From an uncultured Candidatus Saccharibacteria bacterium (GTDB lineage: Bacteria; Patescibacteriota; Minisyncoccia; Phycocordibacterales; UBA1006): DNA of 64,000 bases. The stretch covers positions 73 to 64,072 of the forward strand of contig CAZUGR010000001.1 in NCBI GenBank assembly GCA_964620145.1. Direction: 5' to 3'. Below are positions 1 through 64,000 of the stretch, in pieces. The notes below the pieces were generated by a model, which ran no database searches, was not told the origin of the DNA, and saw only the letters and a list, made by a program, of their open reading frames with translations. Made by a program: the position numbers and the translations under genes. How positions within the stretch are numbered: the stretch's first letter is position 1; every line of letters begins with the position of its first letter.

Positions 1-1338
1 GAAAATAATTGCTATTTTTTTAAATCGTAATGATTCTGTTTCATTTTTTTCTCGTAAACCATACTGCTCAACAAGTTTTTTTAGTTTTCTTGTATTATCT
101 TTCAATTCTTCAAAAAAACTCATATTATTATGTAATGTTTTTAACGATAACTGCTCTCCAATTTTTGGATAAATCCCAAAGGTTCCAAATATATCAATCA
201 AGATCTCTTGCTCCTCTTCTTTTAATTCGTTAATATCGCGAACAATTTTTATAGCAAATTCTGCTTTTTTCCAAAAAGTTTTTTGTTTTGTTTCAATAAT
301 TTGAATATATCCTCGAACAGCAAGATCTATAAGTTGAGCTGTAAATACTGAATTGGGTGAATCGATAATACTTGCTGAAATTCTTATACTTGCATTTTTT
401 GGTGGTATATACTCTGGAATAATAGTAGTAATTTCATTTTTACGATTTTTTAACACCTCAAAACGCCTATTAATAAATAACAAACCAAAAAAACCAATAG
501 TAGATGTAAAAATAAGTGATATAAAATACCAAGGAAACATTTTTTCAAACCAAGTTTCCTGATATGGAATAAAACTATCTGGCTCAAACCCAATTACAAA
601 AGTAAGATTTTCGTTTTGTAATAAATTTGTAGTACTCGCAATAAATCCTGTATCAGTTTGCAAAATTTCACATTGATCAGTTGAAGTATTTACTCCTCGA
701 TAGCATGACATGTGTCCTGTAAATCGAGAACGAAGACCATCATTCATATGCACTCGAGCAGTTAGATTCATTATTGGAACTCGCCATTGTGTCCCATTTG
801 TATTCCTATACAACTCATAACGATTCACATCAGCAAAATAGTGCGTAACATCTCGTAATATATAGGTAAAAGTATAGGTTTGTGACCCAAGCACATATTC
901 ATCTGTCCCTGTTTCAATTACATGAAAACCATTTTCTTCATATTGACGATAAATTGGTTCTGGTTGATTATTTCTTTTAAGTGAAAGTAATTCAAACGAA
1001 AGTGGGTGCCCCTGATAATATTTCGGTATTTCCCGCGATAAACCTTTATTCTGTTGAAAATTTGGGAAATCAACGGTAATATTTTCAACTACTCGCAAAA
1101 TAGATCGCCCTTCCGTATCTTTATCAAGGTAATAATCAAAATCAAACTGACTAATAGTAAAATTATTTAAACTTGTGGATTGCGTGTTTATTACTTGATT
1201 ATTTGAAGAATTTTCATTGGAAAAAATAAGATTTTTTAAGTCTACAAGATGAACTACAAACAATAAAACTGTTATCGAGTAAATGAGAATTTTAATTATT
1301 CCGTCTAATACTTTATTTTCAAAATTTGTTTTACTCAT
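1..1338 (-). CDS. DUF2207-like membrane protein; C-terminus runs off the left edge of the window
   Basis: ATG at 1338 (MSKTNFENKVLDGIIKILIYSITVLLFVV...). Stays open in frame to base 1 (446 codons), so it is absent from the ORF track. N-terminal TM, beta-rich ectodomain, then a TM cluster antisense to the listed 353..562 ORF. Confidence 0.55.
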   Translation of the reverse strand, partial: MSKTNFENKVLDGIIKILIYSITVLLFVVHLVDLKNLIFSNENSSNNQVINTQSTSLNNFTISQFDFDYYLDKDTEGRSILRVVENITVDFPNFQQNKGLSREIPKYYQGHPLSFELLSLKRNNQPEPIYRQYEENGFHVIETGTDEYVLGSQTYTFTYILRDVTHYFADVNRYELYRNTNGTQWRVPIMNLTARVHMNDGLRSRFTGHMSCYRGVNTSTDQCEILQTDTGFIASTTNLLQNENLTFVIGFEPDSFIPYQETWFEKMFPWYFISLIFTSTIGFFGLLFINRRFEVLKNRKNEITTIIPEYIPPKNASIRISASIIDSPNSVFTAQLIDLAVRGYIQIIETKQKTFWKKAEFAIKIVRDINELKEEEQEILIDIFGTFGIYPKIGEQLSLKTLHNNMSFFEELKDNTRKLKKLVEQYGLREKNETESLRFKKIAIIF

Positions 1339-1370
1339 ATAGTTTTTAGTATATCAGGTTTACAAGAAAC

Positions 1371-1397
1371 AAAAAACACAGTAAATCTGTGTTTTTT
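1371..1397. terminator. Intrinsic-terminator-like hairpin between tRNA-Lys and the DUF2207-like gene
   Basis: AAAAAACACAG-taaat-CTGTGTTTTTT; an A-tract and a T-tract flank the stem. Confidence 0.5.
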
Positions 1398-1410
1398 GTT
1401 TTGTTTATTG

Positions 1411-1483
1411 TGCGTCCGGTAGGAATCGAACCTACGACCCTCTGCTTAAAAGGCAGGTGCTCTACCGACTGAGCTACGAACGC
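1411..1483 (-). tRNA. tRNA-Lys (anticodon UUU)
   Basis: Reverse complement GCGTTCGTAGCTCAGTCGGTAGAGCACCTGCCTTTTAAGCAGAGGGTCGTAGGTTCGATTCCTACCGGACGCA folds as a cloverleaf: 7-bp acceptor stem, GTTCGATTC T-loop, anticodon loop CTTTTAA. No encoded CCA. Confidence 0.9.
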
Positions 1484-1508
1484 GAACTCTCCACATTATA
1501 CACATTTT

Positions 1509-2036
1509 ATGTATAATGACAAGAGTATGACAGAAAAAACTCCAAAAAACAAGAAAAAAAAACTTGAATGCACAATATTATTACACGATATTCGCAGCAT
1601 TATTAATGTTGGGGCAATTTTTCGAACTGCAGACGCTATTGGAGCTACGCAAATAATTCTTTCAGGAATTACTCCGACACCAATTGACCGTTTTGGACGA
1701 AAAAGAGAGGATTTTATTAAATCCGCATTAGGTGCCGAAGAGGTCATTCCTTGGAAATATCAAGAAAAGCCACTTCCAGTAATTAATTCTTATAAAAAAC
1801 AAGGATACAAAATTATTTGTATTGAACAAGGTACTCAATCAATTGATTATAAGCAATTAAAAGTTGGAGTAAATGATAAAATCCTCCTCATTCCTGGGAA
1901 CGAAGTTGATGGAGTACCGAAAAATATCCTGAAAAAGGCTGATCACATCCTTGAAATTCCAATGAATGGAATAAAAGAATCATTAAATGTTTCTGTTGCA
2001 ACCGGAATTATTTTATATCGACTGCTTGATCAATAA
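1509..2036 (+). CDS. SpoU/TrmH-family RNA 2'-O-methyltransferase
   Basis: 175 aa. Motifs NVGAIFRTADAIG, LIPGNEVDGV, IPMNG...SLNVSVATGIILY are typical of SPOUT methylases. The real start may be the ATG at 1527. Confidence 0.8.
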   Translation: MYNDKSMTEKTPKNKKKKLECTILLHDIRSIINVGAIFRTADAIGATQIILSGITPTPIDRFGRKREDFIKSALGAEEVIPWKYQEKPLPVINSYKKQGYKIICIEQGTQSIDYKQLKVGVNDKILLIPGNEVDGVPKNILKKADHILEIPMNGIKESLNVSVATGIILYRLLDQ

Positions 2037-2061
2037 AAAATAGATGATTTTTGCATGAAAA

Positions 2062-2078
2062 AGTTATCCACAGTTTTG
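2062..2078 (+). promoter_or_regulatory. Perfect DnaA box TTATCCACA (2064-2072) inside the extended word AGTTATCCACAGTTTTG
   Basis: Exact consensus 9-mer. The same extended word recurs at 40154 and 63918. Confidence 0.6.
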
Positions 2079-2091
2079 TTCTCTGTACTAC

Positions 2092-2120
2092 TTGCATAGT
2101 GCGGAGAATTTTTTTATAAT
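2092..2120 (+). promoter_or_regulatory. Sigma70-type promoter TTGCAT-17-TATAAT
   Basis: TTGCAT at 2092-2097, 17-nt spacer, TATAAT at 2115-2120, about 280 nt upstream of the CYTH gene ATG. Confidence 0.55.
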
Positions 2121-2402
2121 GATAGGGAAGGTTTGAAATTGGAATATAACTTTATCACAGGTTGTGATTTTATATATCATATTCCTCCTCAATCGTTCTT
2201 TAAAATGTTCTTTATAAATTTGTTCTCAACAAAATTTTTATATGATATGTTAAACATATCAACTCCTCACAACTTAATATCTGTTCTGTATCATAATTAT
2301 ATACAGAACTCACAATATACAGTGTCCTCATCTTTTACAAGATTGGGCACTTTTTTATTGGTTTTATTTTTAAATAAATATTTTAATGATATAATAATCA
2401 CT

Positions 2403-2882
2403 ATGAATATAAATAATCAAGAAATTGAACGGAAATTCCTTGTAACAAATCAAACTTGGAAGGAAAACGTTATTGGAATAGAGTATTATCAAGGATATTT
2501 TATCAGCGATGAACGAGTTTCTGTCCGTGTACGAATAGAAGGAGTAGTTGCAAAACTTACCATTAAGGGAAAATCTGCTCCAAATAGTATTTCTCGTCCT
2601 GAATTTGAATACGAGATTCCTGTTTCTGACGCAGAATTCCTCCTTGAAAAACTTTGTTTACCGGGAAAAGTTCGAAAAATTCGCTATAAAAAACAAATTG
2701 AAAATCATATTTGGGAAATTGATGAATTTTTAGAAGAAAATAAAGGACTTATTATTGCAGAAATAGAACTTTCTACTGAAGATGAGGTATTTGAAAAACC
2801 AGAATGGATTGGCGAAGAAGTTTCTTATGATAAAAAATATACAAATGGTTCACTTTCTAGAAATCCATATAAAAACTGGTAG
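2403..2882 (+). CDS. CYTH-domain protein (CyaB/ThTPase-like triphosphate tunnel enzyme)
   Basis: MNINNQEIERKFLV... carries the diagnostic EIERKF start of CYTH domains. Later strands: VRVRIEG, LTIKG, WEIDEF, IAEIEL. The 90 codons upstream in the listed 2133 ORF (TTG start) look like non-coding AT-rich sequence. Confidence 0.75.
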   Translation: MNINNQEIERKFLVTNQTWKENVIGIEYYQGYFISDERVSVRVRIEGVVAKLTIKGKSAPNSISRPEFEYEIPVSDAEFLLEKLCLPGKVRKIRYKKQIENHIWEIDEFLEENKGLIIAEIELSTEDEVFEKPEWIGEEVSYDKKYTNGSLSRNPYKNW

Positions 2883-2893
2883 TTTAAAAGACC

Positions 2894-3517
2894 TCACACG
2901 AGGTCTTTTTTCGTAATTGATAGTAATAATTTTTCTAAACCTACTGAAAGTTCTCCGTTTTTTTCTCGTGCACGAGAATATGTTTCCATGAAATTTTTTA
3001 AAGTTTGTTTGAAATCTGGAGATAATACCTTTTTTTGTTTTGCGATATCTTTCAATTTCCACCAAAGAATTCCGAAAATTGCTTCTGGTTCATTATTTTC
3101 TTGTAATAACTGTTGATATATAGACCATAACTGTTCTCCGTTTCCATTTGGGAGACTTGAAGCGATTACAAAAGGATTTGTTTTTAAAGTTTTTTCGATT
3201 TCTTTTTCTTCAGAAATTTGATACGGTGGCATTTGTTTTAAAAAAGAAACAGGAAAAGAGTCTTCGAGCCAAAAAACTACTGTTCGCTCTCCGAGAGAAT
3301 GAAAGTTTTTGATAAGAATATCCCAAAAATCTCGAGGAATGTCAGACAAGAAAATAAGTTGTGGTTTCCCGAACAAGCTTTGCCCTTGGAGAGAAAAAAT
3401 TACTTCTGAAATATCATTAATTGTTTCATGAAAACGAACAATTTCATATTGAGAGTATTCATTGGTTATTTTTTCAAGAATAGTATTTCTAGAAGTTTTT
3501 TTAAAAAGAAAAATCAT
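2894..3517 (-). CDS. Possible DNA polymerase III delta subunit (HolA-like, short form)
   Basis: 207 aa from the ATG at 3517. SLFGKPQLIFLSD and EAIFGILWWKLKDI resemble HolA N- and C-domain motifs. Weak recognition only. Confidence 0.4.
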   Translation of the reverse strand: MIFLFKKTSRNTILEKITNEYSQYEIVRFHETINDISEVIFSLQGQSLFGKPQLIFLSDIPRDFWDILIKNFHSLGERTVVFWLEDSFPVSFLKQMPPYQISEEKEIEKTLKTNPFVIASSLPNGNGEQLWSIYQQLLQENNEPEAIFGILWWKLKDIAKQKKVLSPDFKQTLKNFMETYSRAREKNGELSVGLEKLLLSITKKDLV

Positions 3518-3539
3518 AATTATAAACAAGTGCAATTTA

Positions 3540-4016
3540 TTACCACCACATACGAACCATCTGCATATATTCACGATATGCATCGCCACAGTATTCTATT
3601 TTTTTCTTTTCTATTATTGGAATTATTATAAAACTAAGAATAAAGAAAAATATAATCGCAGTAAACAACACAGCGTACGAATTTAAAAAACAAGCAAATC
3701 CAAGAAACAACAATATAAAACCAAAAGCTCCAGGGTAACGACTTTTTTTGTAAATACCTACCGCAAAGTCATAACAAGTTAAGTTTTCAGAAAAATCAAA
3801 TAATGTATTCCGAGTTTTTTCTGAAAAGAAAATAAGTAAACTTCCTGCTATAAATAAAATAATTCCTATAGTAACAATGACTTCTATTCGATATGAAATA
3901 CGTACTGGATATAATCGAAAGAAAATAAGTGATAATCCCATTACCAACAAAAAAAGCATTGGAATATAAGTTGATAGTTTAAAAAATTTGAATTTTGTAA
4001 TATTATTATGTTTCAT
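3540..4016 (-). CDS. Polytopic membrane protein, ICMT/PEMT-like methyltransferase family
   Basis: 158 aa, 4-5 TM segments. C-terminal SRYPGAFGFILLFLG ... IEKKKIEYCGDAYREY resembles the isoprenylcysteine/phospholipid methyltransferase signature. Confidence 0.5.
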   Translation of the reverse strand: MKHNNITKFKFFKLSTYIPMLFLLVMGLSLIFFRLYPVRISYRIEVIVTIGIILFIAGSLLIFFSEKTRNTLFDFSENLTCYDFAVGIYKKSRYPGAFGFILLFLGFACFLNSYAVLFTAIIFFFILSFIIIPIIEKKKIEYCGDAYREYMQMVRMWW

Positions 4017-4085
4017 ACCTTTAAAAAGTATGACATAGTCAGTGTAAAATGCAAGAATAAAAAAACAACCAATGTTGATTGTTTT

Positions 4086-6551
4086 TTATTCTACATTTTC
4101 CATCTCTCCTAAATTTTTCCCTTTTTTAACCGATACAGTAATAGGAATATCAATATTTTTAACTGTAGAACTATCAATCATTGATTCATAGTTTATAATT
4201 ACAGATTCCATTGAGTTTTTTAAAACTTGTATAAATTCATCAACCTTTTTCTCGGAAACCTCGTAAACAATTTCATCATGAATTTGTAAAATTGGAAAAA
4301 TATCTTGATTCCAACCTTTTTCTTGTAAAATACGATCAATATCAACCATTGCAAGCTTGATAATATCTGCTGCGGTTCCTTGAATAGGAGCATTAGTAGC
4401 AGTTCGTTCCGCTAACGCAATCATGAAAGGTAATTTTGACCGAAACATTGGAAAATTTCTAATTCTTCCAAAAATTGTTTTTGTTTGTAGAGTTTCTTTT
4501 GCTATTTTCTTGATATGATCAAGATATTCTCGAATACTTGGAAATTCTTCAAAATATGCTTGATAGAATTGCTCTGCTTCTGCACGAGTTCCTCCCAAGT
4601 TTTTTTGTAATGAACTAATTCCCATTCCATAAATAATTCCAAAATTAATTACTTTTGCATCACGTCGCTGGTTTCCACTAACTTCATTTTCTGGAACATT
4701 GAAAACTCGAGATGCAACCGTTGTGTGAATATCTTTATTGTTTTTAAAAACATCATACAGAATTGGGTCACCTGATAACATTGCCAATACTCTCAATTCA
4801 ATTTGTGAATAATCAGCAGAAACTAGAACATATTCATCTGCTGCAACGAAAGAATTTCTAATTACTCTCCCTAATTCACTTCGAACAGGAATATTTTGTA
4901 AATTAGGATTCTGAGAAGAAAATCTTCCTGTAGTTGTTCCATGTTGTAAAAATTGAGCATGGAGACGATTCTGATCATCAACAAGTGTTGGTAATATATC
5001 AATATATGTAGAAAGTAGCTTCTGTAATTCTCGATGATCAATAATTTTTTGTACCACATCATGCTCAGAAACAAGATCGTCGAGTATTTCTGCTTTGGTA
5101 GAATATGATCCAGTTTTATTTTTCTTGCCTTTTGGTTTTAAACCAATTTCTTCAAAGAGAAATTCTGAAAGTTGTTTTGGAGAATTAAGATTAAATTCCT
5201 TTTTTGCATATTTAAAAATTTCTATTGATAAATCTTTTAGTTTTTGGTGATATTTTTTTGATAATTCTTGTAGAAAATTATTATCAAGCATAACTCCTCG
5301 TTCAGTCATTTTTTGAACAATACCAATAAGTGGTAATTCAATTTTCTCAAAAACTTGGATGAGATTTTCTTTTTTTAATTTATCAATAATTACAGCGTGC
5401 GCTTGCTCTATTGTATCTGTCTCTGTTTCTTGCATAATTTCCGACGGAGATGGATGAGTCATATCAGAATTTAAAACCCATAAACCAACTGATGCTTCAT
5501 AAGTTATTTTCCAGTTATTAGATTCTCCTTGTGATATTTTATTTGCGTGTATATCAGAAGTTTCTGATATTTCTGTAGAAATATTTTTTTTGTCTTGTTT
5601 TTTTTGAGAACTATCTCCAAATAAATTTTCAAATTTTCCAACAAGTGACCGAAATTCATATTCCCTTAACAATCGAATCATTTTTTCTTTATCATATTGT
5701 TTTGAAAATTCTTGATCAGGTAATAAAAATTCAATAGGTGCATCTCTTCGAATAGTTGCTAGTATTTTTGAAAATTGAGCAGAGTCTTCATTTTGTAATA
5801 ATAATTCTATAGTTCTTTTCTTGATTCCTAGTTTAATAAGATTTTCTTGATCTTGATGAAGTTTTGTATATATATCTTCAATAGTACCAATTTTTGTAAT
5901 TAATTCTGTAGCTGTTTTTTCACCAATACCTGATACTCCAATAATATTATCTGAAGGATCGCCTCGTAAACCTTTGAAATCAGGAATAAGTTCTGGACCA
6001 AAAGAAAAACGATTATATACATCTTGTTCTTTATAAACCATTGTTTCATGAATTCCTTTTTTCATTGTGTATACAGAAACACGATCTGTAGTTACGAGTT
6101 GTAACGTATCCATATCACCAGAAACAATAACTATATTTATATGATCAAATTGTGCGAGAATTTGCTCTGTAATTGTACCTAACATATCATCAGCCTCGAA
6201 TCCTGCTTCTTGGTACATTGGAATTCCAAGTGTATAAAAAATATTTCTTGATTCTTCTATTTGAGCCTTTAATGAATCATCGGTTGATTTTCTACCTTTT
6301 TTATAACCATCATAACTTTCATGACGAAATGTTGGTTCAGGTAAGTCATAACAAGCGATAACATAATCAGGTTTTAAATCGCTTAACATTTTTAAAAACA
6401 TATTCAATAATCCATATAATGCTCCTGTAGGAACTCCTAATGAAGATTGAAAATCAGGAACTGCATGGAAAGCTCTGTGGATAATAGCGTGCGTATCTAG
6501 TAAAACTAAAGTTTTTTGTGTTTTTTCTTTTTGTGAGGATTTTTGTTTCAT
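4086..6551 (-). CDS. polA: DNA polymerase I
   Basis: 821 aa. N-terminal 5'-3' exonuclease domain. Polymerase motif A LVSADYSQIELRVLA, motif B RRDAKVINFGIIYG, motif C LQIHDEIVYE. Confidence 0.95.
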   Translation of the reverse strand: MKQKSSQKEKTQKTLVLLDTHAIIHRAFHAVPDFQSSLGVPTGALYGLLNMFLKMLSDLKPDYVIACYDLPEPTFRHESYDGYKKGRKSTDDSLKAQIEESRNIFYTLGIPMYQEAGFEADDMLGTITEQILAQFDHINIVIVSGDMDTLQLVTTDRVSVYTMKKGIHETMVYKEQDVYNRFSFGPELIPDFKGLRGDPSDNIIGVSGIGEKTATELITKIGTIEDIYTKLHQDQENLIKLGIKKRTIELLLQNEDSAQFSKILATIRRDAPIEFLLPDQEFSKQYDKEKMIRLLREYEFRSLVGKFENLFGDSSQKKQDKKNISTEISETSDIHANKISQGESNNWKITYEASVGLWVLNSDMTHPSPSEIMQETETDTIEQAHAVIIDKLKKENLIQVFEKIELPLIGIVQKMTERGVMLDNNFLQELSKKYHQKLKDLSIEIFKYAKKEFNLNSPKQLSEFLFEEIGLKPKGKKNKTGSYSTKAEILDDLVSEHDVVQKIIDHRELQKLLSTYIDILPTLVDDQNRLHAQFLQHGTTTGRFSSQNPNLQNIPVRSELGRVIRNSFVAADEYVLVSADYSQIELRVLAMLSGDPILYDVFKNNKDIHTTVASRVFNVPENEVSGNQRRDAKVINFGIIYGMGISSLQKNLGGTRAEAEQFYQAYFEEFPSIREYLDHIKKIAKETLQTKTIFGRIRNFPMFRSKLPFMIALAERTATNAPIQGTAADIIKLAMVDIDRILQEKGWNQDIFPILQIHDEIVYEVSEKKVDEFIQVLKNSMESVIINYESMIDSSTVKNIDIPITVSVKKGKNLGEMENVE

Positions 6552-6611
6552 ATTACATTGATTATATCATGATTACTTGAAATGAAAGAAAATTTGCTAT
6601 ACTAGATTTAT

Positions 6612-7097
6612 ATGAGAATAATTGCTATAGATCCAGGATATGATCGAATTGGTGTTGCTGTACTAGAAAAAGATATTTCAAAAAAACCACAAGAAACTGT
6701 TCTATTTTCAACCTGTATTACTACTAATAAAAAACAAACATTTTATGAGCGAATGAATTTCGTCCATAATGAAATTATGAAGATAATTTCTGATTTTCAA
6801 CCAGAAAACCTTATTATTGAAGAATTATTCTTTTCAAAAAATACAAAAACTGCACTCCAAGTCGCTGAAGCAAAAGGAATTATTACAAGTGCTGCAATAA
6901 TAAACAATATTCCTATTATAGAAGTTCACCCTAATCATGTAAAACTTGCAATCACAGGATACGGTAATGCAACAAAAGCTGACATTTTATTCATGCTCCC
7001 GAAATTAATTTCTCTCAAAAACACAAAAAAACTTGACGATGAGCTTGATGCCATTGCAATTGGTATTACTTTTTTTGCTCAAATGAAATTTTTATAA
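6612..7097 (+). CDS. ruvC: Holliday junction resolvase RuvC
   Basis: 161 aa. MRIIAIDPGYDRIGVAVLE, LIIEELFF and DDELDAIAIG match the RuvC catalytic acidic residues. Confidence 0.85.
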   Translation: MRIIAIDPGYDRIGVAVLEKDISKKPQETVLFSTCITTNKKQTFYERMNFVHNEIMKIISDFQPENLIIEELFFSKNTKTALQVAEAKGIITSAAIINNIPIIEVHPNHVKLAITGYGNATKADILFMLPKLISLKNTKKLDDELDAIAIGITFFAQMKFL

Positions 7098-7211
7098 AAA
7101 TATGTTGCATTTTTTTTTATTTCTTGATACAACTATGCATAACCCATCGTCAGTGGTTCCTGCGATCGGGATATTTTATTAGTTATTTTTTGAAATAAAA
7201 ATTATTACTTT

Positions 7212-7433
7212 ATGAGTAATGGAGAATATTACGACGAGGAATTACAAGACGAATCTATGACTGGTTTTCATGAAGTAGAAGAAGATGAAGATCTTTTTGA
7301 AGATGATGATGGTCAAGATTTTTTAAAGAAAAATTCATTAGATTTGGAAGAGGAGGATTTTGGTTCTCTTCTTGATGAAGATGATGAGCTTGATCTTTCT
7401 GGAGATTCTGATTTTGAGTCAACAGATTATTAA
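7212..7433 (+). CDS. Small, extremely acidic hypothetical protein
   Basis: 73 aa, roughly half Asp/Glu (EVEEDEDLFEDDDGQDF...LLDEDDELDLSGDSDFESTDY). Own terminator downstream. Confidence 0.45.
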   Translation: MSNGEYYDEELQDESMTGFHEVEEDEDLFEDDDGQDFLKKNSLDLEEEDFGSLLDEDDELDLSGDSDFESTDY

Positions 7434-7435
7434 AA

Positions 7436-7466
7436 TAAAAAACAACCTATTTCAGGTTGTTTTTTA
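7436..7466. terminator. Bidirectional intrinsic terminator between the acidic ORF and the PBP gene
   Basis: AAAAAACAACCT-atttc-AGGTTGTTTTTT. Confidence 0.65.
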
Positions 7467-7469
7467 TTT

Positions 7470-10160
7470 TTACTGTAATTGTATTGAAATTTTCTTTTCA
7501 CCTCGATTAAAAATATCATCTACAGCAACTACTGTTATCTCGGCATTCCCTGCTGTTGTTATAAAATCAATTGGAGCGAATCGATATTCAATCAGTGAAT
7601 TACCTTGAATAGAACCAATAAAAATATTATTAATATAAAATTCATATTTTTGAATTGGATGTAATCCAATTGCAGAAGCATTGATAACTATTTCTTGATT
7701 AAGATTATACACATCTTGAGTATTGAAAATAGTAACTGTTGGCTGAAATTCTGGTTTATGAACATCATCGTATTCTGTAGGTTTTTCTGGTGATGTTTCT
7801 ATAAAAGGTAACCCGTTAGTAGAAATCCAATTTTGAAAAGAGGCTTCCCAATTTTTATATTGACTATCAGAAATTCCAATTCCAGATTTAGAAACGGTTG
7901 GATTATTTTTATCAATCCAATAAAGAATATTATGAGGATTCACCATTATATGTTCTTTTTTTGTTTCTTTTGGTGTATATTCTGTTGCAAGTTTTCCAGA
8001 AATACTGTCTGTAAAGAAAGATTCTCCTCCCCACCATTTCCCTCGAATAATTGACGATGTTTCATCTGATGTATCTGGATATGAACCAAAAGAACTACTT
8101 GGTATTAATTGAAGTGCAGTATTCATAACTTCACGCCATGCAGGAATAGAAATTGATGAACCTTTTTTCATTGGCTTATTATCATTATTACCCGACCAAA
8201 CACCTACTGCAATTTCTGGAGAATATCCAATAAGCCATGCATCTCGATTGTCATTAGTAGTTCCTGACTTTGCTGCGACCGAACGCCCTCCGAAATTAAG
8301 TTGAGAATTTGCACCGAATAACGGCGTTCGTGCTTCATTATCAGCTAATACAGAAGAAACCATTCTTGCAGCATCAATTGATATTACCTGTTCTCCTTGA
8401 CTTGGTTTATATTCTTCAAGAACTTTCCCATTTAAATCTTCTATTTTTAATATTCCAATAGGTGGAACTCGAACACCATCATTTGCAAATACTCCGTATA
8501 CTGACGTCATTTCTAATAATGTAGTCTCCCCACCTCCTAAAACTAACGTAAGTCCATATCGGTCAAAATTTCTATCAAGAGTAGTAATTCCTAGTTGTTT
8601 TGCTTTTTGCAAGGCATCACCAATACCAACAAGATATAATAATTGTACCGCTGGAATGTTTCGAGATTGACCGAGTGCATTCCGTAATGAAATTGGTCCA
8701 ACAAATTTCCCATCGTAATTATCTGGCGCATAACAATTACCAGTACTTTCTCGACTAAATGCACCACAAGAAGGATTAAACTGTGTTGGAACATCAAATA
8801 ATACAGTCTCTGGTCGATATCCTTTTTCAAAAGCTCTTGCATACACAATTGGTTTAAATGAAGATCCTGGCTGTCTTTTTGCAAGAGCCACATTATATTG
8901 CCCATCAATTTCTGTATCAGAATAATCTCGAGAACCAACCATTGATAGAATTTGTCCTGTTTTTGGATCAATTGCAACTAATGCACTATTACTTGCATTG
9001 TATGTTTCTTGGTTTTTTAATGCATTTTCTTTGATTGTTTTTTCTGCTACTTCTTGAATCTTCCAATCAAGTGTTGTTGTAACCTTGAGACCTTCGGTGA
9101 GTAGCATTTCTTTACCATATGTTTCCTCTAGATAACTTCTAATATAATCCACAAAATGGAGAGCTTTTCCTTCATTATCTGATTTTGGCTTAAATTTCAC
9201 TTCTTCTGATTTTGCAGATTCAAATTGTTCTGAAGTAATATAATTTTGTTCTGACATCATTTTTAAAACAAGATTTTTTCTCTGATCTAATTTATCTTTA
9301 TTTTTTCCATAAGGAGAATAATAAGTTGGAGCATTTGGAATTGCTGCAAGATAGGCCGCCTCTGCAATAGTTACATCACTACTTGATTTTCCAAAGAAAA
9401 TTCTTGCTGCTTCCTCGATTCCATAAATTGAACCACCGTAAGGTGCTTCGTTCAAATAAAGAGCAAGGATTTGTTCTTTATCCATTGTTTTTTCAAGTTT
9501 TAATGCAAGAATCCATTCTTTTATTTTCCGTGAGATCCTTTTTTCTGAATTTAATAAAGTATTTTTAATTACCTGCTGAGTAATCGTTGAGCCACCACTT
9601 TGATTTACAAATCTGCTTGGTAAAAATTGAGAAAGAGCTCCTCGTAATGTTGAAGAAAATTTAATCCCATAATGATTATAAAAATCTTTATCTTCGATTG
9701 CAATTACTGCTTGTTTAATTATCAAACTAATATTTTCAGACGGAACTACAGTACGTTTTACATTCTCATGGACATCATAGAGGACAATTTCTCCTGTTCT
9801 ATCCATAATTTTTGTAGAGCTAATTACTTTTCGTTCAGTAAAATTATCAAGTGTTGGTAATTTTAATGTTGCAATCCAAATAAAAAATAATCCGAATAAA
9901 ATAATTCCTAATGTTGCACCTATAATAATTACTAACTGCACGTGATGTTTTATCCAATCAATAAATCTTCCCCATGTTGTTTTTGCCCGTTTTACTGTTT
10001 TTTTGATTTGAGGAGTATATCGAAAAGTGTCACCTGGTGCTGCGTTATAGAGTCCAGATTTTGGTCTTTTTTGTGGTTGTTGTGTATGAATATGAGTGAT
10101 TTTTTTAGGTTCACGATTTATACTAAAAAGTCCTTTTTTTGGGTTTTTTTCTGGTTTCAT
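7470..10160 (-). CDS. Class A penicillin-binding protein (transglycosylase + transpeptidase) with an Ig-like C-terminal extension
   Basis: 896 aa. GT51 motifs AIEDKDFYNHYG and RKIKEW. Transpeptidase motifs SSFKP, SRN, KSGTT. N-terminal TM anchor. Confidence 0.9.
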   Translation of the reverse strand: MKPEKNPKKGLFSINREPKKITHIHTQQPQKRPKSGLYNAAPGDTFRYTPQIKKTVKRAKTTWGRFIDWIKHHVQLVIIIGATLGIILFGLFFIWIATLKLPTLDNFTERKVISSTKIMDRTGEIVLYDVHENVKRTVVPSENISLIIKQAVIAIEDKDFYNHYGIKFSSTLRGALSQFLPSRFVNQSGGSTITQQVIKNTLLNSEKRISRKIKEWILALKLEKTMDKEQILALYLNEAPYGGSIYGIEEAARIFFGKSSSDVTIAEAAYLAAIPNAPTYYSPYGKNKDKLDQRKNLVLKMMSEQNYITSEQFESAKSEEVKFKPKSDNEGKALHFVDYIRSYLEETYGKEMLLTEGLKVTTTLDWKIQEVAEKTIKENALKNQETYNASNSALVAIDPKTGQILSMVGSRDYSDTEIDGQYNVALAKRQPGSSFKPIVYARAFEKGYRPETVLFDVPTQFNPSCGAFSRESTGNCYAPDNYDGKFVGPISLRNALGQSRNIPAVQLLYLVGIGDALQKAKQLGITTLDRNFDRYGLTLVLGGGETTLLEMTSVYGVFANDGVRVPPIGILKIEDLNGKVLEEYKPSQGEQVISIDAARMVSSVLADNEARTPLFGANSQLNFGGRSVAAKSGTTNDNRDAWLIGYSPEIAVGVWSGNNDNKPMKKGSSISIPAWREVMNTALQLIPSSSFGSYPDTSDETSSIIRGKWWGGESFFTDSISGKLATEYTPKETKKEHIMVNPHNILYWIDKNNPTVSKSGIGISDSQYKNWEASFQNWISTNGLPFIETSPEKPTEYDDVHKPEFQPTVTIFNTQDVYNLNQEIVINASAIGLHPIQKYEFYINNIFIGSIQGNSLIEYRFAPIDFITTAGNAEITVVAVDDIFNRGEKKISIQLQ

Positions 10161-10236
10161 ATTATATCTAGTGTATCGTATTTTTTCATTTTTACAAAAA
10201 ACTGTTTTTCTGCTAATGTGTCGATATATGATTAAT

Positions 10237-11436
10237 ATGAGTCCAGAAAAAATTCATAACTTTCTTAATCGTGGAGTAGAAAAAATTCTCCCAAGTAAAG
10301 AATTTGTTCAAAAACAATTAGAACAAGGACAACAGTTGCGTATTTATTACGGAATTGACCCAACAGGTCCAAGTCTCCATATCGGACATGCAATCGTAAT
10401 TAAAAAAATCGCAGAATTACAACAAATGGGACACAAGGTAATTTTCTTGATTGGAGACTTTACTGCTCGTATTGGAGATCCAACCGATAAATCTGCAACA
10501 CGTAAAACATTAACAAACGAAGAAATTTCAGAAAACTTGAAAAATTATAAAAAACAAGCTTCTAAAATTATTTCCTTTGAAGGAGAAAATCCAGCAGAAA
10601 TTGTATTTAATAATGACTGGCTTGGAAAAATGAGTTTTGCAGATGTACTTGAATTATGTTCAAAAGCAACGATTCAACAACTTCTTGAACGAGATATGTT
10701 TCAAACTCGAATCAAAGAAGGAAAACCAGTCTATGTACACGAAGCTTTATATCCATTAATGCAAGGATATGACAGTGTTGCCCTCATGATTGATGGAGAA
10801 ATTGGTGGAAATGACCAATTATTCAATATGTTAATGGGACGAGAACTCCTCAAAGAACACGGAAAAGAAAAATTTGTAATGACCGTAAAACTCCTTGCTG
10901 ATGCAAACGGTAAAAAAATGGGTAAATCAGAAGATAATATGATTACCCTGGATGATTCTGCAGATGACATGTTTGGAAAAATAATGTCATGGACTGATGG
11001 AATGATTATTGGAGGTTTTGAATTATGTACTGACATTCCTACACAACAAATCCTTGAAATAGAACTTTCTATTCAAAACGGAGACAATCCAATGCAATTC
11101 AAAAAACAATTAGCACGAGAAATTATTACACTCTATCACAGTGAAGATCAAGCAATTGATGCACAAAATAACTGGGAACAAACATTTTCCGAAGGAGGAA
11201 TTCCTGAAACTATCCCGGAAATTCAAGGAGAATCTAATCAATTGCTTTCAGAATTATTGGTAGAACATAATTTTATCGGATCAAAAGCAGAATTCAGACG
11301 ATTAACTGATGAAGGTGGAGTAAAAATTATTTCAGATAATTTATCTGAAGAAAAAATTACTGATTTTCAATATAAAATTTCTGAAACCATTATTGTAAAA
11401 ATTGGAAAAAAGAAGTTTGTGAAGGTGAATGTATAA
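10237..11436 (+). CDS. tyrS: Tyrosyl-tRNA synthetase
   Basis: Starts at ATG 10237 (MSPEKIHNFL). HIGH motif (SLHIGHAIV), KMGKS motif, C-terminal S4-like domain (FRRLTDEGGVKI). The listed 10096 start overlaps the PBP gene and is rejected. Confidence 0.9.
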   Translation: MSPEKIHNFLNRGVEKILPSKEFVQKQLEQGQQLRIYYGIDPTGPSLHIGHAIVIKKIAELQQMGHKVIFLIGDFTARIGDPTDKSATRKTLTNEEISENLKNYKKQASKIISFEGENPAEIVFNNDWLGKMSFADVLELCSKATIQQLLERDMFQTRIKEGKPVYVHEALYPLMQGYDSVALMIDGEIGGNDQLFNMLMGRELLKEHGKEKFVMTVKLLADANGKKMGKSEDNMITLDDSADDMFGKIMSWTDGMIIGGFELCTDIPTQQILEIELSIQNGDNPMQFKKQLAREIITLYHSEDQAIDAQNNWEQTFSEGGIPETIPEIQGESNQLLSELLVEHNFIGSKAEFRRLTDEGGVKIISDNLSEEKITDFQYKISETIIVKIGKKKFVKVNV

Positions 11437-11440
11437 CATA

Positions 11441-11464
11441 AAAACCACTTTTCAGTGGTTTTTA
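11441..11464. terminator. Intrinsic terminator after tyrS
   Basis: AAAACCACT-tttc-AGTGGTTTTT. Confidence 0.65.
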
Positions 11465-11466
11465 TA

Positions 11467-12027
11467 TTACTCACAAATATTACTTTTCTTTTCTTGGTAA
11501 TGCTTTATTAAAGTGTCAATAAGTTTTTTATAGTCATCTCCAAAAATTACCTCATTGTTTGGAAATTCTTTTTGAGCAACACGAACGATTGTTTTCAATT
11601 CATCAGTAATTCCGCCTGTTCCCTCAATAACTGCAAGAGGAAGACCTTCTTCAATTGCAATACCAAATTCTGATAATGTTCCAATACGACCATTCAATAC
11701 AATTGCCGCATCAACATTCTTAATCATCTCGAGTGAACGAGCCGTAAAACCAGAAATAAAGTGTGCTGTAGAATAAAATTGAATATCATGTGTATTTTCC
11801 TCGTGCTGTCGATCAAAATATTCATTCTGGTCTTGATGAGGAAAATATCCGATAGTTTTCGTTTTGTTTGCAAAAGCAGATTCAATACATAATGCAGGAA
11901 TACCACTACAACCACCCGTTACAACCGTAATGTCTTTTTCTGCAAGATATACACCAATACTTTTTGCGAGTTTTTGATTTTCTTGAGTCACCTGTGGTAA
12001 CCAAGAACTAAAAATAGCAATTTTCAT
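11467..12027 (-). CDS. SLOG/LOG-like (TIGR00725-type) Rossmann-fold nucleotide-binding protein
   Basis: 186 aa from the ATG at 12027 (MKIAIFSS...). VVTGGCSGIP and LNGRIGTLSEF resemble the LOG/DprA-like SLOG fold. Confidence 0.55.
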   Translation of the reverse strand: MKIAIFSSWLPQVTQENQKLAKSIGVYLAEKDITVVTGGCSGIPALCIESAFANKTKTIGYFPHQDQNEYFDRQHEENTHDIQFYSTAHFISGFTARSLEMIKNVDAAIVLNGRIGTLSEFGIAIEEGLPLAVIEGTGGITDELKTIVRVAQKEFPNNEVIFGDDYKKLIDTLIKHYQEKKSNICE

Positions 12028-12040
12028 ATTTTTTATATTA

Positions 12041-12757
12041 TTATTTTTTACGAGCAATAATAATGAAATAAGTTGGATAAATTTTATTATCAATTTGTTC
12101 ACTTGCTAGAAAATCAGTTCCCTCTTGATAAGACAATAATTCAAATTGATTTAAAAAATCTTGATTAAAATATTCTCCAATAGTATGCGACGGTTCTTTT
12201 AAAATAATTTTTCCACCATAAATATTTGAGGTAACAATTTTTTGTTCATAATAGTCAGAATTATTTCCATAATCTCGATTCTTTTCCATCCATTGCATCC
12301 ATGGATGTTTTGAAAGTAAAATAAATATTCCATCTTTTTTCAAAACTCGTGCAATTTCGTTAAGTGATTTTGGAACATCCGGAGAAGTTTACAATGCTCA
12401 TTTTGAAACAATCACATCAAACATTTCATCTTCAAAAGGAATATTTTCTGCAACTCCTTGTTTAATAATTCCAGTTGGGTTATTTTTCTTTGCTGAATCA
12501 ATAAATTCTTGACTTGGCTCTACTCCATATACTATCGCACCTTGTTTTTCAAAATTTGCAAGATCAATACCATCTCCACACCCAACATCTAATAATTTTT
12601 TATCTACCAAAGAAAAATTGATAGTTTTATAAAAAAGTTCATTACTTTTTTCGTCATAATTAATATTATCCGAATAAACATTTGAAAAATCATTATATTG
12701 ATTTTGGATTTTTTTATTTATCATAATACCCCTATTATATCGTAATAATATTGACAT
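12041..12757 (-). pseudogene. Class I SAM-dependent methyltransferase interrupted by two in-frame stops (TGA at 12398-12400, TAA at 12389-12391)
   Basis: ORFs 12398..12757 and 12041..12343 share one frame. The sequence reads ...LLDVGCGDGID...FDVIVSK-TGA-AL-TAA-TSPDVPKSLNEIARVLKKDGIFIL.... Motif I lies upstream of the stops and the post-II/III region downstream. Confidence 0.7.
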
Positions 12758-12834
12758 TTCAAAAATAAATTGTAATTATATATAATTTTAAAAAAATATT
12801 TTAAAAATTAATAAAAATGAAGTAAAATAAGGAT

Positions 12835-13662
12835 ATGTTATTCTCGAAAAAACTCAATATTTCTGACAGTATTATAAAAATACTTATTCAATCAGAAAAA
12901 ACCGCAAAACAATTACTTTCTAGTATAATTAACAAACACGGAAACTATACCATTCAGGCATTATATGTAGTTTTACGCGACCTTATTCATCAAGAAGTTA
13001 TTTTTAAGCGCGGAACAAAATATTTTCTTAATAAAGAATGGCAACAAAAAGTAATTCAAGAGCTTACCCAAGAAAAACCTATTGAAATATCAGAAGGGGA
13101 ACAGTATATATTTATCCTTCAATCCTTGTATCATCATGATATTCAATGGAAAAATATTGTTTTACCACTCCATGAAAAATATCAATTAGATCCGATATTC
13201 TTTTATAATTATCATTATATTTGGATACACTTAAACGAGACTCGGAGAAAATCAGAAATTGAATACTATCAATCATTTACTCGTGAGAAAAGATTTGCAT
13301 TTTCATTAATTGGATCAAATTCTCCTTTAGAAATCGAAACAAAAAGAATGATTGAAAGTGAATATGTGCGTATTTATATTGATAATTTTCCCCTTAAACA
13401 ATCTGGATACATAACCATATTAAACGATTATATTATTACCACATACCTTTCTAAAAAAACTGTTCAGGAAATAGAGGAATGTTATCGTACTGCAAAAAAT
13501 CTTGATGATCTGTCAGAAAAAATACAACAAATTGATTTTCAAACTAAAAAAGTAAAACTTATCGTTGAACGAAATCGTGAAAAAGCAAAGAAAATACGTA
13601 AAAAAATCTCGAAAGACTTTTATATTTCAAGAGAGTTACGAGAAAAATTTGATTTGTTTTAA
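12835..13662 (+). CDS. Hypothetical protein with a possible N-terminal winged-helix domain
   Basis: 275 aa, long intact ORF with its own terminator. The N-terminal ~65 aa (KTAKQLLSSI...YTIQALYVVLRDLIHQEVIFKRG) look wHTH-like. No further recognition. Confidence 0.45.
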   Translation: MLFSKKLNISDSIIKILIQSEKTAKQLLSSIINKHGNYTIQALYVVLRDLIHQEVIFKRGTKYFLNKEWQQKVIQELTQEKPIEISEGEQYIFILQSLYHHDIQWKNIVLPLHEKYQLDPIFFYNYHYIWIHLNETRRKSEIEYYQSFTREKRFAFSLIGSNSPLEIETKRMIESEYVRIYIDNFPLKQSGYITILNDYIITTYLSKKTVQEIEECYRTAKNLDDLSEKIQQIDFQTKKVKLIVERNREKAKKIRKKISKDFYISRELREKFDLF

Positions 13663-13665
13663 TTT

Positions 13666-13689
13666 AAAAACCACTGAGAAGTGGTTTTT
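13666..13689. terminator. Bidirectional intrinsic terminator
   Basis: AAAAACCAC-tgagaa-GTGGTTTTT. Confidence 0.65.
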
Positions 13690-13696
13690 ATTTTAT

Positions 13697-13963
13697 TTAT
13701 CGTATTGTTTTAATAATTACTGATATTTCTTTTTCTTGTAAATATTCATTTAATTCTTGTTTACAGTTTTCTTGTAATTGAATGAATTTTGCACGAATTA
13801 CTGGTGAAATTACTAATGAAACAGAATTTTTGTTCACTTGAATAGTATTCCGATCTATTTCAATTTTCATTTTTTCTTTAAAATATTGCACAAGAAAATT
13901 TCTAATAACTGTTTCAGATGGAAGATTTTGTAAAAGTGATTGAATTTGAAATGAAAATTGCAT
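13697..13963 (-). CDS. Small protein directly downstream of dnaN, possibly DUF721/DciA-like
   Basis: 88 aa, 6 nt after the dnaN stop. Size, position and the pattern ...VNKNSVSLVISPVIRAKFIQLQEN... resemble DUF721 proteins. Recognition is weak. Confidence 0.4.
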   Translation of the reverse strand: MQFSFQIQSLLQNLPSETVIRNFLVQYFKEKMKIEIDRNTIQVNKNSVSLVISPVIRAKFIQLQENCKQELNEYLQEKEISVIIKTIR

Positions 13964-13969
13964 ATATAA

Positions 13970-15079
13970 TTAACTACGATTCATTGGCATTACCAAATAG
14001 AGAAATGTATCATCGTGCTGTCCTTTAATAATTAAAGGTTTTCTTACCTCAGACCATTCAAAATAAAGAGAGTCACTTGAAATAGTAGTAATACCATCCT
14101 GAATATATTTTGCATTGAGACCAATTTCAATTGGGTCACCCTGTATAACAGCATCAATTGTTGTAGTAATCTCTCCTACACCACTATTTTCTGCGTGAAA
14201 AAGCACTGTTTTTTGATCTGTGTCCACAACAATATTAATATGATGATAATGATTTGAAAACAATGGTAATGTTCGCAAAGATTGAGTTAAATCATTACGA
14301 AGCATAATAACTTGCGTTGTATGATTAGTAGGAATAATTTTTGTATAATCTGGAAAATTTCCATGAGTTAATTGTGCAGTAATGAAAATATTCTGTGTTT
14401 CAATATAAATCTGATGTTCATTTATTGTTAATTGTAACTCTTCAGAAGATTCACCTATTATTTTTAAGATATTTTGAGCATTCTTTATTGGAAGTAAAAA
14501 AGAGTTAACTTTTTCTGCATTTTTGAAAGAAATCTTCTTTTCTGCAAGACGGAAAGCGTCTGTAGCTACAAAAAAAAGTTCTTTTTCTTTACCGTAAATA
14601 TAAATACTCGAAAGTTCTGGTTTTATTTCACTATTTGAACCTGCGAACATTACAGACTTTATTCCTGTTACAAAATCTTGAATAGGGATAATTAATTCTG
14701 ATTCTATTTCAGGTTTTTTAGGTAATTCTGGAAAATCTTCATAAGGAAGTGTTTTTAATTTTGTCTTTATTTTTTTGGACTGAATATGAAAAACTTCTCC
14801 ATCTGTATTACAGGTAATTGTTTCTGATTCATTAATACTTGAAAGAACTTGAGCAAAATAATTTCCTGGTAATGCGCAAATACCAGCTTCTTCTACTTTT
14901 GCAGAGATGGTAATCTCGACACCTGTATGAAGATTTGTTGCACGAAAAGTTACTTTTCCGTCAGTTGAAGCAATACATAGTATACAAGAAAGAACAGGGA
15001 GCGTTGGATGTTTCCCAGTAATTTTCTCTGTTCGAGTTACTGCAGAAACTATTTTTTCATGAGAGCATTCAAATTTCAT
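13970..15079 (-). CDS. dnaN: DNA polymerase III beta sliding clamp
   Basis: 369 aa with three-domain clamp length. MKFECSHEKIVSAV...PTLPVLSCILC... and LVMPMN near the C-terminus. Located immediately downstream of dnaA. Confidence 0.9.
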   Translation of the reverse strand: MKFECSHEKIVSAVTRTEKITGKHPTLPVLSCILCIASTDGKVTFRATNLHTGVEITISAKVEEAGICALPGNYFAQVLSSINESETITCNTDGEVFHIQSKKIKTKLKTLPYEDFPELPKKPEIESELIIPIQDFVTGIKSVMFAGSNSEIKPELSSIYIYGKEKELFFVATDAFRLAEKKISFKNAEKVNSFLLPIKNAQNILKIIGESSEELQLTINEHQIYIETQNIFITAQLTHGNFPDYTKIIPTNHTTQVIMLRNDLTQSLRTLPLFSNHYHHINIVVDTDQKTVLFHAENSGVGEITTTIDAVIQGDPIEIGLNAKYIQDGITTISSDSLYFEWSEVRKPLIIKGQHDDTFLYLVMPMNRS

Positions 15080-15316
15080 AGAAGTTGTTTTTTAAATTTA
15101 TAAATTAATACATTATTATAATTATTATACCTGTGGATTCTGTGGATTTCTTTTTAGGTATTATTTTAAATATATTTTTTCTAAAAAAGATATGGGGAAA
15201 AGGAAGAGTTTTAAAGAGAATAACTTTTTGTAAAAGTTAAGAAAAAAGTTATAAACAAATTATTCAGATTAATTATACAGAGTTCTTGAGAAGTTATTCA
15301 CAAGATTATCTACAGA
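15080..15316. other. Putative oriC segment (dnaA-dnaN intergenic): AT-rich unwinding-type tract plus DnaA-box variants
   Basis: TGTGGATTC (15133-15141), TGTGGATTT (15141-15149), TTATTCACA (15294-15302), TTATCTACA (15306-15314). Very AT-rich run at 15085-15130. Confidence 0.5.
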
Positions 15317-16672
15317 TTAAGTTTGGAGCATAGCACGAATCTGTTCAACATCATGAACAAGTGAAGGATTTTCTTCGAGTTCTTTGGTAATTTTTTCATA
15401 TGAATGCATTACTGTAGTATGATCTCGCCCACCAAGTTTTTTTCCAATATGAGGAAATGAAATAGTGTAATCTTCTCGCAGGATATACATGGCAACTTGT
15501 CGTGCTTCAACAATCTCTTTTCGTCTATTTTTATCATACATAAGCTTTTCTTCGATATTATAGAAATGTGCTATCACTTTAACAATTTCTTCTAAGGAAA
15601 TATTTTTCTTTGGTTTTATATTGTCTTTTATCATTAATTTAATCTCTTGAAGATTAAGTTCTCGTTTCCTGAGTTCCATTTGCATTATTAATGTATTAAT
15701 AATTCCTTCAAGTTCTCGAACATTTCCTTCAACATGACTTGCAATGTAATCAAGTGATTCATCAGAAAGGTTGAAATTATGATATTCAAGTTTTGATCGA
15801 AGGATAGCAATACGAGATTCATATCCAGGACGAGCAACATCAATGATCATTCCAGCAGAAAACCTTGATTTTAAACGCTCTTCAAGACCTATAATGTAAT
15901 TTGGATGTTTGTCTGATGAAAAAATTAATTGTCGATTCCGATCATGTAATATATTGAATAAATGAAATAATTCTTCTTGAATACTTTCTTTTCCAGTGTT
16001 AAAGAATTGAATATCATCCATAATAAGTACATCACAATTACGATATTTTTCTTTAAATTGATTAATATGCTTATTTTGTAATGCTGAAACATAATCCATA
16101 AGGAATTTTTCAGAAGTTACATAATAAATATTTAAACCAGGATTTTTTTCAAATAACGCATTCCCAGTTGCTTGAATAAGGTGAGTTTTTCCAATACCTG
16201 TTGATCCATAAATAAATAATGGATTGAATGAACCAGGGTTTTTTATAACTGCTTGAGAGGCAGAATAAGCAACTTCATTAAAGGGTCCAATAATAAGGTT
16301 ATCAAAGGTATATTTTGGATTTAAGTTATTTTTCTTTGGAATCATGTGATCCAAAGGAAGTTCAGAAATAATTGGTTTTTCTTGGAGGGGTTCTGATTTT
16401 GGAGGAATTACTTGTTTTATTGGCTTTTTTGCAGTAATAAACTCTATAGAACGAATATCATCCCAATGATTACGAATAGTTTTGAGAACTTCACGGCTAA
16501 ATTTACTTGTAAGCCACTCTTTAATGAAATCATTCGGTACACCAACAAAAAACACACCATCTTCTTCTTTGATTGCGTAGGTATTCTTGAACCATGTCGT
16601 AAAGTTAGCTTTTGAAACAGAGATTTCTATTTCTGCAAGTACAGTATCCCAGAGATTGTGTATATCACGCAT
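15317..16672 (-). CDS. dnaA: Chromosomal replication initiator DnaA
   Basis: 451 aa. Walker A GSTGIGKTH, box VII, and the C-terminal DNA-binding signature SFPHIGKKLGGRDHTTVMHSYEKI. Confidence 0.95.
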   Translation of the reverse strand: MRDIHNLWDTVLAEIEISVSKANFTTWFKNTYAIKEEDGVFFVGVPNDFIKEWLTSKFSREVLKTIRNHWDDIRSIEFITAKKPIKQVIPPKSEPLQEKPIISELPLDHMIPKKNNLNPKYTFDNLIIGPFNEVAYSASQAVIKNPGSFNPLFIYGSTGIGKTHLIQATGNALFEKNPGLNIYYVTSEKFLMDYVSALQNKHINQFKEKYRNCDVLIMDDIQFFNTGKESIQEELFHLFNILHDRNRQLIFSSDKHPNYIIGLEERLKSRFSAGMIIDVARPGYESRIAILRSKLEYHNFNLSDESLDYIASHVEGNVRELEGIINTLIMQMELRKRELNLQEIKLMIKDNIKPKKNISLEEIVKVIAHFYNIEEKLMYDKNRRKEIVEARQVAMYILREDYTISFPHIGKKLGGRDHTTVMHSYEKITKELEENPSLVHDVEQIRAMLQT

Positions 16673-16762
16673 AAGTCTCGTAAATTAAAACAGATTAATA
16701 AAAGTAAATATAGTATACCCTCTTTTCTAATACTTGGGAAACGTATAAAACCGTGTTTTCTA

Positions 16763-16791
16763 TGTGGATAACCTGTTGAAAAAGTGGATAA
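16763..16791. promoter_or_regulatory. Two DnaA boxes in the dnaA-rpmH intergenic region
   Basis: TGTGGATAA (16763-16771, perfect reverse-strand box) and AGTGGATAA (16783-16791, one mismatch). Confidence 0.6.
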
Positions 16792-16833
16792 CTATTAAAG
16801 ACAGATAGAATATCAGTTTTTAGATTAAAGGTA

Positions 16834-16861
16834 TTGCATAATCCTTGATTATGTGTATAAT
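16834..16861 (+). promoter_or_regulatory. rpmH promoter TTGCAT-16-TATAAT
   Basis: TTGCAT at 16834-16839, TATAAT at 16856-16861. The ATG at 16872 is only 10 nt beyond the -10 element, implying a near-leaderless mRNA. Confidence 0.5.
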
Positions 16862-16871
16862 TGAGGTATCT

Positions 16872-17006
16872 ATGTCAATCACTTACCAACCAAAGGTTAA
16901 AAAACGAAAAACAACACACGGTTTTCTTGTTCGTCAATCAACAACAAGTGGTAAAAATATTATCCGTAATCGACGCCGAAAAGGACGTGCAAAACTTGCA
17001 GTGTAA
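16872..17006 (+). CDS. rpmH: 50S ribosomal protein L34
   Basis: 44 aa, below the ORF-track cutoff: [44 protein letters not shown]. Classic L34 sequence in the canonical position upstream of rnpA. Confidence 0.9.
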
Positions 17007-17060
17007 TATAATTCCTAAAAAGACTTGATTTTTCAAGTCTTTTTGTTTTACAATATCTAT

Positions 17061-17435
17061 ATGATTAAATCACGATTTAAAATTGAAAAAGACCTCTTCC
17101 CTTCCGTAATGAAAGGTAATTCTGTGTCAGGTGTATATTTTAGAGTGATTATTACCCAATCTGATCAAGAATACCCTAAAATAGGTGTTATTATTGCAAA
17201 GAAATATATAAAACTTGCAGTAACAAGAAATAAAATAAAAAGAACAATTTTCCGTATAATATCAAATCATTTTTCACAACTCCCTCATAAAAATTTTATT
17301 TTTTTAATGACACAAAAAATCCCAAAAGAAGTAGAAAAAACAACAGATTATGGAAAAAGATTAGTATTTTTAATTCAAAATGATACTGAACAAATAATTA
17401 ATAAAATAGTTAAAAAATATGAAAAAGATAAATAA
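17061..17435 (+). CDS. rnpA: Ribonuclease P protein component
   Basis: 124 aa from the ATG at 17061. Basic protein with VTRNKIKRTIFRI (RNR-type motif). Synteny rpmH-rnpA-yidD-yidC. Confidence 0.8.
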   Translation: MIKSRFKIEKDLFPSVMKGNSVSGVYFRVIITQSDQEYPKIGVIIAKKYIKLAVTRNKIKRTIFRIISNHFSQLPHKNFIFLMTQKIPKEVEKTTDYGKRLVFLIQNDTEQIINKIVKKYEKDK

Positions 17436-17649
17436 AATATTCATTTCTCTAGGTGTTTTCCTTATTTTTCTCTATAGATTTATCATCCGACCTTTTTTCC
17501 CAAGTTCTTGTAAATTTCATCCAACTTGTTCAGAGTATACATTGCAAGCAATTAAAAAATACGGGCTTACAAGGGGTATTTTCAAGGGTTTAAAGAGGGT
17601 TTCTCGGTGTCATGGTGGAAATAGTGGAGGTTTTGATCCGTTATTATAA
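17419..17649 (+). CDS. yidD: Membrane protein insertion efficiency factor YidD
   Basis: 76 aa. CKFHPTCSEYTLQAIKKYG...RCHGGNSGGFDP is the YidD signature. Confidence 0.9.
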   Translation: MKKINKIFISLGVFLIFLYRFIIRPFFPSSCKFHPTCSEYTLQAIKKYGLTRGIFKGLKRVSRCHGGNSGGFDPLL

Positions 17650-17678
17650 AAATAATAAATATGATATACTAATACTCT

Positions 17679-18389
17679 ATGTTTTATACTTTAATTCTTC
17701 AACCACTTACCAATGTACTTGTTTTTCTAACTTCTTTTCTGGGAGGAAATCTTGGACTTGCAGTAATTGCGATGACTATTTTTGTTAAATTACTTTTATT
17801 ACCTTTTGCATATGCAAGTTTAAAGAGTCAATTTGCAATGAAAAAAATCCAACCTAAAATTAATGAAATTAAAAAGCAATATACTGACAATATAGAACAA
17901 TCTAAAAAAATAATGGAATTATACAAAGAAACCAATACAAGTCCGTTTGCAGGTTGTTTACCAGTTATTATCCAACTTCCTATTATTATTGGACTTTATC
18001 AAGTTTTCCTTAAAGGTGTTTCATTTGAACCAACAATGTTATATTCTTTTGTAAATATTCCTACTCATATTTCAGATAGTTTTCTTGGAATTATTATGTC
18101 TCAAAAAAGTTACTTACTTGCCATATTAGCAGGAGTTGCTCAATATTTCCAATTGAAATTTTCACCAAGTATGCAAAATAATGTCTCTGATGATAATTCT
18201 ACCAAAGACTCTACATCAGTAATGATGGAAAATATGCAAAAAAATATGAAATATGTTTTACCAGTAATGATTACACTTTTTACGTTAGTAGTACCAGCGG
18301 CAGTTGCTCTTTATTGGATAACAACAAGTATTGTTACATTAATTCAAGAATTTTGGATGAGTAAACAAATCAAGAAACAAGAAATATAA
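17679..18389 (+). CDS. yidC: YidC/Oxa1-family membrane insertase (short form)
   Basis: 236 aa, 5 predicted TM segments. GCLPVIIQLPIIIGLY and ALYWITTSIVTLIQ motifs. Confidence 0.85.
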   Translation: MFYTLILQPLTNVLVFLTSFLGGNLGLAVIAMTIFVKLLLLPFAYASLKSQFAMKKIQPKINEIKKQYTDNIEQSKKIMELYKETNTSPFAGCLPVIIQLPIIIGLYQVFLKGVSFEPTMLYSFVNIPTHISDSFLGIIMSQKSYLLAILAGVAQYFQLKFSPSMQNNVSDDNSTKDSTSVMMENMQKNMKYVLPVMITLFTLVVPAAVALYWITTSIVTLIQEFWMSKQIKKQEI

Positions 18390-18470
18390 TTGTTTCTTTT
18401 TTTGAAAACGGGTATACTTATAAAAATTTAAATATTTGTTTTATTATCAGATATATATTTTCATATTTCT

Positions 18471-18665
18471 ATGACTCGAAACTTTTTACTTTTTCTTATA
18501 CCAGTTATATTTGTTTTTGTGGGGCTTGCTCTGATAGAACCAACAGAGAAACCACAAACAGCATCAATCAATAATATAATACAATCACCAGTTGATTTTT
18601 CTATCGAAGATCAAGGAAGTATTATTTATGGAGTTGATCCAAATGATGGTATTATTATTGATTAA
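18471..18665 (+). CDS. Small membrane-anchored hypothetical protein
   Basis: 64 aa with an N-terminal TM (FLLFLIPVIFVFVGLALI). Followed by a strong terminator. Confidence 0.4.
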   Translation: MTRNFLLFLIPVIFVFVGLALIEPTEKPQTASINNIIQSPVDFSIEDQGSIIYGVDPNDGIIID

Positions 18666-18668
18666 TAT

Positions 18669-18697
18669 AAAAAACTCTCACAATGTGAGAGTTTTTT
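18669..18697. terminator. Bidirectional intrinsic terminator
   Basis: AAAAAACTCTCAC-aat-GTGAGAGTTTTTT. Confidence 0.7.
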
Positions 18698-18700
18698 ATA

Positions 18701-20284
18701 TTAATCAGATCCACCAACGCGATATGACCATAATTCGTAATTATTTTTATTCATAAAGAATAAATACTCAGTAGTTATGTCTGATTCCATGCGGAATATA
18801 TCAATTGGTTGATGAGGTGTTGCTACTTGACCTGCTTGTTGTGTAGAAACAGTATAACTCCATAAAATATCAGAAAAATTAACCTTTCCTTTATACCAAT
18901 CATCAGGATAAAGTCCTGTAGGATACGATGATGGAACTCCACAATAAAATATATCATTCGTATACCAAGTACATTTTTCTGGTAATGTTACAAAAGGAAC
19001 GGTTTGCATTGCTCCAGTAGATAGGTTGATTACTCGGGATATCATTTGTCCATCAAGAGTAAAAGTCGCAAAAGCATGAGTTCCATTAGGAGATGTTTTT
19101 GTGGTTAATCCTTGTAAAGGTCCAATTAATTTTGAAAAAGTTTGCTTGTTTGGATCAAGTCCATACATATACCCTTCAGATCGTCCAGAAGCGTATGTAG
19201 TCAGTGTAACAAGGTCTTTATTTACAAATTGAGGCATCCATTCATTAAAAGTTGATTCAAAGACTTGTGTTGCCCTGTTTGTAGAAAAAGGTTGAATTAC
19301 TCCAATAGTTTTTCCATTTGTTCGTTCAAGACTGAATGTTGTATCAGATTTTTTATCACGAACAAGATGTTGTAAATATTCAGAAACAAGTGATCCAGAA
19401 AGTTGTTTTGGTGCTCTATTCTTTGTGTCTATTTCTTGTTGGAGTGTAGTACATTCTGTTGATATTGCTTCACGAGTAGTTGCATCAACTATTCCTGTTT
19501 CAGGAATAGAGAACATGTTTTGAATTGTTTTTACCGAGCCTTCAGTTTTTACTCCAAAAATTCCATCAAGTACAAGATTTTGTTGAAATTTGTAATTCAT
19601 ATAATCTTGGAGAATTTTTACTTGATCATTTCTATCTTTAATTTTAAGGTCAACAGTAAGGAATGTAGTACAAGCTTTCGGAATTGTTTGAGTTGTTTCT
19701 CCTGGAAGAGTTAGTTTAAAAGTATTAATTCGACTACTTTGATCGTATCGAAGGTATCCAATAGTTCCATTAGAATTAAAAACAAGTTCTTCAGAAGCTG
19801 GTAAGTCTGTGTTTATTATTTTTTTATTTAAAATAGATTCATCAGTAATAATTCCATCGAATATATGTCCGTTTCGTTGATCATTATAACGAATATGATG
19901 TACGGTAATTGGTGTTATTATTTCTTTCTCTTTTCCTGTTTTTTCATCAATAATAATTTCAGTTCTCTTGTCATTTGTAGTAAAAGAAGTAAATCCAGAA
20001 ATAGGAAACGAAGTTATTTTACGTAATCGAGTTCGTGAATCTATAGGAATTGCAGAAGTGTCTAATTCTGAAAGAGATACTTGATCAGAAGTTTCAGAAT
20101 TAGTTGAAGGTAATTCATTTATTCCTGGGAATCGTTGATCGAAAGGAACGAGTTCATTAGTTACATCAACTGATTGATTTTGAGAATTTCCTTTCTGGAA
20201 AAAGATAAAATAAGCAGAAATACCCAAAAAGAGTAAAATAACAATGAGTGCAATAGTGAGTAATTTTTTCCCTTTTTGGTCCAT
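18701..20284 (-). CDS. Membrane-anchored protein with a peptidoglycan-binding (PG_binding_1-like) module and a beta-rich C-terminal domain; last gene of the secretion cluster
   Basis: 527 aa from the ATG at 20284. TM LLTIALIVILLFLGISAYFIFF. LVLDGIFGVKTEGSVKTIQNMFSIPETGIVDATTREAI matches the PG-binding repeat pattern. Confidence 0.55.
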   Translation of the reverse strand: MDQKGKKLLTIALIVILLFLGISAYFIFFQKGNSQNQSVDVTNELVPFDQRFPGINELPSTNSETSDQVSLSELDTSAIPIDSRTRLRKITSFPISGFTSFTTNDKRTEIIIDEKTGKEKEIITPITVHHIRYNDQRNGHIFDGIITDESILNKKIINTDLPASEELVFNSNGTIGYLRYDQSSRINTFKLTLPGETTQTIPKACTTFLTVDLKIKDRNDQVKILQDYMNYKFQQNLVLDGIFGVKTEGSVKTIQNMFSIPETGIVDATTREAISTECTTLQQEIDTKNRAPKQLSGSLVSEYLQHLVRDKKSDTTFSLERTNGKTIGVIQPFSTNRATQVFESTFNEWMPQFVNKDLVTLTTYASGRSEGYMYGLDPNKQTFSKLIGPLQGLTTKTSPNGTHAFATFTLDGQMISRVINLSTGAMQTVPFVTLPEKCTWYTNDIFYCGVPSSYPTGLYPDDWYKGKVNFSDILWSYTVSTQQAGQVATPHQPIDIFRMESDITTEYLFFMNKNNYELWSYRVGGSD

Positions 20285-20330
20285 ATGGAAATAGTATAAC
20301 ATATGATAATTAAAAATAAAAAACAAGATA

Positions 20331-21419
20331 TTACATCTTGTTCATATGTTCTTTATATTTTCCAATATGATATTTCATATATTTTGCACCTGCATAAGAA
20401 TTGCAAAGAGTATTAAAAATATCATCACACCCCCCTTTTTTTTGTTCTTTAAAGGTGTCATCACTGAATTGGAATAATCCTTTATAGCCACTTCTGTTAG
20501 TAACTTTTTCTGCTCCAGCTTTTTCACAAGCATACGCAGCTTCCATTTTACAAGCGATTTTTAACATAGTTACATTTACTCCAATTTCTCGAGCTGCTTG
20601 TTCAATTGATCCTGCATATTGTGAGTATATTTTATTTATCTGTTGAGATTGTGCAAGATATCTTTTGTAGTTATATTGGAGAAAAGCAAGAGGTGTCATA
20701 TGTTCCTTGCGTTGGTTGAAAATATTCGTTTTTAGTTGTGAAAGATTATTATAAAAAGGGTTTTTTTGTGGCGTTGTATAACCCTTCTTCGCTAGCCAGA
20801 TAATTGCTGGAGCACCACCTTGTCCTTGTTGATGATACATATAACTAATAAATCCTACGTCTGAATACATGGTACTATCAGAGGGTAGTGTTACATTGGA
20901 AACGTCCATATTATTCATCCAATCGAGATATTCTTGTTCTACTACCTTAAATTCTACCGTCTTAATCTCCGGACTTAAAATCAACAAATCAGGGTTAATG
21001 GTATTCAAAATAACAAAGGTACCTAATAACAACAATAAACCAAGAATAACATTATAAATTCTCTGTTTTAACACACTAAAGGTATTAATATTGTTATCAT
21101 TTGCTGCATATCTAAATCCATAGATAACTAACATAACAACTCCTAATACTCCAGCAACACCAATACCTATTTCAAACATAAAGTTAAGGAATCCTGCTAT
21201 TCCCTCTTCATCACTTGCTGATACGTTTACACTGTTAATAACTCCTGTTTCTAATGGAATATATTCAAGTAATTGGTAACAGTCTTTGTCTCCGGAAGAA
21301 CAGGAGGTGGGTTGGAGGAGGGTGTCTGGATTAGGAAAAGCCTCATTAGCTGCATAAATTGGTATTATTGAAAAAAAATATAAAAACAAAGAAAAGATAA
21401 TAATACCTAATTTTTTCAT
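20331..21419 (-). CDS. T4SS-pilin-like N-terminal module (signal peptide + 2 TM) fused to a possible lytic-transglycosylase-like C-terminal domain
   Basis: 362 aa. Signal peptide ending IYAANEA, CYQLLEYIPLETG motif, and two hydrophobic helices as in CPR/VirB2-type pilins. C-terminal MEAAYACE...GYKGLFQFSDDTF resembles the SLT E...GLMQ pattern. Confidence 0.5.
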   Translation of the reverse strand: MKKLGIIIFSLFLYFFSIIPIYAANEAFPNPDTLLQPTSCSSGDKDCYQLLEYIPLETGVINSVNVSASDEEGIAGFLNFMFEIGIGVAGVLGVVMLVIYGFRYAANDNNINTFSVLKQRIYNVILGLLLLLGTFVILNTINPDLLILSPEIKTVEFKVVEQEYLDWMNNMDVSNVTLPSDSTMYSDVGFISYMYHQQGQGGAPAIIWLAKKGYTTPQKNPFYNNLSQLKTNIFNQRKEHMTPLAFLQYNYKRYLAQSQQINKIYSQYAGSIEQAAREIGVNVTMLKIACKMEAAYACEKAGAEKVTNRSGYKGLFQFSDDTFKEQKKGGCDDIFNTLCNSYAGAKYMKYHIGKYKEHMNKM

Positions 21420-21464
21420 AATAGAATAATTATATCATTATTTTATTAAAACAAAAACCACATA

Positions 21465-22499
21465 TTACTGTGGTCCTTGAAAAAAGAGTGTTGTTGATTT
21501 TTCTGCTGTTTGTAGAAAAGTTCTTGGATTCTCTAAATTTACAGAAAAAGTTACCTGACCAGATTTGTTCGGGTTTCGAACAATGAGTTCTTGTTTTGGA
21601 GAATCAGGGTCGAGATAGAGTGTTTCATTGTTCATTTTCCAAGTAAAATCAAGATCGTTCAGTCTTGCAAGTGAAAAGAAAAACGGTTCAGCGATAATCG
21701 TAACATCTCCTTGTCCAATACGAAGTCCTTCATTAATGGAAATAGGTTGTCTATAATTATAACTATCTCGATAATACCAATTAATTTCTGGGTTAGTAAT
21801 TGGGATGGTGATGGTTTGTTGTCCAGTATTATTATTTGCAACATCTGATATATTTGCAGTAATTTTTTCTGAACTTCTTAATTTATTATGTTGAATAGTG
21901 AGTGTGTTTTTTCCATATCCTCCTGCGTTGAGAACTGTATTATCGTTACGAGTCCAAACATAAACCGCATCGGCTAATTGATTTGAATTATTTAATTTAA
22001 AATTAGGAATTCCTGTAATTTTAATGATTGATTCTTGGCTTGCAAACTTTTTACCATAATAAAAAGGTGGAACATACGAATCGACTGCTTCCCAGAGAAG
22101 TGCTGTATCCTGAGGTGTAATGGTGATATTTTTAACAATACGAGCACCAGAACCGGAAATAATAACAGTAATACGTTTCCGAGTCCCGTTATTACCTGCT
22201 TGGATTGTAATATCTCGCATACCAATACCTGATTTTTGTTCAAAAGTATCCGTCGTCCATTGAATCATGTATCGATTCAAGTCAATACTATTACTATCAA
22301 GTCTAATATAAACATCTTGGAATGCGCGAGGATATTCTGGATTGATAATAACATCAATATCAGACTCGTTCACTGATGCGTTATATGACAATGCTGATAT
22401 TTGAGAAAGATCGCTTGCTGTTGGTTCTGTATTTTGAGCAAAAGATATATTTCCTAAAAAAGGTATTAAAATAAATAGTAATACAAGAGACTTGTTCAT
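21465..22499 (-). CDS. Secreted beta-rich hypothetical protein of the secretion cluster
   Basis: 344 aa. Signal peptide MNKSLVLLFILIPFLGNISFAQN. No recognisable catalytic motif. Confidence 0.5.
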   Translation of the reverse strand: MNKSLVLLFILIPFLGNISFAQNTEPTASDLSQISALSYNASVNESDIDVIINPEYPRAFQDVYIRLDSNSIDLNRYMIQWTTDTFEQKSGIGMRDITIQAGNNGTRKRITVIISGSGARIVKNITITPQDTALLWEAVDSYVPPFYYGKKFASQESIIKITGIPNFKLNNSNQLADAVYVWTRNDNTVLNAGGYGKNTLTIQHNKLRSSEKITANISDVANNNTGQQTITIPITNPEINWYYRDSYNYRQPISINEGLRIGQGDVTIIAEPFFFSLARLNDLDFTWKMNNETLYLDPDSPKQELIVRNPNKSGQVTFSVNLENPRTFLQTAEKSTTLFFQGPQ

Positions 22500-22535
22500 A
22501 TTCTATAGTATATCAAAAAATGAAAAAGTATCCAA

Positions 22536-22566
22536 AAAATAAAACTTTCCGTAAAGGAAAGCTTTA
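22536..22566 (-). terminator. Hairpin terminator overlapping the virB4-like stop
   Basis: CTTTCC-gtaaa-GGAAAG, with an A-run on the plus strand (a T-run on the minus strand). Confidence 0.45.
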
Positions 22567-24384
22567 TTCAATATCAAGTGATTCAGTTCGCTCTTTTTTC
22601 ATTTTTAGAATTTGATTTGGATCTGAACTTACGATTTGGTCTTCGGTATAACTCGAAATTACCTTGATAGCAACGTGTTTTAGTCCAGCAAAGAATATTC
22701 CTTCACCTACTCCAGATTCGAGAAGTGTATATTTTTCTTCATCAGTGAGGTGAAAAACTTGCTGGAGAGTATCTATTGCTGTAGGTGATTGTTTCAAGAG
22801 AAGTTGAATTGAAGAGTTTGTAATAATAGGTATTCCATATCGCGAACGAACAAAGTCTCCTACGTCTTGAGTAATAGTTGCAAGTCCTAGGAAATATTTT
22901 CTTCCTCGTTTTGCAAGCATGAAAAGGAATGATGCTGCATCTTCGTTCTGCATCATTACCCAGGCTTCATCTACTACAAGGAGTCGTTTTCGGATATTTT
23001 TACGAACAGCGTTCCATATGTAGTTTGTAATAATATACATTGCGGCTGGTTTGAGCTCGTCTTCCATATCTCGAATCGAGAATACTACCATTTTTTTATT
23101 AATATCCACATTGGTTGGATTGTTGATAAAACCTGCCCATGTTCCTCGTGTATATTTTCTCAATCGTTCGAGAAGTGATTCTGCTCCTTCAATTGATGCA
23201 AGGACTTGTTCAAAATCTGACATCAAAGGAGGTTCGGCACGAGTAAAATCAGAAGTTGTAGTAATGTCTTTTAAAGCGTATGTTTCTGTAATAGCTCGAT
23301 CCATAATAGAGTCTTCTTCTGGTGAAAGTCCTCCGAGGATAATACGGAATAATCCTACCAAGTGAATAATATTAGAACGGAGTACATCAGATGGAGATTC
23401 GTCTGGTCCAGGAATTGGAATATCGAAAGGATTAATATGATGAGTTGAAGAGAGTGAGATATTGAAATATCGTCCACCAACAGATTCGGCAAGGAATTCG
23501 TATTCTCGTTCTGGGTCGATAACAATTACTTCAGTATCGAACATGAGTGTTCGCAAAATTTCTAGCTTTGTAGCGTATGATTTTCCAGCACCAGAAGTTG
23601 CAAAAATTACAGAGTTATAGTTCGGCATTGAATATCGGTCGAAAATAATTAGTCCTGCATTTTGACGGTTTACACCATAGAGAATACCCTTGTTATCAGT
23701 TAATTCAGAAGAAATAAATGGGAAAAATGATGATAATGGAGCAGTATCAAGCTTCATCATGATTCCTAGCTCATCAATTCCAATAGGTGCACCTGTAATA
23801 AAACCTTGTTCTTGTTGAAAAAGTGAAGGTTTTAAATAAATCATTTGTGATTCGAGCATTGAACGAATTTCATTCTCTACTTTAAACAACTCGGTTTCAT
23901 TACTTGCATAAATAGTGAGATAAAGTCCAACCGAAAACATTTTTGCAGCTGCTTGTTGGAGATTATCTCGAAGATCTTCAAGGTTTTGGTATGCAATATC
24001 AAGTTCTGGATCACGAACCATTCCCTGCTTTTCACGCATTGCGATTTGACTTTGTACTTCGGCAACCTTTTTTTGGAAATCTCTCATAATTTCTGCACTA
24101 TTAATTGGAACAATATGAATGGAAACATCAAAGATTTTATCAAGATTGATAATAGGTGCCAACCAGCCTTCCGTGAGGAATTTAGGATAAGACATAACAA
24201 AATAGTTTTTTGCTATTTTGTCTCCAAGTTTAATAAATCCAGACCCAATTTCTACTGCTGATGGTGCAAGAATATCACGTAATTCCATTGCTGCAGAGCT
24301 ATAAATATCTGCAGGAAGTACTGGAATAGGAACAGTGTTAGGATTATTCTTTTTTCCTCCAAGGAGGCCTGAAAATAAAGACAT
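22564..24384 (-). CDS. virB4: VirB4/TraE-type T4SS ATPase, middle and ATPase portion
   Basis: 606 aa. Walker A FATSGAGKSYATK, Walker B LLVVDEAW, and YPKFLTEGWLAPIINL, which is typical of the VirB4 central domain. Confidence 0.85.
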   Translation of the reverse strand: MSLFSGLLGGKKNNPNTVPIPVLPADIYSSAAMELRDILAPSAVEIGSGFIKLGDKIAKNYFVMSYPKFLTEGWLAPIINLDKIFDVSIHIVPINSAEIMRDFQKKVAEVQSQIAMREKQGMVRDPELDIAYQNLEDLRDNLQQAAAKMFSVGLYLTIYASNETELFKVENEIRSMLESQMIYLKPSLFQQEQGFITGAPIGIDELGIMMKLDTAPLSSFFPFISSELTDNKGILYGVNRQNAGLIIFDRYSMPNYNSVIFATSGAGKSYATKLEILRTLMFDTEVIVIDPEREYEFLAESVGGRYFNISLSSTHHINPFDIPIPGPDESPSDVLRSNIIHLVGLFRIILGGLSPEEDSIMDRAITETYALKDITTTSDFTRAEPPLMSDFEQVLASIEGAESLLERLRKYTRGTWAGFINNPTNVDINKKMVVFSIRDMEDELKPAAMYIITNYIWNAVRKNIRKRLLVVDEAWVMMQNEDAASFLFMLAKRGRKYFLGLATITQDVGDFVRSRYGIPIITNSSIQLLLKQSPTAIDTLQQVFHLTDEEKYTLLESGVGEGIFFAGLKHVAIKVISSYTEDQIVSSDPNQILKMKKERTESLDIE

Positions 24385-24396
24385 ATAAAAGATAGA

Positions 24397-25044
24397 TTAA
24401 TTATTGAGCGCACCAACTGCACTGTGGAGTTCTCCTGGGTTAAATGTTGTTTGATAGAGCTCGATAAGTTCTGCTGTTTCGAGTTGTTTTGATTGAACAC
24501 CCATTGCAGTGAGACCACTCTGAATTACTGCAATACGTTGTTCTATTTGTGAACGAGATTCTTCAAACCTCCGCATCTCGTCACTGATTCCTGTTTCTGG
24601 TTTTTTACTTCCACCAAATAATCCGGAAAGAAAATTAGTTTGAGCAGTTGGTGTAATTCCTACACCACCAAATGGTACAATAATATAAAAATATTTTGTC
24701 ATAATATTGTATTGCTCATTGAACCATCGGATGAATTCTATGTATTCTTTTGTTTGGATACGGAGAAGTTCTTCAGGAATTTCTTCAAGGCGTTTTTCAA
24801 GAGAAAGTAAATAAGGGCGAATATCGAGTCTCCGAGAGGAAGTTTGAATTTGGATTGCAAATTCAAGAGAGTTTAAAAAAGATTGAAATTGCATAACTGT
24901 TGCACGTTGTTCATCTGCAGACTTGAGACCTAAATTGATAGGTGTTGCCATAATTACTGCGCGCATTTCTCCAGATTCCAAAAGAGCAATTCCATCACGA
25001 ATTTCTTTGATAGGTACAAAATTTTGAGAAGGTGTTCGAGCCAT
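24397..25044 (-). CDS. VirB4 N-terminal-domain-like protein, same frame as virB4 and separated from it by a single TAA
   Basis: 215 aa from the ATG at 25044. FVPIKEIRDGIALLESGEMRAVIMATPINLGLKSADEQRATVMQFQSFLNSLEFAIQIQ matches the N-terminal region of Gram-positive VirB4 proteins. Confidence 0.65.
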   Translation of the reverse strand: MARTPSQNFVPIKEIRDGIALLESGEMRAVIMATPINLGLKSADEQRATVMQFQSFLNSLEFAIQIQTSSRRLDIRPYLLSLEKRLEEIPEELLRIQTKEYIEFIRWFNEQYNIMTKYFYIIVPFGGVGITPTAQTNFLSGLFGGSKKPETGISDEMRRFEESRSQIEQRIAVIQSGLTAMGVQSKQLETAELIELYQTTFNPGELHSAVGALNN

Positions 25045-25057
25045 AAAATTTAATGAA

Positions 25058-25468
25058 TTAATGATAACGAGTTTTATCGAGAATATCGAGATTTCGAGCA
25101 AGATCTTGAATGTTTTGTGTAGTGACTTGTTTCGGTGCAACTTTTGGAGTTTCTTGTGTTGAAGCTTTTTTCGGCGGGGTAGTTTTCTTTGGTACTTTCC
25201 GCCAAACATAGAGTCGATCCTTGGTTATGTAAACAATAAATGCTTGTGCGATTTTGATAAAAGGTTGATTGTTGAGTTTATAGAAAGCTAATGCCCAAGA
25301 AATTCCAGCAATAACAACAATAATTGGAATTGCAAGATAGATAGGAAGTAATTTATATACTGCAAATCCAAGTCCGCCACCACCTGCAATATAAATAAAT
25401 TGCTTGAATGTGAGTGGTCCAAAAATTTTATCTTCGATATCAATAAATTGTGGTACTTCGAATCGCAT
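25058..25468 (-). CDS. PrgI-family (VirB3-like) membrane protein
   Basis: 136 aa. MRFEVPQFIDIEDKIFGPLTFKQFIYIAGG plus two TM helices is the PrgI-family signature. Sits directly upstream of virB4. Confidence 0.75.
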   Translation of the reverse strand: MRFEVPQFIDIEDKIFGPLTFKQFIYIAGGGGLGFAVYKLLPIYLAIPIIVVIAGISWALAFYKLNNQPFIKIAQAFIVYITKDRLYVWRKVPKKTTPPKKASTQETPKVAPKQVTTQNIQDLARNLDILDKTRYH

Positions 25469-25527
25469 AGATAACTACAGTGTATCATATTAAATAATTT
25501 CCGACCAAATTTTTACAAAACAAAAGC

Positions 25528-26217
25528 CTACACAGGAGGCTTTTTTTGATCCATAGATTGAATTGATGCGTCGATAATTTGTTTTCTTTGTTGATAAAAT
25601 TTTTCAAGTTTTTCTCGACTACTCATTACGAGAGGTTCTTTTATTGGAGTTTGTGTTACAGGAATTTCGTCGAGAGGTGTTGGTCCTGTATTTTGTGGAT
25701 TAAATGTCAGAGGACTTATCGGAGTTTGTGTTACAGGAATTGATTCATATGGAGGTGTTTCTAAAATAGGAGAAATGGGCGTTGCTTCAATAGGTTGTAT
25801 TGGTGTAGAAACAGGTTCTGGAATAATAGGTTCTTGTTTTTGGATCATTTGAAATCCCGCATTTTCCATAATTGCAGTTTCTGACAATTCCTTTTTCTCT
25901 GGGCCACCACGTACAATAAATTCATGAATAGGTCCAAAAATTCGTTCATTCACCTGCTCTACAATTTTTGTAGCCTCGGTTGGAGCAAGGGCAAGCTTTG
26001 TAATAATATGATTGATAAAATCTTGCCCATGAACAAGACCTACGAGTACCATCATTGTTTCGTGTTGTAGTTCTTCAATTTCATCAATATGAAGCCCATA
26101 CTGTTTTCCAATAGCAACGAGTTCTGTTGCCCAATCAAAAGATTGAATTGCTTGCTGATTGATAGGTGCAAGATAGGCTAATTGTTCATCGAGGTCTTTT
26201 CTGAGTTTCTCGTTCAT
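25528..26217 (-). CDS. Hypothetical protein with a helical N-terminal domain and a Pro/Thr-rich repeat linker
   Basis: 229 aa from the ATG at 26217. Repeated IPVTQTPI and PISP segments. No recognised family. Confidence 0.45.
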   Translation of the reverse strand: MNEKLRKDLDEQLAYLAPINQQAIQSFDWATELVAIGKQYGLHIDEIEELQHETMMVLVGLVHGQDFINHIITKLALAPTEATKIVEQVNERIFGPIHEFIVRGGPEKKELSETAIMENAGFQMIQKQEPIIPEPVSTPIQPIEATPISPILETPPYESIPVTQTPISPLTFNPQNTGPTPLDEIPVTQTPIKEPLVMSSREKLEKFYQQRKQIIDASIQSMDQKKPPV

Positions 26218-26254
26218 ATAATTCAGTATACCAACATATTGCAAAAATTAAAAA

Positions 26255-26280
26255 TAAAAAACAGGTTCTACCTGTTTTTT
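26255..26280 (-). terminator. Hairpin terminator after the 1078-aa gene
   Basis: AAAAAACAGG-ttcta-CCTGTTTTTT. Confidence 0.55.
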
Positions 26281-29200
26281 ATTTTTTACCTTTATTATTT
26301 GTATTACCACTTGTACTGTTGTTTCCATAACTTCCTGTACCCATATTTTGATTTTGAATATGTGTTGATACAGTTGCTGCACGTGCTCCAGTGAAGTCTG
26401 GAATAATGCTACCTCTTTGGGCATTTTCTGCAGCTGTATTCATCGTTCTGTATAATTCTTTGTTTTGATTGGCAACTGTTTGTGCTAAATCAGCTTTGGT
26501 TTTTCCAATAAATCTTTCGGTGTCGTCGACTCGATGTTGTTGATTTGTTATATATTTCTTCTTCTCTTCTTTGATAGCATTTAACATTGAGTTGAGGTGG
26601 CCCATACCAGTCACTTCTTCAAATACTTCTTTCAAATCCTTCTCAACTTTCTTGATATCATCGAGAGTTTTCTTTTCTTTGTTTATTTTTTCTTGAATTT
26701 TATCTGCTTCGATACTATTTTTACCATATTCTTTTTCTACGGATGTTTTTTGTTTTTGAAGTTCTGAAACTTTCTTTTCTTGCTCTTTTGTTTCTCCTTG
26801 TGCTCTCTTGTAATCTCTTCCACTGTCAGTATTTTCCGCTGCTATTTTATCGGCGTTAATTTGCTCTTCGGCTTCTATTAATGTGTAGTCTTCATATGCT
26901 AGATATGAATGAAGTTTATCTTCTTCTTTTTCGAGATTAGTTTTTGCTTTTTCAAGATCTTCTCGAGTTTTCGAAAGGTCGAGAGCTTTTGTTTCTAATC
27001 TTGTTTTTTCTGCCAACTTGTCATCTTGTGTTTTTGCAGTTTCGGTTGCAACTTTTTGAACATTTTCTGCATTTTTGAGTTTTGTTTCAATTTCTTTTTC
27101 TTGTTTCTTTAATTCTGCACTGTGTCCATAACCTGCAGTTTTTTGTTTTTCTCGATTGTCTGCGAGTTCTTTTTGGATATTTCCAACATCTGTATCTGCT
27201 TGCGTCTTGTTTCTCATTGCATCATCATAAGCACTTTGGTTGAATCCGAGATTCATAAGGTCGGTATTGTTTTGTGCAATATCAGTATTTACCTTATTAA
27301 TATCAGTATTTATTTGGTCAATAGCAAGTTCGTTCGCTTCGAGTTTAGCAGTAACATTGATAGTATCAACAACCAGTTGATTATTTGCTTCTGTTTTGAT
27401 GTTGGTTTCTTCACTTGCTTTTGCTTGTTCTGCTGCCTCAAGCATTTCTTCTTGGCCTTTGCGTTCTTTTGCGTGTACTTCTGCCATATCAGCTGCAAGT
27501 GCGTCTGCGTTCGCTTTTTTGCGATCTTCGTTCCATTGAACAGCTGCAGTGGTAGCTTTATCAAGATTTTCACGAATACCTCCTTCTTTTTTGAATCCTC
27601 CTTCTTTTTGTTGGAATTTATCACCAAGGTCAATTTTTTCACCCATTGCCCCAGTGAATTTGCTAAATCCTTTCATTGCTGATGGGCTATTACGCACATC
27701 GAATGTTGCAGCACCCATTCCTTTTCCTGCATTGCGGAGCATTCGAGCACCTGCACCAAAGTATTTATTATTTTCTGCATTCATAAGTCCTTTACTGTTT
27801 CCAATTGCATTACCAGCTCTTCCGAGTGTTTGTCGTGCAAGGAGTGCGGTTCCGCCTGTTGCGGCTCCGAGAGCTACACTTGTTGCCATTCCAGAAGCCT
27901 TTCCAGCTAGTTCTCCAATCTTTCCAGACATTTTATAAGCAATTGTTTTTCCTTGAACAAGGATAAAAGTAGAAGCTAGTAAAGGAAGCATAGTTGAAAT
28001 AATTGTATATACAGCATTAGCTTCACCTCCACCAGAAGATGTTCCAGAAATAGTTCCGAGACTTCCAATTCCCATGACTGTAATTGCAAGATAAACAAAG
28101 AATAAATAAATAGGAGCAAGAAATGCTAGATTTGCAAAATTTTTAAGCCAATTTTGAAAGCCTATATAATCATCATTCTCTATAAAAGGTATTGCCCAAG
28201 AAACAAATGCTAGTGGCGAAAGAATCATTGAGAGCCAAAGTCCAACTATTCTTCCTAACCAAATAAACATCATTGAAACAAAGAGATAAATAAGTACAAA
28301 ATATACAAAAAATGTTGCAACACCTAAAGCAAGATAAGTAACATACGCACCTTTTGTATCTTTTGTAATATCTGCATTAGTAATAATTTGTTGCGGGTTA
28401 GTATTCTCAACAATTCCAAATGATACAGATTTAATATCATTACTCTTCAAGAAAGAAGCCATTGCTCCTTTGTCGGGCATTGTAATAGTTATTTTATTGT
28501 AGAGAAGATGCGAAAATACATCTGCGGTTTGTATAATCATTCGACAGAAAAATAAACTAAAGTTTACCAAGAGTGCCATAATAATTACACGAGTCACTAC
28601 TTTTTTTGGATCGAAATTTTTTCCACCAACATTTGTCTTGTTGAGAATTAACATGAATGCCGAAACAAAGAGTGCAAAGATGAATCCAATATTTGCAAAG
28701 TCTCGTATAATCACCCATCCAGAATAAATCATTTCACCAATACCTGTTTCATAACTTTTTCCATAAGTAGCAGGATTAATAGCAAGTTTCAAGAAAAAAT
28801 CAGACAGGACTCCTACAATAGTTGCAACAAAATTTGGAACAAGTCCTAATAAATACACAGTAAATTGAACAAGATTACAGAGAAGGTTTGTCCATTTACA
28901 TTCAAGTCCACCTTCGGTTATTTCTTCGTTTGTATTTGCTTGTTCTTGCTGTACTACAGTATTTTCTGTTGAATTATATCTAAAAGTTGATATGGCATAC
29001 CATTCTCTACGACCATCTGTTTCACTTTCTGCTACCATGATGGCATAAAGCTTTTCTGGGTCGAACTTTTTGATGTTTTTATTCGGAAAAAACTCTTTTA
29101 TAGTTTGAGGTGTATTGTATTTTATAGTATTATATTTTCCCTCTGTAAAATCCGGCGCATCATCAATTGGTTCCCATTCGCTTCCCTTATATTCAGTTAA

Positions 29201-29515
29201 GTTAGGATTCGCTACCTTTGCTTCTAATAAGTAAACTTTCATATCATTTGAATAGTTACTTACATTTTCAGTGCTGCCATCATTTTTTATGAAGTTTACT
29301 GTAAATTCAAATAGGATGACATCTTTCCCTCGTTGGTTTTGTATTTTTACAGAAAGATTACTATATTCAATTTTGTCAGCTTCAGCTGCTTCAGTTTTTT
29401 TAATGATAGATTTGACTTGTGTTCCATCTCGATCTTTGTTCAACAAAAAAGTCACTGGTGAAAAAACTCCAGTAAGGATAATGAACATCATCATGAACGC
29501 GAGAAATTTTCGCAT
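26279..29515 (-). CDS. Giant polytopic membrane protein: secreted N-terminal domain + VirB6/TrbL-like multi-TM core + Gly-rich segment + roughly 450-aa coiled-coil tail
   Basis: 1078 aa. Signal/TM at the N-terminus, about 8 hydrophobic helices between roughly residues 210 and 530, and a long heptad-like K/E/Q-rich C-terminus (e.g. INTDINKVNTDIAQNNTDL repeats). Confidence 0.6.
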   Translation of the reverse strand: MRKFLAFMMMFIILTGVFSPVTFLLNKDRDGTQVKSIIKKTEAAEADKIEYSNLSVKIQNQRGKDVILFEFTVNFIKNDGSTENVSNYSNDMKVYLLEAKVANPNLTEYKGSEWEPIDDAPDFTEGKYNTIKYNTPQTIKEFFPNKNIKKFDPEKLYAIMVAESETDGRREWYAISTFRYNSTENTVVQQEQANTNEEITEGGLECKWTNLLCNLVQFTVYLLGLVPNFVATIVGVLSDFFLKLAINPATYGKSYETGIGEMIYSGWVIIRDFANIGFIFALFVSAFMLILNKTNVGGKNFDPKKVVTRVIIMALLVNFSLFFCRMIIQTADVFSHLLYNKITITMPDKGAMASFLKSNDIKSVSFGIVENTNPQQIITNADITKDTKGAYVTYLALGVATFFVYFVLIYLFVSMMFIWLGRIVGLWLSMILSPLAFVSWAIPFIENDDYIGFQNWLKNFANLAFLAPIYLFFVYLAITVMGIGSLGTISGTSSGGGEANAVYTIISTMLPLLASTFILVQGKTIAYKMSGKIGELAGKASGMATSVALGAATGGTALLARQTLGRAGNAIGNSKGLMNAENNKYFGAGARMLRNAGKGMGAATFDVRNSPSAMKGFSKFTGAMGEKIDLGDKFQQKEGGFKKEGGIRENLDKATTAAVQWNEDRKKANADALAADMAEVHAKERKGQEEMLEAAEQAKASEETNIKTEANNQLVVDTINVTAKLEANELAIDQINTDINKVNTDIAQNNTDLMNLGFNQSAYDDAMRNKTQADTDVGNIQKELADNREKQKTAGYGHSAELKKQEKEIETKLKNAENVQKVATETAKTQDDKLAEKTRLETKALDLSKTREDLEKAKTNLEKEEDKLHSYLAYEDYTLIEAEEQINADKIAAENTDSGRDYKRAQGETKEQEKKVSELQKQKTSVEKEYGKNSIEADKIQEKINKEKKTLDDIKKVEKDLKEVFEEVTGMGHLNSMLNAIKEEKKKYITNQQHRVDDTERFIGKTKADLAQTVANQNKELYRTMNTAAENAQRGSIIPDFTGARAATVSTHIQNQNMGTGSYGNNSTSGNTNNKGKK

Positions 29516-29581
29516 ACTTACAAAAGATTATATCACTGTTTGTAATGATTGTGCAAGTAATTACTTATTTATTTTCAATTT

Positions 29582-29606
29582 AAAAAACACTCAATGAGTG
29601 TTTTTT
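29582..29606. terminator. A-tract/hairpin/T-tract between the 979-aa and 1078-aa genes
   Basis: AAAAAACACTCA-a-TGAGTGTTTTTT. Confidence 0.5.
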
Positions 29607-29614
29607 AATAAATA

Positions 29615-32554
29615 TTATCGTGAGATGAACGAATAGTTACTCGCTGTGTCGGTACTATAAATAATTGCTCGTACATCTACAGAACTAATTCGTGTCCAAT
29701 CAGTACTACAGGTAATTTCCTTTCCTCCATCAAGTGTTGAGTTAGGGAGAAAGGTAGTATTGAATAAGCGCTCCATTACAAAATTATTAGCATATTCTTT
29801 CAAGAAAGTATTGAGCCCACAAAATGCAGTATCTGTTCCTGTTTGAGGATCTTTTTTATCAAGAAGTTCCCAAATATTACGAGCAGGTTGAGATTGGTAT
29901 TTTTTTAGATATTCTTCTTGTTGTTGTGTAAGTGGACTATCCTCATCGTCTTCCCCATAATTTGGAGGAATTAACTCACTGCTATCATAACAAGTAATAG
30001 AAAGATTTATTTCTTGTACATTAGGACTTTTACAATCTGATATTCCAGATAATCGAAAATCATCGACATTAGCAATTGGATTTCTACTGAGTATTCCACC
30101 TAATAGTGGAGCTTCAATAGCATTTTTCATTTCAAGTGTTTTGAATCGAGTAATATTTTGCTCTAATACTTTTCGGAAATTTTCGTGAGCCTGAGGATCA
30201 TTCAATTGTGCTGGTCGATTATTTTTTGCAAGTTCTCGTAATGTATTACAATCATCTAGGAATTTTTGAGATTGATCTTTAATGATAGTTATTTGACGAA
30301 GAGCGTTCTCGGCTCGTTCTGCAGTATATGGAATAGAAACATCGTTCCGCAGTGCATAATATTCTGATCGAATTTCATTTTTGAAATTGAGGAATCTTTT
30401 TGCAGGTATTGTTTCGAGTGCTTGATTTGGGACAGTTGTTCCAATATTTACTCCTTCAGGCATTGTTTCTTGGTAGGTAGTAGATGGTCGATTCCATGAG
30501 GTACTAGCTGATTCAGTCATGTAATTTTCTGGATTTGCCCAAATTTTCCACGCATTAGCAATAACAAAATCTCGCTTGATTGTCTCTGTTGTTGTTCCTG
30601 TTGGTAATCCAGCCATGAGATGGGCAGTTGCAAGGACAAAATCTTGATCAGTTGTTGTCGGTTCTTTGGTAACTCCAGTAAATTCTTGTGCCCATTGAAT
30701 AAGTGATGCACGCTTTGCAGTACTGAGCGCAGTCCAGTCGCCTGCAGTGAGCGGTATATCAGACGAGACAATTCCTTGAGTATTAGTAGGTATCTGGAGG
30801 GCGGTTTTCTTGATCCAGTTGGTTGTAGTGGTCTTCCTTGTTGTATCAAGTCGATCCCACGACATATTGGTAAATGGGATATTTCTCGGCATGTCAGGAA
30901 AAATGGTATCCAAACTTAACATACTGGCACTAATCTTCCCTTCGATTGAATAGAGTTGATTGAGGGTAATTTGTTTTTTGCTTAATTCTGATTTTGCATC
31001 TTGGTATTGTTCTCGAATATTGGTAATAGTTTCAATATTTGCAAGCATGGCACCAGCAGCGGGAATATTTTGATTACTTGAGAGCATTGCCATATTCATA
31101 TATAATCGTGCAGATTCAATACTTGCATCAATATTGTCGAGCGCATTGTTTTTTCGGATGGTTTTCCATTCTTTACCTTTGTCTTTTCGTTTTTCAAGTC
31201 GTTTGGTTTGCTTGCTAACATATGCAGAGAATCGTTCAGCGTATCCATAGTCAGGACCAGGAATACATTGATCAAGTTCTGCAATAACTACAGAGAGGGA
31301 TCTATTTTTTTCATCTGTATTTGAAATTTGATCAAGGAAATTACGTATGTTATCAACCTCTGTTTGAGTTGCTTCAAGTGTCGGTTGGAATTCTTCGGAT
31401 AGATCTACAATAGTATTCGGAACTTGTGTCCATGGAATTGCTTGACCATTTGCTCCGACTAACTCTTCTGGCCCACCAACAGCGGCACGATTAGCTTGGA
31501 AATTTGCCTTAAGTGCAGTGATTCCAGAACTAATTGTGGTGTTTATCAATTGAAGTAGGATAGTTGCAACCATTTCCGCTAATTCGTCGCCAGCAGTGAG
31601 CGCATCTGCTGCTGAATTAAGTGCAGTTTCAATTCCACTGGTTACAAATGCTGCTGGATTGGTGATCATTTCTTGGAGGCATCGTCCATAATTTTCTCCC
31701 ATATCGATTGTTGTTCCGACAATTCCCATACCAACGTCCTTTTTCCCTTGTTTGATACTTGCTTCAAGTTGTTCGAGCTGAGTAACTTGAGGGTCTTCTT
31801 CTCTGGCGATGCCACGTGTAGGTTGTGCTCTGTCTGTCTGATTGAGTCCTCGTTTGGTTCTAATATCTTGAATTTGTTGTTTGTATTCTTTAAAATCCAG
31901 ATCACAAGTTCCTTGTGGTGTTGTTCCAGTACTGGTGAGTCTGAGTTGTTCCTCGGCAGTTTTTTGTGTGAGTCGTTCGTCGAGTTCCTGCTGTGCAATC
32001 ATTACTGATCCGAGACTTGAATTTGCAGGATTGAGTAATGCAAGCATTCCATCCCAACCGCCCACACTGGCATCAGTTGAAAATTCTGCGTGATTTGGTC
32101 CAATGACAGTATCGAGATTGAAACTATCTAATGCACTGCGTCCTGGTTTGGAAACATTGCGTTGTGTTGATTGAATAATGTTTTTGGTGATTTGGGATGC
32201 GTATGGGTTTTTTGAAGCTCCGATATCATTCACGAATCGATCAATCTGTTCAGCTCGTAGATTAACAAAATAATCACTAAAATTTTGAATGAAACTAGTT
32301 TGCGAACTATCACCACTGGCTCCACCATTTGCTTTGTTGAGAATTTTGTTCGAAATTTTTGCACTCAGTGTATTGGTTAGCATGTAAGCAAGACCATCAA
32401 GTCCGTATTCTTTTATTACATCCATATAGTTTAATGTTGTATTTTGAACGTCACTAACAGGAACACCTTGCGCAAGACTAATTTGCGGGGCAAGGATACT
32501 TGTTATTATAGTGATTGCAATTATTTTTTTTGTTTTAAGAAAAAAAGTATTCAT
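29615..32554 (-). CDS. Large secreted hypothetical protein of the secretion cluster
   Basis: 979 aa. Signal peptide IITSILAPQISLAQG. No TM afterwards. No recognised domain. Confidence 0.55.
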   Translation of the reverse strand: MNTFFLKTKKIIAITIITSILAPQISLAQGVPVSDVQNTTLNYMDVIKEYGLDGLAYMLTNTLSAKISNKILNKANGGASGDSSQTSFIQNFSDYFVNLRAEQIDRFVNDIGASKNPYASQITKNIIQSTQRNVSKPGRSALDSFNLDTVIGPNHAEFSTDASVGGWDGMLALLNPANSSLGSVMIAQQELDERLTQKTAEEQLRLTSTGTTPQGTCDLDFKEYKQQIQDIRTKRGLNQTDRAQPTRGIAREEDPQVTQLEQLEASIKQGKKDVGMGIVGTTIDMGENYGRCLQEMITNPAAFVTSGIETALNSAADALTAGDELAEMVATILLQLINTTISSGITALKANFQANRAAVGGPEELVGANGQAIPWTQVPNTIVDLSEEFQPTLEATQTEVDNIRNFLDQISNTDEKNRSLSVVIAELDQCIPGPDYGYAERFSAYVSKQTKRLEKRKDKGKEWKTIRKNNALDNIDASIESARLYMNMAMLSSNQNIPAAGAMLANIETITNIREQYQDAKSELSKKQITLNQLYSIEGKISASMLSLDTIFPDMPRNIPFTNMSWDRLDTTRKTTTTNWIKKTALQIPTNTQGIVSSDIPLTAGDWTALSTAKRASLIQWAQEFTGVTKEPTTTDQDFVLATAHLMAGLPTGTTTETIKRDFVIANAWKIWANPENYMTESASTSWNRPSTTYQETMPEGVNIGTTVPNQALETIPAKRFLNFKNEIRSEYYALRNDVSIPYTAERAENALRQITIIKDQSQKFLDDCNTLRELAKNNRPAQLNDPQAHENFRKVLEQNITRFKTLEMKNAIEAPLLGGILSRNPIANVDDFRLSGISDCKSPNVQEINLSITCYDSSELIPPNYGEDDEDSPLTQQQEEYLKKYQSQPARNIWELLDKKDPQTGTDTAFCGLNTFLKEYANNFVMERLFNTTFLPNSTLDGGKEITCSTDWTRISSVDVRAIIYSTDTASNYSFISR

Positions 32555-32558
32555 ATAA

Positions 32559-33485
32559 TTATCGATTAAGGAGATTAATTGATTCGACCGTTTGATTTAC
32601 TACATTCAAATTTTTTTGAAATGCAATAAATGATGCATACAGTAATGAACTATCGTTGGGGTTAATTTGATTACTTCCTAATATTTTATTTGCACGCGAG
32701 AGTCCATTCACGAGATTCAAATGTAAATTTGCAAAAGTCATCGGAACAGGAGTTTGTATCATCCTTGTTGTTGATTGATTGAGTTTCATTTGAAAGGTTA
32801 CTAGGTTTACATTTTTTTTACCTGTAAAAAATGTTTTGTATATTTCTTGGATGGTATCTTCTTTGAGACCAAGAGAATTATAAAGTGCTGTAATAGTATT
32901 CTGATAAGATTTAAATGCTGCATCAGAATTATCAATAATATCGAGATCATTATAACTATATGTTCCAGACTGTTGATCAATTGAATCTGCAAGATCAAGG
33001 ATTTCTTTGGTGGTTGCTGCTTGAACTGCCTCATTAATATTTTCCCCAACTGGATCAGAGAGGAGTCGTTGATAAATATTAAGGGCGAGTTTGTCATCAG
33101 TAGTTACAATACTTTCTGTATTTTTAGTTACGAGATCGCGGATACCTTCTGGAATTTCACTTGGCTCATTATAAATAAAAGGATCAGTTCCAATAAGTGT
33201 TTCTTGCCAATCAGCAAGACCGTCTCCATCAGAATCTTTATCGATACTCAATGGTGTAGTAATTTGAGCTACTTCGGTGTTTGTTGTTCTTGCTACCAAT
33301 GAATTTACCGTGTCTGATTTTTTAATCATGTAAACAAGAACTTTCATAGGTTCCCATGCAAGATAAATACCGAGTACAATAATTAAAATAAAAATTACTC
33401 GTCTTATTTTTGGGCTTGGTAAATATTTTTCCCAAGAACGATACGCGGAAGGTATTATAGTTGTTGGTTGTTCGTAATCATTCAT
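32559..33485 (-). CDS. Membrane-anchored protein with a thrombospondin-type-3-like Ca-binding motif
   Basis: 308 aa. TM RRVIFILIIVLGIYLAW. DKDSDGDGLADWQETLIGTDP motif. The start lies 5 nt after the rsmA stop. Confidence 0.5.
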   Translation of the reverse strand: MNDYEQPTTIIPSAYRSWEKYLPSPKIRRVIFILIIVLGIYLAWEPMKVLVYMIKKSDTVNSLVARTTNTEVAQITTPLSIDKDSDGDGLADWQETLIGTDPFIYNEPSEIPEGIRDLVTKNTESIVTTDDKLALNIYQRLLSDPVGENINEAVQAATTKEILDLADSIDQQSGTYSYNDLDIIDNSDAAFKSYQNTITALYNSLGLKEDTIQEIYKTFFTGKKNVNLVTFQMKLNQSTTRMIQTPVPMTFANLHLNLVNGLSRANKILGSNQINPNDSSLLYASFIAFQKNLNVVNQTVESINLLNR

Positions 33486-33490
33486 AATTA

Positions 33491-34309
33491 TTATGTATTA
33501 GTATACACGATATTGGTAATAAAAATCCAGTCATCCAAAGTAACATCTTCGGCACGAATAGTATGAGATAGATTGCGTTCTGTAAAAATTGATAATAATT
33601 TTTCTCGACTTGCAATATCAGCATCAACAAGATTTTTCACAAGTACTTTTCTTTTGTGGGCAAATCCTGCGTGAATAATTTGAAAGAAAAGTTTTTCAAA
33701 ATTTTCATCAGGAAAATGTTTTTTGTTAATTGAATCAATTTTTATTACTGCGGAATCTACTTTCGGCGGTGGATTGAAATTTCCTCGAGCAACATGAGTA
33801 ATAAGTTTAGGTACTCCATATACTTTTACCGAAAGTGAGAGGAGTGATTCTTTTTTGTCTCGGGCTAAAATTCGTTCAGCTACTTCTTTTTGAATCAAGA
33901 GAATCATTTTCTTTGGTTGGTGTTGATTTTCTAGGAATTTCCGAATAATTAATCCAGTAATATTATAAGGAATATTTGCGGTAATAATATATCCATTGGT
34001 TGAATACTTGAGCATGTCTGCTGTATTGAAATTCAAAACATTATCTTGGACAAGTATTAATTTTTTATTATGCAGGTCATTTTCAAACTTTTCATTTAAG
34101 AGGGTTACAAGTTCGGTATCTTTTTCGATGGCGATGACTTTTCGAGCACGGGGAATTAATTTTTCAGTAATTGCACCAAGTCCTGGACCAATTTCGAGAA
34201 CGGTATCTTCTGGTGTTATTTCTGAAGCATCTACAATACGATTGATAACACGATTTGAATTGAGGAAATTTTGACCGAGAGACTTTTTCGGGATTACAGG
34301 AAGTGCCAT
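33491..34309 (-). CDS. rsmA: 16S rRNA (adenine1518/1519-N6)-dimethyltransferase
   Basis: 272 aa. SLGQNFL, VLEIGPGLGAIT, NIPYNIT motifs. Confidence 0.9.
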   Translation of the reverse strand: MALPVIPKKSLGQNFLNSNRVINRIVDASEITPEDTVLEIGPGLGAITEKLIPRARKVIAIEKDTELVTLLNEKFENDLHNKKLILVQDNVLNFNTADMLKYSTNGYIITANIPYNITGLIIRKFLENQHQPKKMILLIQKEVAERILARDKKESLLSLSVKVYGVPKLITHVARGNFNPPPKVDSAVIKIDSINKKHFPDENFEKLFFQIIHAGFAHKRKVLVKNLVDADIASREKLLSIFTERNLSHTIRAEDVTLDDWIFITNIVYTNT

Positions 34310-34428
34310 AATTCAATTATTATATCACTAAAAATAGAAAAAGACATAAAAAATCCTTATTTTCCTTTATTTTTTATTGAAAATTGACATATCGTATATA
34401 TTATTTGTAGTAAAAAGACATGGTTTAC

Positions 34429-34476
34429 GAGGAAAAACCTCTGTGCTACCATTAATGCAACAAGAGGTTTTTCCTC
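34429..34476 (+). promoter_or_regulatory. Perfect 14-bp stem hairpin in the 5' leader of the LysM/M23 peptidase gene
   Basis: GAGGAAAAACCTCT-(20-nt loop)-AGAGGTTTTTCCTC followed by TTTCC. Possible promoter TTGAAA(34377)-16-TATTAT(34399) upstream. Confidence 0.4.
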
Positions 34477-34573
34477 TTTCCAGTAAATGAAGCACGCTTG
34501 TCATGGTTGTATTCCTGTTTCACTTGTAAAAAATTATAAAAACATATATCAATAAGTTTTTTTGGTCGTTTTT

Positions 34574-35674
34574 ATGGTTTATTTTTCTACTTGGCTTATA
34601 AATTACTTTTCACAAAACACTCAATATTCTTTCCCTGTAAAGATTGTAAATAGTGTTATAATAATGATTTTAACGATTTGGTCTGTTTATCCAAGTCTTG
34701 TTTTTGCTGGTTGGTTTGGATTATCTGCATCTGCGCAAACAACACAACGAGAAACATCAATTCATCAATTACCTATATCGCAATCTCAAGAAAACTTCTC
34801 GCCACTACTCTTGGCTGTAAATAATCAAAAAAATGTGATTACAGACGATAGTGTTATTGCAACTTCTTTTTCTTTTGATGGATTTGATACGAGTTTGGCA
34901 GAAAATCCAAACCCTCGAGAAACAGTCACAAAATATACCGTAAAAGCAGGAGATACACTTTCTGGAATTGGGGAATATTTCAACGTTTCAACGAATACTA
35001 TTCGTTGGGAAAATGGTATGAACAGTAATAGTAATATTAAAATTGGTCAGACATTGGATATTCTCCCTGTAACAGGTGTACGACACACTATTCAAAAAGG
35101 TGATACTTTTGCAAAAATTGCTCGAACATATGATGTTGAAATAGAAGATATTACTATTTATAACAATATTGATGAAACGAAATTAATTCCTGGAAACAAG
35201 ATAATTATTCCAAACGGTATTAAAAAAGAAACTCAAACAATCAAAGAAAAAGCAACTTCAATAGGTACAAAAATCACTCAACCGAGTTCGAGCTCGTCGA
35301 ATAATGGATATTACATGCGACCTGCGAGTGGAAAAATCAGTTCATTGTTTGGACCAAGACAAGGAAGTTATCACTACGGTATAGATTTTGCAGCACCGAC
35401 AGGAACACCGATCGTGGCAGCTGCAAGTGGTACCGTTGTTAAAACGTCGTGTGGATCTGGATATGGAATTTGTTTGATTATTCAACATAATAACGGAACA
35501 CAAACACTCTATGCTCATGCGAGTAATCTGTTCGTAAGTGCGGGGCAAAAAGTAAAACAAGGAGAAAAAATTGCAGCTGTTGGTTCTACAGGAAGATCAA
35601 CAGGAGCACATCTCCACTTTGAAATTATTGAATCAAATGGAAAAAAGAAAAATTCTAATAATTTTTTCAAATAA
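34574..35674 (+). CDS. LysM-domain M23-family peptidoglycan endopeptidase
   Basis: Two LysM repeats (YTVKAGDTLSGIGEYF; HTIQKGDTFAKIARTY). M23 motifs HYGIDFAAPTGTPI and GSTGRSTGAHLHFEI. N-terminal TM segments. Confidence 0.85.
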   Translation: MVYFSTWLINYFSQNTQYSFPVKIVNSVIIMILTIWSVYPSLVFAGWFGLSASAQTTQRETSIHQLPISQSQENFSPLLLAVNNQKNVITDDSVIATSFSFDGFDTSLAENPNPRETVTKYTVKAGDTLSGIGEYFNVSTNTIRWENGMNSNSNIKIGQTLDILPVTGVRHTIQKGDTFAKIARTYDVEIEDITIYNNIDETKLIPGNKIIIPNGIKKETQTIKEKATSIGTKITQPSSSSSNNGYYMRPASGKISSLFGPRQGSYHYGIDFAAPTGTPIVAAASGTVVKTSCGSGYGICLIIQHNNGTQTLYAHASNLFVSAGQKVKQGEKIAAVGSTGRSTGAHLHFEIIESNGKKKNSNNFFK

Positions 35675-35696
35675 AAACAACCTTGTAAGGTTGTTT

Positions 35697-42847: not shown

Positions 42848-44446
42848 TTACAAACAAGCCTTTACCAACCCTTTAAACAACGGATGTGGTTGATCGGGAC
42901 GAGACAGGAATTCAGGGTGTGATTGTGTTGCGACAAAATAAGGATGCATTTCAGTTGGTAGTTCAATCATTTCTACTAAATAGTCATCAGAATCTGATTT
43001 TTTAAACTTTCCAGAAACTTTGAATCCACGACTTTCCAATTGTGGTACATATTGATTTTGTACTTCTAATCGATGTCGATGTCGTTCAATAGTTTCAGGT
43101 GAACCAAATAGGGAAGCAATAACTGTTTCTGGTTCCAGATAACAAGTATAATTTCCAAGTCGCATCGTTCCTCCTTTTTGTTCAGTTTTTAACTGTTCAG
43201 GAATATAATCAATAATAAATACATCGGAATCCTTGGTATGATCCATTTCTCGACTTACTGCATTTGTAATTCCTACAACATTTCGTGCAAATTCAATCGT
43301 TGCAAGTTGCATACCCAAACAAATTCCAAGGAAAGGTCGTTTATTTTCTCGAGCATACTTGATTGCCTTTATTTTTCCTTCCATTCCTCGAGAACCAAAT
43401 CCACCTGGAACAATAATTCCATCATATGCAGGCAATTGATCCAGAAGTGTCGTATCATCTGCATCTAAAATATCAATATGAACACGGACATGCTCACTTG
43501 TTGCGGCAATCTTTAACGATTCAATAACACTTAGATATGCATCGGAAAGCCCTGTATATTTGGTAACAAGTGCGATTGAAATCTTTTTATCTTGCAAATT
43601 CTGATATTGATTGAAAAATTCAGGAAGTTTTGGATCAAGTTGCTTCCCAGTAAAGTCTGATAAAATACTGATAATTTCTGTATTTTCTAATAAATTAATC
43701 GGTACTTTATAAATGTTTGGTAAATCGGGGCAGGGAATAACCCGTTTTTTATCGAGGTTACTATGGAGTGCAATTTTTTCAATCAATCCATCAGGTAAAT
43801 CAATAGAATCTCTTGGTTCAAATCGCACTGCCAAAATATCTGGTTGTAATCCTAAACGAAGTAATTCTTTTAATGAGTTTTGCATTGGCTTGGTTTTGTA
43901 TTCACCAGAAACTCCAAGATAGGGAACATATCCCAAATGTACATGGAGTACATTGTCGCCAAATTCTCGTTTAAATTGTCGAATACTTTCCAAGAAAACT
44001 TCGGCTTCCATATCACCTGTTGAACCGCCAATCTCGATAACTTTTATATCACTTTCTGATGTTTGATAAATATTTTTAATATAATTTGTAATATGAGGAA
44101 TTAATTGAACCGTTTTCCCTAAAAATCCACCTTTGCGTTCTTGTTCAAGTACTGATTGGTAAATTTTTCCAGAACTAATTGAACTTCGTCCAGTGAGGTT
44201 AGTGTTGAGAAATCGTTCATAATGACCCAAATCAAGGTCGGTTTCTGCTCCATCTGCTAGAACATAGACTTCTCCGTGTTCATAGGGCGACATGGTTCCT
44301 GGATCAACATTTAAATACGGATCCATTTTTAATGCCTCTACAGAAAAACCACTTGATTTTAATAATAATCCAAGACTTGCTCCCATAATCCCTTTACCAA
44401 GACCAGAAACAACTCCTCCTGTAATGAATATATATTTAGTGTGCAT
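42848..44446 (-). CDS. pyrG: CTP synthase
   Basis: 532 aa. ITGGVVSGLGKG at the N-terminus. Glutamine amidotransferase GICLGMQ and HPEF motifs. Confidence 0.95.
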   Translation of the reverse strand: MHTKYIFITGGVVSGLGKGIMGASLGLLLKSSGFSVEALKMDPYLNVDPGTMSPYEHGEVYVLADGAETDLDLGHYERFLNTNLTGRSSISSGKIYQSVLEQERKGGFLGKTVQLIPHITNYIKNIYQTSESDIKVIEIGGSTGDMEAEVFLESIRQFKREFGDNVLHVHLGYVPYLGVSGEYKTKPMQNSLKELLRLGLQPDILAVRFEPRDSIDLPDGLIEKIALHSNLDKKRVIPCPDLPNIYKVPINLLENTEIISILSDFTGKQLDPKLPEFFNQYQNLQDKKISIALVTKYTGLSDAYLSVIESLKIAATSEHVRVHIDILDADDTTLLDQLPAYDGIIVPGGFGSRGMEGKIKAIKYARENKRPFLGICLGMQLATIEFARNVVGITNAVSREMDHTKDSDVFIIDYIPEQLKTEQKGGTMRLGNYTCYLEPETVIASLFGSPETIERHRHRLEVQNQYVPQLESRGFKVSGKFKKSDSDDYLVEMIELPTEMHPYFVATQSHPEFLSRPDQPHPLFKGLVKACL

Positions 44447-44525
44447 AATTAATTATATACCCCTTCTGTAGTAATGTAATCTTTACAGAACATACAAAAT
44501 GTTTGTAAAATAGAAAAAGTAAAAT

Positions 44526-44560
44526 AAAAATCCCTTGAACTGAATAGTTCAAGGGATTTT
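44526..44560 (-). terminator. Intrinsic terminator after the 69-aa ORF
   Basis: AAATCCCTTGAAC-tgaata-GTTCAAGGGATTT, a 13-bp stem. Confidence 0.65.
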
Positions 44561-44561
44561 G

Positions 44562-44771
44562 TTACAAACCTTCGGGTAAATTTTTCACCCGTTGGTCTGT
44601 TTGAAATATCTTAAGAAGTTCAGAACGAACTTCTTGAGGGTTTTCTGGGTTTGAGATTTCATTACGAAGTTCAATTTTTGTTCCGCATTTCTGGAAAATT
44701 CTCTCTGCTTTTTCTTGTGGTGTTAATGCGAATAATTCAAGTTGATAAGATTCTTTACCTGTTGTTTTCAT
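44562..44771 (-). CDS. Small hypothetical protein
   Basis: 69 aa from the ATG at 44771 (MKTTGKESYQLELFALTPQEKAERIF...). No recognised family. Confidence 0.4.
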   Translation of the reverse strand: MKTTGKESYQLELFALTPQEKAERIFQKCGTKIELRNEISNPENPQEVRSELLKIFQTDQRVKNLPEGL

Positions 44772-44798
44772 TTTTTTCTTTTTTTTAGAATAACACAA

Positions 44799-45596
44799 TT
44801 ATAAATTAATATCAAGAAGTACGGGGCAATGATCTGAACCAGTAATTTCTGGATGAATTTTTACATCAATAACTTTCGTTTTTAATTTTTAAGAAACAAA
44901 CCAATACTCAATTCTCCAGCCTACATTTTTTGATCGCGCGTTTCCAAAATTACTCCACCAAGTATAATGACCGTTTCCTGATTGAAACATTCGAAACGTA
45001 TCAATAAATCCTGCATCGAGAATTTTATCAATTCCTGATCGCTCTTCATCAGTAAATCCATGTTCGCCGATATTTGCTTTTGGATTTGCAAGATCGTCAA
45101 ACGTATGTGCAACATTTAAATCTCCACAAAACAGTACTGGTTTTTTGTGTTCAAGTTCTTTACAAAATTCTAAAAATGCTGGATCCCATTTTTCTGCACG
45201 GAGCGAGAGACGAGACAAGTCCGCTTTTGCGTTAGGTGTGTATACGCAAACCACAAAAACTTTTTTGAGCTCAACCGCAATTACACGGCCCTCAGAATTT
45301 GGATCACCATATCCATCATTTTCAATGTTATACTTTTTTAAAATATGTTCGGGGAAATTATTGATAACCGAAATTGGTTTTTCTTTGGTGAAAATTGCCG
45401 TACCACTGTAACCCTTTTTTTCTGCAGAATTCCAATACTCATGATAATCAGGGAGATCGAGAGGTGATTGATGTTCTTGCGCTTTTGTTTCTTGGAGACA
45501 AATAACATCAGGTTGCAACATTTCAATCATCGGTTCGAATACTCCTTTTTTATGTACGGAACGAATTCCGTTTACATTCCATGTGACGAGTTTCAT
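44799..45596 (-). pseudogene. xth: Exodeoxyribonuclease III (Xth/ExoA family) interrupted by one in-frame TAA (44889-44891) 29 codons before the natural end
   Basis: MKLVTWNVNGIRS...GWRIEYWFVS-TAA-KLKTKVIDVKIHPEITGSDHCPVLLDINL-TAA. The conserved catalytic SDHCP motif lies downstream of the internal stop, in frame. Confidence 0.75.
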
Positions 45597-45690
45597 ATAA
45601 TATATAGAGTAGTTGTTTTTCATGAAAAAGCAAATTTGAAAAGGTTGTTTTTATTTTTTATTCTGGTAAGGTAAAAGAAAATTAAACAAT

Positions 45691-46038
45691 ATGAATATAC
45701 AGCAAGTAATTTTTAACAGTGAGGTAAAAAGTCTTCTCAAAAAAGTAGAAAACAATTACCAATCAAATTTGGAAATCTTGAAAGGTTTTCTGAATTATTC
45801 AAGCTCATTCAAACTTATTAATGGGTTAAAACAATTAGTCAAAAAAGTAATTTCTTTTAAAAAAAGTAAGGCAAAAAATGAAGATGAAATTGAAAATTTT
45901 TATGAAGAATTTCAAGAAATTGTAATCAATAATTTTGATGAGAAAAAACTTATTTCAAAAAATAAGCATTATCAAAAAAATTATGAAACACTCTTTATTT
46001 TCCTAACTTACTTTTTCAAAGAAAATAATTTTCTTTGA
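45691..46038 (+). CDS. Hypothetical protein
   Basis: 115 aa, Lys/Asn-rich. Ends in TGA, which is rare here. No recognised family. Confidence 0.35.
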   Translation: MNIQQVIFNSEVKSLLKKVENNYQSNLEILKGFLNYSSSFKLINGLKQLVKKVISFKKSKAKNEDEIENFYEEFQEIVINNFDEKKLISKNKHYQKNYETLFIFLTYFFKENNFL

Positions 46039-46069
46039 AAAACAAAAGCACCTGCATAATTGCAAGTGC

Positions 46070-46732
46070 TTATTTTTTTTGGAATACAAAAATATGTAAT
46101 CCGAGAGAGTCTGCGGGATCGCTCCTTGTTTCGAAAAATTGTTCTCGATGTTCAACAAGAGAAAATCCGTATTGTGCAAAAAGGCCAACAACTTGTTCTT
46201 TGTTAAAAAAATAATAACTCACTCCAAATTTTTCATAAGGAGATTCGTTATTCATTTTTGGAGTAAGTCCAAGGAATCGAGGGGTTTGATCAGAGAGGTT
46301 AATCGACATAACATATCCACCTGATTGAGTTACTCGTGAAAGTTCAGAGAGATATGTGTGCCAGAAAGATTGTGGAAGATGTTGGAAAAGTCCAATGTCA
46401 GTTACAAGAGAAAAACTAGTATCAGCGAACGGTAGGTCAGTAGCTTGCCCATGAATGAATCGAGCGCGTTCAGCATAAGAGAGAAGCTTGATATCTTGAT
46501 TAACTTTTTCAACAATCGATTGTATGTAATCAACTCCAATAACACGGAAACCATAATCAATTAATTTGAACGCCCAGAGTCCTCGTCCAGAACCAATATC
46601 GAGCACGATACTATTTTTCTCGATAGGTGGAATCATTTCAAGTGCTGTATGATAATACGGAATGTGTGTCCAGATATCAGAACCTGTACGATACGCTGTA
46701 TCAAAATAGAGATATTGTTCATCGTTGTTCAT
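46070..46732 (-). CDS. Class I SAM-dependent methyltransferase
   Basis: 220 aa. Motif I VLDIGSGRGLWA, then VIGVDY and SLVTDIGLFQHL. Confidence 0.75.
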   Translation of the reverse strand: MNNDEQYLYFDTAYRTGSDIWTHIPYYHTALEMIPPIEKNSIVLDIGSGRGLWAFKLIDYGFRVIGVDYIQSIVEKVNQDIKLLSYAERARFIHGQATDLPFADTSFSLVTDIGLFQHLPQSFWHTYLSELSRVTQSGGYVMSINLSDQTPRFLGLTPKMNNESPYEKFGVSYYFFNKEQVVGLFAQYGFSLVEHREQFFETRSDPADSLGLHIFVFQKK

Positions 46733-46812
46733 ATATACTATCTATTATAAACAACTGATAATTTTTGTCACGAAAAAAGAAAGTTACTCACTTTCTTTTT
46801 TAAATTACTTAT

Positions 46813-47769
46813 TTATTTTCCGTGAAACTTCTTGTGAATGTCTCGTAATTGTTTGTCAGTTACATGAGTGTACACTTGTGTTGTTGCAATGTTTGCGTGT
46901 CCGAGCATTATTTGTACCGATCGAATATCAGCACCGTTAGATAACAAGTCAGTCGCAAAACTATGTCGTAACATGTGCGGGGTAACTTTTTTAGAGATAC
47001 CTGCAATGATTGCATATTGTTTCACAATTCTCTGTATTGATCTTGGCGTGAGTCGTTCGTCTTTTGTTTTGTGAAACGACATGTTTACAAACAATGGTTC
47101 AGAAAAATCTTTGCGAATTTTCAAATATTCACGAATAGATTGTTTTGCACTTTCTGACAAGAATACTACACGCACCTTGTCACCTTTTCCTCGAATGCTG
47201 AATTCATCTTTTTGTAAATCCAAATCTCGATTCAATGAACATAATTCTGATAAACGAAGTCCAGTGGAAAAAAATAATTCGAGAATTGCCATGTCTCGCA
47301 ATAATCGTTCTCTCTCTTGGTCTGATGCACCACTCTTTTTTTTGTCGTTACTCAGTTGTTCGTAAGTGATTCGCGGAGCGTGTAACAATCGTTTCAGTTC
47401 ACCACTTGATAAATGATCAATATCTCGTGCACCAACTTTTGCGAGTTCTATAGTATCTGGTGATAGGGTAGATAGATTTCTCTTCTTGAGAAATTTTAAA
47501 AAGGAACGAATCGCAATCATGTAATAATTCTGTGTAACCTTTTTCATTGTTCCTTGAGATTGACCTTTGAGTTTCACACCTTGTGAACGATTGAGGTGAA
47601 GTCGGAACTCTCGAATGAGAGTTTCGTTGATTTGTGAAACATTTGTAATTTTCCCAAAAGAAAAAAAACTTCGAATGTAATGATCGTAATTACGAACTGT
47701 ATTGAGTGATCGTCCACGTTCGATCTCTACATATTCTAAAAATTGTTGGAGTGCTTGTTGTGCATTCAT
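46813..47769 (-). CDS. Tyrosine site-specific recombinase, XerC/XerD family
   Basis: 318 aa. N-terminal SAM-like domain. GLRLSEL, HMLRHSFAT and LGHANIATTQVYTHV carry the R-H-R-Y catalytic set. Confidence 0.85.
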   Translation of the reverse strand: MNAQQALQQFLEYVEIERGRSLNTVRNYDHYIRSFFSFGKITNVSQINETLIREFRLHLNRSQGVKLKGQSQGTMKKVTQNYYMIAIRSFLKFLKKRNLSTLSPDTIELAKVGARDIDHLSSGELKRLLHAPRITYEQLSNDKKKSGASDQERERLLRDMAILELFFSTGLRLSELCSLNRDLDLQKDEFSIRGKGDKVRVVFLSESAKQSIREYLKIRKDFSEPLFVNMSFHKTKDERLTPRSIQRIVKQYAIIAGISKKVTPHMLRHSFATDLLSNGADIRSVQIMLGHANIATTQVYTHVTDKQLRDIHKKFHGK

Positions 47770-47893
47770 ATAGTATGGAACAGTATAGCATAATTATTGT
47801 GCGACATGAGAACGCTAGAATTATGATATTATTGTAAATAAAAAAGTATTATATTTTATGCGACATCTTTTTAATTATGATATAATAAATAGT

Positions 47894-49573
47894 ATGACTA
47901 CTCCTTTGCAAAATCAAACGAGCACTACACAAAAAACTACTGCCGGAGTTACAACGACAACTACAGTAACTACAACAGCACCAGCAACTCCAGTTGTAAA
48001 TCAATCAAGTCTCGGAATGGCAAGTGTTGCAAAATCTGTCGAACGCAGAATTGAAGAGCAAAAGAAAAACCAAGCAACAAGTGCAAAGCGTCCACTTAAC
48101 GAGATTCTTGATAAAACTCTTGCAGTTACTTTTGGTAAAGATAAACAAGTTCCACTAGGTGACGAGCTTGCATTTGGTTCAACGAATAATATTTCAGAAC
48201 TACCAGAGCGTGTCCGTAATATTCTCACTGCGGAAGGGATTTCTTTTTCTCCAGAAGATCGAATTATTCACACACCAGGAGCTTTGTTTTTTAATCTTGT
48301 ACAAACAACTCCAGAAGGTAAAAAATATTCTTCTTTTTCGCTCCATAATAATCCTCAAAATAGTATCAATAATGAAGGTCAAGAAGATGAAAATAATGTC
48401 AGTGAATTACTGAATAATAATACTGATACTATTCCTCAATCAATACAGGAACTATCTCATGACAAGAATATGTTAGAATCAGTAATTATTCCAGAAATTA
48501 CAAAACCAGAATTGACACCTGAACAAGTTCCCACTGAAACATCTCCAGCGGTTATCGGTGCAAAAGAGCCAACTGCAGGAACGTTGGGAACAATCGGGTT
48601 TTCAAATCAGCAGCCAGTTCAAGAAAAAGAAGAATTAAAATTTCAAGGAACTGATACAAAATTTGATAATTCTATTTTTACTATTCATGCCGATTCAGCA
48701 CATGAACAACTGAACAGTGATACTGTTCTCGATACAGAACAATTACAATCAGGGAATGAGCAAGTTTCAGTAAAAATCCAAGAAGAATTACCAGAAACAA
48801 TCCAACAGATTCCTGACGAGATAATTCTCGATCAAGAAGTAAAAACAGAAACATATAACTCACCGGATCAATCAGCAGATAATCAAAAACCTCAATCATG
48901 GCAATTTGAAAAAGAAATCATCAAAGGTCCAAAACCTGCAATTACACTCGAAGAAAAAATAAAAGAGACAACTAATTTTTCAAAATTACATACCTTAATT
49001 ATTGCAGAATCAGAATTTGCCGATAGTCCAAGTCAGGATGTCTGGGCATTAATTAGGAATTATGTTCATGGAATGATTAGCATTGATCGTATTCCACGAG
49101 ATTATGGGTTGCAACAAAAAGTAGAACGATTGAAGCAAGACTTTGATCGAGAGCAAGAGTTGCTGGAAATAAACAAACAACAATCCAAAGAAAATGAAAA
49201 CCAACAAGAATCTCCACAATCAGCTACTGACTTCTTGTCGAGCTTGATTAATCAGCAACAATCAGAAAATGAATCTCTAGATAATCAAAGTCGTTCAATC
49301 CTAGAATCATTAGGGTTGTCATCGTTGGATTCTAATTCTCAATCTGAAATAGAACCCGAACTTGATTCGGTAAAACTAGTGAATGAATCAGTAGAAATTC
49401 CTACATCTATTCCTGAAAAATTACAGATTGATGACCAGAATCAAGAAATGCAGACACCTGTAGAAAAATTAGAAGCAGTACCATTGGTCGAATCAGAGAC
49501 TGTTTCGCGAAATGATATTTATCAATTATTTGAACAAAAACTTTTCCAAGCTTTTGGGATACAGAAAATATGA
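47894..49573 (+). CDS. Large low-complexity (Thr/Gln/Glu-rich) hypothetical protein
   Basis: 559 aa from the ATG at 47894. No TM. Long acidic and polar tracts. Its TGA stop overlaps the next ATG (ATGA). Confidence 0.45.
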   Translation: MTTPLQNQTSTTQKTTAGVTTTTTVTTTAPATPVVNQSSLGMASVAKSVERRIEEQKKNQATSAKRPLNEILDKTLAVTFGKDKQVPLGDELAFGSTNNISELPERVRNILTAEGISFSPEDRIIHTPGALFFNLVQTTPEGKKYSSFSLHNNPQNSINNEGQEDENNVSELLNNNTDTIPQSIQELSHDKNMLESVIIPEITKPELTPEQVPTETSPAVIGAKEPTAGTLGTIGFSNQQPVQEKEELKFQGTDTKFDNSIFTIHADSAHEQLNSDTVLDTEQLQSGNEQVSVKIQEELPETIQQIPDEIILDQEVKTETYNSPDQSADNQKPQSWQFEKEIIKGPKPAITLEEKIKETTNFSKLHTLIIAESEFADSPSQDVWALIRNYVHGMISIDRIPRDYGLQQKVERLKQDFDREQELLEINKQQSKENENQQESPQSATDFLSSLINQQQSENESLDNQSRSILESLGLSSLDSNSQSEIEPELDSVKLVNESVEIPTSIPEKLQIDDQNQEMQTPVEKLEAVPLVESETVSRNDIYQLFEQKLFQAFGIQKI

Positions 49574-49866
49574 CACAAGAAGTTTTTCATAAATTGATAA
49601 CGCTTGCCTTTGAGTTAGACATGGTATCTGATCAAGAGCGTGCAGATACAATTCAACAGTTGGGTTCCCTTGTTCTTCAATCTGTCGCTCTCCGAGCAGT
49701 GCAGACAATTCCAGAATCAGAACAAGAATCTATCAAGGAAAAATTTGCCTTACTATCTAATACTCAAGGTTTTCTCCAAGCTTTTTCAGAATTATTTCCT
49801 GATATTGATATTTGGATTCAAGATGAGGTAAGAAAGTTGCATCAAGATTTTTCTACTCAAGAGTAG
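49570..49866 (+). CDS. Small helical hypothetical protein, start overlapping the upstream stop (ATGA)
   Basis: 98 aa. The 4-nt ATGA overlap suggests translational coupling. No confident family. Confidence 0.45.
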   Translation: MTQEVFHKLITLAFELDMVSDQERADTIQQLGSLVLQSVALRAVQTIPESEQESIKEKFALLSNTQGFLQAFSELFPDIDIWIQDEVRKLHQDFSTQE

Positions 49867-49930
49867 CTTGATTATTTATTTAATTCGTGTATTATATTAG
49901 ACAAGTGTTTCTTTAGTTTAAATTCGGGGA

Positions 49931-49959
49931 GGCAGACTTTTTAAAAGTCTGCCTTTTTT
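49931..49959 (+). terminator. Intrinsic terminator
   Basis: GGCAGACTTTT-t-AAAAGTCTGCC followed by TTTTTT. Confidence 0.7.
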
Positions 49960-50004
49960 GTTGGTTTTCATTTATTCTCACATTCCTGTGGTATACTCGA
50001 TTAT

Positions 50005-51930
50005 ATGAATTTTGATTATTTGCATGATTTAAATCCGGAACAACAACGAGCAGTTCTCCATACGCATGGACCACTACTCATTGTAGCAGGAGCAGGAACA
50101 GGAAAGACAAAAACATTGACCTATCGTATTTTTCACTTGATTCAAACTGGAATCTCTGCGGAAAATATTTTGGCAATTACTTTTACCAACAAAGCAGCAG
50201 CAGAAATGCGAGAACGATTACATAAAATGTTGGGAGAATATCGTACCATGCCAACCATGAAAACTTTTCACGGATTAGGTGTATATGTTCTCAGAATGTT
50301 TTATCAAGAAGCAAAATTACGCAAAGAATTCGTAATTCTTGACACTACTGACACCAATCGATTAATCAAAGAATCAATGGAGGAACTTTCTATTGATACA
50401 AAACAATATGATCCGCGAACATTGAAAACAATTATTAGTAATGCAAAAAACGCTGGAAAGAAAATATTTGATTTTGAAACAGAAATTTATAACTCGACGA
50501 CTGACTATGCGGTCAAGGTATGGCGATTGTATGAACAGAAAAAAACAGCAGAACATGCATTGGATTTTGATGACTTGTTGGTAAAAACAAAAGAATTGAT
50601 TGAAAATAATAGTGATGTACGAACAAAATTACAAAATAAATTTAAATATATTCATATTGATGAGTACCAAGACACTAACGAAATTCAATATCAAATTGCA
50701 AAACTTCTAGCAGGAGACGAACACAATATTTGTGCAGTAGGCGATACTGATCAAAATATTTATAGTTGGCGTGGTGCAAATATAAAAAATATGTTAAATT
50801 TTGAACGAGATTTTTCAGGTACGGTTACTATTCTTCTCGAGCAAAATTATCGATCTACAAAAACAATCCTCTCGGCAGCTGATGCAATTATTGTAAAAAA
50901 TTCTACACGTATTGAAAAAACACTCCGCACAGAAAAACCAGATGGAGAAACCATTTCTGTTTTTATTGGATTAAATGAATCACATGAAGCTCGATTGATT
51001 GCAAGTGAGATAAAATCACTTCTTGATCAAGAAATTCCAGCAACAGAAATTGCAATTTTATTCAGAACACATTTCCAGTCGCGTGCTCTCGAAGAAGCAT
51101 GTCTCCATGCAGAAATTCCATATCAAGTATTAGGTGTAAAATTCTTTGAACGAAAAGAAATCAAAGACCTTGTTTCTTATATACGAGCAGCACTCAATCC
51201 AGATTCACTTTCTGATATCAAGCGTACTATCAATGAACCAAAAAGAGGAATTGGTAAAGTTGCTCTGGCAAAAATTTTTGCAGGAACAGCTGGTGAATTA
51301 TCGGGAGCTGCGTCGAATGGTTACCGAGAATATATGCAAATTCTTCAAGATGTTCGTCATTTAGCAGGTGAAAAAACACCATCAGAAGTTGTTCGTTTCG
51401 CAATTCATCGATCGGGAATGTTCGAGTCATATACGAATGGTTCTGCAGATGAACAAGAGCGACTCGAAACAATGGAAGAATTGGTGACCTATGCATTACG
51501 ATATGATGATCTGCAGATAGGTGATGGAATCTTACAGATGATTGAAGATATTTCATTACTCTCTGAACAAGATAATATTCGTGATGATCGTCCCGCGGTT
51601 CGCTTGATGACAGTGCACGCAGCAAAAGGTCTCGAGTTTAATTACGTGTTCGTTTCTGGAATGGAGCAAGGATTATTTCCTCATGCTGGTTATGATGAAA
51701 AAAAAGGAAAAGAAGAGCAAGAAGAAGAACGCAGATTGTTCTATGTTGCTGTTACGCGTGCACGTGAACGATTGTTTTTATCACATGCATATACACGAAC
51801 TATTTATGGTCAGCAGAATTTTAATGCGCCGAGTGAATTTTTATCGGATATTCCGGAGACATTATTAGAATATATTGATACAGGAGATATTCCTGATGAA
51901 CAACCAAAAACAGTGTATTTGGAATGGTAA
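50005..51930 (+). CDS. UvrD/PcrA-family ATP-dependent DNA helicase
   Basis: 641 aa. Walker A AGAGTGKT, DEYQDTN, and the helicase motifs TVHAAKGLEF and VAVTRAR. Confidence 0.9.
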   Translation: MNFDYLHDLNPEQQRAVLHTHGPLLIVAGAGTGKTKTLTYRIFHLIQTGISAENILAITFTNKAAAEMRERLHKMLGEYRTMPTMKTFHGLGVYVLRMFYQEAKLRKEFVILDTTDTNRLIKESMEELSIDTKQYDPRTLKTIISNAKNAGKKIFDFETEIYNSTTDYAVKVWRLYEQKKTAEHALDFDDLLVKTKELIENNSDVRTKLQNKFKYIHIDEYQDTNEIQYQIAKLLAGDEHNICAVGDTDQNIYSWRGANIKNMLNFERDFSGTVTILLEQNYRSTKTILSAADAIIVKNSTRIEKTLRTEKPDGETISVFIGLNESHEARLIASEIKSLLDQEIPATEIAILFRTHFQSRALEEACLHAEIPYQVLGVKFFERKEIKDLVSYIRAALNPDSLSDIKRTINEPKRGIGKVALAKIFAGTAGELSGAASNGYREYMQILQDVRHLAGEKTPSEVVRFAIHRSGMFESYTNGSADEQERLETMEELVTYALRYDDLQIGDGILQMIEDISLLSEQDNIRDDRPAVRLMTVHAAKGLEFNYVFVSGMEQGLFPHAGYDEKKGKEEQEEERRLFYVAVTRARERLFLSHAYTRTIYGQQNFNAPSEFLSDIPETLLEYIDTGDIPDEQPKTVYLEW

Positions 51931-51953
51931 AACCTTATGAAAATAAGGTTTTT
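51929..51953 (+). terminator. Intrinsic terminator after the helicase gene
   Basis: AAAACCTTAT-gaaa-ATAAGGTTTTT. Confidence 0.65.
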
Positions 51954-52116
51954 ATTGTATGCTAAAAATATGGAACAAAAAAAATTCACTGGAACAGAAA
52001 AAAGACAATCAAGTTGAAAATAAAACACTCGTACATTTTTTTGGAAATATTTAAAGTAGATAGTAATAATATTCAAGAAAAAAGTCGGCGGTTGTTCACT
52101 TTATCCCAAGAAGAAT

Positions 52117-52886
52117 TTGATACTTATTAGGAAATGTATTTTCTTGATCAAAAAAACATTAAATACAAAAGAAAAAGAAATTCACAGAGAAATTATTAAA
52201 AATATTCATATAGAATCAGATGATGGATATAGTATGAATGGTTTGGTGGAAATTATTGAAAAAGCTGATTTCTCTAATAGAGATAATTTTTTCCTTGTGA
52301 GGAATTTCATTGATGAACTTGTATCAAAGATAGATGACTTACATGAAATATATTATCATCAAATTAAGGATATTGATTTAAAAAGTGAACAGGCTATAGA
52401 AATCGAAAAGAAATGGGAATCTCATTTTGCAGGGTCACAAAAATCAATAGTAGATTTAATTATAAAAAAGATTTACCAGAAAATAATTACATACTTACTA
52501 CTTATTTAAAACAAGAAACAAAATTTCTCAATGAAAGAGTAAAATTAATAGAAGAAAATAATGATATATCTATAGGGTTGAATATATATCAAATATCAAA
52601 AAATTCATATAGAATACATACAAATCATGGAGTAAGATTTTTTGATTTTACCAATGATTTGTCAAGAAAAGAATTAGCAGATCAGCAAATCAAAGAACTT
52701 ATAGAACAAGAAAAGAAAATAGGAACAAATAATCTTATTAATTCTGATGAATATCATCGGCTTGTAAATAGGTATTTTTCATTTGACTCATCGTTACCTG
52801 AAAAAACTCGTGGAATCTGGAACTTTGGAAAAACTTGGGAAACCACCGAGGGTATTTTATCGTATCAAAAATATGAATGGATTTGA
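52117..52886 (+). CDS. Hypothetical gene present as two overlapping ORFs (52117..52509 and 52413..52886); possible frameshift at an A6 run (52464-52469)
   Basis: Very AT-rich. The two frames overlap by 97 nt. No recognised family. The first ORF begins with TTG in the track. Confidence 0.3.
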
Positions 52887-52908
52887 AGTTATTAAAGAAA
52901 TCTAAATC

Positions 52909-52941
52909 AAAAACCAGAACAAAATTCGTTCTGGTTTTTTT
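52909..52941 (+). terminator. Intrinsic terminator
   Basis: AAAACCAGAAC-aaaattc-GTTCTGGTTTTTTT. Confidence 0.7.
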
Positions 52942-52942
52942 G

Positions 52943-53016
52943 TGTGCGATGTAGGAGAATCGGTCACCGCTCTGGTTCTCGTTTCGGCAAAGCCTCACTA
53001 CGAACTCATCGCCTCG
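52943..53016 (-). other. Degenerate tRNA-Gly-like relic or att-type partial duplicate of the neighbouring tRNA-Gly
   Basis: Plus strand 52943-52965 TGTGCGATGTAGGAGAATCGGTC versus 53144-53166 TGTGCGGCGTAAGAGAATCGAAC (18/23 identical). The far end (GCGATGAGTTCGTAGTGAGG on the minus strand) also resembles the tRNA 5' end, but no cloverleaf folds. Confidence 0.4.
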
Positions 53017-53145
53017 ACCCCGCCGCTTGCGACAAAATGCTTCGTTCCTCGCATTTCGTAAACCGCTTCGTTTTTTCGATTCCTTATTCGCAAGTAAAAT
53101 ACAAAAAAAATGAATGCTTTCGCATCCGATTTTAAGTATTTTATG

Positions 53146-53216
53146 TGCGGCGTAAGAGAATCGAACTCTTGTCCACTGCTTGGAAGGCAGTTATTCTACC
53201 ACTAAACTAACACCGC
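53146..53216 (-). tRNA. tRNA-Gly (anticodon UCC)
   Basis: Reverse complement GCGGTGTTAGTTTAGTGGTAGAATAACTGCCTTCCAAGCAGTGGACAAGAGTTCGATTCTCTTACGCCGCA. Anticodon loop CTTCCAA. No encoded CCA. Confidence 0.9.
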
Positions 53217-53302
53217 ATTGCAGAGAGTATAGCATATCAAGGAAATTTATCAAGTATCCAAAATAAAAATACTGGTCTCGACAGTATTTTTATAAACGAT
53301 GC

Positions 53303-53575
53303 TTATTTAACAGTATCTTTTAATGCTTTTCCAGCTTTGAACTTTGGAGCATTTTTAGCTGCTACTTTTACCATTTCTCCAGTTTTTGGATTACGAGCCA
53401 TTCGTTCTGCTTTTTTAGTAATTGAAAAGATACCAAAACCAGCAATTGAAACTTCTTCACCTTTTTTAAGGGTATTAGTAATAGCATCAAAAATAGATTG
53501 CACTACTTCTTCTGATTGTACTTTAGTTCCGCCGATTTTTTCGTGAACTAAAGTTGAAAGATCTGCTTTATTCAT
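53303..53575 (-). CDS. hup: HU-family nucleoid DNA-binding protein
   Basis: 90 aa. MNKADL...VSIAGFGIFSITKKAERMARNPKTGEMVKVAAKNAPKFKAGKALKD is canonical HU. Confidence 0.9.
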   Translation of the reverse strand: MNKADLSTLVHEKIGGTKVQSEEVVQSIFDAITNTLKKGEEVSIAGFGIFSITKKAERMARNPKTGEMVKVAAKNAPKFKAGKALKDTVK

Positions 53576-53768
53576 AGTAGAAAATAATTAGGAGACTTTC
53601 TCAAAGGCCTTTGAGGGTGTCTCGATTAGAATAATAATGCTCTAGAGCCTATTGGAATAAATTTTTATTCATTATTCCAAAAGACTCTTATAGTATAGGA
53701 CATTTTTTACCATGTTGGGAATATTGACAAAATGAAATATTTTGTTATAGTTTTTATAAAAATTTAAT

Positions 53769-54059
53769 ATGTTTAAAAAATTATTCAAAAAAGTTAAAGA
53801 AAAAGGAGCCCAAACCTCTGAAATATTTCCTTTCGTGCTTAACAAAAAGCCACGAAAGGTAGAAATTTCTGAGGGAAAAATTGAATTCTTGCTTGATCAA
53901 GGAGAAGATATTCATTCTTTGGTCAAGAAATTAAACGAACAGCAAAATAAGGGTGAAATAGATACCTTTGCTGTTTCAAATGAAAAAGTGGTTATTATTA
54001 CTCAGCGTAATAATAACCAAAAAATCAAATTGGAAAGAACAAATATTACAATTGTGTAA
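53769..54059 (+). CDS. Small hypothetical protein
   Basis: 96 aa. TTGACA-16-TATAGT promoter at about 53724-53751 and a terminator downstream. Confidence 0.4.
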   Translation: MFKKLFKKVKEKGAQTSEIFPFVLNKKPRKVEISEGKIEFLLDQGEDIHSLVKKLNEQQNKGEIDTFAVSNEKVVIITQRNNNQKIKLERTNITIV

Positions 54060-54146
54060 TAAATTCTTTTCATTTTTCAGTATAAAACCTTTCCCGTAAC
54101 GGAAAAGGTTTTTTTGTTTTCTCATTCAATATGGTATATTTATAGT

Positions 54147-54359
54147 ATGAAGTTTAATTTTGAAAAATCAAAAAAGCCTAAAACCAAAGACGTTATTGGT
54201 ACTATTGATCCAAATAGTGCAGAAATGAGAAAGGAAACTCCAGAAATCCGTAAAGAGCGTGCACGATCAGAAGCTGAATCTGGAGTAAAAGCAAATATAT
54301 ACAAAGATCGCTCAAAATATGACCGCAAGACCAAACATAAAGGAAAAAGTTTCGAATAA
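54147..54359 (+). CDS. Small, highly basic hypothetical protein
   Basis: 70 aa from the ATG at 54147 (MKFNFEKSKKPKTKD...KTKHKGKSFE). Followed by a bidirectional terminator (AAAAATACGC-ttta-tGCGTATTTTTT). Confidence 0.4.
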   Translation: MKFNFEKSKKPKTKDVIGTIDPNSAEMRKETPEIRKERARSEAESGVKANIYKDRSKYDRKTKHKGKSFE

Positions 54360-54382
54360 AAAATACGCTTTATGCGTATTTT

Positions 54383-55897
54383 TTATCGTGCATATTCAAT
54401 AACTCTGTTTTCTCGAATAACGGTTACTTTGATTTCTCCTGGATAACGTAAATCTTGTTCAATTTTTATTGCCATATCTCGAGCAATTCTCCTTGCTTGA
54501 ATATCGTTTAATTGTTCTGGATGAACAAATACACGAATTTCTCGCCCTGCTTGGAGTGCGTATGATTTCATAACACCTCGGAATGTATTTGCAACTGCTT
54601 CGAGTTCTCGTAATCGTTTGATATAGTTTTCTAATGTGTCACGACGAGCTCCTGGTCGTGATCCACTAATCATATCGCATGCTTGCACAATACTTGCCTC
54701 GAGCGATTCATGAGGGTATTCATCGTGATGACTTCTCATTGCAATAACAACTCGTTCATCAACACTAAATTTTTGTAAAATACGAATACCAATTTCCACG
54801 TGAGTTCCTTCAATTTCATGATCGAGAGCTTTTCCAATATCATGAACGAGTCCTGCAAATTTTGCAACATAGGGATCTGCACCAATCTCTGATGCCACCA
54901 TTTCACAGAGATGGGCAACCTCGATACTGTGTTTCAATACATTTTGTCCGTAACTGGTTCGGAAATGGAGTCGTCCTAGTATAGAAACAAGTCGAGGATC
55001 AACATTCATAATTCCGCACTCATACATTGCTTCTTCTCCTTTTTTCTTTACAATCTCATGAATTTCATTTTGTGCTTTCTCTACAAATTCTTCTATTTTT
55101 GCAGGTTGGATACGTCCATCTTTGATCAAGTTCTCCAAGGCAACACGAGCAACTTGTCGTCGAATGGGATCAAAACAAGAAATAACAATTTCATGAGGTG
55201 AATCATCAATAAGTAGTTCAACTCCAGCAACACGTTCAAATGTGCGAATATTGCGACCTTCTTTTCCGATAATTTTTCCTTTGATTTCATCATTTTCAAT
55301 TTCTACTGATGTAGTGGTGAGTTCTGATGCGGTTGATGAAGCAAGTCGATTAATAGCTGTAGTAAGAATATTCTTGGCTCGTTCTTTGATTTTTTCTTCC
55401 CCAAAAATACTGAGCTTCTGGATTCGATTTTCTAAATCTACCATATGCTTTGTTTCAACTTCTTGGATAAGTGTTTGCAATGCTTCACCTTGAGTGAGTT
55501 GGGCGATAGATTCGAGTGTTTCTGTTCTTGTTTTGATGAGGTCTTCGGCTTTTTCTTTGAGATTTTTTACTTCCTCTGTTCTGGATTTTATGTTTTCATA
55601 TCCTTGATCAAGATCGTTTTGTCTTTTGTCGAGATTGCGTTCTCGTTGTTCGAGGTGTTCTTTGGTTTTTGCAAAATCTCGTTCACGTTCACGTTCAAGT
55701 TCCCGACTTTGAGTCAGAGTTTTTTCTGCGCGATTTTCTGCATCGTTCATAATTTCTTGGGCATCGGTTCGTGCTTTGAGCATGATTTCAGCAACATCAG
55801 CCTCGAGAGATTTTTTTTGGAGACGAGCAACGAGTACTCGGATAAAATACCCAGCAATAATTCCAATTGCAAGGGAGATAAGAATTTTAAATAACAT
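54383..55897 (-). CDS. rny: Ribonuclease Y
   Basis: 504 aa. N-terminal TM, coiled coil, KH domain (GKIIGKEGRNIRTFE), HD domain (HDIGKA...HH). Confidence 0.9.
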   Translation of the reverse strand: MLFKILISLAIGIIAGYFIRVLVARLQKKSLEADVAEIMLKARTDAQEIMNDAENRAEKTLTQSRELERERERDFAKTKEHLEQRERNLDKRQNDLDQGYENIKSRTEEVKNLKEKAEDLIKTRTETLESIAQLTQGEALQTLIQEVETKHMVDLENRIQKLSIFGEEKIKERAKNILTTAINRLASSTASELTTTSVEIENDEIKGKIIGKEGRNIRTFERVAGVELLIDDSPHEIVISCFDPIRRQVARVALENLIKDGRIQPAKIEEFVEKAQNEIHEIVKKKGEEAMYECGIMNVDPRLVSILGRLHFRTSYGQNVLKHSIEVAHLCEMVASEIGADPYVAKFAGLVHDIGKALDHEIEGTHVEIGIRILQKFSVDERVVIAMRSHHDEYPHESLEASIVQACDMISGSRPGARRDTLENYIKRLRELEAVANTFRGVMKSYALQAGREIRVFVHPEQLNDIQARRIARDMAIKIEQDLRYPGEIKVTVIRENRVIEYAR

Positions 55898-56113
55898 GAT
55901 TCAAGGGAAACAAGGAAATTCCTTATTTCAAGTTTAAAGAGTAAGGATATTTTTTGAAAAATTTATTGAGTACAAGAACAAATAAGAGTAAAAAGAAGAA
56001 ATAATTCAAACAGGATAGGAGAATCTTGTACTGATGCGATAATAGCATAGAATAAACCACTTGACAAGAACCTATGAAACGAGTATGTTGTTTCAGAATC
56101 AAAAAAAATAATT

Positions 56114-56539
56114 ATGAGACAGCAGAAGAGTTTTTTTACAAGAGTATTAGTGGGTGCGTTAATACTCTCATGGATTATTGGGATTAGTACCGTAATAAAA
56201 AATAATACCAAGAAAGCACAGAACACTCATCAGGTTGAGAGAGTGGAGTTATCAGAAAATATTTATGAAAATGTAGAAATCCCTAACGATTCTTCGATCA
56301 TATATATTCTGAGAGATACGGTCAGTAAACATGGATCGCTCATGCGAGACTTACGCATTGATTATGCGACCGCTCTGCAGATTGCGAAGCGTGAAAAAAT
56401 TCCTCTGGTTCGAGACCGAAACGGAAAATTGCAACCCATTGTTCATGAGGGAGACGTATTCGTTTATTATCGATTGTGTTCTGGAGAGTCCGGATATTTC
56501 AAGGATTGTCCAGAGTATCTCTGCATGAGTTTTGATTAA
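56114..56539 (+). CDS. Membrane-anchored hypothetical protein
   Basis: 141 aa with one TM (VLVGALILSWIIGISTVI). Candidate promoter TTGACA-17-TATGTT about 35 nt upstream. Terminator palindrome at 56547-56573. Confidence 0.45.
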   Translation: MRQQKSFFTRVLVGALILSWIIGISTVIKNNTKKAQNTHQVERVELSENIYENVEIPNDSSIIYILRDTVSKHGSLMRDLRIDYATALQIAKREKIPLVRDRNGKLQPIVHEGDVFVYYRLCSGESGYFKDCPEYLCMSFD

Positions 56540-56574
56540 AAATTTAAATTCCCTACAAATTTGTAGGGAATTTT

Positions 56575-57159
56575 TTATCGTTTGGTAATTATTTTATCAA
56601 CGATTCCATATTTCACTGCTTCATCTGCAGACATATAATAATCTCGATCGGCATCTTTTTCAATTTGAGCAAGACTTTTGCCAGTATTTTTTGCAAGCAT
56701 TTTGTAGAGTACTTGTTTTGTTTTCAAGATATGTTCTGCAGCAATAGCAATATCAGAAGCTTGTCCTTCTGTTCCACCAAGTGGTTGATGAATCATTACT
56801 TCAGAATTAGGGAGAACATATCGTTTTCCTTTTGCACCAGCAGAAAGAATCATTGCGCCCATTGATGCTGCCATTCCAATACATACCACAGAAACATCTG
56901 GTTTTACAAAATTCATTGTATCAATAATGGCGAGTCCTGCAGTTACATGACCACCAGGAGAGTTCACATAAATAGTGATATCTTTTTTGTTATCTTCATT
57001 TTCAAGGAAGATAAGTTGAGCAATAATAATATTAGCAATACTTGCATCGATTGCTCCAGTAAGAAAGATAATACGGTCCTTGAGTAGTCGTGAATAGATA
57101 TCGTACGCTCGTTCTCCGAGAGGTGTTTTTTCGAGTACAGTAGGTACTAGGTAAGACAT
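56575..57159 (-). CDS. clpP: ATP-dependent Clp protease proteolytic subunit
   Basis: 194 aa. GMAASMGA (active-site Ser), MIHQPLGG (His), and a downstream Asp (ADRD) as the third triad residue. Confidence 0.95.
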
Positions 57160-57277
57160 AAATAAATGGGAAAAGTTAACAGTAAATAAGGATAAGGGAA
57201 CAGAACATCAATCATACCATGTTCCCTTGTGTGGACTGTAGCATAAAAAATTAAAAACAAAAACCCTTGAATTGGGT

Positions 57278-58348
57278 TTATTTTTGTTCTTCTAACCAAT
57301 CAAATACGGCAGTGTTGGTGAGAATTTGAGTTACATAATTAACTACATTTTCTTTTTGAATTGATTCTTGTGAATACATTTCCATGAGTTTTGCAACTTC
57401 GGTATCAATTTTTTCTTGATCAGCTTTGATAGTGAATTCTTCTGCAATTTTTTCAAGAGTGAGTTGCATGCGAACTCTTTTTTCTGCTTGTTCTCGCCAT
57501 TCATTTTTCATATCTTCAATTTTCTTTCCGATATGATTCAGGTATTCATCAATCTTCATTCCGTTCATGGCGAGGTCATGTTTAAATTGTTCAAGCATTT
57601 TTTCAAGTTCAAAATCTACAATACTTGCTGGAATATCATATTCACCTTTTGCAATGATGGCTTCAATGATGGCAATGCGACGTTTTTCATGTTCGTTTGC
57701 TTGCTTTTCTTTTTTCATATTTTCTTGTAATTGTTTTTTGAAATCTGCAACATCGGCAAATTCACCAAGAGTTTTTACATATTCATCAGTGAGTTCTGGT
57801 AATTGATCGTCTGGAATATTTTGATGATTATGATCGTGGTGTTCTACATCGTCGTCATGCATTTTTTGATGAGCTCGCATTTGTCGGATTTCTCGAATTG
57901 CATTTTCAATTTCTTGATCAGAAATTTCAGAGGTGATAATTTCCTTGTTATTTTCTTTAGCAATTGCAACTACATCAGAAATTGTAATCGTTGGAAGTAC
58001 GTCAGTAGTAATCACATATTCAATATCGTTTTCAGGTGCCATTTTGGTAATATTGATTTCAGGGCGACTGATTGGTTGAATTGCTGATCTTTCAACGATT
58101 GTTGGATATGATTCGGTAAGTGCTCGATCTGCCATTTCTGCAAGAAGTCCCATTTCTCCGATTCGTTCAAAGATTTTTGATTCTGGAACGTGACCTTTGC
58201 GGAATCCGTCAATTTCCATGGTTTCTTTTAATTCTTTGAGTACCTGCGATCGAAAAGTGGTAACTTCTGCAATTGGGATAGTTACGGTAATTTCTACACG
58301 ACTATTAGGAAGTTTATTTGTTTTTGTAGTGATATTTGCTGTATTCAT
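57278..58348 (-). CDS. tig: Trigger factor
   Basis: 356 aa from the ATG at 58348. N-terminal ribosome-binding region (GFRKGHVP motif). Sits upstream of clpP as in many bacteria. The PPIase domain appears reduced. Confidence 0.8.
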   Translation of the reverse strand: MNTANITTKTNKLPNSRVEITVTIPIAEVTTFRSQVLKELKETMEIDGFRKGHVPESKIFERIGEMGLLAEMADRALTESYPTIVERSAIQPISRPEINITKMAPENDIEYVITTDVLPTITISDVVAIAKENNKEIITSEISDQEIENAIREIRQMRAHQKMHDDDVEHHDHNHQNIPDDQLPELTDEYVKTLGEFADVADFKKQLQENMKKEKQANEHEKRRIAIIEAIIAKGEYDIPASIVDFELEKMLEQFKHDLAMNGMKIDEYLNHIGKKIEDMKNEWREQAEKRVRMQLTLEKIAEEFTIKADQEKIDTEVAKLMEMYSQESIQKENVVNYVTQILTNTAVFDWLEEQK

Positions 58349-58528
58349 GTTTGTTACCTTACCAGAAAAAAGCAATAAATGCAAAAAATAATGCCTCAAT
58401 AGTTGACTTTATGTTAAAAAATGGTATTTTCAATTTTAAGTGTGTTTTTTGTCAATTAATTAGTTTGGTGGATAGAGAATTTATTAAAAAATAATCAATT
58501 TTTTGTTCACCAAATTAATTTTAAATAA

Positions 58529-60760
58529 ATGAAAAAAATTTTTACCGCAATGATTCTATTGATAACAATAGGTTTTGCAAATGCGCAAAAGAATGGTTTC
58601 TATGAAACTGATTCTGTATTTTTCGAGGTTACATGGAATATTCCAAATAATCATCAAGTCATGTATTCAGTAAATCAATTCACTGAAAGTAGTTACAAAA
58701 ATTATATCCAAGGTTTTTGGTTGTATAATAACCGTTCCCAAGAAGAAAATACTTGGGAAAATAATTTATATGCAGATGAACCTTGTTATAGTTTTGATTC
58801 ACATCTATTAAAAGGTAATCTAAATAAAGTAAATACAATTAGAGTTCAGCTAATTGATACTATTGAAAACAAAATCAAAAAAGATTCTATCTACATTATT
58901 GGATTTGGCAAGAATCCTCATAATCATTATGTATTGTTTGCAACTATTGATTCAAGCGACCACGCAGAAGTTTTTCAGAATTATAATGATGATATTAAGA
59001 AACGAGTCTGGTTACACATTTTAAAACCTGATGGAACTTTTGAGATCAGTCAGCCGGTAGAATTTGATATTGCTGCTGGAAGCTCTGCTTGTTTACCCAA
59101 CAAGGGTGTTGCATTTAAGGCCACCAAAGATAGTCCTATCAATGGGCCAAATAATTTTAAGACAAGTATTTTTTCCAAAGATTACAAAGAAGAAATCAAG
59201 AAAATAAAAATGCGTGTTGGTGGTTCTGGGCAAAATGGTTCTTTTGGTATTAATGAAATTTGCTTACGCATTATTGATTATCCAGATTGGAAGATTGGTG
59301 GCGTACGAAACACTGTGGGAACTTGGTATTTGAACGGTTCGTATTGGTCGCTCGGATTTCCACAGGTGAAACCCAACGAGCGATATATTGCCGAAGAATA
59401 TAGTATTCATAAAGATTCTGTAGATATTATTTATCCAATTCCATTCAATATTTATTTTGATACAATGTATGCAGGTAGTGAGGATGGCATCAGGGGGAAT
59501 TTTATAGTATTTGAACCAGCAACTGCACAGATGTTGGGTTACCCTGATATTGTATTTTTCGCAGGTAACCAAGTCATTGATAACTTGGCAATTATTCGAG
59601 ATCCTGATGGAAGGAAAAGAGTCGTTGCCAATGCAGAAGAAGGAACAGCTATACATATCCAACCTATTTTCCAGTCATTGACAGATTTACAGGCAGACAC
59701 TGTTTCCGATCATTATCATACGATTGATTCGTTGATAGATTTGGGCAGTTGGTTGCGATATCTATGCTTGATACATTATTTCGGAATGACTGATGTGATT
59801 TCTAATAATGTGAGCATTGGATTAAGTTACCGACACAAACCTTTTATTTTGATGGAAGATTTCGATGGGGTTCCGAGCTCCTATAATAATTGGGATACTG
59901 AAATAGCAAACAATGATGATTCTTATTTTGGGATTATGCATGAGATAATTCAAAACATAATTCTAAAATCTCCGAAATGCAGAGACCGAATGATGCTCGT
60001 ATATCAGGATATGTTGAATACTGGATTATTGCCCAGTAGAACAGTTCCTATTGTTGAGGATATGATTGATGAACTAATGCCTGAATATGGTTATTACTAT
60101 CAATCGTGGGGAGGTTACCCTAATGGTGGAATCGACTCAACTAGTCAAAAAAATATGCTAGAAAATTTCAAGTACTTTTTAGAATCAAGACCTAATATTT
60201 CTGCACAACTACTTACTGATAGGTGGCAACCAAAAGATAGTTTTAATATTACGGATAAAAAAACAATAACTGTAATCTTCGACTCTATTCCTGAAAATAG
60301 TGTTCAGTTAAAGTTGAATAGTTTAAATTTAGATTCAAATTTTATAGGTTTATATTTTCCAAAACCAGATTTACAAATTTCTTATACTGTTTCGCCAGAA
60401 TACAATATTCTTATTAAAGAATATCCTGATTCTTCTAATAATTTCAATTTGTCTTGCGATTCAAATCTTACGATTACTTTTGTGTTGAGAGAAAAGATAG
60501 TAAGTAATATATCAAAAAATATTTTTGAAAATAAAATAAAGATATCTCCAAATCCTGTTAATGATATTTTCACTATAAAAAATATTAATCAAGAAAAATA
60601 TTCTATTGAAATTTTTAATACAAATGGAGTAAAAATATTTTCACAAAAAGAAAATATTTTTGAAACGCATATTGATGTGAGTAGTTTTGTAAAAGGTATG
60701 TATGTGGTAGTAATACGTACTACTCATGATCAATTGAGTAAGAAAATTTTAAAATTCTAG
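58529..60760 (+). CDS. Secreted CotH-like protein with a T9SS (Por) type A C-terminal sorting domain
   Basis: 743 aa. Bacteroidota-style signal peptide MKKIFTAMILLITIGFANAQ. CotH-like LRYLCLIHYFGMTDVISNN...MEDFDG. C-terminal KISPNPVNDIFTIKNI...IEIFNTNGVKIF...IDVSSFVKGMYVVVIRT...KKILKF matches the Por_Secre_tail pattern. Confidence 0.6.
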   Translation: MKKIFTAMILLITIGFANAQKNGFYETDSVFFEVTWNIPNNHQVMYSVNQFTESSYKNYIQGFWLYNNRSQEENTWENNLYADEPCYSFDSHLLKGNLNKVNTIRVQLIDTIENKIKKDSIYIIGFGKNPHNHYVLFATIDSSDHAEVFQNYNDDIKKRVWLHILKPDGTFEISQPVEFDIAAGSSACLPNKGVAFKATKDSPINGPNNFKTSIFSKDYKEEIKKIKMRVGGSGQNGSFGINEICLRIIDYPDWKIGGVRNTVGTWYLNGSYWSLGFPQVKPNERYIAEEYSIHKDSVDIIYPIPFNIYFDTMYAGSEDGIRGNFIVFEPATAQMLGYPDIVFFAGNQVIDNLAIIRDPDGRKRVVANAEEGTAIHIQPIFQSLTDLQADTVSDHYHTIDSLIDLGSWLRYLCLIHYFGMTDVISNNVSIGLSYRHKPFILMEDFDGVPSSYNNWDTEIANNDDSYFGIMHEIIQNIILKSPKCRDRMMLVYQDMLNTGLLPSRTVPIVEDMIDELMPEYGYYYQSWGGYPNGGIDSTSQKNMLENFKYFLESRPNISAQLLTDRWQPKDSFNITDKKTITVIFDSIPENSVQLKLNSLNLDSNFIGLYFPKPDLQISYTVSPEYNILIKEYPDSSNNFNLSCDSNLTITFVLREKIVSNISKNIFENKIKISPNPVNDIFTIKNINQEKYSIEIFNTNGVKIFSQKENIFETHIDVSSFVKGMYVVVIRTTHDQLSKKILKF

Positions 60761-60865
60761 ATACTCATGGAGTATCAAACCCCTTTTCCGAAAGGGGTTT
60801 TTGTTTACGGAATTTTTTAATCAGGTATACTAGAGGTATTATTAGTAACATTAAATATAATATTT

Positions 60866-61315
60866 ATGAAAAAACCACAAAAATCATTCCATGCGTCTTG
60901 GAGGCATTGGGGATTGCTCGTATTGCGAATAACGCTCGGAGGAATTTTCCTCTACCATGGAATGGTGAAACTCACCGATATGACGCAGACGATTACCTCA
61001 TTCGCATCACTTGGATTCTCTCCTTTTTGGGCATGGATTACTGCGATTGCACAGGCACTCGGTGGACTCTTCGTTTTGATTGGATATTTCACGCGACAGG
61101 CATCATTCGTTCTTGCGATTGTTATGGTAGTTGCTGCATATTCTGTTTCGGGGAACGGTTGGAAATCTATGGAGCTTCCTGTAGTACTGTTCGGACTTGC
61201 TACGGGATTGAGTTTGATCGGGTGCGGGCGATACAGTCTCTGTTCGTTCCGTCATCGTAGGCAGTGTAAAGAAAGTGTATGCCAAGAAGGGTGCAGTTGT
61301 TCCTGTTATCAATAA
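60866..61315 (+). CDS. DoxX-family membrane protein with a Cys-rich C-terminal tail
   Basis: 149 aa. LLVLRITLGGIFLYHG...ALGGLFVLIGYFTR...GRYSL is DoxX-like. The tail is CSFRHRRQCKESVCQEGCSCSCYQ. Visibly higher GC than its surroundings. Confidence 0.7.
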   Translation: MKKPQKSFHASWRHWGLLVLRITLGGIFLYHGMVKLTDMTQTITSFASLGFSPFWAWITAIAQALGGLFVLIGYFTRQASFVLAIVMVVAAYSVSGNGWKSMELPVVLFGLATGLSLIGCGRYSLCSFRHRRQCKESVCQEGCSCSCYQ

Positions 61316-61433
61316 TAAAACACCTCCTAGGAGGTGTTTTATTATTGATTCAGAAATTGTGCATTATTCATTCGTGATGTATGCTCGAAATTTTTTGAAA
61401 ATCCGCAATGGGTATTCCCTCTCTGGAAATTGA

Positions 61434-61928
61434 TTACTCTCCGAAAATAACAGGAGTAATAAGCTCATCTCGTTCTGGGTTGAATGGTGCCTCACCATCA
61501 GATGGATCGTTTTTCACGAAACGGATTGATCCTGTACCTGTATAGTCGAATGATGCAGGAAGTGTAGCAGTGAACCTGACACTCTGGGTAGTCATCCAGT
61601 CTTCATTGGTTTTCGCGGTTACGGTTGTGAAAATTTCGTTCTCTGCAGTACGGAGTTCAACAGGGAAATTCCCTTTGAAGAAATAGTAGTTCGGAGCAGT
61701 CCCCGTGATAATTTGTTCTGGTGAGACGGTGTCGTTCGGTTGGAGATCGTTGATGAAAATAATCGCGGTTGGGGGATTTTGTACTATTGGTTGAGCGTCT
61801 GATGATGGTGTCGGTGCGACGGTTCGCTTGGGTAAAAAGATGAGCGCAATGAACGCGAAAACGAACGTAACCAGTGCGAGTCCGAGAATGCCGATCCGAT
61901 GATGATGTTGTTCGATGATTTTTCTCAT
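61434..61928 (-). CDS. Membrane-anchored protein with a Gmad2-like Ig-fold domain
   Basis: 164 aa from the ATG at 61928. TM ILGLALVTFVFAFIALIFL. ITGTAPNYYFFKGNFPVEL resembles Gmad2-type domains. Confidence 0.45.
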   Translation of the reverse strand: MRKIIEQHHHRIGILGLALVTFVFAFIALIFLPKRTVAPTPSSDAQPIVQNPPTAIIFINDLQPNDTVSPEQIITGTAPNYYFFKGNFPVELRTAENEIFTTVTAKTNEDWMTTQSVRFTATLPASFDYTGTGSIRFVKNDPSDGEAPFNPERDELITPVIFGE

Positions 61929-61973
61929 ATATATAGCGTACAGTAATCCCGAGAAAAACACAACAGAAACGCC

Positions 61974-62522
61974 CTAGGCGTTTCTGTTCATTCCATAGTT
62001 CGCATCGTAGAGTGCAATTGATTCATTAATATCTGCAATTGCTTGATTTTTACCTGCAATTCCATTGATGGTTACAGTACCTTTTTCACCTTTTTTGAGT
62101 TCTTTGTATGTTTCCCAAAAATGAGTGAATTCTTTGAGGGTATGTTTGTTAATATCTGACAAGTCTTGGAAATCTTCCCATCTCTTGTCATCAATAGGAA
62201 CAGTAATAATTTTTGCATCACTGTCTCCTGTATCAGTCATGTCCATCACAGCAATCGGTCGCACGGTTACCAGCACTCCTGGATGCAGTGGATAAGTGGT
62301 GAGAACAATAACATCGAGAGGATCTCCATCATGCCACAATGTTTGTGGAACGAATCCATAATCGAACGGATAGGGTGCAGAACTGTAGTTAGCTCGGTCG
62401 AGTTTAATCAATCCCGTTTCTTTGTCGATTTCGTATTTGTTGTGAGATCCTTTTGGAATTTCAATAATAACATTCAATGCTTCTGGAGTTCCTCGAGGAA
62501 TATCATGCCATAAATCAGTCAT
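61974..62522 (-). CDS. ppa: Family I inorganic pyrophosphatase
   Basis: 182 aa. EIPKGSHNKYE, YPFDYGFVPQT, DGDPLDVIVL motifs. Confidence 0.95.
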   Translation of the reverse strand: MTDLWHDIPRGTPEALNVIIEIPKGSHNKYEIDKETGLIKLDRANYSSAPYPFDYGFVPQTLWHDGDPLDVIVLTTYPLHPGVLVTVRPIAVMDMTDTGDSDAKIITVPIDDKRWEDFQDLSDINKHTLKEFTHFWETYKELKKGEKGTVTINGIAGKNQAIADINESIALYDANYGMNRNA

Positions 62523-62561
62523 AGATGAGTTGTGTATTATTTTGATAAATGATGAACAAGA

Positions 62562-63806
62562 TTATTCTTGTTCTGGAGTATCTCCGGTTAATTCTGCTTC
62601 ATTCTGTACAAGGTCAGCCAATGCGATAAAATCATCTTCATCGCCTGTCGGGTCTCCGTTCTCGTCTACTTCTTCACCTTTGATGCCTTTGATATCAATT
62701 TTCCAATTGGTGAGTCGTGCAGCAAGTCGAACATTTTGCCCAGATTTTCCAATAGCCAGAGAGAGTTGATTATCAGCAACTTCAACACTTGCCATGTGCT
62801 CTGCTTCGTCAATAGTAATATTAACTACGCGAGCTGGTGCGAGTGAATTTGCGATAAATTCAGAAATAATCGGTGACCAGGGAATGATGTCGATGTTTTC
62901 CCCGTGGAGTTCGTCTTTGATTGTTTGCACACGAACACCTCGTTGTCCTACACATGCCCCAATTGGATCAACACTTTCATCGTTTGACCAAACAGCTATT
63001 TTTGATCGAGAGCCGGCTTCTCGTGATACAGATTTAATCTCAACCGTACCGCTTGCAACCTCGGGAGACTCTTGGATGAATAATTGAGTAATCATCTGTG
63101 GATGTTTTCGAGAGAGTCGCAATGTTACTCCACGTGGAGTTTCGTCAATTGCATAGAGATATGCCTTGATGCGATCACCTGGCTTCCATGTTTCTCCTGG
63201 GATTTGTTCTGTTGTATGGAGAATTCCTGTTGCTCGATAGAATTCAATAAAGATATTTCCTCGTTCGATAGTTTGGATAATACCACTCATTAGTGTTCCT
63301 TGCTTGTCAGTATATTCTCGTGCGATGGTTCCTTTTTCTGCTTCACGGAGTCGTTGCATGATAACTTGTTTTGCGGTTTGTGCTGCAATTCTTCCGAATT
63401 CTGCGTCAGGTGGATCGAGAGGGAAAATCATTTCTTGGCCAACTTCTGCATCACTTTTCATGATTTTTGCATTCTGGATGTACATGTGTTTTTCCTCGTC
63501 GAATCGTGGAATGACTTCTTCGCCTTCTGCTGGTTCTGGGTCTTGGAATCCTTCGGCGATTTGTTCTTCGGTGAGTGCAGGTCGTACAGTATTTTCATCA
63601 ACGATGAGTTTTACTTGAGAAAAATCAACATCACCTGTTTCAAGGTTGAATACAGAACGGATTACTTGTCCTCGTTTTCCATGATCTCTCTTATATGCTG
63701 CGGCGAGAGCTTGTTCAATAGCATCAATAATAGCTGCTTGGGGGATTTTTTTCTCTTGTTCGATTTGTTCAAGAGTGGATTTTAAAATTTTTAGATCGAA
63801 TAACAT
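62562..63806 (-). CDS. nusA: Transcription termination/antitermination factor NusA
   Basis: 414 aa. N-terminal domain, S1 domain, two KH domains (GACVGQRGVRVQ; AIGKSGQNVRLAARL), and an acidic tail. Confidence 0.9.
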   Translation of the reverse strand: MLFDLKILKSTLEQIEQEKKIPQAAIIDAIEQALAAAYKRDHGKRGQVIRSVFNLETGDVDFSQVKLIVDENTVRPALTEEQIAEGFQDPEPAEGEEVIPRFDEEKHMYIQNAKIMKSDAEVGQEMIFPLDPPDAEFGRIAAQTAKQVIMQRLREAEKGTIAREYTDKQGTLMSGIIQTIERGNIFIEFYRATGILHTTEQIPGETWKPGDRIKAYLYAIDETPRGVTLRLSRKHPQMITQLFIQESPEVASGTVEIKSVSREAGSRSKIAVWSNDESVDPIGACVGQRGVRVQTIKDELHGENIDIIPWSPIISEFIANSLAPARVVNITIDEAEHMASVEVADNQLSLAIGKSGQNVRLAARLTNWKIDIKGIKGEEVDENGDPTGDEDDFIALADLVQNEAELTGDTPEQE

Positions 63807-63917
63807 ATATTTATTTTTTAGATTATTTATTTGTTTATAATAAAAGCTCCTTGGTGGGAACTTGTTAGTATCTTATCACAGGACAGACTTTTTTCCAATC
63901 ATACAACACATATACAA

Positions 63918-63933
63918 AGTTATCCACAGTTTG
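63918..63933 (+). promoter_or_regulatory. Perfect DnaA box TTATCCACA (63920-63928) in the word AGTTATCCACAGTTTG
   Basis: Third copy of the extended word. Lies 17 nt upstream of a -35 element. Confidence 0.55.
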
Positions 63934-63944
63934 CTCGATAACCC

Positions 63945-63972
63945 TTGCTTTTTTTGAAATATTAAGTATAAT
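63945..63972 (+). promoter_or_regulatory. Rightward promoter TTGCTT-16-TATAAT reading out of the window
   Basis: TTGCTT at 63945-63950, TATAAT at 63967-63972. Confidence 0.45.
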
Positions 63973-64000
63973 TTGAACCAAGTCAGTGCATTGTTCATTG

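Follow-up and report, generated by a model that had tools for sequence, protein, structure and literature searches.

A conserved extended DnaA-box word upstream of promoters in an uncultured Patescibacteria lineage

The word GTTATCCACAG(TTT) is probably the high-affinity DnaA box of the lineage studied here, and outside the origin it would serve as a control element upstream of promoters. It is the scale and the regularity that set this case apart: few intergenic words are as common as the perfect box in this minimal genome, the box appears to be set on one helical face upstream of many promoters, and individual promoters have retained it without change as the DNA around it diverged. In model bacteria, a handful of promoters are known to be regulated by DnaA in addition to its role in replication, and Patescibacteria possess very few transcription factors. 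To our knowledge, the genus has no cultured representative. Full-text literature searches returned no paper linking DnaA boxes to promoters of Patescibacteria, CPR or Saccharibacteria (TM7x). New here are the genus-wide orthology of three sites, the one-turn indels between box and promoter, the predicted small RNA downstream of site 1 and the array of three boxes close to parS.

The analysed stretch of DNA (64 kb, called the window throughout) is contig C1 of G000, a draft MAG of the Paceibacteria type (Patescibacteria) with 0.92 Mb in 130 contigs. The bin is mixed and includes foreign contigs, which are counted in the genome-wide totals; contig C58, for example, carries a second nusA with 82% identity to the copy in the window.

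Results

Perfect boxes in the window

Five perfect TTATCCACA boxes are present in the window, where 0.84 would be expected, and none of 100 shuffled sequences reached this number. Three of them lie on the plus strand at 2064-2072, 40156-40164 and 63920-63928 (sites 1, 2 and 3), exactly where the preliminary description had placed them, and the promoters assigned to them were likewise found at their positions (Table 1). All three match the DnaA-box consensus TTWTNCACA with the perfect 9-mer, and the gaps between the end of the box and the -35 hexamer are 19, 82 and 16 nt, respectively. That inventory had overlooked two further perfect boxes on the minus strand (6476-6484 and 16763-16771). The longer context said to be shared by the three sites also had to be trimmed: they have the identical 14-mer GTTATCCACAGTTT in common, beginning at 2063, 40155 and 63919, but the base preceding the word at 40155 is an A and not a G (taGGTTATCC). 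The 14-mer is nevertheless beyond chance, as had been claimed, since about 0.001 exact copies are expected in the window from base composition and three are observed.

That the pattern arose by chance, or that the word is a fragment of a repeated or mobile sequence, is thus exceedingly improbable. Nothing but the AT-rich background speaks for it, and against it stand the shuffled sequences, the same letters reversed, which are absent from all 41 genomes searched, and the orthology of the sites across the genus. An origin of the word from a mobile repeat was rejected because sequence identity between the sites ends about 15 nt out and the flanks beyond are unrelated.

Table 1. Boxes, promoters and neighbouring features in the window
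Feature	Position	Strand	Remarks
Site 1, extended DnaA box GTTATCCACAGTTTT	2063..2077	plus	26 nt past SpoU methylase stop, 19 nt upstream of -35
Site 1 promoter TTGCAT-17-TATAAT	2092..2120	plus	CTTGC-N-TATA(A/C)T conserved in 7 genomes
Predicted structured sRNA gene, ~230 nt	2126..2356	plus	5' domain, invariant AACUCCUCACAA, terminator GUGUCC..GGGCAC and U-run
Perfect box TTATCCACA	6476-6484	minus	within ORF
Two abutting partial boxes AAATCCACA, GAATCCACA	15132..15149	minus	2 nt upstream of dnaN -10 (TATAAT, 15124-15129)
TTATTCACA in dnaA-dnaN spacer	15294..15302	plus	from window letters
dnaA promoter-region boxes TTATCCACA (16763-16771) and GTTATCCACT (16783)	16763..16792	minus	both point at dnaA
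Third dnaA-region box TTATACACA	16852-16860		upstream of dnaA
Perfect parS palindrome TGTTTCACGTGAAACA	39979..39994		overlaps yraN (UPF0102) start codon; 160 nt left of site 2
yraN promoter TTGTGT-17-TATAAT	40072..40100	minus	-35 begins 55 nt from site 2 box
Site 2, three-box direct array TTATAAACA + TATACCACT + 3 bp + TTATCCACA, then GTTT	40135..40168	plus	core conserved beyond genus
tRNA-Gly(GCC) promoter TTGCCA-17-TATGAT	40247..40275	plus	82 nt from site 2 box
tRNA-Gly(GCC)	40299-40370	plus	always close to site 2 array in relatives
Leftward nusA promoter TTGGAA-17-TAAGAT with TGn	63870..63898	minus	-35 lies 21 nt from site 3 box
Site 3, GTTATCCACAGTTT between divergent promoters	63919..63932	plus	from window letters and relatives' nusA upstream regions
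Rightward promoter TTGCTT-16-TATAAT	63945..63972	plus	precedes peptidase gene starting just past window end

Boxes and promoters in the draft genome

The genome-wide count and map relative to promoters, which had been proposed as a check, agree with the picture in the window. The draft contains 24 perfect boxes, and 17 of these are intergenic, with 13.5% of the DNA being intergenic and 86% coding on the crude ORF map used for this split. The 14-mer GTTATCCACAGTTT occurs in seven copies (six unique) and the same letters reversed in none. TTATCCACA ranks among the top non-trivial intergenic 9-mers of the genome, beside the words of the -10 and -35 hexamers. The classical DnaA-box variants TTTTCCACA and TTATACACA are likewise enriched between genes, whereas most other single-mismatch variants are found mainly in coding DNA.

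By eye, a sigma70-type promoter was recognized within about 30 nt of nearly every intergenic perfect box, and in 13-14 of the 16 unique intergenic perfect boxes the box reads towards a downstream promoter of the same orientation. Two of the boxes have a promoter on the reverse side only, and some are located between divergent promoters. These placement figures rest on site-by-site inspection, because automatic promoter rules proved either too strict or too loose; under the stricter automatic rule 8 of the 17 intergenic boxes were positive, compared to a background of 6.8%.

The genes behind the box promoters are diverse. Pfam assigned mraZ, ruvB, dut, an ABC-transporter ATPase (which we take to be FtsE-like), a PilM/FtsA-like protein, an ECF sigma factor, an M43 peptidase with a T9SS tail, an integrase, an ArdC fragment and a D5-type primase-helicase; hisS, an M23 peptidase and secA were named from reading of the sequence alone. 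Among the mobile-element genes, the D5-type primase-helicase, the ArdC-N fragment and the tyrosine integrase are found at C64:1-2491, C7:1-60, C7:5169 and C2:44518 of the draft, and C64 and the end of C7 carry one common box-promoter sequence.

Several of these loci show further peculiarities. At the mraZ promoter (C4, about 21480-21530), the words GTGAAAC and GTGTTTCA, which resemble parS half-sites, are located between the DnaA box and three GTGGGA repeats, and GTGTTTCA overlaps the -35 hexamer; the repeats downstream of the box are presumably MraZ boxes. The promoter on C26 (104-330, locus L068; near-copy on the minus strand at C19:122) is followed by a conserved leader of stem-like appearance, ATAGATGATT..GATCGAGACCTCG..GGTCGAATCATCG, then by a small lysine-rich ORF with KKVAKKA repeats and by secA. 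This leader is kept in the genus and in G010. On C19 (560-820, locus L067), the box at position 649 lies between divergent promoters, and a short non-coding stretch rich in hairpins is found behind each of them; the rightward stretch comprises about 100 nt with a terminator at its end. No Rfam family matched the transcripts behind the boxes, including the sRNA of site 1, the leader of the secA region and the stretches on C19. The only Rfam match near any box is the RNase P RNA at C19:1666-2010 on the minus strand, which is unrelated to the box. Finally, the short contig C69 (1675-1810) carries iteron-like GTACAGTTT(T/G/A) repeats on both strands that partly resemble the right half of the extended box (CACAGTTT). 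This run may be a plasmid or phage origin.

Conservation at orthologous promoters

The preliminary description had named missing conservation of the word in relatives as an observation that would speak against it. Instead, relatives carry the word at orthologous loci. Each of the nine other genomes of the genus that were searched contains one to seven copies of the 14-mer, and these copies fall into orthologous classes: the mraZ promoter, site 1 of the window, the promoter of the structured leader before the lysine-rich ORF and secA, site 2 of the window, and others. Within the family and the order, the 14-mer occurs sporadically. The core word reaches further, as GTTATCCACAG was detected in 126 of 201 sampled genomes of Patescibacteria, where about 290 copies were counted; the reversed control yielded a few dozen.

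At the orthologous mraZ, sRNA and leader promoters, the numbers of invariant positions within the 14-mer are 14/14, 14/14 and 13/14, respectively, whereas only 19-35% of the remaining alignment columns are invariant, and most of these belong to the -35 hexamer, the -10 hexamer or the transcript. For site 1, this means an unchanged 14-mer in seven genomes of the genus against 19% invariant columns elsewhere in the alignment.

Spacing between box and promoter

When the 14-mer copies of the genus and the boxes of the draft genome are pooled, the gaps between the end of the box and the -35 hexamer cluster at 7-10, 16-20 and 26-30 nt, which puts the centre of the box near -48, -58 or -68. Orthologous promoters switch from one cluster to another by indels of 9-11 bp, that is by one helical turn: the gap at the sRNA promoter is 18-19 nt in four genomes and 28-30 nt in three, that at the mraZ promoter is 19-20 or 30 nt among the orthologues, and that at site 3 is 16 or 26 nt. 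A Rayleigh test with all 43 values gave R = 0.65 for periods of 10-10.5 bp. When each class and cluster contributed a single value (15 in total), R fell to 0.49 with p ~0.06. Since the relatives are not independent of each other, helical phasing of the boxes is well suggested, short of being proven.

This arrangement bears on the idea that the boxes are dispersed titration or reservoir sites, which buffer free DnaA and do not act on transcription directly. The number of high-affinity boxes, a few dozen in about 0.8 Mb of genome, and the location of three perfect ones within about 50 kb of dnaA would suit such a role. However, titration needs neither a fixed helical face relative to the -35 hexamer nor a preferred orientation, nor the retention of a box at the same promoter across one-turn indels, and boxes in coding DNA, which is avoided, would titrate equally well. 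Phasing, orientation and avoidance of coding DNA therefore make pure titration an insufficient explanation, and we regard it as quite unlikely.

A predicted small RNA behind site 1

The transcript behind the site 1 promoter is predicted to be a new structured sRNA, which is conserved in seven genomes of the genus. RNAalifold proposes 22 base pairs for its 5' domain, and 17 of these keep pairing through changes on both sides. The invariant motif CTCCTCACAA and the stretch AACUCCUCACAA occur just once in the draft genome, so that no paralogues of the sRNA were found there. Its CUCCUC stretch could pair with Shine-Dalgarno sequences. Site 1 had initially been interpreted as part of a leader of the CYTH gene (2403-2882). 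This was abandoned, since the sRNA is self-contained and ends at about 2356 with its own terminator, a hairpin followed by a U-run, upstream of the CYTH start at 2403, and since CYTH is not the neighbour in several relatives.

Site 3 between nusA and a peptidase gene

Site 3 is located between two divergent promoters. The rightward gene encodes a secreted M43-type peptidase of 967 aa with InlB-type repeats and a T9SS sorting tail (Pfam); the ORF to the left (62562-63806) is, in our reading of its sequence, presumably nusA. The exact arrangement recurs only in G002, where the gap to the rightward -35 hexamer belongs to the longer cluster given above, so that orthologues of site 3 are known from two genomes, compared to seven for site 1. 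The region upstream of nusA keeps a box in seven of eight genomes. In five other genomes, this box (TTATCCACA or TTTTCCACA) is flipped and abuts the extended -10 element of the nusA promoter. Therefore, the association of the box with the region is conserved, but its geometry is not.

Boxes at dnaA and dnaN

The dnaA and dnaN genes have boxes of their own (Table 1). Many relatives likewise have a box at a distance of 80-100 nt upstream of dnaA, and the dnaN promoter of G004, another species of the genus, has TTATCCACAGTATCCACA at the place equivalent to the two abutting partial boxes of the window. The DnaA protein itself (15317-16672, minus strand) matches the B. subtilis DnaA structure 8btg with E = 4e-100 and the domain IV structure 1j1v with 3e-12, and the conserved GGRDHTTV in its domain IV marks a canonical DNA-binding domain. 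It is the only gene of the lineage in the bin that encodes a domain IV. A second match to domain IV on contig C36 was rejected as another DnaA-like reader, because this contig is of high GC content and represents a contaminant of the bin rather than the source of a paralogue; the contig also carries what we take to be a DNA methyltransferase-like and a DnaN-like ORF.

Site 2, parS and the origin

The preliminary description had regarded site 2 as an element of the tRNA-Gly promoter. This link is weak: the promoter is 82 nt away in the window and about 180 nt away in relatives, which makes a direct promoter role doubtful, and the site is an array of three boxes next to parS. Site 2 most likely represents a different use of the word, namely a DnaA assembly site in the neighbourhood of the origin and the centromere. 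Relatives of the genus have a version of the array consisting of TTATGAACA, GTACCCACC, 3 bp and TTATCCACA, and conservation of the array extends beyond the genus to three others (represented by G010, G029 and G036), two of which belong to other families of the order.

It had also been stated that all three boxes are far from oriC. This is not established, as site 2 lies at the GC-skew minimum in G029 and at a secondary minimum in G004. One could go further and assume that the array is part of the chromosomal origin, so that oriC would not lie beside dnaA in this lineage. We see this as possible, with the greater weight on the other side. Three direct boxes with gaps of 0 and 3 bp, AT-rich flanks and a perfect parS 160 nt away would fit an origin, and G004 has a second perfect box pointing towards the array from the other side of an AT-rich stretch of about 110 nt. 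The word in G029 (106 kb) coincides with both the minimum of the cumulative GC skew and the switch in gene orientation; dnaA of this genome is found at 69-70 kb. For G004, a steady positive skew and genes on the plus strand set in from the array (56 kb) onwards, and the secondary skew minimum is located there, too. The global skew minimum of G004, at 40 kb, and its minimum of gene orientation, at 47-48 kb, lie 8-16 kb from the array, and its dnaA is at 24-25 kb. Another point in favour is an inversion between G000 and G004, which affects a block of about 8 kb with the array at one end. On the other hand, the gene-orientation minimum in these two genomes lies at the opposite end of that block, the skew minimum of G010 is at dnaA (138 kb) with the array at 93 kb, that of G000 (12-16 kb) is near dnaA and dnaN, and the dnaA-dnaN spacer has boxes and AT-rich DNA, too. 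A survey of T4SS equates the origin with dnaA (PMC12102498).

The inverted block extends over about 39.5-47.8 kb in the window and over 47.1-56.8 kb of contig C1 in G004, the genomes belonging to two species of the genus. It contains yraN, the box array, tRNA-Gly, tRNA-Arg, the CCA enzyme and four further genes, and one of the inversion breakpoints separates rpsO from yraN at a distance of about 0.6 kb to the left of the box array.

Discussion

The preliminary description had offered DnaA-controlled promoters as one interpretation of the three sites. For sites 1 and 3 this is still the best reading: the boxes are conserved near promoters, and one-turn indels keep their phase. For site 2 it is doubtful, as the connection to the tRNA-Gly promoter is weak. 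That DnaA itself would be the reader is suggested by the identity of the 11-mer GTTATCCACAG to boxes R1 and R4 of the E. coli oriC, as read from the MG1655 sequence, and the asymmetry of the site fits a domain that binds as a monomer.

The alternative that deserves the most attention is another regulator of Patescibacteria, which reads a word of 14-15 bp that merely contains the DnaA consensus. The strictly conserved flanks, a G before and GTTTT after the box, extend past the classical 9-mer and could mark another protein, since G(-1) and GTTTT(+10 to +14) vary no more than the 9-mer. Moreover, a census of the 15-mer revealed sites that are either near-exact or absent, with nine having no or one mismatch compared to none in the control. 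It also matters here that E. coli DnaA prefers double boxes in vivo and rarely occupies lone ones, only 13 of 32 perfect single boxes being bound (PMC11317965). A second box was found beside neither site 1 nor site 3; the possibility of a second, weaker box at a distance of 2-3 bp was considered at both sites and rejected, because TT(A/G)T of the flank fits but the 3' half does not. Against another regulator stand the spectrum of variants, which follows the degeneracy of the DnaA box (TTWTNCACA), the presence of the word at the dnaA and dnaN promoters, its match to R1 and R4, and the many promoter-associated boxes that lack the GTTT flank on the 3' side. A single asymmetric site would also be unusual for dimeric helix-turn-helix regulators. 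Taken together, we consider a reader other than DnaA unlikely.

If DnaA is the reader, one monomer would presumably bind the asymmetric site, which would be placed on a single face of the helix around -48, -58 or -68 from the start site and would mostly read towards the promoter. The bound DnaA might then touch RNA polymerase from upstream of the -35 hexamer and modulate sigma70-type promoters that are already good, either by activation or by repression. DnaA is known to do both in model bacteria (PMC8203912). Two observations count against such a role of DnaA: the -35 and -10 hexamers are good, so that an activator is not obviously needed, and the orientation of the boxes is not uniform. Candidate targets would be the structured sRNA (site 1), the nusA/peptidase pair (site 3), mraZ, the leader of the secA region, dnaA, dnaN, ruvB and the mobile-element genes, and their output would be coupled to the amount or the nucleotide state of DnaA.

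A much wider generalization can be formulated from the same sequence data: DnaA would be a general, helix-phased regulator in the manner of Fis or CRP, for which a lone G-TTATCCACA-GTTTT box suffices for occupancy and which directly determines the expression of RNAs, both stable and regulatory, and of genes for cell division, surface proteins and mobile elements throughout the phylum, and the origin of the order would lie beside parS and not beside dnaA. We regard this combination as rather unlikely and put it forward tentatively.

Should DnaA indeed read the word, a single protein would connect the replication state of these ultra-small, host-dependent bacteria directly with their cell division, RNA metabolism and surface proteins. 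This would supply a concrete and testable regulon in a phylum about whose gene regulation hardly anything is known. In addition, the sRNA of site 1 and the structured leader before secA are search handles for new non-coding RNAs, and the analysis raises the question where oriC is located in this lineage.

Comparison with known systems

The closest resemblance is to boxes R1 and R4 of the E. coli oriC, which have the identical 11-mer and represent asymmetric sites bound by one domain IV. Unlike these, the copies described here are mostly single, lie outside of clusters and close to promoters, and have an additional conserved TTT(T).

With regard to position, the boxes resemble the sites of class I activators, where CRP binds at -61.5 or -71.5 and Fis at -71 (site I of rrnB P1). 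The centres at about -48, -58 and -68, the period of about 10 bp and the location upstream of the -35 hexamer are alike, as a functional analogy and with no homology implied; different from the class I situation, the promoters here have good -35 hexamers.

Dispersed sites of the datA or DARS1/2 type from E. coli and the DnaA-box clusters of B. subtilis had been considered as models, too. What site 2 has in common with them is that a few boxes, all in direct order, are grouped in the neighbourhood of the origin region. The analogy was dropped for sites 1 and 3, since they are single boxes with no second box at a gap of 2-3 bp. Neither IHF or Fis sites nor a DARS-type arrangement of boxes was identified at the three sites, site 2 consisting of three boxes with no accessory site identified.

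DnaA-regulated promoters have been described for dnaA and nrdAB of E. coli, dnaA and sda of B. subtilis, and ftsZ, mipZ and gcrA of Caulobacter (PMC8203912). As in these cases, the boxes are found here near promoters of replication, repair and cell-division genes, and dnaA itself is boxed. However, there are also clear differences. E. coli prefers double boxes (PMC11317965), whereas mostly lone perfect boxes occur here. Furthermore, they appear to be helix-phased upstream of the -35 hexamer and are conserved within the genus, their 11-mer is over-represented across the phylum, and the set of targets includes an sRNA, surface proteins and mobile-element genes.

Follow-up and report, generated by a model that had tools for sequence, protein, structure and literature searches.

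[quoted passage not shown] We estimate a probability of about 85% that this is a chromosomal, vertically kept and probably non-conjugative T4SS of Gram-positive type that serves an epibiotic life style. The kind of cluster is not new, the system having been described in 2023-2025 (Wang 2023 Cell; Quinonero-Coronel 2025 Microb Genom); the present work adds folds for several formerly unassigned genes and one candidate VirB5-like tip protein.

All ten ORFs (Table 1) are real, intact and correctly delimited. An earlier, sequence-only reading had described a ten-gene minus-strand block; every ORF was found where that reading placed it, and the lengths it gave agree with ATG starts for g4 (ATG at 26217, 229 aa; a TTG at 26244 gives the longest ORF, 238 aa), g6 (ATG at 25044, 215 aa; the longest ORF has 270 aa and runs into PrgI) and g10 (ATG at 20284, 527 aa; longest ORF 541 aa). 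Its proposed families were searched for with profile HMMs: PrgI/VirB3, TrsD plus VirB4, SLT, PG_binding_1 and the TSP3 repeat are supported directly, whereas the VirB6/TrbL and T4SS_pilin proteins of the window do not pass by themselves and are supported through family relatives (TrbL, the sole recurrent Pfam family among 39 g3 orthologues, in 4 of them, best 6e-6; PF18895 T4SS_pilin in 56 of 61 g9 family members, best 6e-22). The statement that at least five of the proteins have no recognisable family was too pessimistic for g8, g10 and g1, but g2, g4 and the tail of g3 are still without a fold assignment.

Table 1. Genes and hairpins of the T4SS block and an adjacent hydrolase gene (positions in the window)
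Feature	Position	Strand	Description
g1	32559..33485	-	308-aa single-pass membrane protein; one bacterial TSP3 (Ca-binding type) repeat, then helical extracellular domain
g2	29615..32554	-	979-aa secreted all-alpha protein, signal peptide
g3	26279..29515	-	1078-aa extended VirB6/TrbL-like polytopic membrane protein
g4	25528..26244	-	229/238-aa cytoplasmic protein, conserved helical N-domain and Pro/Thr-rich linker
g5	25058..25468	-	PrgI family (VirB3-like) membrane protein; PF12666, 4.4e-11, above cut-off
g6	24397..25044	-	TrsD-like, equals N-terminal domain of VirB4
g7	22564..24384	-	VirB4 ATPase, CD1110-like (MPF_FATA-related)
g8	21465..22499	-	secreted 344-aa protein, three tandem Ig-like/FN3-like beta-sandwich domains
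g9	20331..21419	-	VirB2-like T4SS pilin with signal peptide and two TM helices; an SLT lytic transglycosylase domain is fused on at the C-terminal end
g10	18701..20284	-	527-aa N-terminally anchored TolB-like beta-propeller with inserted PG_binding_1 domain
LysM-M23 hydrolase	34562..35674	+	cell-wall hydrolase, LysM x2-3 and Peptidase_M23; outside the block, divergent from rsmA
Hairpin and U-run after g2	about 29580-29608		
Hairpin at g3 end	26250..26286	.	17-bp perfect, A-/U-run flanks, bidirectional terminator-like; dG -19.1, z -4.5
Hairpin and U-run after g4	25522-25544		
Hairpin and U-run after g7	about 22537-22569		
Hairpin and U-run after g8	21452-21479		
Hairpin and U-run after g9	about 20321-20343		
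Hairpin at g10 end, closing the block	18659..18707	-	23-bp; dG -31.7, z -10.1

Cytoplasmic-membrane translocon

The encoded translocon of the cytoplasmic membrane comprises the extended VirB6-like protein g3, the PrgI/VirB3 protein g5 and a VirB4 ATPase in the form of TrsD plus VirB4 (g6 and g7). PrgI lies directly upstream of TrsD-VirB4 in 71 of 80 loci. The g6 product matches the TrsD model NF041427 (4.8e-5) and positions 75-232 and 2-88 of two VirB4 models; g7, in which the predicted Walker A (GAGKSY) and Walker B (LLVVDEAW) motifs are present, matches NF045971 (9e-109, above cut-off) and P-loop_TraG (9e-26). Together they tile an unsplit 783-aa VirB4, g6 over residues 35-85 and g7 over residues 205-754. 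Thus there are indeed two ORFs, as the sequence-only reading held, but the "split" is no accident of one genome: TrsD plus VirB4 is an arrangement conserved clade-wide, with TrsD in 73 of 80 loci. VirB4 is 85-94% identical to those of the closest Paceibacteria metagenome-assembled genomes (MAGs), against at most 36% for plasmid VirB4s.

The g3 protein has an N-terminal extracellular domain, about seven TM segments (215-520) and a coiled-coil tail of ~500 aa; its best non-coiled-coil PDB match is TrwI/VirB6 (E=0.16), and family membership, rather than a direct significant match of the window protein, supports a VirB6-like identity. For g4, neither a Pfam nor a PDB relative was found and no TM segment is predicted; its place between the VirB6-like gene and PrgI is conserved in 42 orthologous ORFs, Moranbacteria-type loci included.

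Envelope and extracellular proteins

The envelope and extracellular set consists of the triple-Ig protein g8, the TolB-like propeller g10 with its peptidoglycan-binding insert, the TSP3-repeat membrane protein g1 and the all-alpha secreted protein g2. An AlphaFold2 (AF2) model of g8 (mean pLDDT 89, pTM 0.76) has as top Foldseek matches Hoc (1.4e-8), SiiE, sidekick and FN3 strings. TM-scores over the whole chain are low for all of them (0.18-0.33), so that the likeness is per domain and not overall; there is also a profile match to Hoc (1.6e-3). Its 38 orthologues immediately follow VirB4. A VirB8-like identity for g8 was rejected in favour of the three Ig-like domains, and no VirB8-like (NTF2) component was found.

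The g9 protein combines an Mbov_0395 pilin-like match (7e-4, residues 77-141) with the lytic transglycosylase domain that had been thought possible (SLT 4e-6, residues 300-359); among the 61 family members SLT occurs in 5, DUF2272 in 2 and CHAP in 1. The putative pilin identity is supported by family membership, the window protein having no direct significant match. In g10, which has a TM segment at 4-32, the expected peptidoglycan-binding repeat is present (PG_binding_1 1.7e-8) and occurs in only 6 of 36 orthologues; the family profile matches TolB structures (1e-10), and DPPIV_N and PD40 are matched among the orthologues.

The first gene, g1, starts 5 nt past the rsmA stop, as claimed, and is separated by a 4-nt gap from g2, to which it is translationally coupled; the two always co-occur in syntenic loci. 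TSP3_bac is matched by g1 (TM ~24-50) at 3.8e-5, slightly below the cut-off, and by 9 of 25 orthologues (best 4e-10); a PDB sequence relative of g1 was sought and none was found. g2 is the long form of a large Patescibacteria family that has no Pfam model; it matched no Pfam or NCBIfam family, and a profile search with its N-domain yielded 4,865 clusters at 50% identity. Its AF2 model is confident and helical at residues 360-970 and of low confidence over the N-terminal 350, and Foldseek found no match to it in PDB or BFVD. Several features point to g2 as a candidate VirB5-like tip or stalk protein: the mature N-terminus (A|QGVPVSD) matches those of the VirB5 proteins TrwJ (A|QGIPVFD) and At VirB5 (A|QFVVSDP); DUF4141 (CTnDOT TraI, VirB5-related) is matched in 2 of 34 homologues; the best 14 of 2,097 sequences in a VirB5 HMM rank test all belong to the g2 family; and g2 is located immediately upstream of VirB6-like g3. 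Profile and fold comparisons of g2 with VirB5 gave no significant match. Identity falls from 85-88% in VirB4 to 27-33% in g2, which fits a conserved motor combined with a variable surface towards the host.

The hydrolase gene beyond rsmA (Peptidase_M23 8e-34, LysM 1.7e-22) is possibly an accessory of the T4SS: Paceibacteria-type loci have its homologue next to rsmA, and in most loci of the Moranbacteria type the homologue is found 1.2-1.4 kb upstream of that of g3, the distance reaching 3.6 kb in L072; an association of M23/LysM with T4SS has been reported (PMC12102498). A ComM-like Mg-chelatase ATPase (35697-37244) and a DprA/SLOG-like gene (11467-12102) are also encoded nearby.

Relation to known systems

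The cluster is an instance of the Paceibacteria-type T4SS (PMC12102498), from which nothing essential differs: TrsD, VirB4, PrgI/VirB3, VirB6, a VirB2-like pilin, a VirB1-type hydrolase with virB4, the absence of relaxase and the neighbours dnaA, dnaN, rnpA, rpmH and ksgA are all shared. That survey does not include the Ig-like g8, the propeller g10, the TSP3 protein g1, g4, the g2 family or pilin-SLT fusions, and makes no mention of a propeller, of TolB or of any fusion except VirB3-VirB4. The T4SS of Southlakia epibionticum ML1 (SEML1_0004-0019; Wang et al. 2023, PMC10633639) also adjoins dnaA/dnaN and shares VirB4, a TrsD-like gene, PrgI, VirB6-like proteins of ~1000 aa, exported Ig-like proteins, cell-wall hydrolases and T4SS_pilin genes; however, its pilins are six and separate, its large VirB6-like proteins are two, and it also encodes an NTF2/VirB8-like protein and lysozyme/peptidase giants, whereas the window encodes a single pilin, fused to SLT, and a single VirB6-like protein, lacks an NTF2-like protein, and has g1/g2 and the TolB-like propeller in addition.

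Conjugative MPF_FATA systems (CTn2/CD1110 type; pGO1 trs, pIP501 tra) have the same VirB4 family and the order VirB6-like, PrgI, VirB4, SLT hydrolase, and pGO1 likewise has TrsD as a separate gene. Unlike the window cluster, they reside on mobile elements, encode a relaxase, a VirD4-like coupling protein (T4CP) and often a topoisomerase, and lack VirB2-type pilins; on a C. perfringens plasmid, MobC-relaxase-VirD4 stand ahead of this core order, and these are what the window lacks. With MPF_T VirB systems (R388 Trw and pTi VirB, with VirB2 pilus, VirB5 tip and VirB6 platform) the cluster shares the VirB2-like pilin and, on g2, the candidate VirB5-like N-terminus beside a VirB6-like gene, as in virB5-virB6; in contrast, the cell is monoderm, there is no VirB7/9/10 outer-membrane complex, and g2 is 2-4 times larger than MPF_T VirB5.

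Inheritance and function

The whole gene set is vertically inherited at one site beside the origin. The order rsmA-g1..g10-yidC-rnpA-rpmH-dnaA-dnaN is kept in ~27 species-level Paceibacteria-type genomes (GTDB species representatives), with partial versions of the ten-gene order in Moranbacteria-type genomes; the flanks are housekeeping genes (dnaA, 3.9e-100; rsmA, 5e-43 to RsmA/KsgA structures; rpmH), as are the other scanned ORFs of the window. It is very improbable that the cluster is, or is left over from, an ordinary integrated conjugative element that came by chance to lie near the origin with relaxase and coupling protein encoded elsewhere. The CD1110/MPF_FATA conjugative type of VirB4, a core order like that of conjugative plasmids and the presence of T4CP homologues elsewhere in many Patescibacteria genomes (PMC12102498) would suit such an element, but the identical rsmA-yidC location, GC content similar to the flanks, ten intact genes and motor genes 76-89% identical between species argue against it. 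No relaxase, T4CP or integrase was found in the block, adjacent to it or among the scanned ORFs of the window, and no tRNA or repeat flanks its borders; one Xer-type recombinase lies 13 kb away. The sequence-only reading's lack of VirD4, relaxase and integrase thus holds within 64 kb of the 67-kb contig, but absence of a coupling protein does not follow from one window, because VirD4-like genes, present in many Patescibacteria, are usually far from virB4 (PMC12102498), and a coupling protein or a relaxase may lie elsewhere in this genome. Published surveys place relaxases near virB4 in only 15 cases, and a clade-wide lack of relaxase and a location near dnaA, dnaN, rnpA, ksgA and rpmH have been reported (PMC12102498). 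The HMM assignments, the synteny and the lack of mobility genes in view bear out the chromosomal, non-conjugative T4SS of the earlier reading, a conclusion also published for Patescibacteria as a whole (PMC12102498; PMC10633639).

We infer that the system serves as a host-contact pilus or conduit. VirB4 would drive pilin extraction and polymerisation on a VirB6/VirB3 platform; the SLT domain, perhaps with the neighbouring LysM-M23 peptidase, would open the cell wall locally; g10 would tether the apparatus to peptidoglycan; and g2 would be the VirB5-like tip that caps the structure, and together with g1 and g8 would form a fast-evolving host-facing surface. Such a machine would attach the epibiont to its host cell and let macromolecules pass between the two, and would not be one for plasmid conjugation. 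Southlakia cannot grow as an epibiont without its homologous cluster (PMC10633639), and cryo-EM has revealed putative T4SS pili at a parasite-host interface (bioRxiv 10.64898/2026.06.21.733656). A protein-effector translocator or pure adhesion organelle, its pilus and tip only holding the host cell or injecting proteins, is a tentative alternative to which the pilin, the Ig-like and TSP3 extracellular proteins and the fast-evolving secreted g2 would be suited, and protein export or an alternative role is favoured by the authors of the 2023 Cell study (PMC10633639); however, no effector or chaperone candidates and no substrate-recruiting coupling protein are visible, and in Saccharibacteria type IV pili already supply adhesion. 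Slightly less likely is a DNA/RNA uptake machine like H. pylori ComB or archaeal Ced that imports host nucleic acids for a nucleotide-auxotrophic cell. Nucleotide synthesis is lacking in Patescibacteria, the T4SS has been put forward in reviews as a candidate route of import (ComEC being dispensable in Southlakia), a 2026 preprint ties VirB4 to host-RNA feeding, and the ComM-like and DprA/SLOG-like genes are close by; but the block has no recognisable DNA-binding or nuclease component, the weak CedB/CedD matches on VirB4 involve the P-loop only and are far under cut-offs, and sequence cannot tell the direction of transport.

Hairpins and transcription units

Promoter-like sites are no commoner in the block than in shuffled sequence, which leaves a model of several transcription units unproven. 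In agreement with the observation that most genes end in their own hairpin, a hairpin with a U-run closes 7 of the 10 genes (Table 1); none follows g1, g5 or g6, each of which ends 4-13 nt from the following start. These hairpins are probably partial terminators or mRNA stabilisers, and would divide the block into [g1-g2], [g3], [g4], [g5-g6-g7], [g8], [g9] and [g10], with differing expression levels.

Identity and conservation of the gene block

The ten consecutive minus-strand genes between rsmA and yidC (g1 to g10 in minus-strand order; see Table) constitute, with a probability of about 95%, a chromosomal type IV secretion system (T4SS) of the Patescibacteria. The ORFs and protein lengths given by the sequence-only reading are recovered provided that g4, g6 and g10 begin with ATG, and the profile-HMM check that it called for matched PrgI, VirB4, SLT and PG_binding_1 directly in proteins of the window. 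The VirB4 protein (g7) matches the CD1110-type model NF045971 at 9e-109, above the curated cut-off, and P-loop_TraG at 9e-26, and its Walker motifs (GAGKSY and LLVVDEAW) are intact; its best 80 genome matches are all from Patescibacteria, at 49-94% identity, and plasmid VirB4 proteins reach at most 36%. The PrgI/VirB3 protein (g5), whose gene adjoins virB4, matches PF12666 above the cut-off (4.4e-11). The TrsD-like protein (g6; 4.8e-5 by HMM) is also hit by VirB4 models in their N-terminal parts. Aligned with the unsplit VirB4 of a Clostridium perfringens plasmid (783 aa), g6 covers residues 35-85 and g7, in the same order, residues 205-754, so that the earlier description of a VirB4 split into two ORFs is accurate. 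The split is the usual condition in the clade and not a lesion, since 73 of the 80 related loci have TrsD as an ORF of its own.

Those loci come from a VirB4 scan across GTDB species, each represented by a single genome, which yielded 80 loci, all in Patescibacteria, whose ORFs were then subjected to iterative profile searches. About 27 species-level genomes share the full order rsmA-g1-g2-g3-g4-PrgI-TrsD-VirB4-g8-g9-g10-yidC-dnaA, so all ten genes, the family-less ones included, are one conserved unit. Genomes of the Moranbacteria type keep PrgI-TrsD-VirB4; in some, two pilin genes lie upstream and g3 is located elsewhere, and in others M23-g3-g4 comes directly upstream. In comparison with two relatives (loci L005 and L008), amino-acid identity is highest in the motor and declines steadily towards the exposed proteins: VirB4 85-88%, TrsD 76-80%, PrgI 61-67%, g9 54-63%, g8 45-58%, g10 about 40%, g3 37-42%, g1 36-44% and g2 27-33%. 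The extracellular parts thus evolve much faster than the motor; the gradient is one of dN and identity only, dN/dS having been dropped because synonymous sites are saturated (dS>1). Many metagenome-assembled genomes with a Paceibacteria- or Moranbacteria-type cluster (among loci L003-L080) are titled 'uncultured Candidatus Saccharibacteria' or 'Bdellovibrionales', and these are probably mislabelled bins.

Genomic setting and relation to conjugative elements

The block lies among housekeeping genes. On one side rsmA (5e-43 to RsmA structures) ends 5 nt ahead of g1; on the other are yidC, rnpA, a 44-aa rpmH ORF, dnaA (3.9e-100) and dnaN; and the remaining scanned ORFs of the window likewise encode housekeeping proteins (PolA, RuvC, PBP1, TyrRS, CTP synthase, UvrD, RNase Y, NusA and others). 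The minimum of cumulative GC skew at 12-14 kb agrees with an origin of replication adjoining dnaA. The rpmH-rnpA-yidC genes (+) point away from dnaA-dnaN (-), and transcription of the entire 15-kb T4SS block runs towards both (window 16.7-33.5 kb); with an origin at dnaA, the block would be encoded head-on to replication. Its orientation is identical in all syntenic loci, an observation that bears on the published idea of gene dosage near the origin.

A conjugative element, either an ICE or an MPF_FATA plasmid, is an alternative to be weighed. The VirB4 proteins of Patescibacteria form a monophyletic clade related to MPF_FATA (Quinonero-Coronel et al. 2025, PMC12102498), and a conjugative relative has the same core order as the block, but there MobC, a relaxase and VirD4 precede it. 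Here, scanned ORFs of at least 120 aa in the 64-kb window include no relaxase, and the scanned ORFs of that window no VirD4/TcpA-type coupling protein and no integrase, the sole tyrosine recombinase being Xer-like and 13 kb off; the borders of the block carry no tRNA. These absences from the window, together with the fixed position in about 27 genomes, make an ICE very improbable, and it was rejected. The location of the block near dnaA, dnaN, rnpA, rpmH and ksgA, with no relaxase nearby, is that found in a survey of the phylum (PMC12102498), in which T4SS neighbourhoods are rich in these five genes, relaxases are almost absent, and T4CP genes usually lie far from virB4; the same survey found TrsD, PrgI, VirB6 and VirB2-like pilins to be abundant, and VirB1 to be linked with virB4 in Paceibacteria. 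In Southlakia, a homologous cluster adjoining dnaA/dnaN contains pilins, has no recognisable relaxase or coupling protein, and is essential for epibiotic growth (Wang et al. 2023, PMC10633639). The chromosomal T4SS of Patescibacteria is thus the preferred reading, and it remains highly probable, if slightly less so, when a non-conjugative role is made part of it. The sequence-only interpretation of a chromosomal, non-conjugative T4SS at the origin is accordingly upheld by HMMs, synteny and a window free of mobility genes, and had already been published for this phylum.

Epibiotic growth has proved to require the Patescibacteria T4SS wherever this was tested, yet reviews describe its role as 'completely unknown'. 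The window offers a clean, complete Paceibacteria example, in which the conserved unit spans all ten genes, beyond the recognised core, and folds can now be assigned to several 'hypothetical' members of the cluster. Ig-like, propeller and TSP3 components, g4 and a pilin-SLT fusion are absent from the text of PMC10633639 and PMC12102498.

Transcription

Stable hairpins followed by a U-run end g2, g3, g4, g7, g8, g9 and g10, bearing out the observation that most genes (7 of 10) end in a hairpin of their own. None follows g1, g5 or g6, where the gaps to the next start are 4-13 nt. The hairpins may act either as full terminators or as attenuators and stabilisers. A scan for promoters was uninformative, as promoter-like sites were fewer than in shuffled sequences, with no enrichment.

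Table. Coordinates of the T4SS block and of features within and near it
Feature	Position (window)	Strand	Remarks
T4SS gene block, g1 to g10	18701-33485	-	ten consecutive ORFs
Hairpin between g3 and g4	26250-26286		perfect, 17 bp, between an A-run and a U-run; resembles a terminator on either strand
SLOG/DprA-like protein	11467-12102	-	flanks region
Hydrolase	34562-35674	+	LysM (two to three) and Peptidase_M23; just outside block
ComM/YifB-like Mg-chelatase ATPase	35697-37244	-	5.5e-91; flanks region
Xer-type recombinase	46813-47769
571-aa protein	47858-49573	+	Thr-rich N-terminus; no Pfam family; beside Xer-type recombinase
743-aa protein	58529-60760	+	CotH domain and Por_Secre_tail/T9SS C-terminal sorting domain (8.7e-13); GC rises to 0.37-0.40 around it

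Predicted families and folds of the other proteins

The 1078-aa g3 protein, which has about 7 TM segments followed by 500 aa of coiled-coil tail, is predicted to be an 'extended VirB6'. No direct VirB6/TrbL HMM match was found in the window protein; in its family, TrbL/VirB6 is the sole recurrent Pfam family (4 of 39 orthologues, best 6e-6), and TrwI/VirB6 is the top non-coiled-coil match of the family profile against the PDB (E=0.16). Southlakia SEML1_0011 and SEML1_0013 (roughly 1000 aa) are of the same kind.

T4SS_pilin (PF18895) is matched by 56 of the 61 members of the g9 family (best 6e-22), the window protein itself reaching only 7e-4, to a pilin-like NCBIfam model. By direct HMM scan the C-terminal domain of g9 is SLT, and hydrolase domains in the family comprise SLT (5 members), DUF2272 (2) and CHAP (1). 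These matches indicate that g9 is a VirB2-type pilin fused with a wall hydrolase.

The 527-aa g10 protein contains PG_binding_1, an inserted domain that just 6 of 36 orthologues carry. Its family profile matches TolB propeller chains at 1e-10 to 5e-9 and its orthologues match PD40 and DPPIV_N, blades recognisable by profile from which g10 is predicted to be a TolB-like beta-propeller.

The AlphaFold2 model of the 344-aa g8 protein (pLDDT 89), which has a cleavable signal peptide, consists of three Ig-like sandwiches. Foldseek matches include Hoc, SiiE, sidekick and fibronectin strings. They are matches to strings of Ig domains, and over the whole chain the TM-scores are low (0.18-0.33). The possibility that g8 is the missing VirB8 was rejected on this model, since VirB8 has an NTF2-like fold with an N-terminal TM segment.

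A bacterial TSP3 repeat was matched directly in the 308-aa g1 protein and is present in 9 of 25 orthologues. Neither the g1 profile nor that of g4 found anything meaningful in the PDB; g4 is a conserved cytoplasmic protein without fold assignment.

A candidate VirB5 equivalent

The 979-aa secreted g2 protein has no match in Pfam or NCBIfam and no sequence relative in the PDB. Exhaustive HMMER searching with the profile of its N-domain collects 4,865 clusters at 50% identity (1,780 below 1e-30), with members mostly of 480-550 aa. Its model is all-alpha, confidently helical at residues 360-970 and of low confidence in the N-terminal 350. Foldseek against the PDB and BFVD gives nothing below E=0.01, and the weak matches (AhlB/ClyA, clusterin, tape measure) are generic long helical proteins that afford no fold assignment. 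Profile searches of PDB sequences returned only coronavirus S2 heptad repeats (3.5e-4), judged compositional or coiled-coil and not homology; the N-terminus found nothing meaningful there, and tblastn of the N-domain against plasmids found nothing.

We propose tentatively, at somewhat less than even odds, that the Patescibacteria T4SS has its long-missing counterpart of VirB5 in g2 and the Pfam-less family of about 4,900 clusters to which g2 belongs. The mature N-terminus of g2, directly after a Sec signal peptide, reads A|QGVPVSD, and others in the family read A|QGIPVADP, A|TGIPVVD, GIPTFD and A|QFVVTDP; genuine plasmid VirB5 proteins have A|QGIPVFD (TrwJ of R388), A|QFVVSDP (A. tumefaciens), A|TGMPVVD, GIPTFD and A|GVPVID at that place. 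The motif G-[IV]-P-V-x-D / V-x-D-P straight after the signal peptide is thus present in g2; in its strict form it occurs in 8 of 46 g2 homologues and in none of 55 g8 homologues, and background ORFs totalling 986,000 residues contain it 4 times. When a full-length HMM built from 11 real VirB5 proteins was searched against a mixed set of 2,097 sequences, the g2 family took the top 14 places and 25 of the first 30, with N-terminus matched to N-terminus in every case and small scores of at most 17 bits; a short HMM of mature VirB5 N-termini, swayed by Q/E/L-rich helix, did not discriminate and was replaced by the full-length one. DUF4141 (TraI_B), the CTnDOT TraI family, reported to be homologous to VirB5 (Guglielmini et al. 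2014), is matched by 2 of 34 g2 homologues, one above the gathering score; because the match spans only the signal peptide and about 16 residues, it may be taken as a lead towards VirB5 and not as proof. Like virB5, the g2 gene lies directly upstream of the VirB6-like gene, an adjacency consistent with candidate pentameric docking of g2 on VirB6.

Counting against this reading, g2 has no Pfam or NCBIfam match to VirB5 or TrbJ, hhalign gives a probability of only 0.6-2.3%, the HMM scores are small, and the all-alpha model yields no Foldseek match at E<0.1 to bear out a helical bundle of the TraC/TrwJ kind. VirB5 homologues can be as divergent: TraH of the F plasmid was recognised only via its VirB6 interface (2026 preprint). 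As a VirB5, g2 would be a secreted, fast-evolving helical protein of 500-1000 aa whose conserved mature N-terminus (G-I/V-P-V-x-D) docks on the VirB6-like platform, and which ends at the tip of a VirB2-type pilus and sets host-cell recognition. If so, and given the pilin-SLT fusion, a monoderm lineage would operate an entire VirB2/VirB5/VirB6 pilus module, earlier thought confined to diderm systems. The g2 family and its VirB5-like N-terminus are absent from the text of PMC10633639 and PMC12102498. One very large unannotated family is marked as a candidate tip or host-recognition protein; this and the fold assignments provide specific objects for multimer modelling and, when a tractable Paceibacterium is available, for cryo-ET and genetics.

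Neighbouring genes

In most Moranbacteria-type loci, homologues of the LysM-M23 hydrolase are found upstream of the VirB6-like gene at a distance of 1.2-1.4 kb (in L072, up to 3.6 kb), and the hydrolase may be part of the T4SS. The flanking ComM- and DprA-like genes are associated with competence and recombination, and recall the comF/recG/radA linkage reported for class ABY1. The T9SS-type sorting domain of the 743-aa protein is a signal of Bacteroidota type, and its presence on a contig of Patescibacteria suggests horizontal transfer or chimeric assembly.

Follow-up and report, generated by a model that had tools for sequence, protein, structure and literature searches.

Two groups of described proteins are closest to the one reported here. 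The first comprises type A cargo of the T9SS, for which the C-terminal domains (CTDs) of F. johnsoniae RemA and endonuclease I (8gl6, 8glk) and of T. forsythia mirolase (8qb1) were the comparison set. Such cargo combines a signal peptide, functional domains, an Ig-like spacer, a flexible linker and a C-terminal beta-sandwich of seven strands and about 75 residues. The second group consists of CotH kinases (PF08757), including the spore-coat CotH proteins of B. subtilis and B. cereus (5jd9/5jda). The activity of B. subtilis CotH requires D228 and D251 (PMC7821199).

A 743-residue open reading frame with features of both groups was found in a stretch of 64,000 nucleotides (the window) of a CPR genome (G000). 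The original prediction had quoted its start and end exactly, and its further claims of a CotH kinase-like middle part and a T9SS type A sorting domain were borne out by the profile and fold comparisons described below. In this protein, a CotH-kinase core and an Ig-like domain stand between a signal peptide and a canonical type A T9SS CTD. The parts of the protein are located as follows.

58529..60760, plus strand: open reading frame of 743 aa for a CotH-type kinase with a T9SS type A CTD (translation, profile matches and model)
58529..58585, plus strand: Sec-type signal peptide, aa 1-19, with MKK, a hydrophobic core and ANA before Q (by inspection)
58586..58948, plus strand: N-terminal beta-rich domain, about aa 20-140 (model secondary structure)
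58949..60238, plus strand: CotH-like atypical kinase core, about aa 141-570 (Foldseek 5jda/5jd9; Pfam CotH at aa 377-555)
59792-59794, plus strand: predicted catalytic Asp, D422 (profile alignment to B. cereus CotH)
59807-59809, plus strand: predicted catalytic-site Asn, N427 (profile alignment to B. cereus CotH)
59858-59860, plus strand: predicted metal-binding Asp, D444 (profile alignment to B. cereus CotH)
60251..60493, plus strand: Ig-like beta-sandwich spacer domain, about aa 575-655 (model secondary structure)
60494..60532, plus strand: flexible linker ahead of the CTD, about aa 656-668 (pLDDT <50)
60533..60757, plus strand: T9SS type A CTD, a seven-stranded beta-sandwich with the motifs PNP, GMY and KKILKF

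The layout of the protein is that of type A cargo, and its CTD scored well over the curated cut-offs. Pfam Por_Secre_tail (PF18962) matched aa 672-740 (E 8.7e-13, 48.8 bits, cut-off 27), and TIGR04183 matched the extreme C-terminus (aa 672-742 of 743, 44.3 bits, cut-off 23). In the AlphaFold model of the whole protein (pLDDT 84.6, pTM 0.78), the CTD contained seven strands between aa 670 and 742. Foldseek superimposed it on the RemA CTD (8gl6_D) with a TM score of 0.82 and an rmsd of 1.8 Å, and on the mirolase CTD (8qb1) with TM scores of 0.69-0.73. A phmmer comparison matched it to 8glk_D (E 1.4e-4). The PNP, GxY and KxxK motifs of type A cargo were present as well.

The CotH model PF08757 matched aa 377-555 (E 3e-10, 40.6 bits, cut-off 23.8), the alignment spanning only profile positions 145-319 of 322 and thus only the C-lobe. 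The AlphaFold model resembled the B. cereus CotH kinase 5jda in fold (Foldseek E 1.9e-10, probability 1.00, TM 0.71 on the target), but with sequence identity of about 10%. In the profile alignment, D422 and N427 fell on NFDGFVHN and D444 on WDYD of B. cereus CotH; residues of B. cereus and B. subtilis CotH were equated by a numbering offset of +4, which is our own count. N427, D444 and D446 were invariant, and D422 nearly so, in 22 members of the CotH-like family, and the predicted catalytic residues are intact. Unlike CotH kinases, the protein has an additional N-terminal beta domain (about aa 20-140), for which no family match was found, and unlike spore-coat CotH it is predicted to be exported with a T9SS tag rather than to act on the spore coat. 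It may be active as a kinase. However, a kinase outside the cell needs a source of ATP, and therefore the CotH fold might serve here as an adhesin instead.

Read by eye, the signal peptide is MKKIFTAMILLITIGFANA followed by Q, and this arrangement was kept across the N-termini of the family. Residues 2-10 form a low-pLDDT helix in the AlphaFold model. The Gln at position +1 was conserved in nearly all CotH-like family members. As a test of this Gln+1 "Q-rule", we searched for glutaminyl cyclase (PF05096), which was absent from the CPR genomes and also from the Bacteroidota control.

G000 is a Patescibacteria (Paceibacteria-like) genome of about 0.72 Mb. The low-GC portion of the bin amounts to 717 kb, the genomes of relatives measure 0.4-1.5 Mb, and the named relatives of its RNase Y belong to Patescibacteria/Pacebacteria. 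In one relative (L026), L30 was missing between S5 and L15. No T9SS component had been noticed in the window, and whole-genome searches of G000 (96% complete) and three relatives (G002, G005 and G017; 97-98% complete) agreed, as SprA, PorV, PorU, GldK and GldM were not found in any of them. In this respect the protein differs from known T9SS cargo. BamA (TIGR03303) was not found in these four CPR genomes either, and among all 55 genomes of the CPR family none had SprA or PorV. In the positive control, a member of the Chitinophagales (G061), all five T9SS proteins and BamA were found; BamA was also found in 7 of 14 control genomes. The absence of the T9SS core and of BamA, together with the relatives of RNase Y, led us to reject the alternative of a T9SS-bearing FCB organism.

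As the cell has neither an outer membrane nor a T9SS, Sec export alone would place the protein outside, and the tag cannot direct secretion in the cell that makes it. One might still imagine an unrecognized outer layer with a divergent secretion system that reads the tag in the same cell. The tag is strongly retained although T9SS export is its only known role, and a large fraction of the genes that these genomes contain match no family. However, five T9SS core families and BamA were not found in four near-complete genomes, nor were SprA and PorV in any of the 55 genomes of the family; SprA, with 2,300 residues, could hardly be overlooked in a genome of 0.7 Mb. We therefore regard such a system as highly improbable.

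The genes around the CotH-like gene are listed below.

57278..58399, minus strand: tig (trigger factor), left border of slot A, native backbone gene (Pfam)
58403..58430, plus strand: candidate sigma-70-like promoter, TTGACT, 16 nt spacer, TG-TATTTT (consensus scan only)
60777..60810, plus strand: intrinsic terminator-like hairpin followed by a T-run, AAACCCCTTTTCCGAAAGGGGTTT
60866..61315, plus strand: doxX, right border of slot A, native backbone gene (Pfam)
61434..61961, minus strand: Gmad2-like gene, left border of slot B, native backbone gene (Pfam and genus comparison)
61974..63806, minus strand: ppa and nusA, right border of slot B, native backbone genes (Pfam and genus comparison)

Pfam assignments agreed with the original prediction that tig-clpP lies on one side of the gene and a DoxX/Gmad2 pair on the other. 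The backbone order in the genus is clpP-tig-doxX-gmad2-ppa-nusA, and tig orthologs (56-84% identity) occur in all 9 genomes of the genus. In the relatives G004 and G001, slot A is empty and tig directly adjoins a doxX ortholog (41-45% identity). Relative to these empty sites, the CotH-like gene of G000 is an insertion. It is separated from tig by 129 nt, which contain the promoter candidate. The higher G+C content noted for doxX and the Gmad2-like gene is real (46% and 45% vs 33% in the window), but the pair does not form a foreign patch, as it belongs to the native backbone conserved across the genus. Flanking repeats were not found at the G000 and G061 loci, and G000 held no further copies or fragments of the CotH-like family besides shared C-terminal modules.

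The same neighborhood bears on the suggestion of a chimeric assembly join, that is, of a Bacteroidota fragment misjoined into a CPR contig. The bin is contaminated with 65 high-GC contigs totaling 203 kb, which lends this suggestion some substance, but these contigs have 65-72% GC as against 30% in the Chitinophagales. Moreover, on its 67-kb contig the gene is found at 58.5 kb, with native backbone genes of genus-conserved order on both flanks, and it has no 31-mers in common with the Bacteroidota copies L023 and L036. Finally, related copies are present on at least 8 independent CPR contigs, and independent assemblies hold family members between CPR housekeeping genes. An artefact of assembly or binning is thus scarcely credible.

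Composition does not decide whether the gene is of foreign origin, because donor and recipient both have about 30-33% GC. Its codon-usage distance was at the 88th percentile, its GC3 was 0.246 vs a median of 0.23, and its tetranucleotide score deviated by 1.6 SD towards Bacteroidota. The missing Shine-Dalgarno sequence was considered as a Bacteroidota mark and rejected, since SD-like motifs are rare in G000 generally (4% of its genes).

The CotH-like subfamily is small, with 23 proteins among 5.8 billion and 36 representatives at E<=1e-30 among 1.84 billion. It was found in this CPR genus, where it occupies at least four loci, and in low-GC Chitinophagales. Housekeeping genes with 83-91% identity to those of G000 lie next to the CPR copies. 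The Bacteroidota copies adjoin cytochrome oxidase (COX), outer-membrane or DUF4290 genes, and their NCBI label is Chitinophagales. The nearest relatives of the G000 copy (69-75% identity) lie on Chitinophagales contigs, and its CTD is nearest to that of the Chitinophagales protein P0005 (48% identity vs 14-34% for all others).

In the tree, the window gene falls into a clade with Chitinophagales copies (100/100) that is nested inside the CPR copies. Monophyly of the Bacteroidota copies was rejected (p-AU 5e-5, with the groups named after the tree had been seen). As read from this phylogeny, at least two inter-phylum transfers of the CotH-like family are needed, and the nesting of the Chitinophagales copies among those of CPR makes gene flow between the CPR genus and the Chitinophagales look two-way. 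The copy in the tig-doxX hotspot most likely came back from a Chitinophagales donor; the direction of this last transfer rests on the empty site, the CTD identity and a tail tree with weak support (SH-aLRT 82-86); two transfers from CPR to Chitinophagales fit the body tree equally well. With nucleotide identity to the Bacteroidota copies of about 75% overall, the exchange was not very recent, except for the patch in L040, which lies on a 2.4-kb contig. Bacteroidota are over-represented among the gene-transfer partners of Patescibacteria (PMC12455944). The repeated gene trade makes low-GC Chitinophagales a candidate host or close neighbor of the CPR bacterium.

The original prediction had proposed acquisition from Bacteroidota, and this was partly right, as the nearest relatives and the CTD type of the inserted G000 copy are those of Chitinophagales. 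It was not an isolated event, however, as proteins with a TIGR04183 tag were present in 31 of the 36 genomes searched in this CPR family, across 16 genera with streamlined genomes of 0.4-0.9 Mb, in addition to the several loci occupied by the CotH-like family. Outside the family, TIGR04183 matches were found in 2 of 24 genomes from other families of the same order and in 17 of 400 (about 4%) across the phylum. The positive genomes include a closed one-contig genome.

This distribution also bears on the idea of a tag that is a functionless passenger, brought in once by a gene from a Bacteroidota donor and not yet eroded. That the G000 copy is an insertion with a CTD closest to a Chitinophagales one is what this idea would predict, and no part of the protein has diverged more than the CTD. 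Omega values, which are only rough because dS is saturated in most pairs, were about 1 in the CTD for G000 vs P0003 and P0006 (about 1.3 for P0006), and 0.2-0.55 in CPR-CPR pairs. However, rapid divergence of CTDs is also seen in true T9SS organisms. The PNP, GxY and KxxK motifs were kept in all CPR copies of the CotH-like family, and the deep CPR-only clades all retain a scoring CTD with the motifs intact, in addition to the many streamlined genomes that hold tagged proteins. The neighboring M43-CTD gene, with only 30-36% identity to named Bacteroidota relatives, is an old resident. A functionless tag is therefore unlikely.

The conserved motifs could instead mean that the partners of the tag are in another cell. 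A Bacteroidota host would then recognize the released CTD proteins through surface parts of its T9SS, namely its PorV shuttle and its PorU/PorZ attachment complex, and they would end up attached to the host surface, perhaps even by a covalent bond. The CPR CTDs are canonical throughout, with TIGR04183 scores of up to 62.9 bits vs at best 49.5 in the T9SS organism G061, and in fold they match CTDs that have been observed in the translocon-bound state. The genes have also been exchanged with a T9SS-bearing lineage. In the known pathway, however, the CTD reaches the T9SS from the periplasm, whereas added CTD proteins would have to engage PorV or PorU from outside. The CTD occurs in about 4% of other Patescibacteria as well. 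We consider recognition by host machinery to be a doubtful explanation.

Since all CPR copies keep the tag motifs, our best guess is that the tag has been repurposed as a surface or adhesion module. The account we favor, and hold to be somewhat more probable than all others combined, is that of a genuine CPR gene from a traded CotH-kinase family with a retained T9SS tag, reinserted from Chitinophagales. Sec would export a four-part protein made up of the N-terminal beta domain, the CotH-type kinase core, the Ig-like spacer and the T9SS CTD. The gene would be a member of a small family that recombines, encodes surface or secreted proteins, occupies several variable loci and has crossed between the CPR genus and low-GC Chitinophagales at least twice, with the G000 copy entering the tig/doxX hotspot on its probable return from a Chitinophagales donor. 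As a folded module at the C-terminus, the tag would be kept because it retains the protein at the surface or mediates adhesion, and the protein may act at the interface between the CPR cell and a T9SS-bearing Chitinophagales neighbor or host. While the domain identity, the absence of the machinery, the phylogeny, the insertion site and the occurrence of tagged proteins throughout the family are observations, the export of the protein, its kinase activity, the role of the tag and the relationship to a host are what we infer from them.

The partner lineage (low-GC Chitinophagales), the kinase cargo and the insertion hotspot are new, and nothing relevant on T9SS tags in CPR was found in the literature searched. 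To our knowledge, hosts are known for almost no Paceibacteria. A small family that has repeatedly changed hands between a single CPR genus and a single lineage of Bacteroidota provides a concrete, testable partner hypothesis. Among the evidence for it are the scar of an insertion in the Bacteroidota and, in CPR, a site without an insert. It is puzzling that streamlined, single-membrane bacteria lacking a T9SS keep a tag for which the only known readers are T9SSs of the outer membrane, and we found no discussion of this puzzle in the literature searched. The tag may have a second, T9SS-independent role, or may act on host machinery, and either would be new biology for a widespread domain. It is conceivable, if improbable, that this Paceibacteria family lives on T9SS-bearing Bacteroidota, and that PorV/PorU on the host surface capture the kinases, proteases and adhesins which the family exports with a CTD, and so place them on the host envelope. 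If this were true, one could tell from the CTD repertoire of a CPR genome that its host belongs to the Bacteroidota.

The open reading frame at 58529-60760 (forward strand) encodes 743 amino acids with exactly the N- and C-termini quoted in the original prediction. A T9SS type A C-terminal sorting domain (CTD) and a CotH-like middle part had been recognized there by eye, and both were confirmed by profile searches. Por_Secre_tail (Pfam) matched residues 672-740 (E = 8.7e-13, 48.8 bits, cut-off 27), TIGR04183 (NCBIfam) scored 44.3 bits (E = 1.3e-11, cut-off 23), and positions 145-319 of the 322 in the CotH profile (Pfam) matched residues 377-555 (E = 3e-10, 40.6 bits, cut-off 23.8). An AlphaFold2 model with 22 homologs as input was confident (pLDDT 84.6, pTM 0.78). 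The parts of the modelled protein and the sites around its gene are as follows.

N-terminal start: signal helix
Residues about 20-140: beta-rich N-domain
Residues about 141-570: mixed alpha/beta core
Residues about 575-655: Ig-like sandwich
Residues 657-667: disordered linker
Residues 670-742: seven-stranded terminal sandwich
58403-58430, upstream of the gene: promoter-like site (consensus match only)
58583-58588: predicted A↓Q cleavage site (from family N-termini)
60777-60800, downstream of the gene: clean hairpin terminator (consensus match only)

Foldseek matched the core to the B. cereus CotH kinase (PDB 5jda; E = 1.9e-10, TM 0.71 on the target) and the tail to two CTDs of genuine T9SS cargo, the RemA CTD in the translocon complex (8gl6_D; TM 0.82, rmsd 1.8 Å) and the CTD of mirolase (8qb1). 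In the family profile alignment, MTD(422)VISNN(427) pairs with the CotH catalytic loop NFDGFVHN, and ED(444)FD with the metal site WDYD. N427, D444 and D446 are invariant across the CotH-like family and D422 is nearly so. The stretch spotted by eye is therefore the kinase catalytic loop. B. subtilis CotH needs D228 and D251 for kinase activity (PMC7821199); their equivalence to residues of the window protein rests on our own count of the numbering offset. From the intact residues we infer kinase activity, and the protein looks like a catalytically competent CotH-type kinase. Near the N-terminus, nearly all copies from CPR (Patescibacteria) and from Bacteroidota keep a glutamine as the first residue past the predicted signal-peptidase cleavage point (A↓Q(T/V)SHxSGFY), which resembles the Bacteroidota 'Q-rule'. 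Glutaminyl cyclase (PF05096), looked for as a check on this resemblance, was missing from the CPR genomes and from the Bacteroidota control alike, and so does not discriminate.

Profiles for SprA (TIGR04189), PorV (NF033710), PorU (NF033707), GldM (TIGR03517), GldK (TIGR03525) and BamA (TIGR03303) found no match in G000, the window's own bin (96% complete), or in its relatives G002, G005 and G017 (97-98% complete). Each of the six gave a strong score in G061, the Chitinophagales genome used as positive control (2.8 Mb, 30 CTD hits). SprA and PorV were found in none of 55 genomes across the whole CPR family. The lack of T9SS components, first noted in the window, therefore holds for the genome and its relatives, and the alternative that G000 belongs to a T9SS-bearing FCB lineage is rejected, since neither the five T9SS core families nor BamA were found. 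Placement of G000 in Patescibacteria follows from three further points: RNase Y beside the window gene has thousands of close relatives, the named ones being 'Patescibacteria group bacterium' and 'Candidatus Pacebacteria bacterium'; the genome sizes of relatives at genus, family and order level are about 0.4-1.5 Mb; and on a contig of one relative S5 is directly followed by L15, without L30 between them.

The bin comprises 919,615 bases in 130 contigs, and the window is positions 73-64072 of contig C1 (67 kb, 33.5% GC). Half of the contigs (65/130, 203 kb) exceed 45% G+C, many at 65-72% (for example C45, C55, C62 and C89-C130), and are clearly contamination. As these are foreign to a CPR genome of 33-37% GC, the true genome is about 717 kb, the size of the low-GC part. 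By a crude, ORF-based count on the low-GC contigs, only 4% of 369 ORFs with 200 aa or more have an SD-like motif in the 18 nt upstream of their first ATG; translation in this lineage thus seems to start largely without SD pairing.

The genus backbone, clpP-tig-doxX-gmad2-ppa-nusA, has two slots whose content varies between species.

57278-63806 of the window, and loci L049-L053 and L032: backbone with slots at tig/doxX and gmad2/ppa, holding different CTD-tagged genes per species
G000: CotH-CTD gene between tig and doxX
G002: different CotH-CTD copy, with other genes, beside tig
G001, G003, G005: M43-CTD gene between gmad2 and ppa
G004: bare backbone, both slots empty
G006: no CTD gene in the stretch

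The tig gene directly adjoins doxX in G004 and G001. The G000 and G002 copies are 46% identical, compared with 64% for Tig, 84% for ClpP and 79% for RNase Y. By this comparison across the genus, the G000 gene was inserted at a site that is a hotspot for genes of CTD proteins. The DoxX/Gmad2 pair is indeed GC-rich as originally described (46% and 45%, against 33% for the window; nusA has 42% and ppa 39%), but higher GC in doxX, the gmad2-like gene (60866-61961), nusA and ppa is no foreign mark, because these genes belong to the conserved backbone. A perfect 21+21-nt palindrome at 61308-61349 (ATCAATAATAAAACACCTCCT / AGGAGGTGTTTTATTATTGAT) starts at the 3' end of doxX; it faces the convergent gmad2-like gene and is probably a two-way terminator.

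A chimeric assembly join, the other explanation originally offered, is not supported. Both borders are native backbone genes in genus order, family members occur on at least eight independent CPR contigs, CTD genes are also present on CPR contigs that are large or closed, and the window gene has no 31-mers in common with the Bacteroidota copies. Moreover, the contaminant contigs have 65-72% GC, as against 30% for Chitinophagales. Codon, GC and tetranucleotide composition does not flag the gene, a test with little power here.

Nor is the window gene a one-off. CTD proteins are encoded in 31 of 36 genomes of its family (1-6 copies each), in 2 of 24 from other families of the order, and in 17 of 400 in an even sample of the phylum, one of them a closed one-contig genome with four hits. 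CPR scores are as good as those of G061, the best TIGR04183 score being 62.9 bits against 49.5 in that genome. G000 itself has four TIGR04183 proteins, the other three being:

PA14 protein
InlB-repeat/PKD protein
C1:64218-67118, just past the window end and about 400 nt beyond nusA: M43 peptidase of 967 aa with five InlB-type repeats and a CTD

The M43-CTD protein has close relatives of the same architecture at 74-75% identity, compared with only 30-36% to named Bacteroidota M43 proteases, and positional counterparts in the gmad2/ppa slot of G001, G003 and G005; on these comparisons it is an old resident of the lineage. In the literature we found no paper on T9SS tags in CPR.

The CotH-like subfamily is small. 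A word-indexed search of 5.8 billion cluster representatives returned only 23 relatives, and an exhaustive profile search of 1.84 billion gave 36 at E ≤ 1e-30, beyond which the matches fell off abruptly to generic CotH+CTD proteins. Copies were assigned to CPR or Bacteroidota by their neighbouring genes; the flanks of CPR copies are 83-91% identical to G000 housekeeping genes.

P0006: CPR, housekeeping flanks
P0007: CPR, housekeeping flanks
P0009 (in G002): CPR, adjoins tig
P0010 and the G005 copy: CPR, after AlaRS
P0014 and the G001 copy: CPR, after EF-G
G006 copy and two G009 copies: CPR, housekeeping flanks
P0005, including the L010 and G061 versions: Bacteroidota, between cytochrome oxidase genes and DUF4159
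P0003: Bacteroidota, adjoins an outer-membrane barrel protein
P0015: Bacteroidota, adjoins OEP/ACR efflux genes
P0019: Bacteroidota, adjoins DUF4290
P0020, P0022, P0023: Chitinophagales by NCBI label

P0005 is found on nine contigs, and its cluster members are labelled 'Chitinophagales' by NCBI. The G000 contigs C4 (end at about 39599) and C14 (about 14613) break at or after EF-G and AlaRS, the sites of CotH-CTD paralogs in genus relatives, which suggests variable or repeated sequence defeating the assembler.

In a maximum-likelihood tree of 28 rows, the window gene forms a clade with P0005, P0003, P0002 and P0004 (support 100/100), to which the CPR copies P0006 (98/94) and then P0007 (98/95) are successive sisters. 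Next comes a nine-member clade, in which five copies are on CPR contigs and four are unclassified; a separate deep clade contains Bacteroidota-context and unclassified copies only, most of them without a recognisable CTD. A single group of all Bacteroidota-context rows was rejected (p-AU 5e-5), as was a grouping of the window gene with P0006 and P0007 (p-AU 3e-4), these groups having been named only after the tree was seen. The tree requires no fewer than two transfers between the phyla. The family is patchy on the Bacteroidota side too, with homologs in only 4 of 45 genomes of G061's own family, two of the four with in-frame stops; the ~70% type is confined to G061. The decayed copies, in the G061 relatives G519 (C9:180682-182580) and G517 (C1:133043-133270), have 7 stops in one case and 5 in the other, the latter a short remnant.

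Identity of relatives to the window gene is strongly uneven along its length. The nearest relative is P0005 (78%) in the N-terminal half, P0002 in the middle (96% amino-acid and 96-99% nucleotide identity over residues 326-620), and P0005 again in the tail. Both flanks of the P0002 contig L040 share about 80% identity with the Bacteroidota contig L023, so L040 is a Bacteroidota locus with a G000-like patch. The window gene shares zero 31-mers with L023 and L036, another contig with a Bacteroidota copy, which makes a k-mer assembly chimera unlikely for the patch, though L040 is only 2.4 kb long. The ~75% nucleotide similarity of the window gene to Bacteroidota loci is confined to the ORF. In L023 the CotH-CTD gene sits inside a ~2.4-kb insert. 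The insert is flanked by a 157-nt direct repeat (222-378 and 2799-2955, 97% identity), a duplication of the 3' end of the transporter-like gene that lies upstream; it looks like a Campbell-type insertion scar in a Bacteroidota genome.

The G000 CTD shares 48% identity with that of P0005, against 14-34% with every other CTD. Its PNP motif reads PNPxxD, as in the Chitinophagales copies, while 9 of 10 CPR copies have PNPTxG or PNPVNS. On our reading, the CotH-like family was long resident in the CPR genus and passed into Chitinophagales, from which the G000 copy came back. The body tree agrees just as well with two CPR-to-Chitinophagales transfers, in which case the G000 copy would have moved in from a paralogous locus in CPR. 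The proposed link to Bacteroidota is real, but transfer was recurrent, not a lone event, and looks two-way.

The tag had been suggested to be functionless or repurposed. Every CPR copy retains a canonical CTD in which the PNP, GxY and KxxK motifs are conserved, which speaks against loss of function and fits repurposing; outside these motifs, identity within the domain falls to 25-40% among CPR copies, and omega is about 0.2-0.55 where measurable. CTD tails are shuffled between copies: P0006 and P0009 share about 70% identity in their tails and only about 46% in their bodies. The signal peptide would direct Sec export, which in a single-membrane cell would already place the protein outside, so that the tag would be no secretion signal in its own cell and would be kept for something else. 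Reading of the CPR tag in trans by the host's PorV/PorU machinery seems improbable to us. Possible targets of phosphorylation lie at the surface or in the matrix, an idea weakened by the kinase's need for extracellular ATP, and the CotH fold possibly acts as an adhesin instead. The locus shows T9SS type A cargo architecture in a CPR lineage that lacks the T9SS, and adds to it a kinase as cargo, a partner lineage that can be named and a hotspot of insertion. Most simply, the tag may serve as a folded module for retention or adhesion, carried by a protein that would act where the cell touches a T9SS-bearing neighbour.
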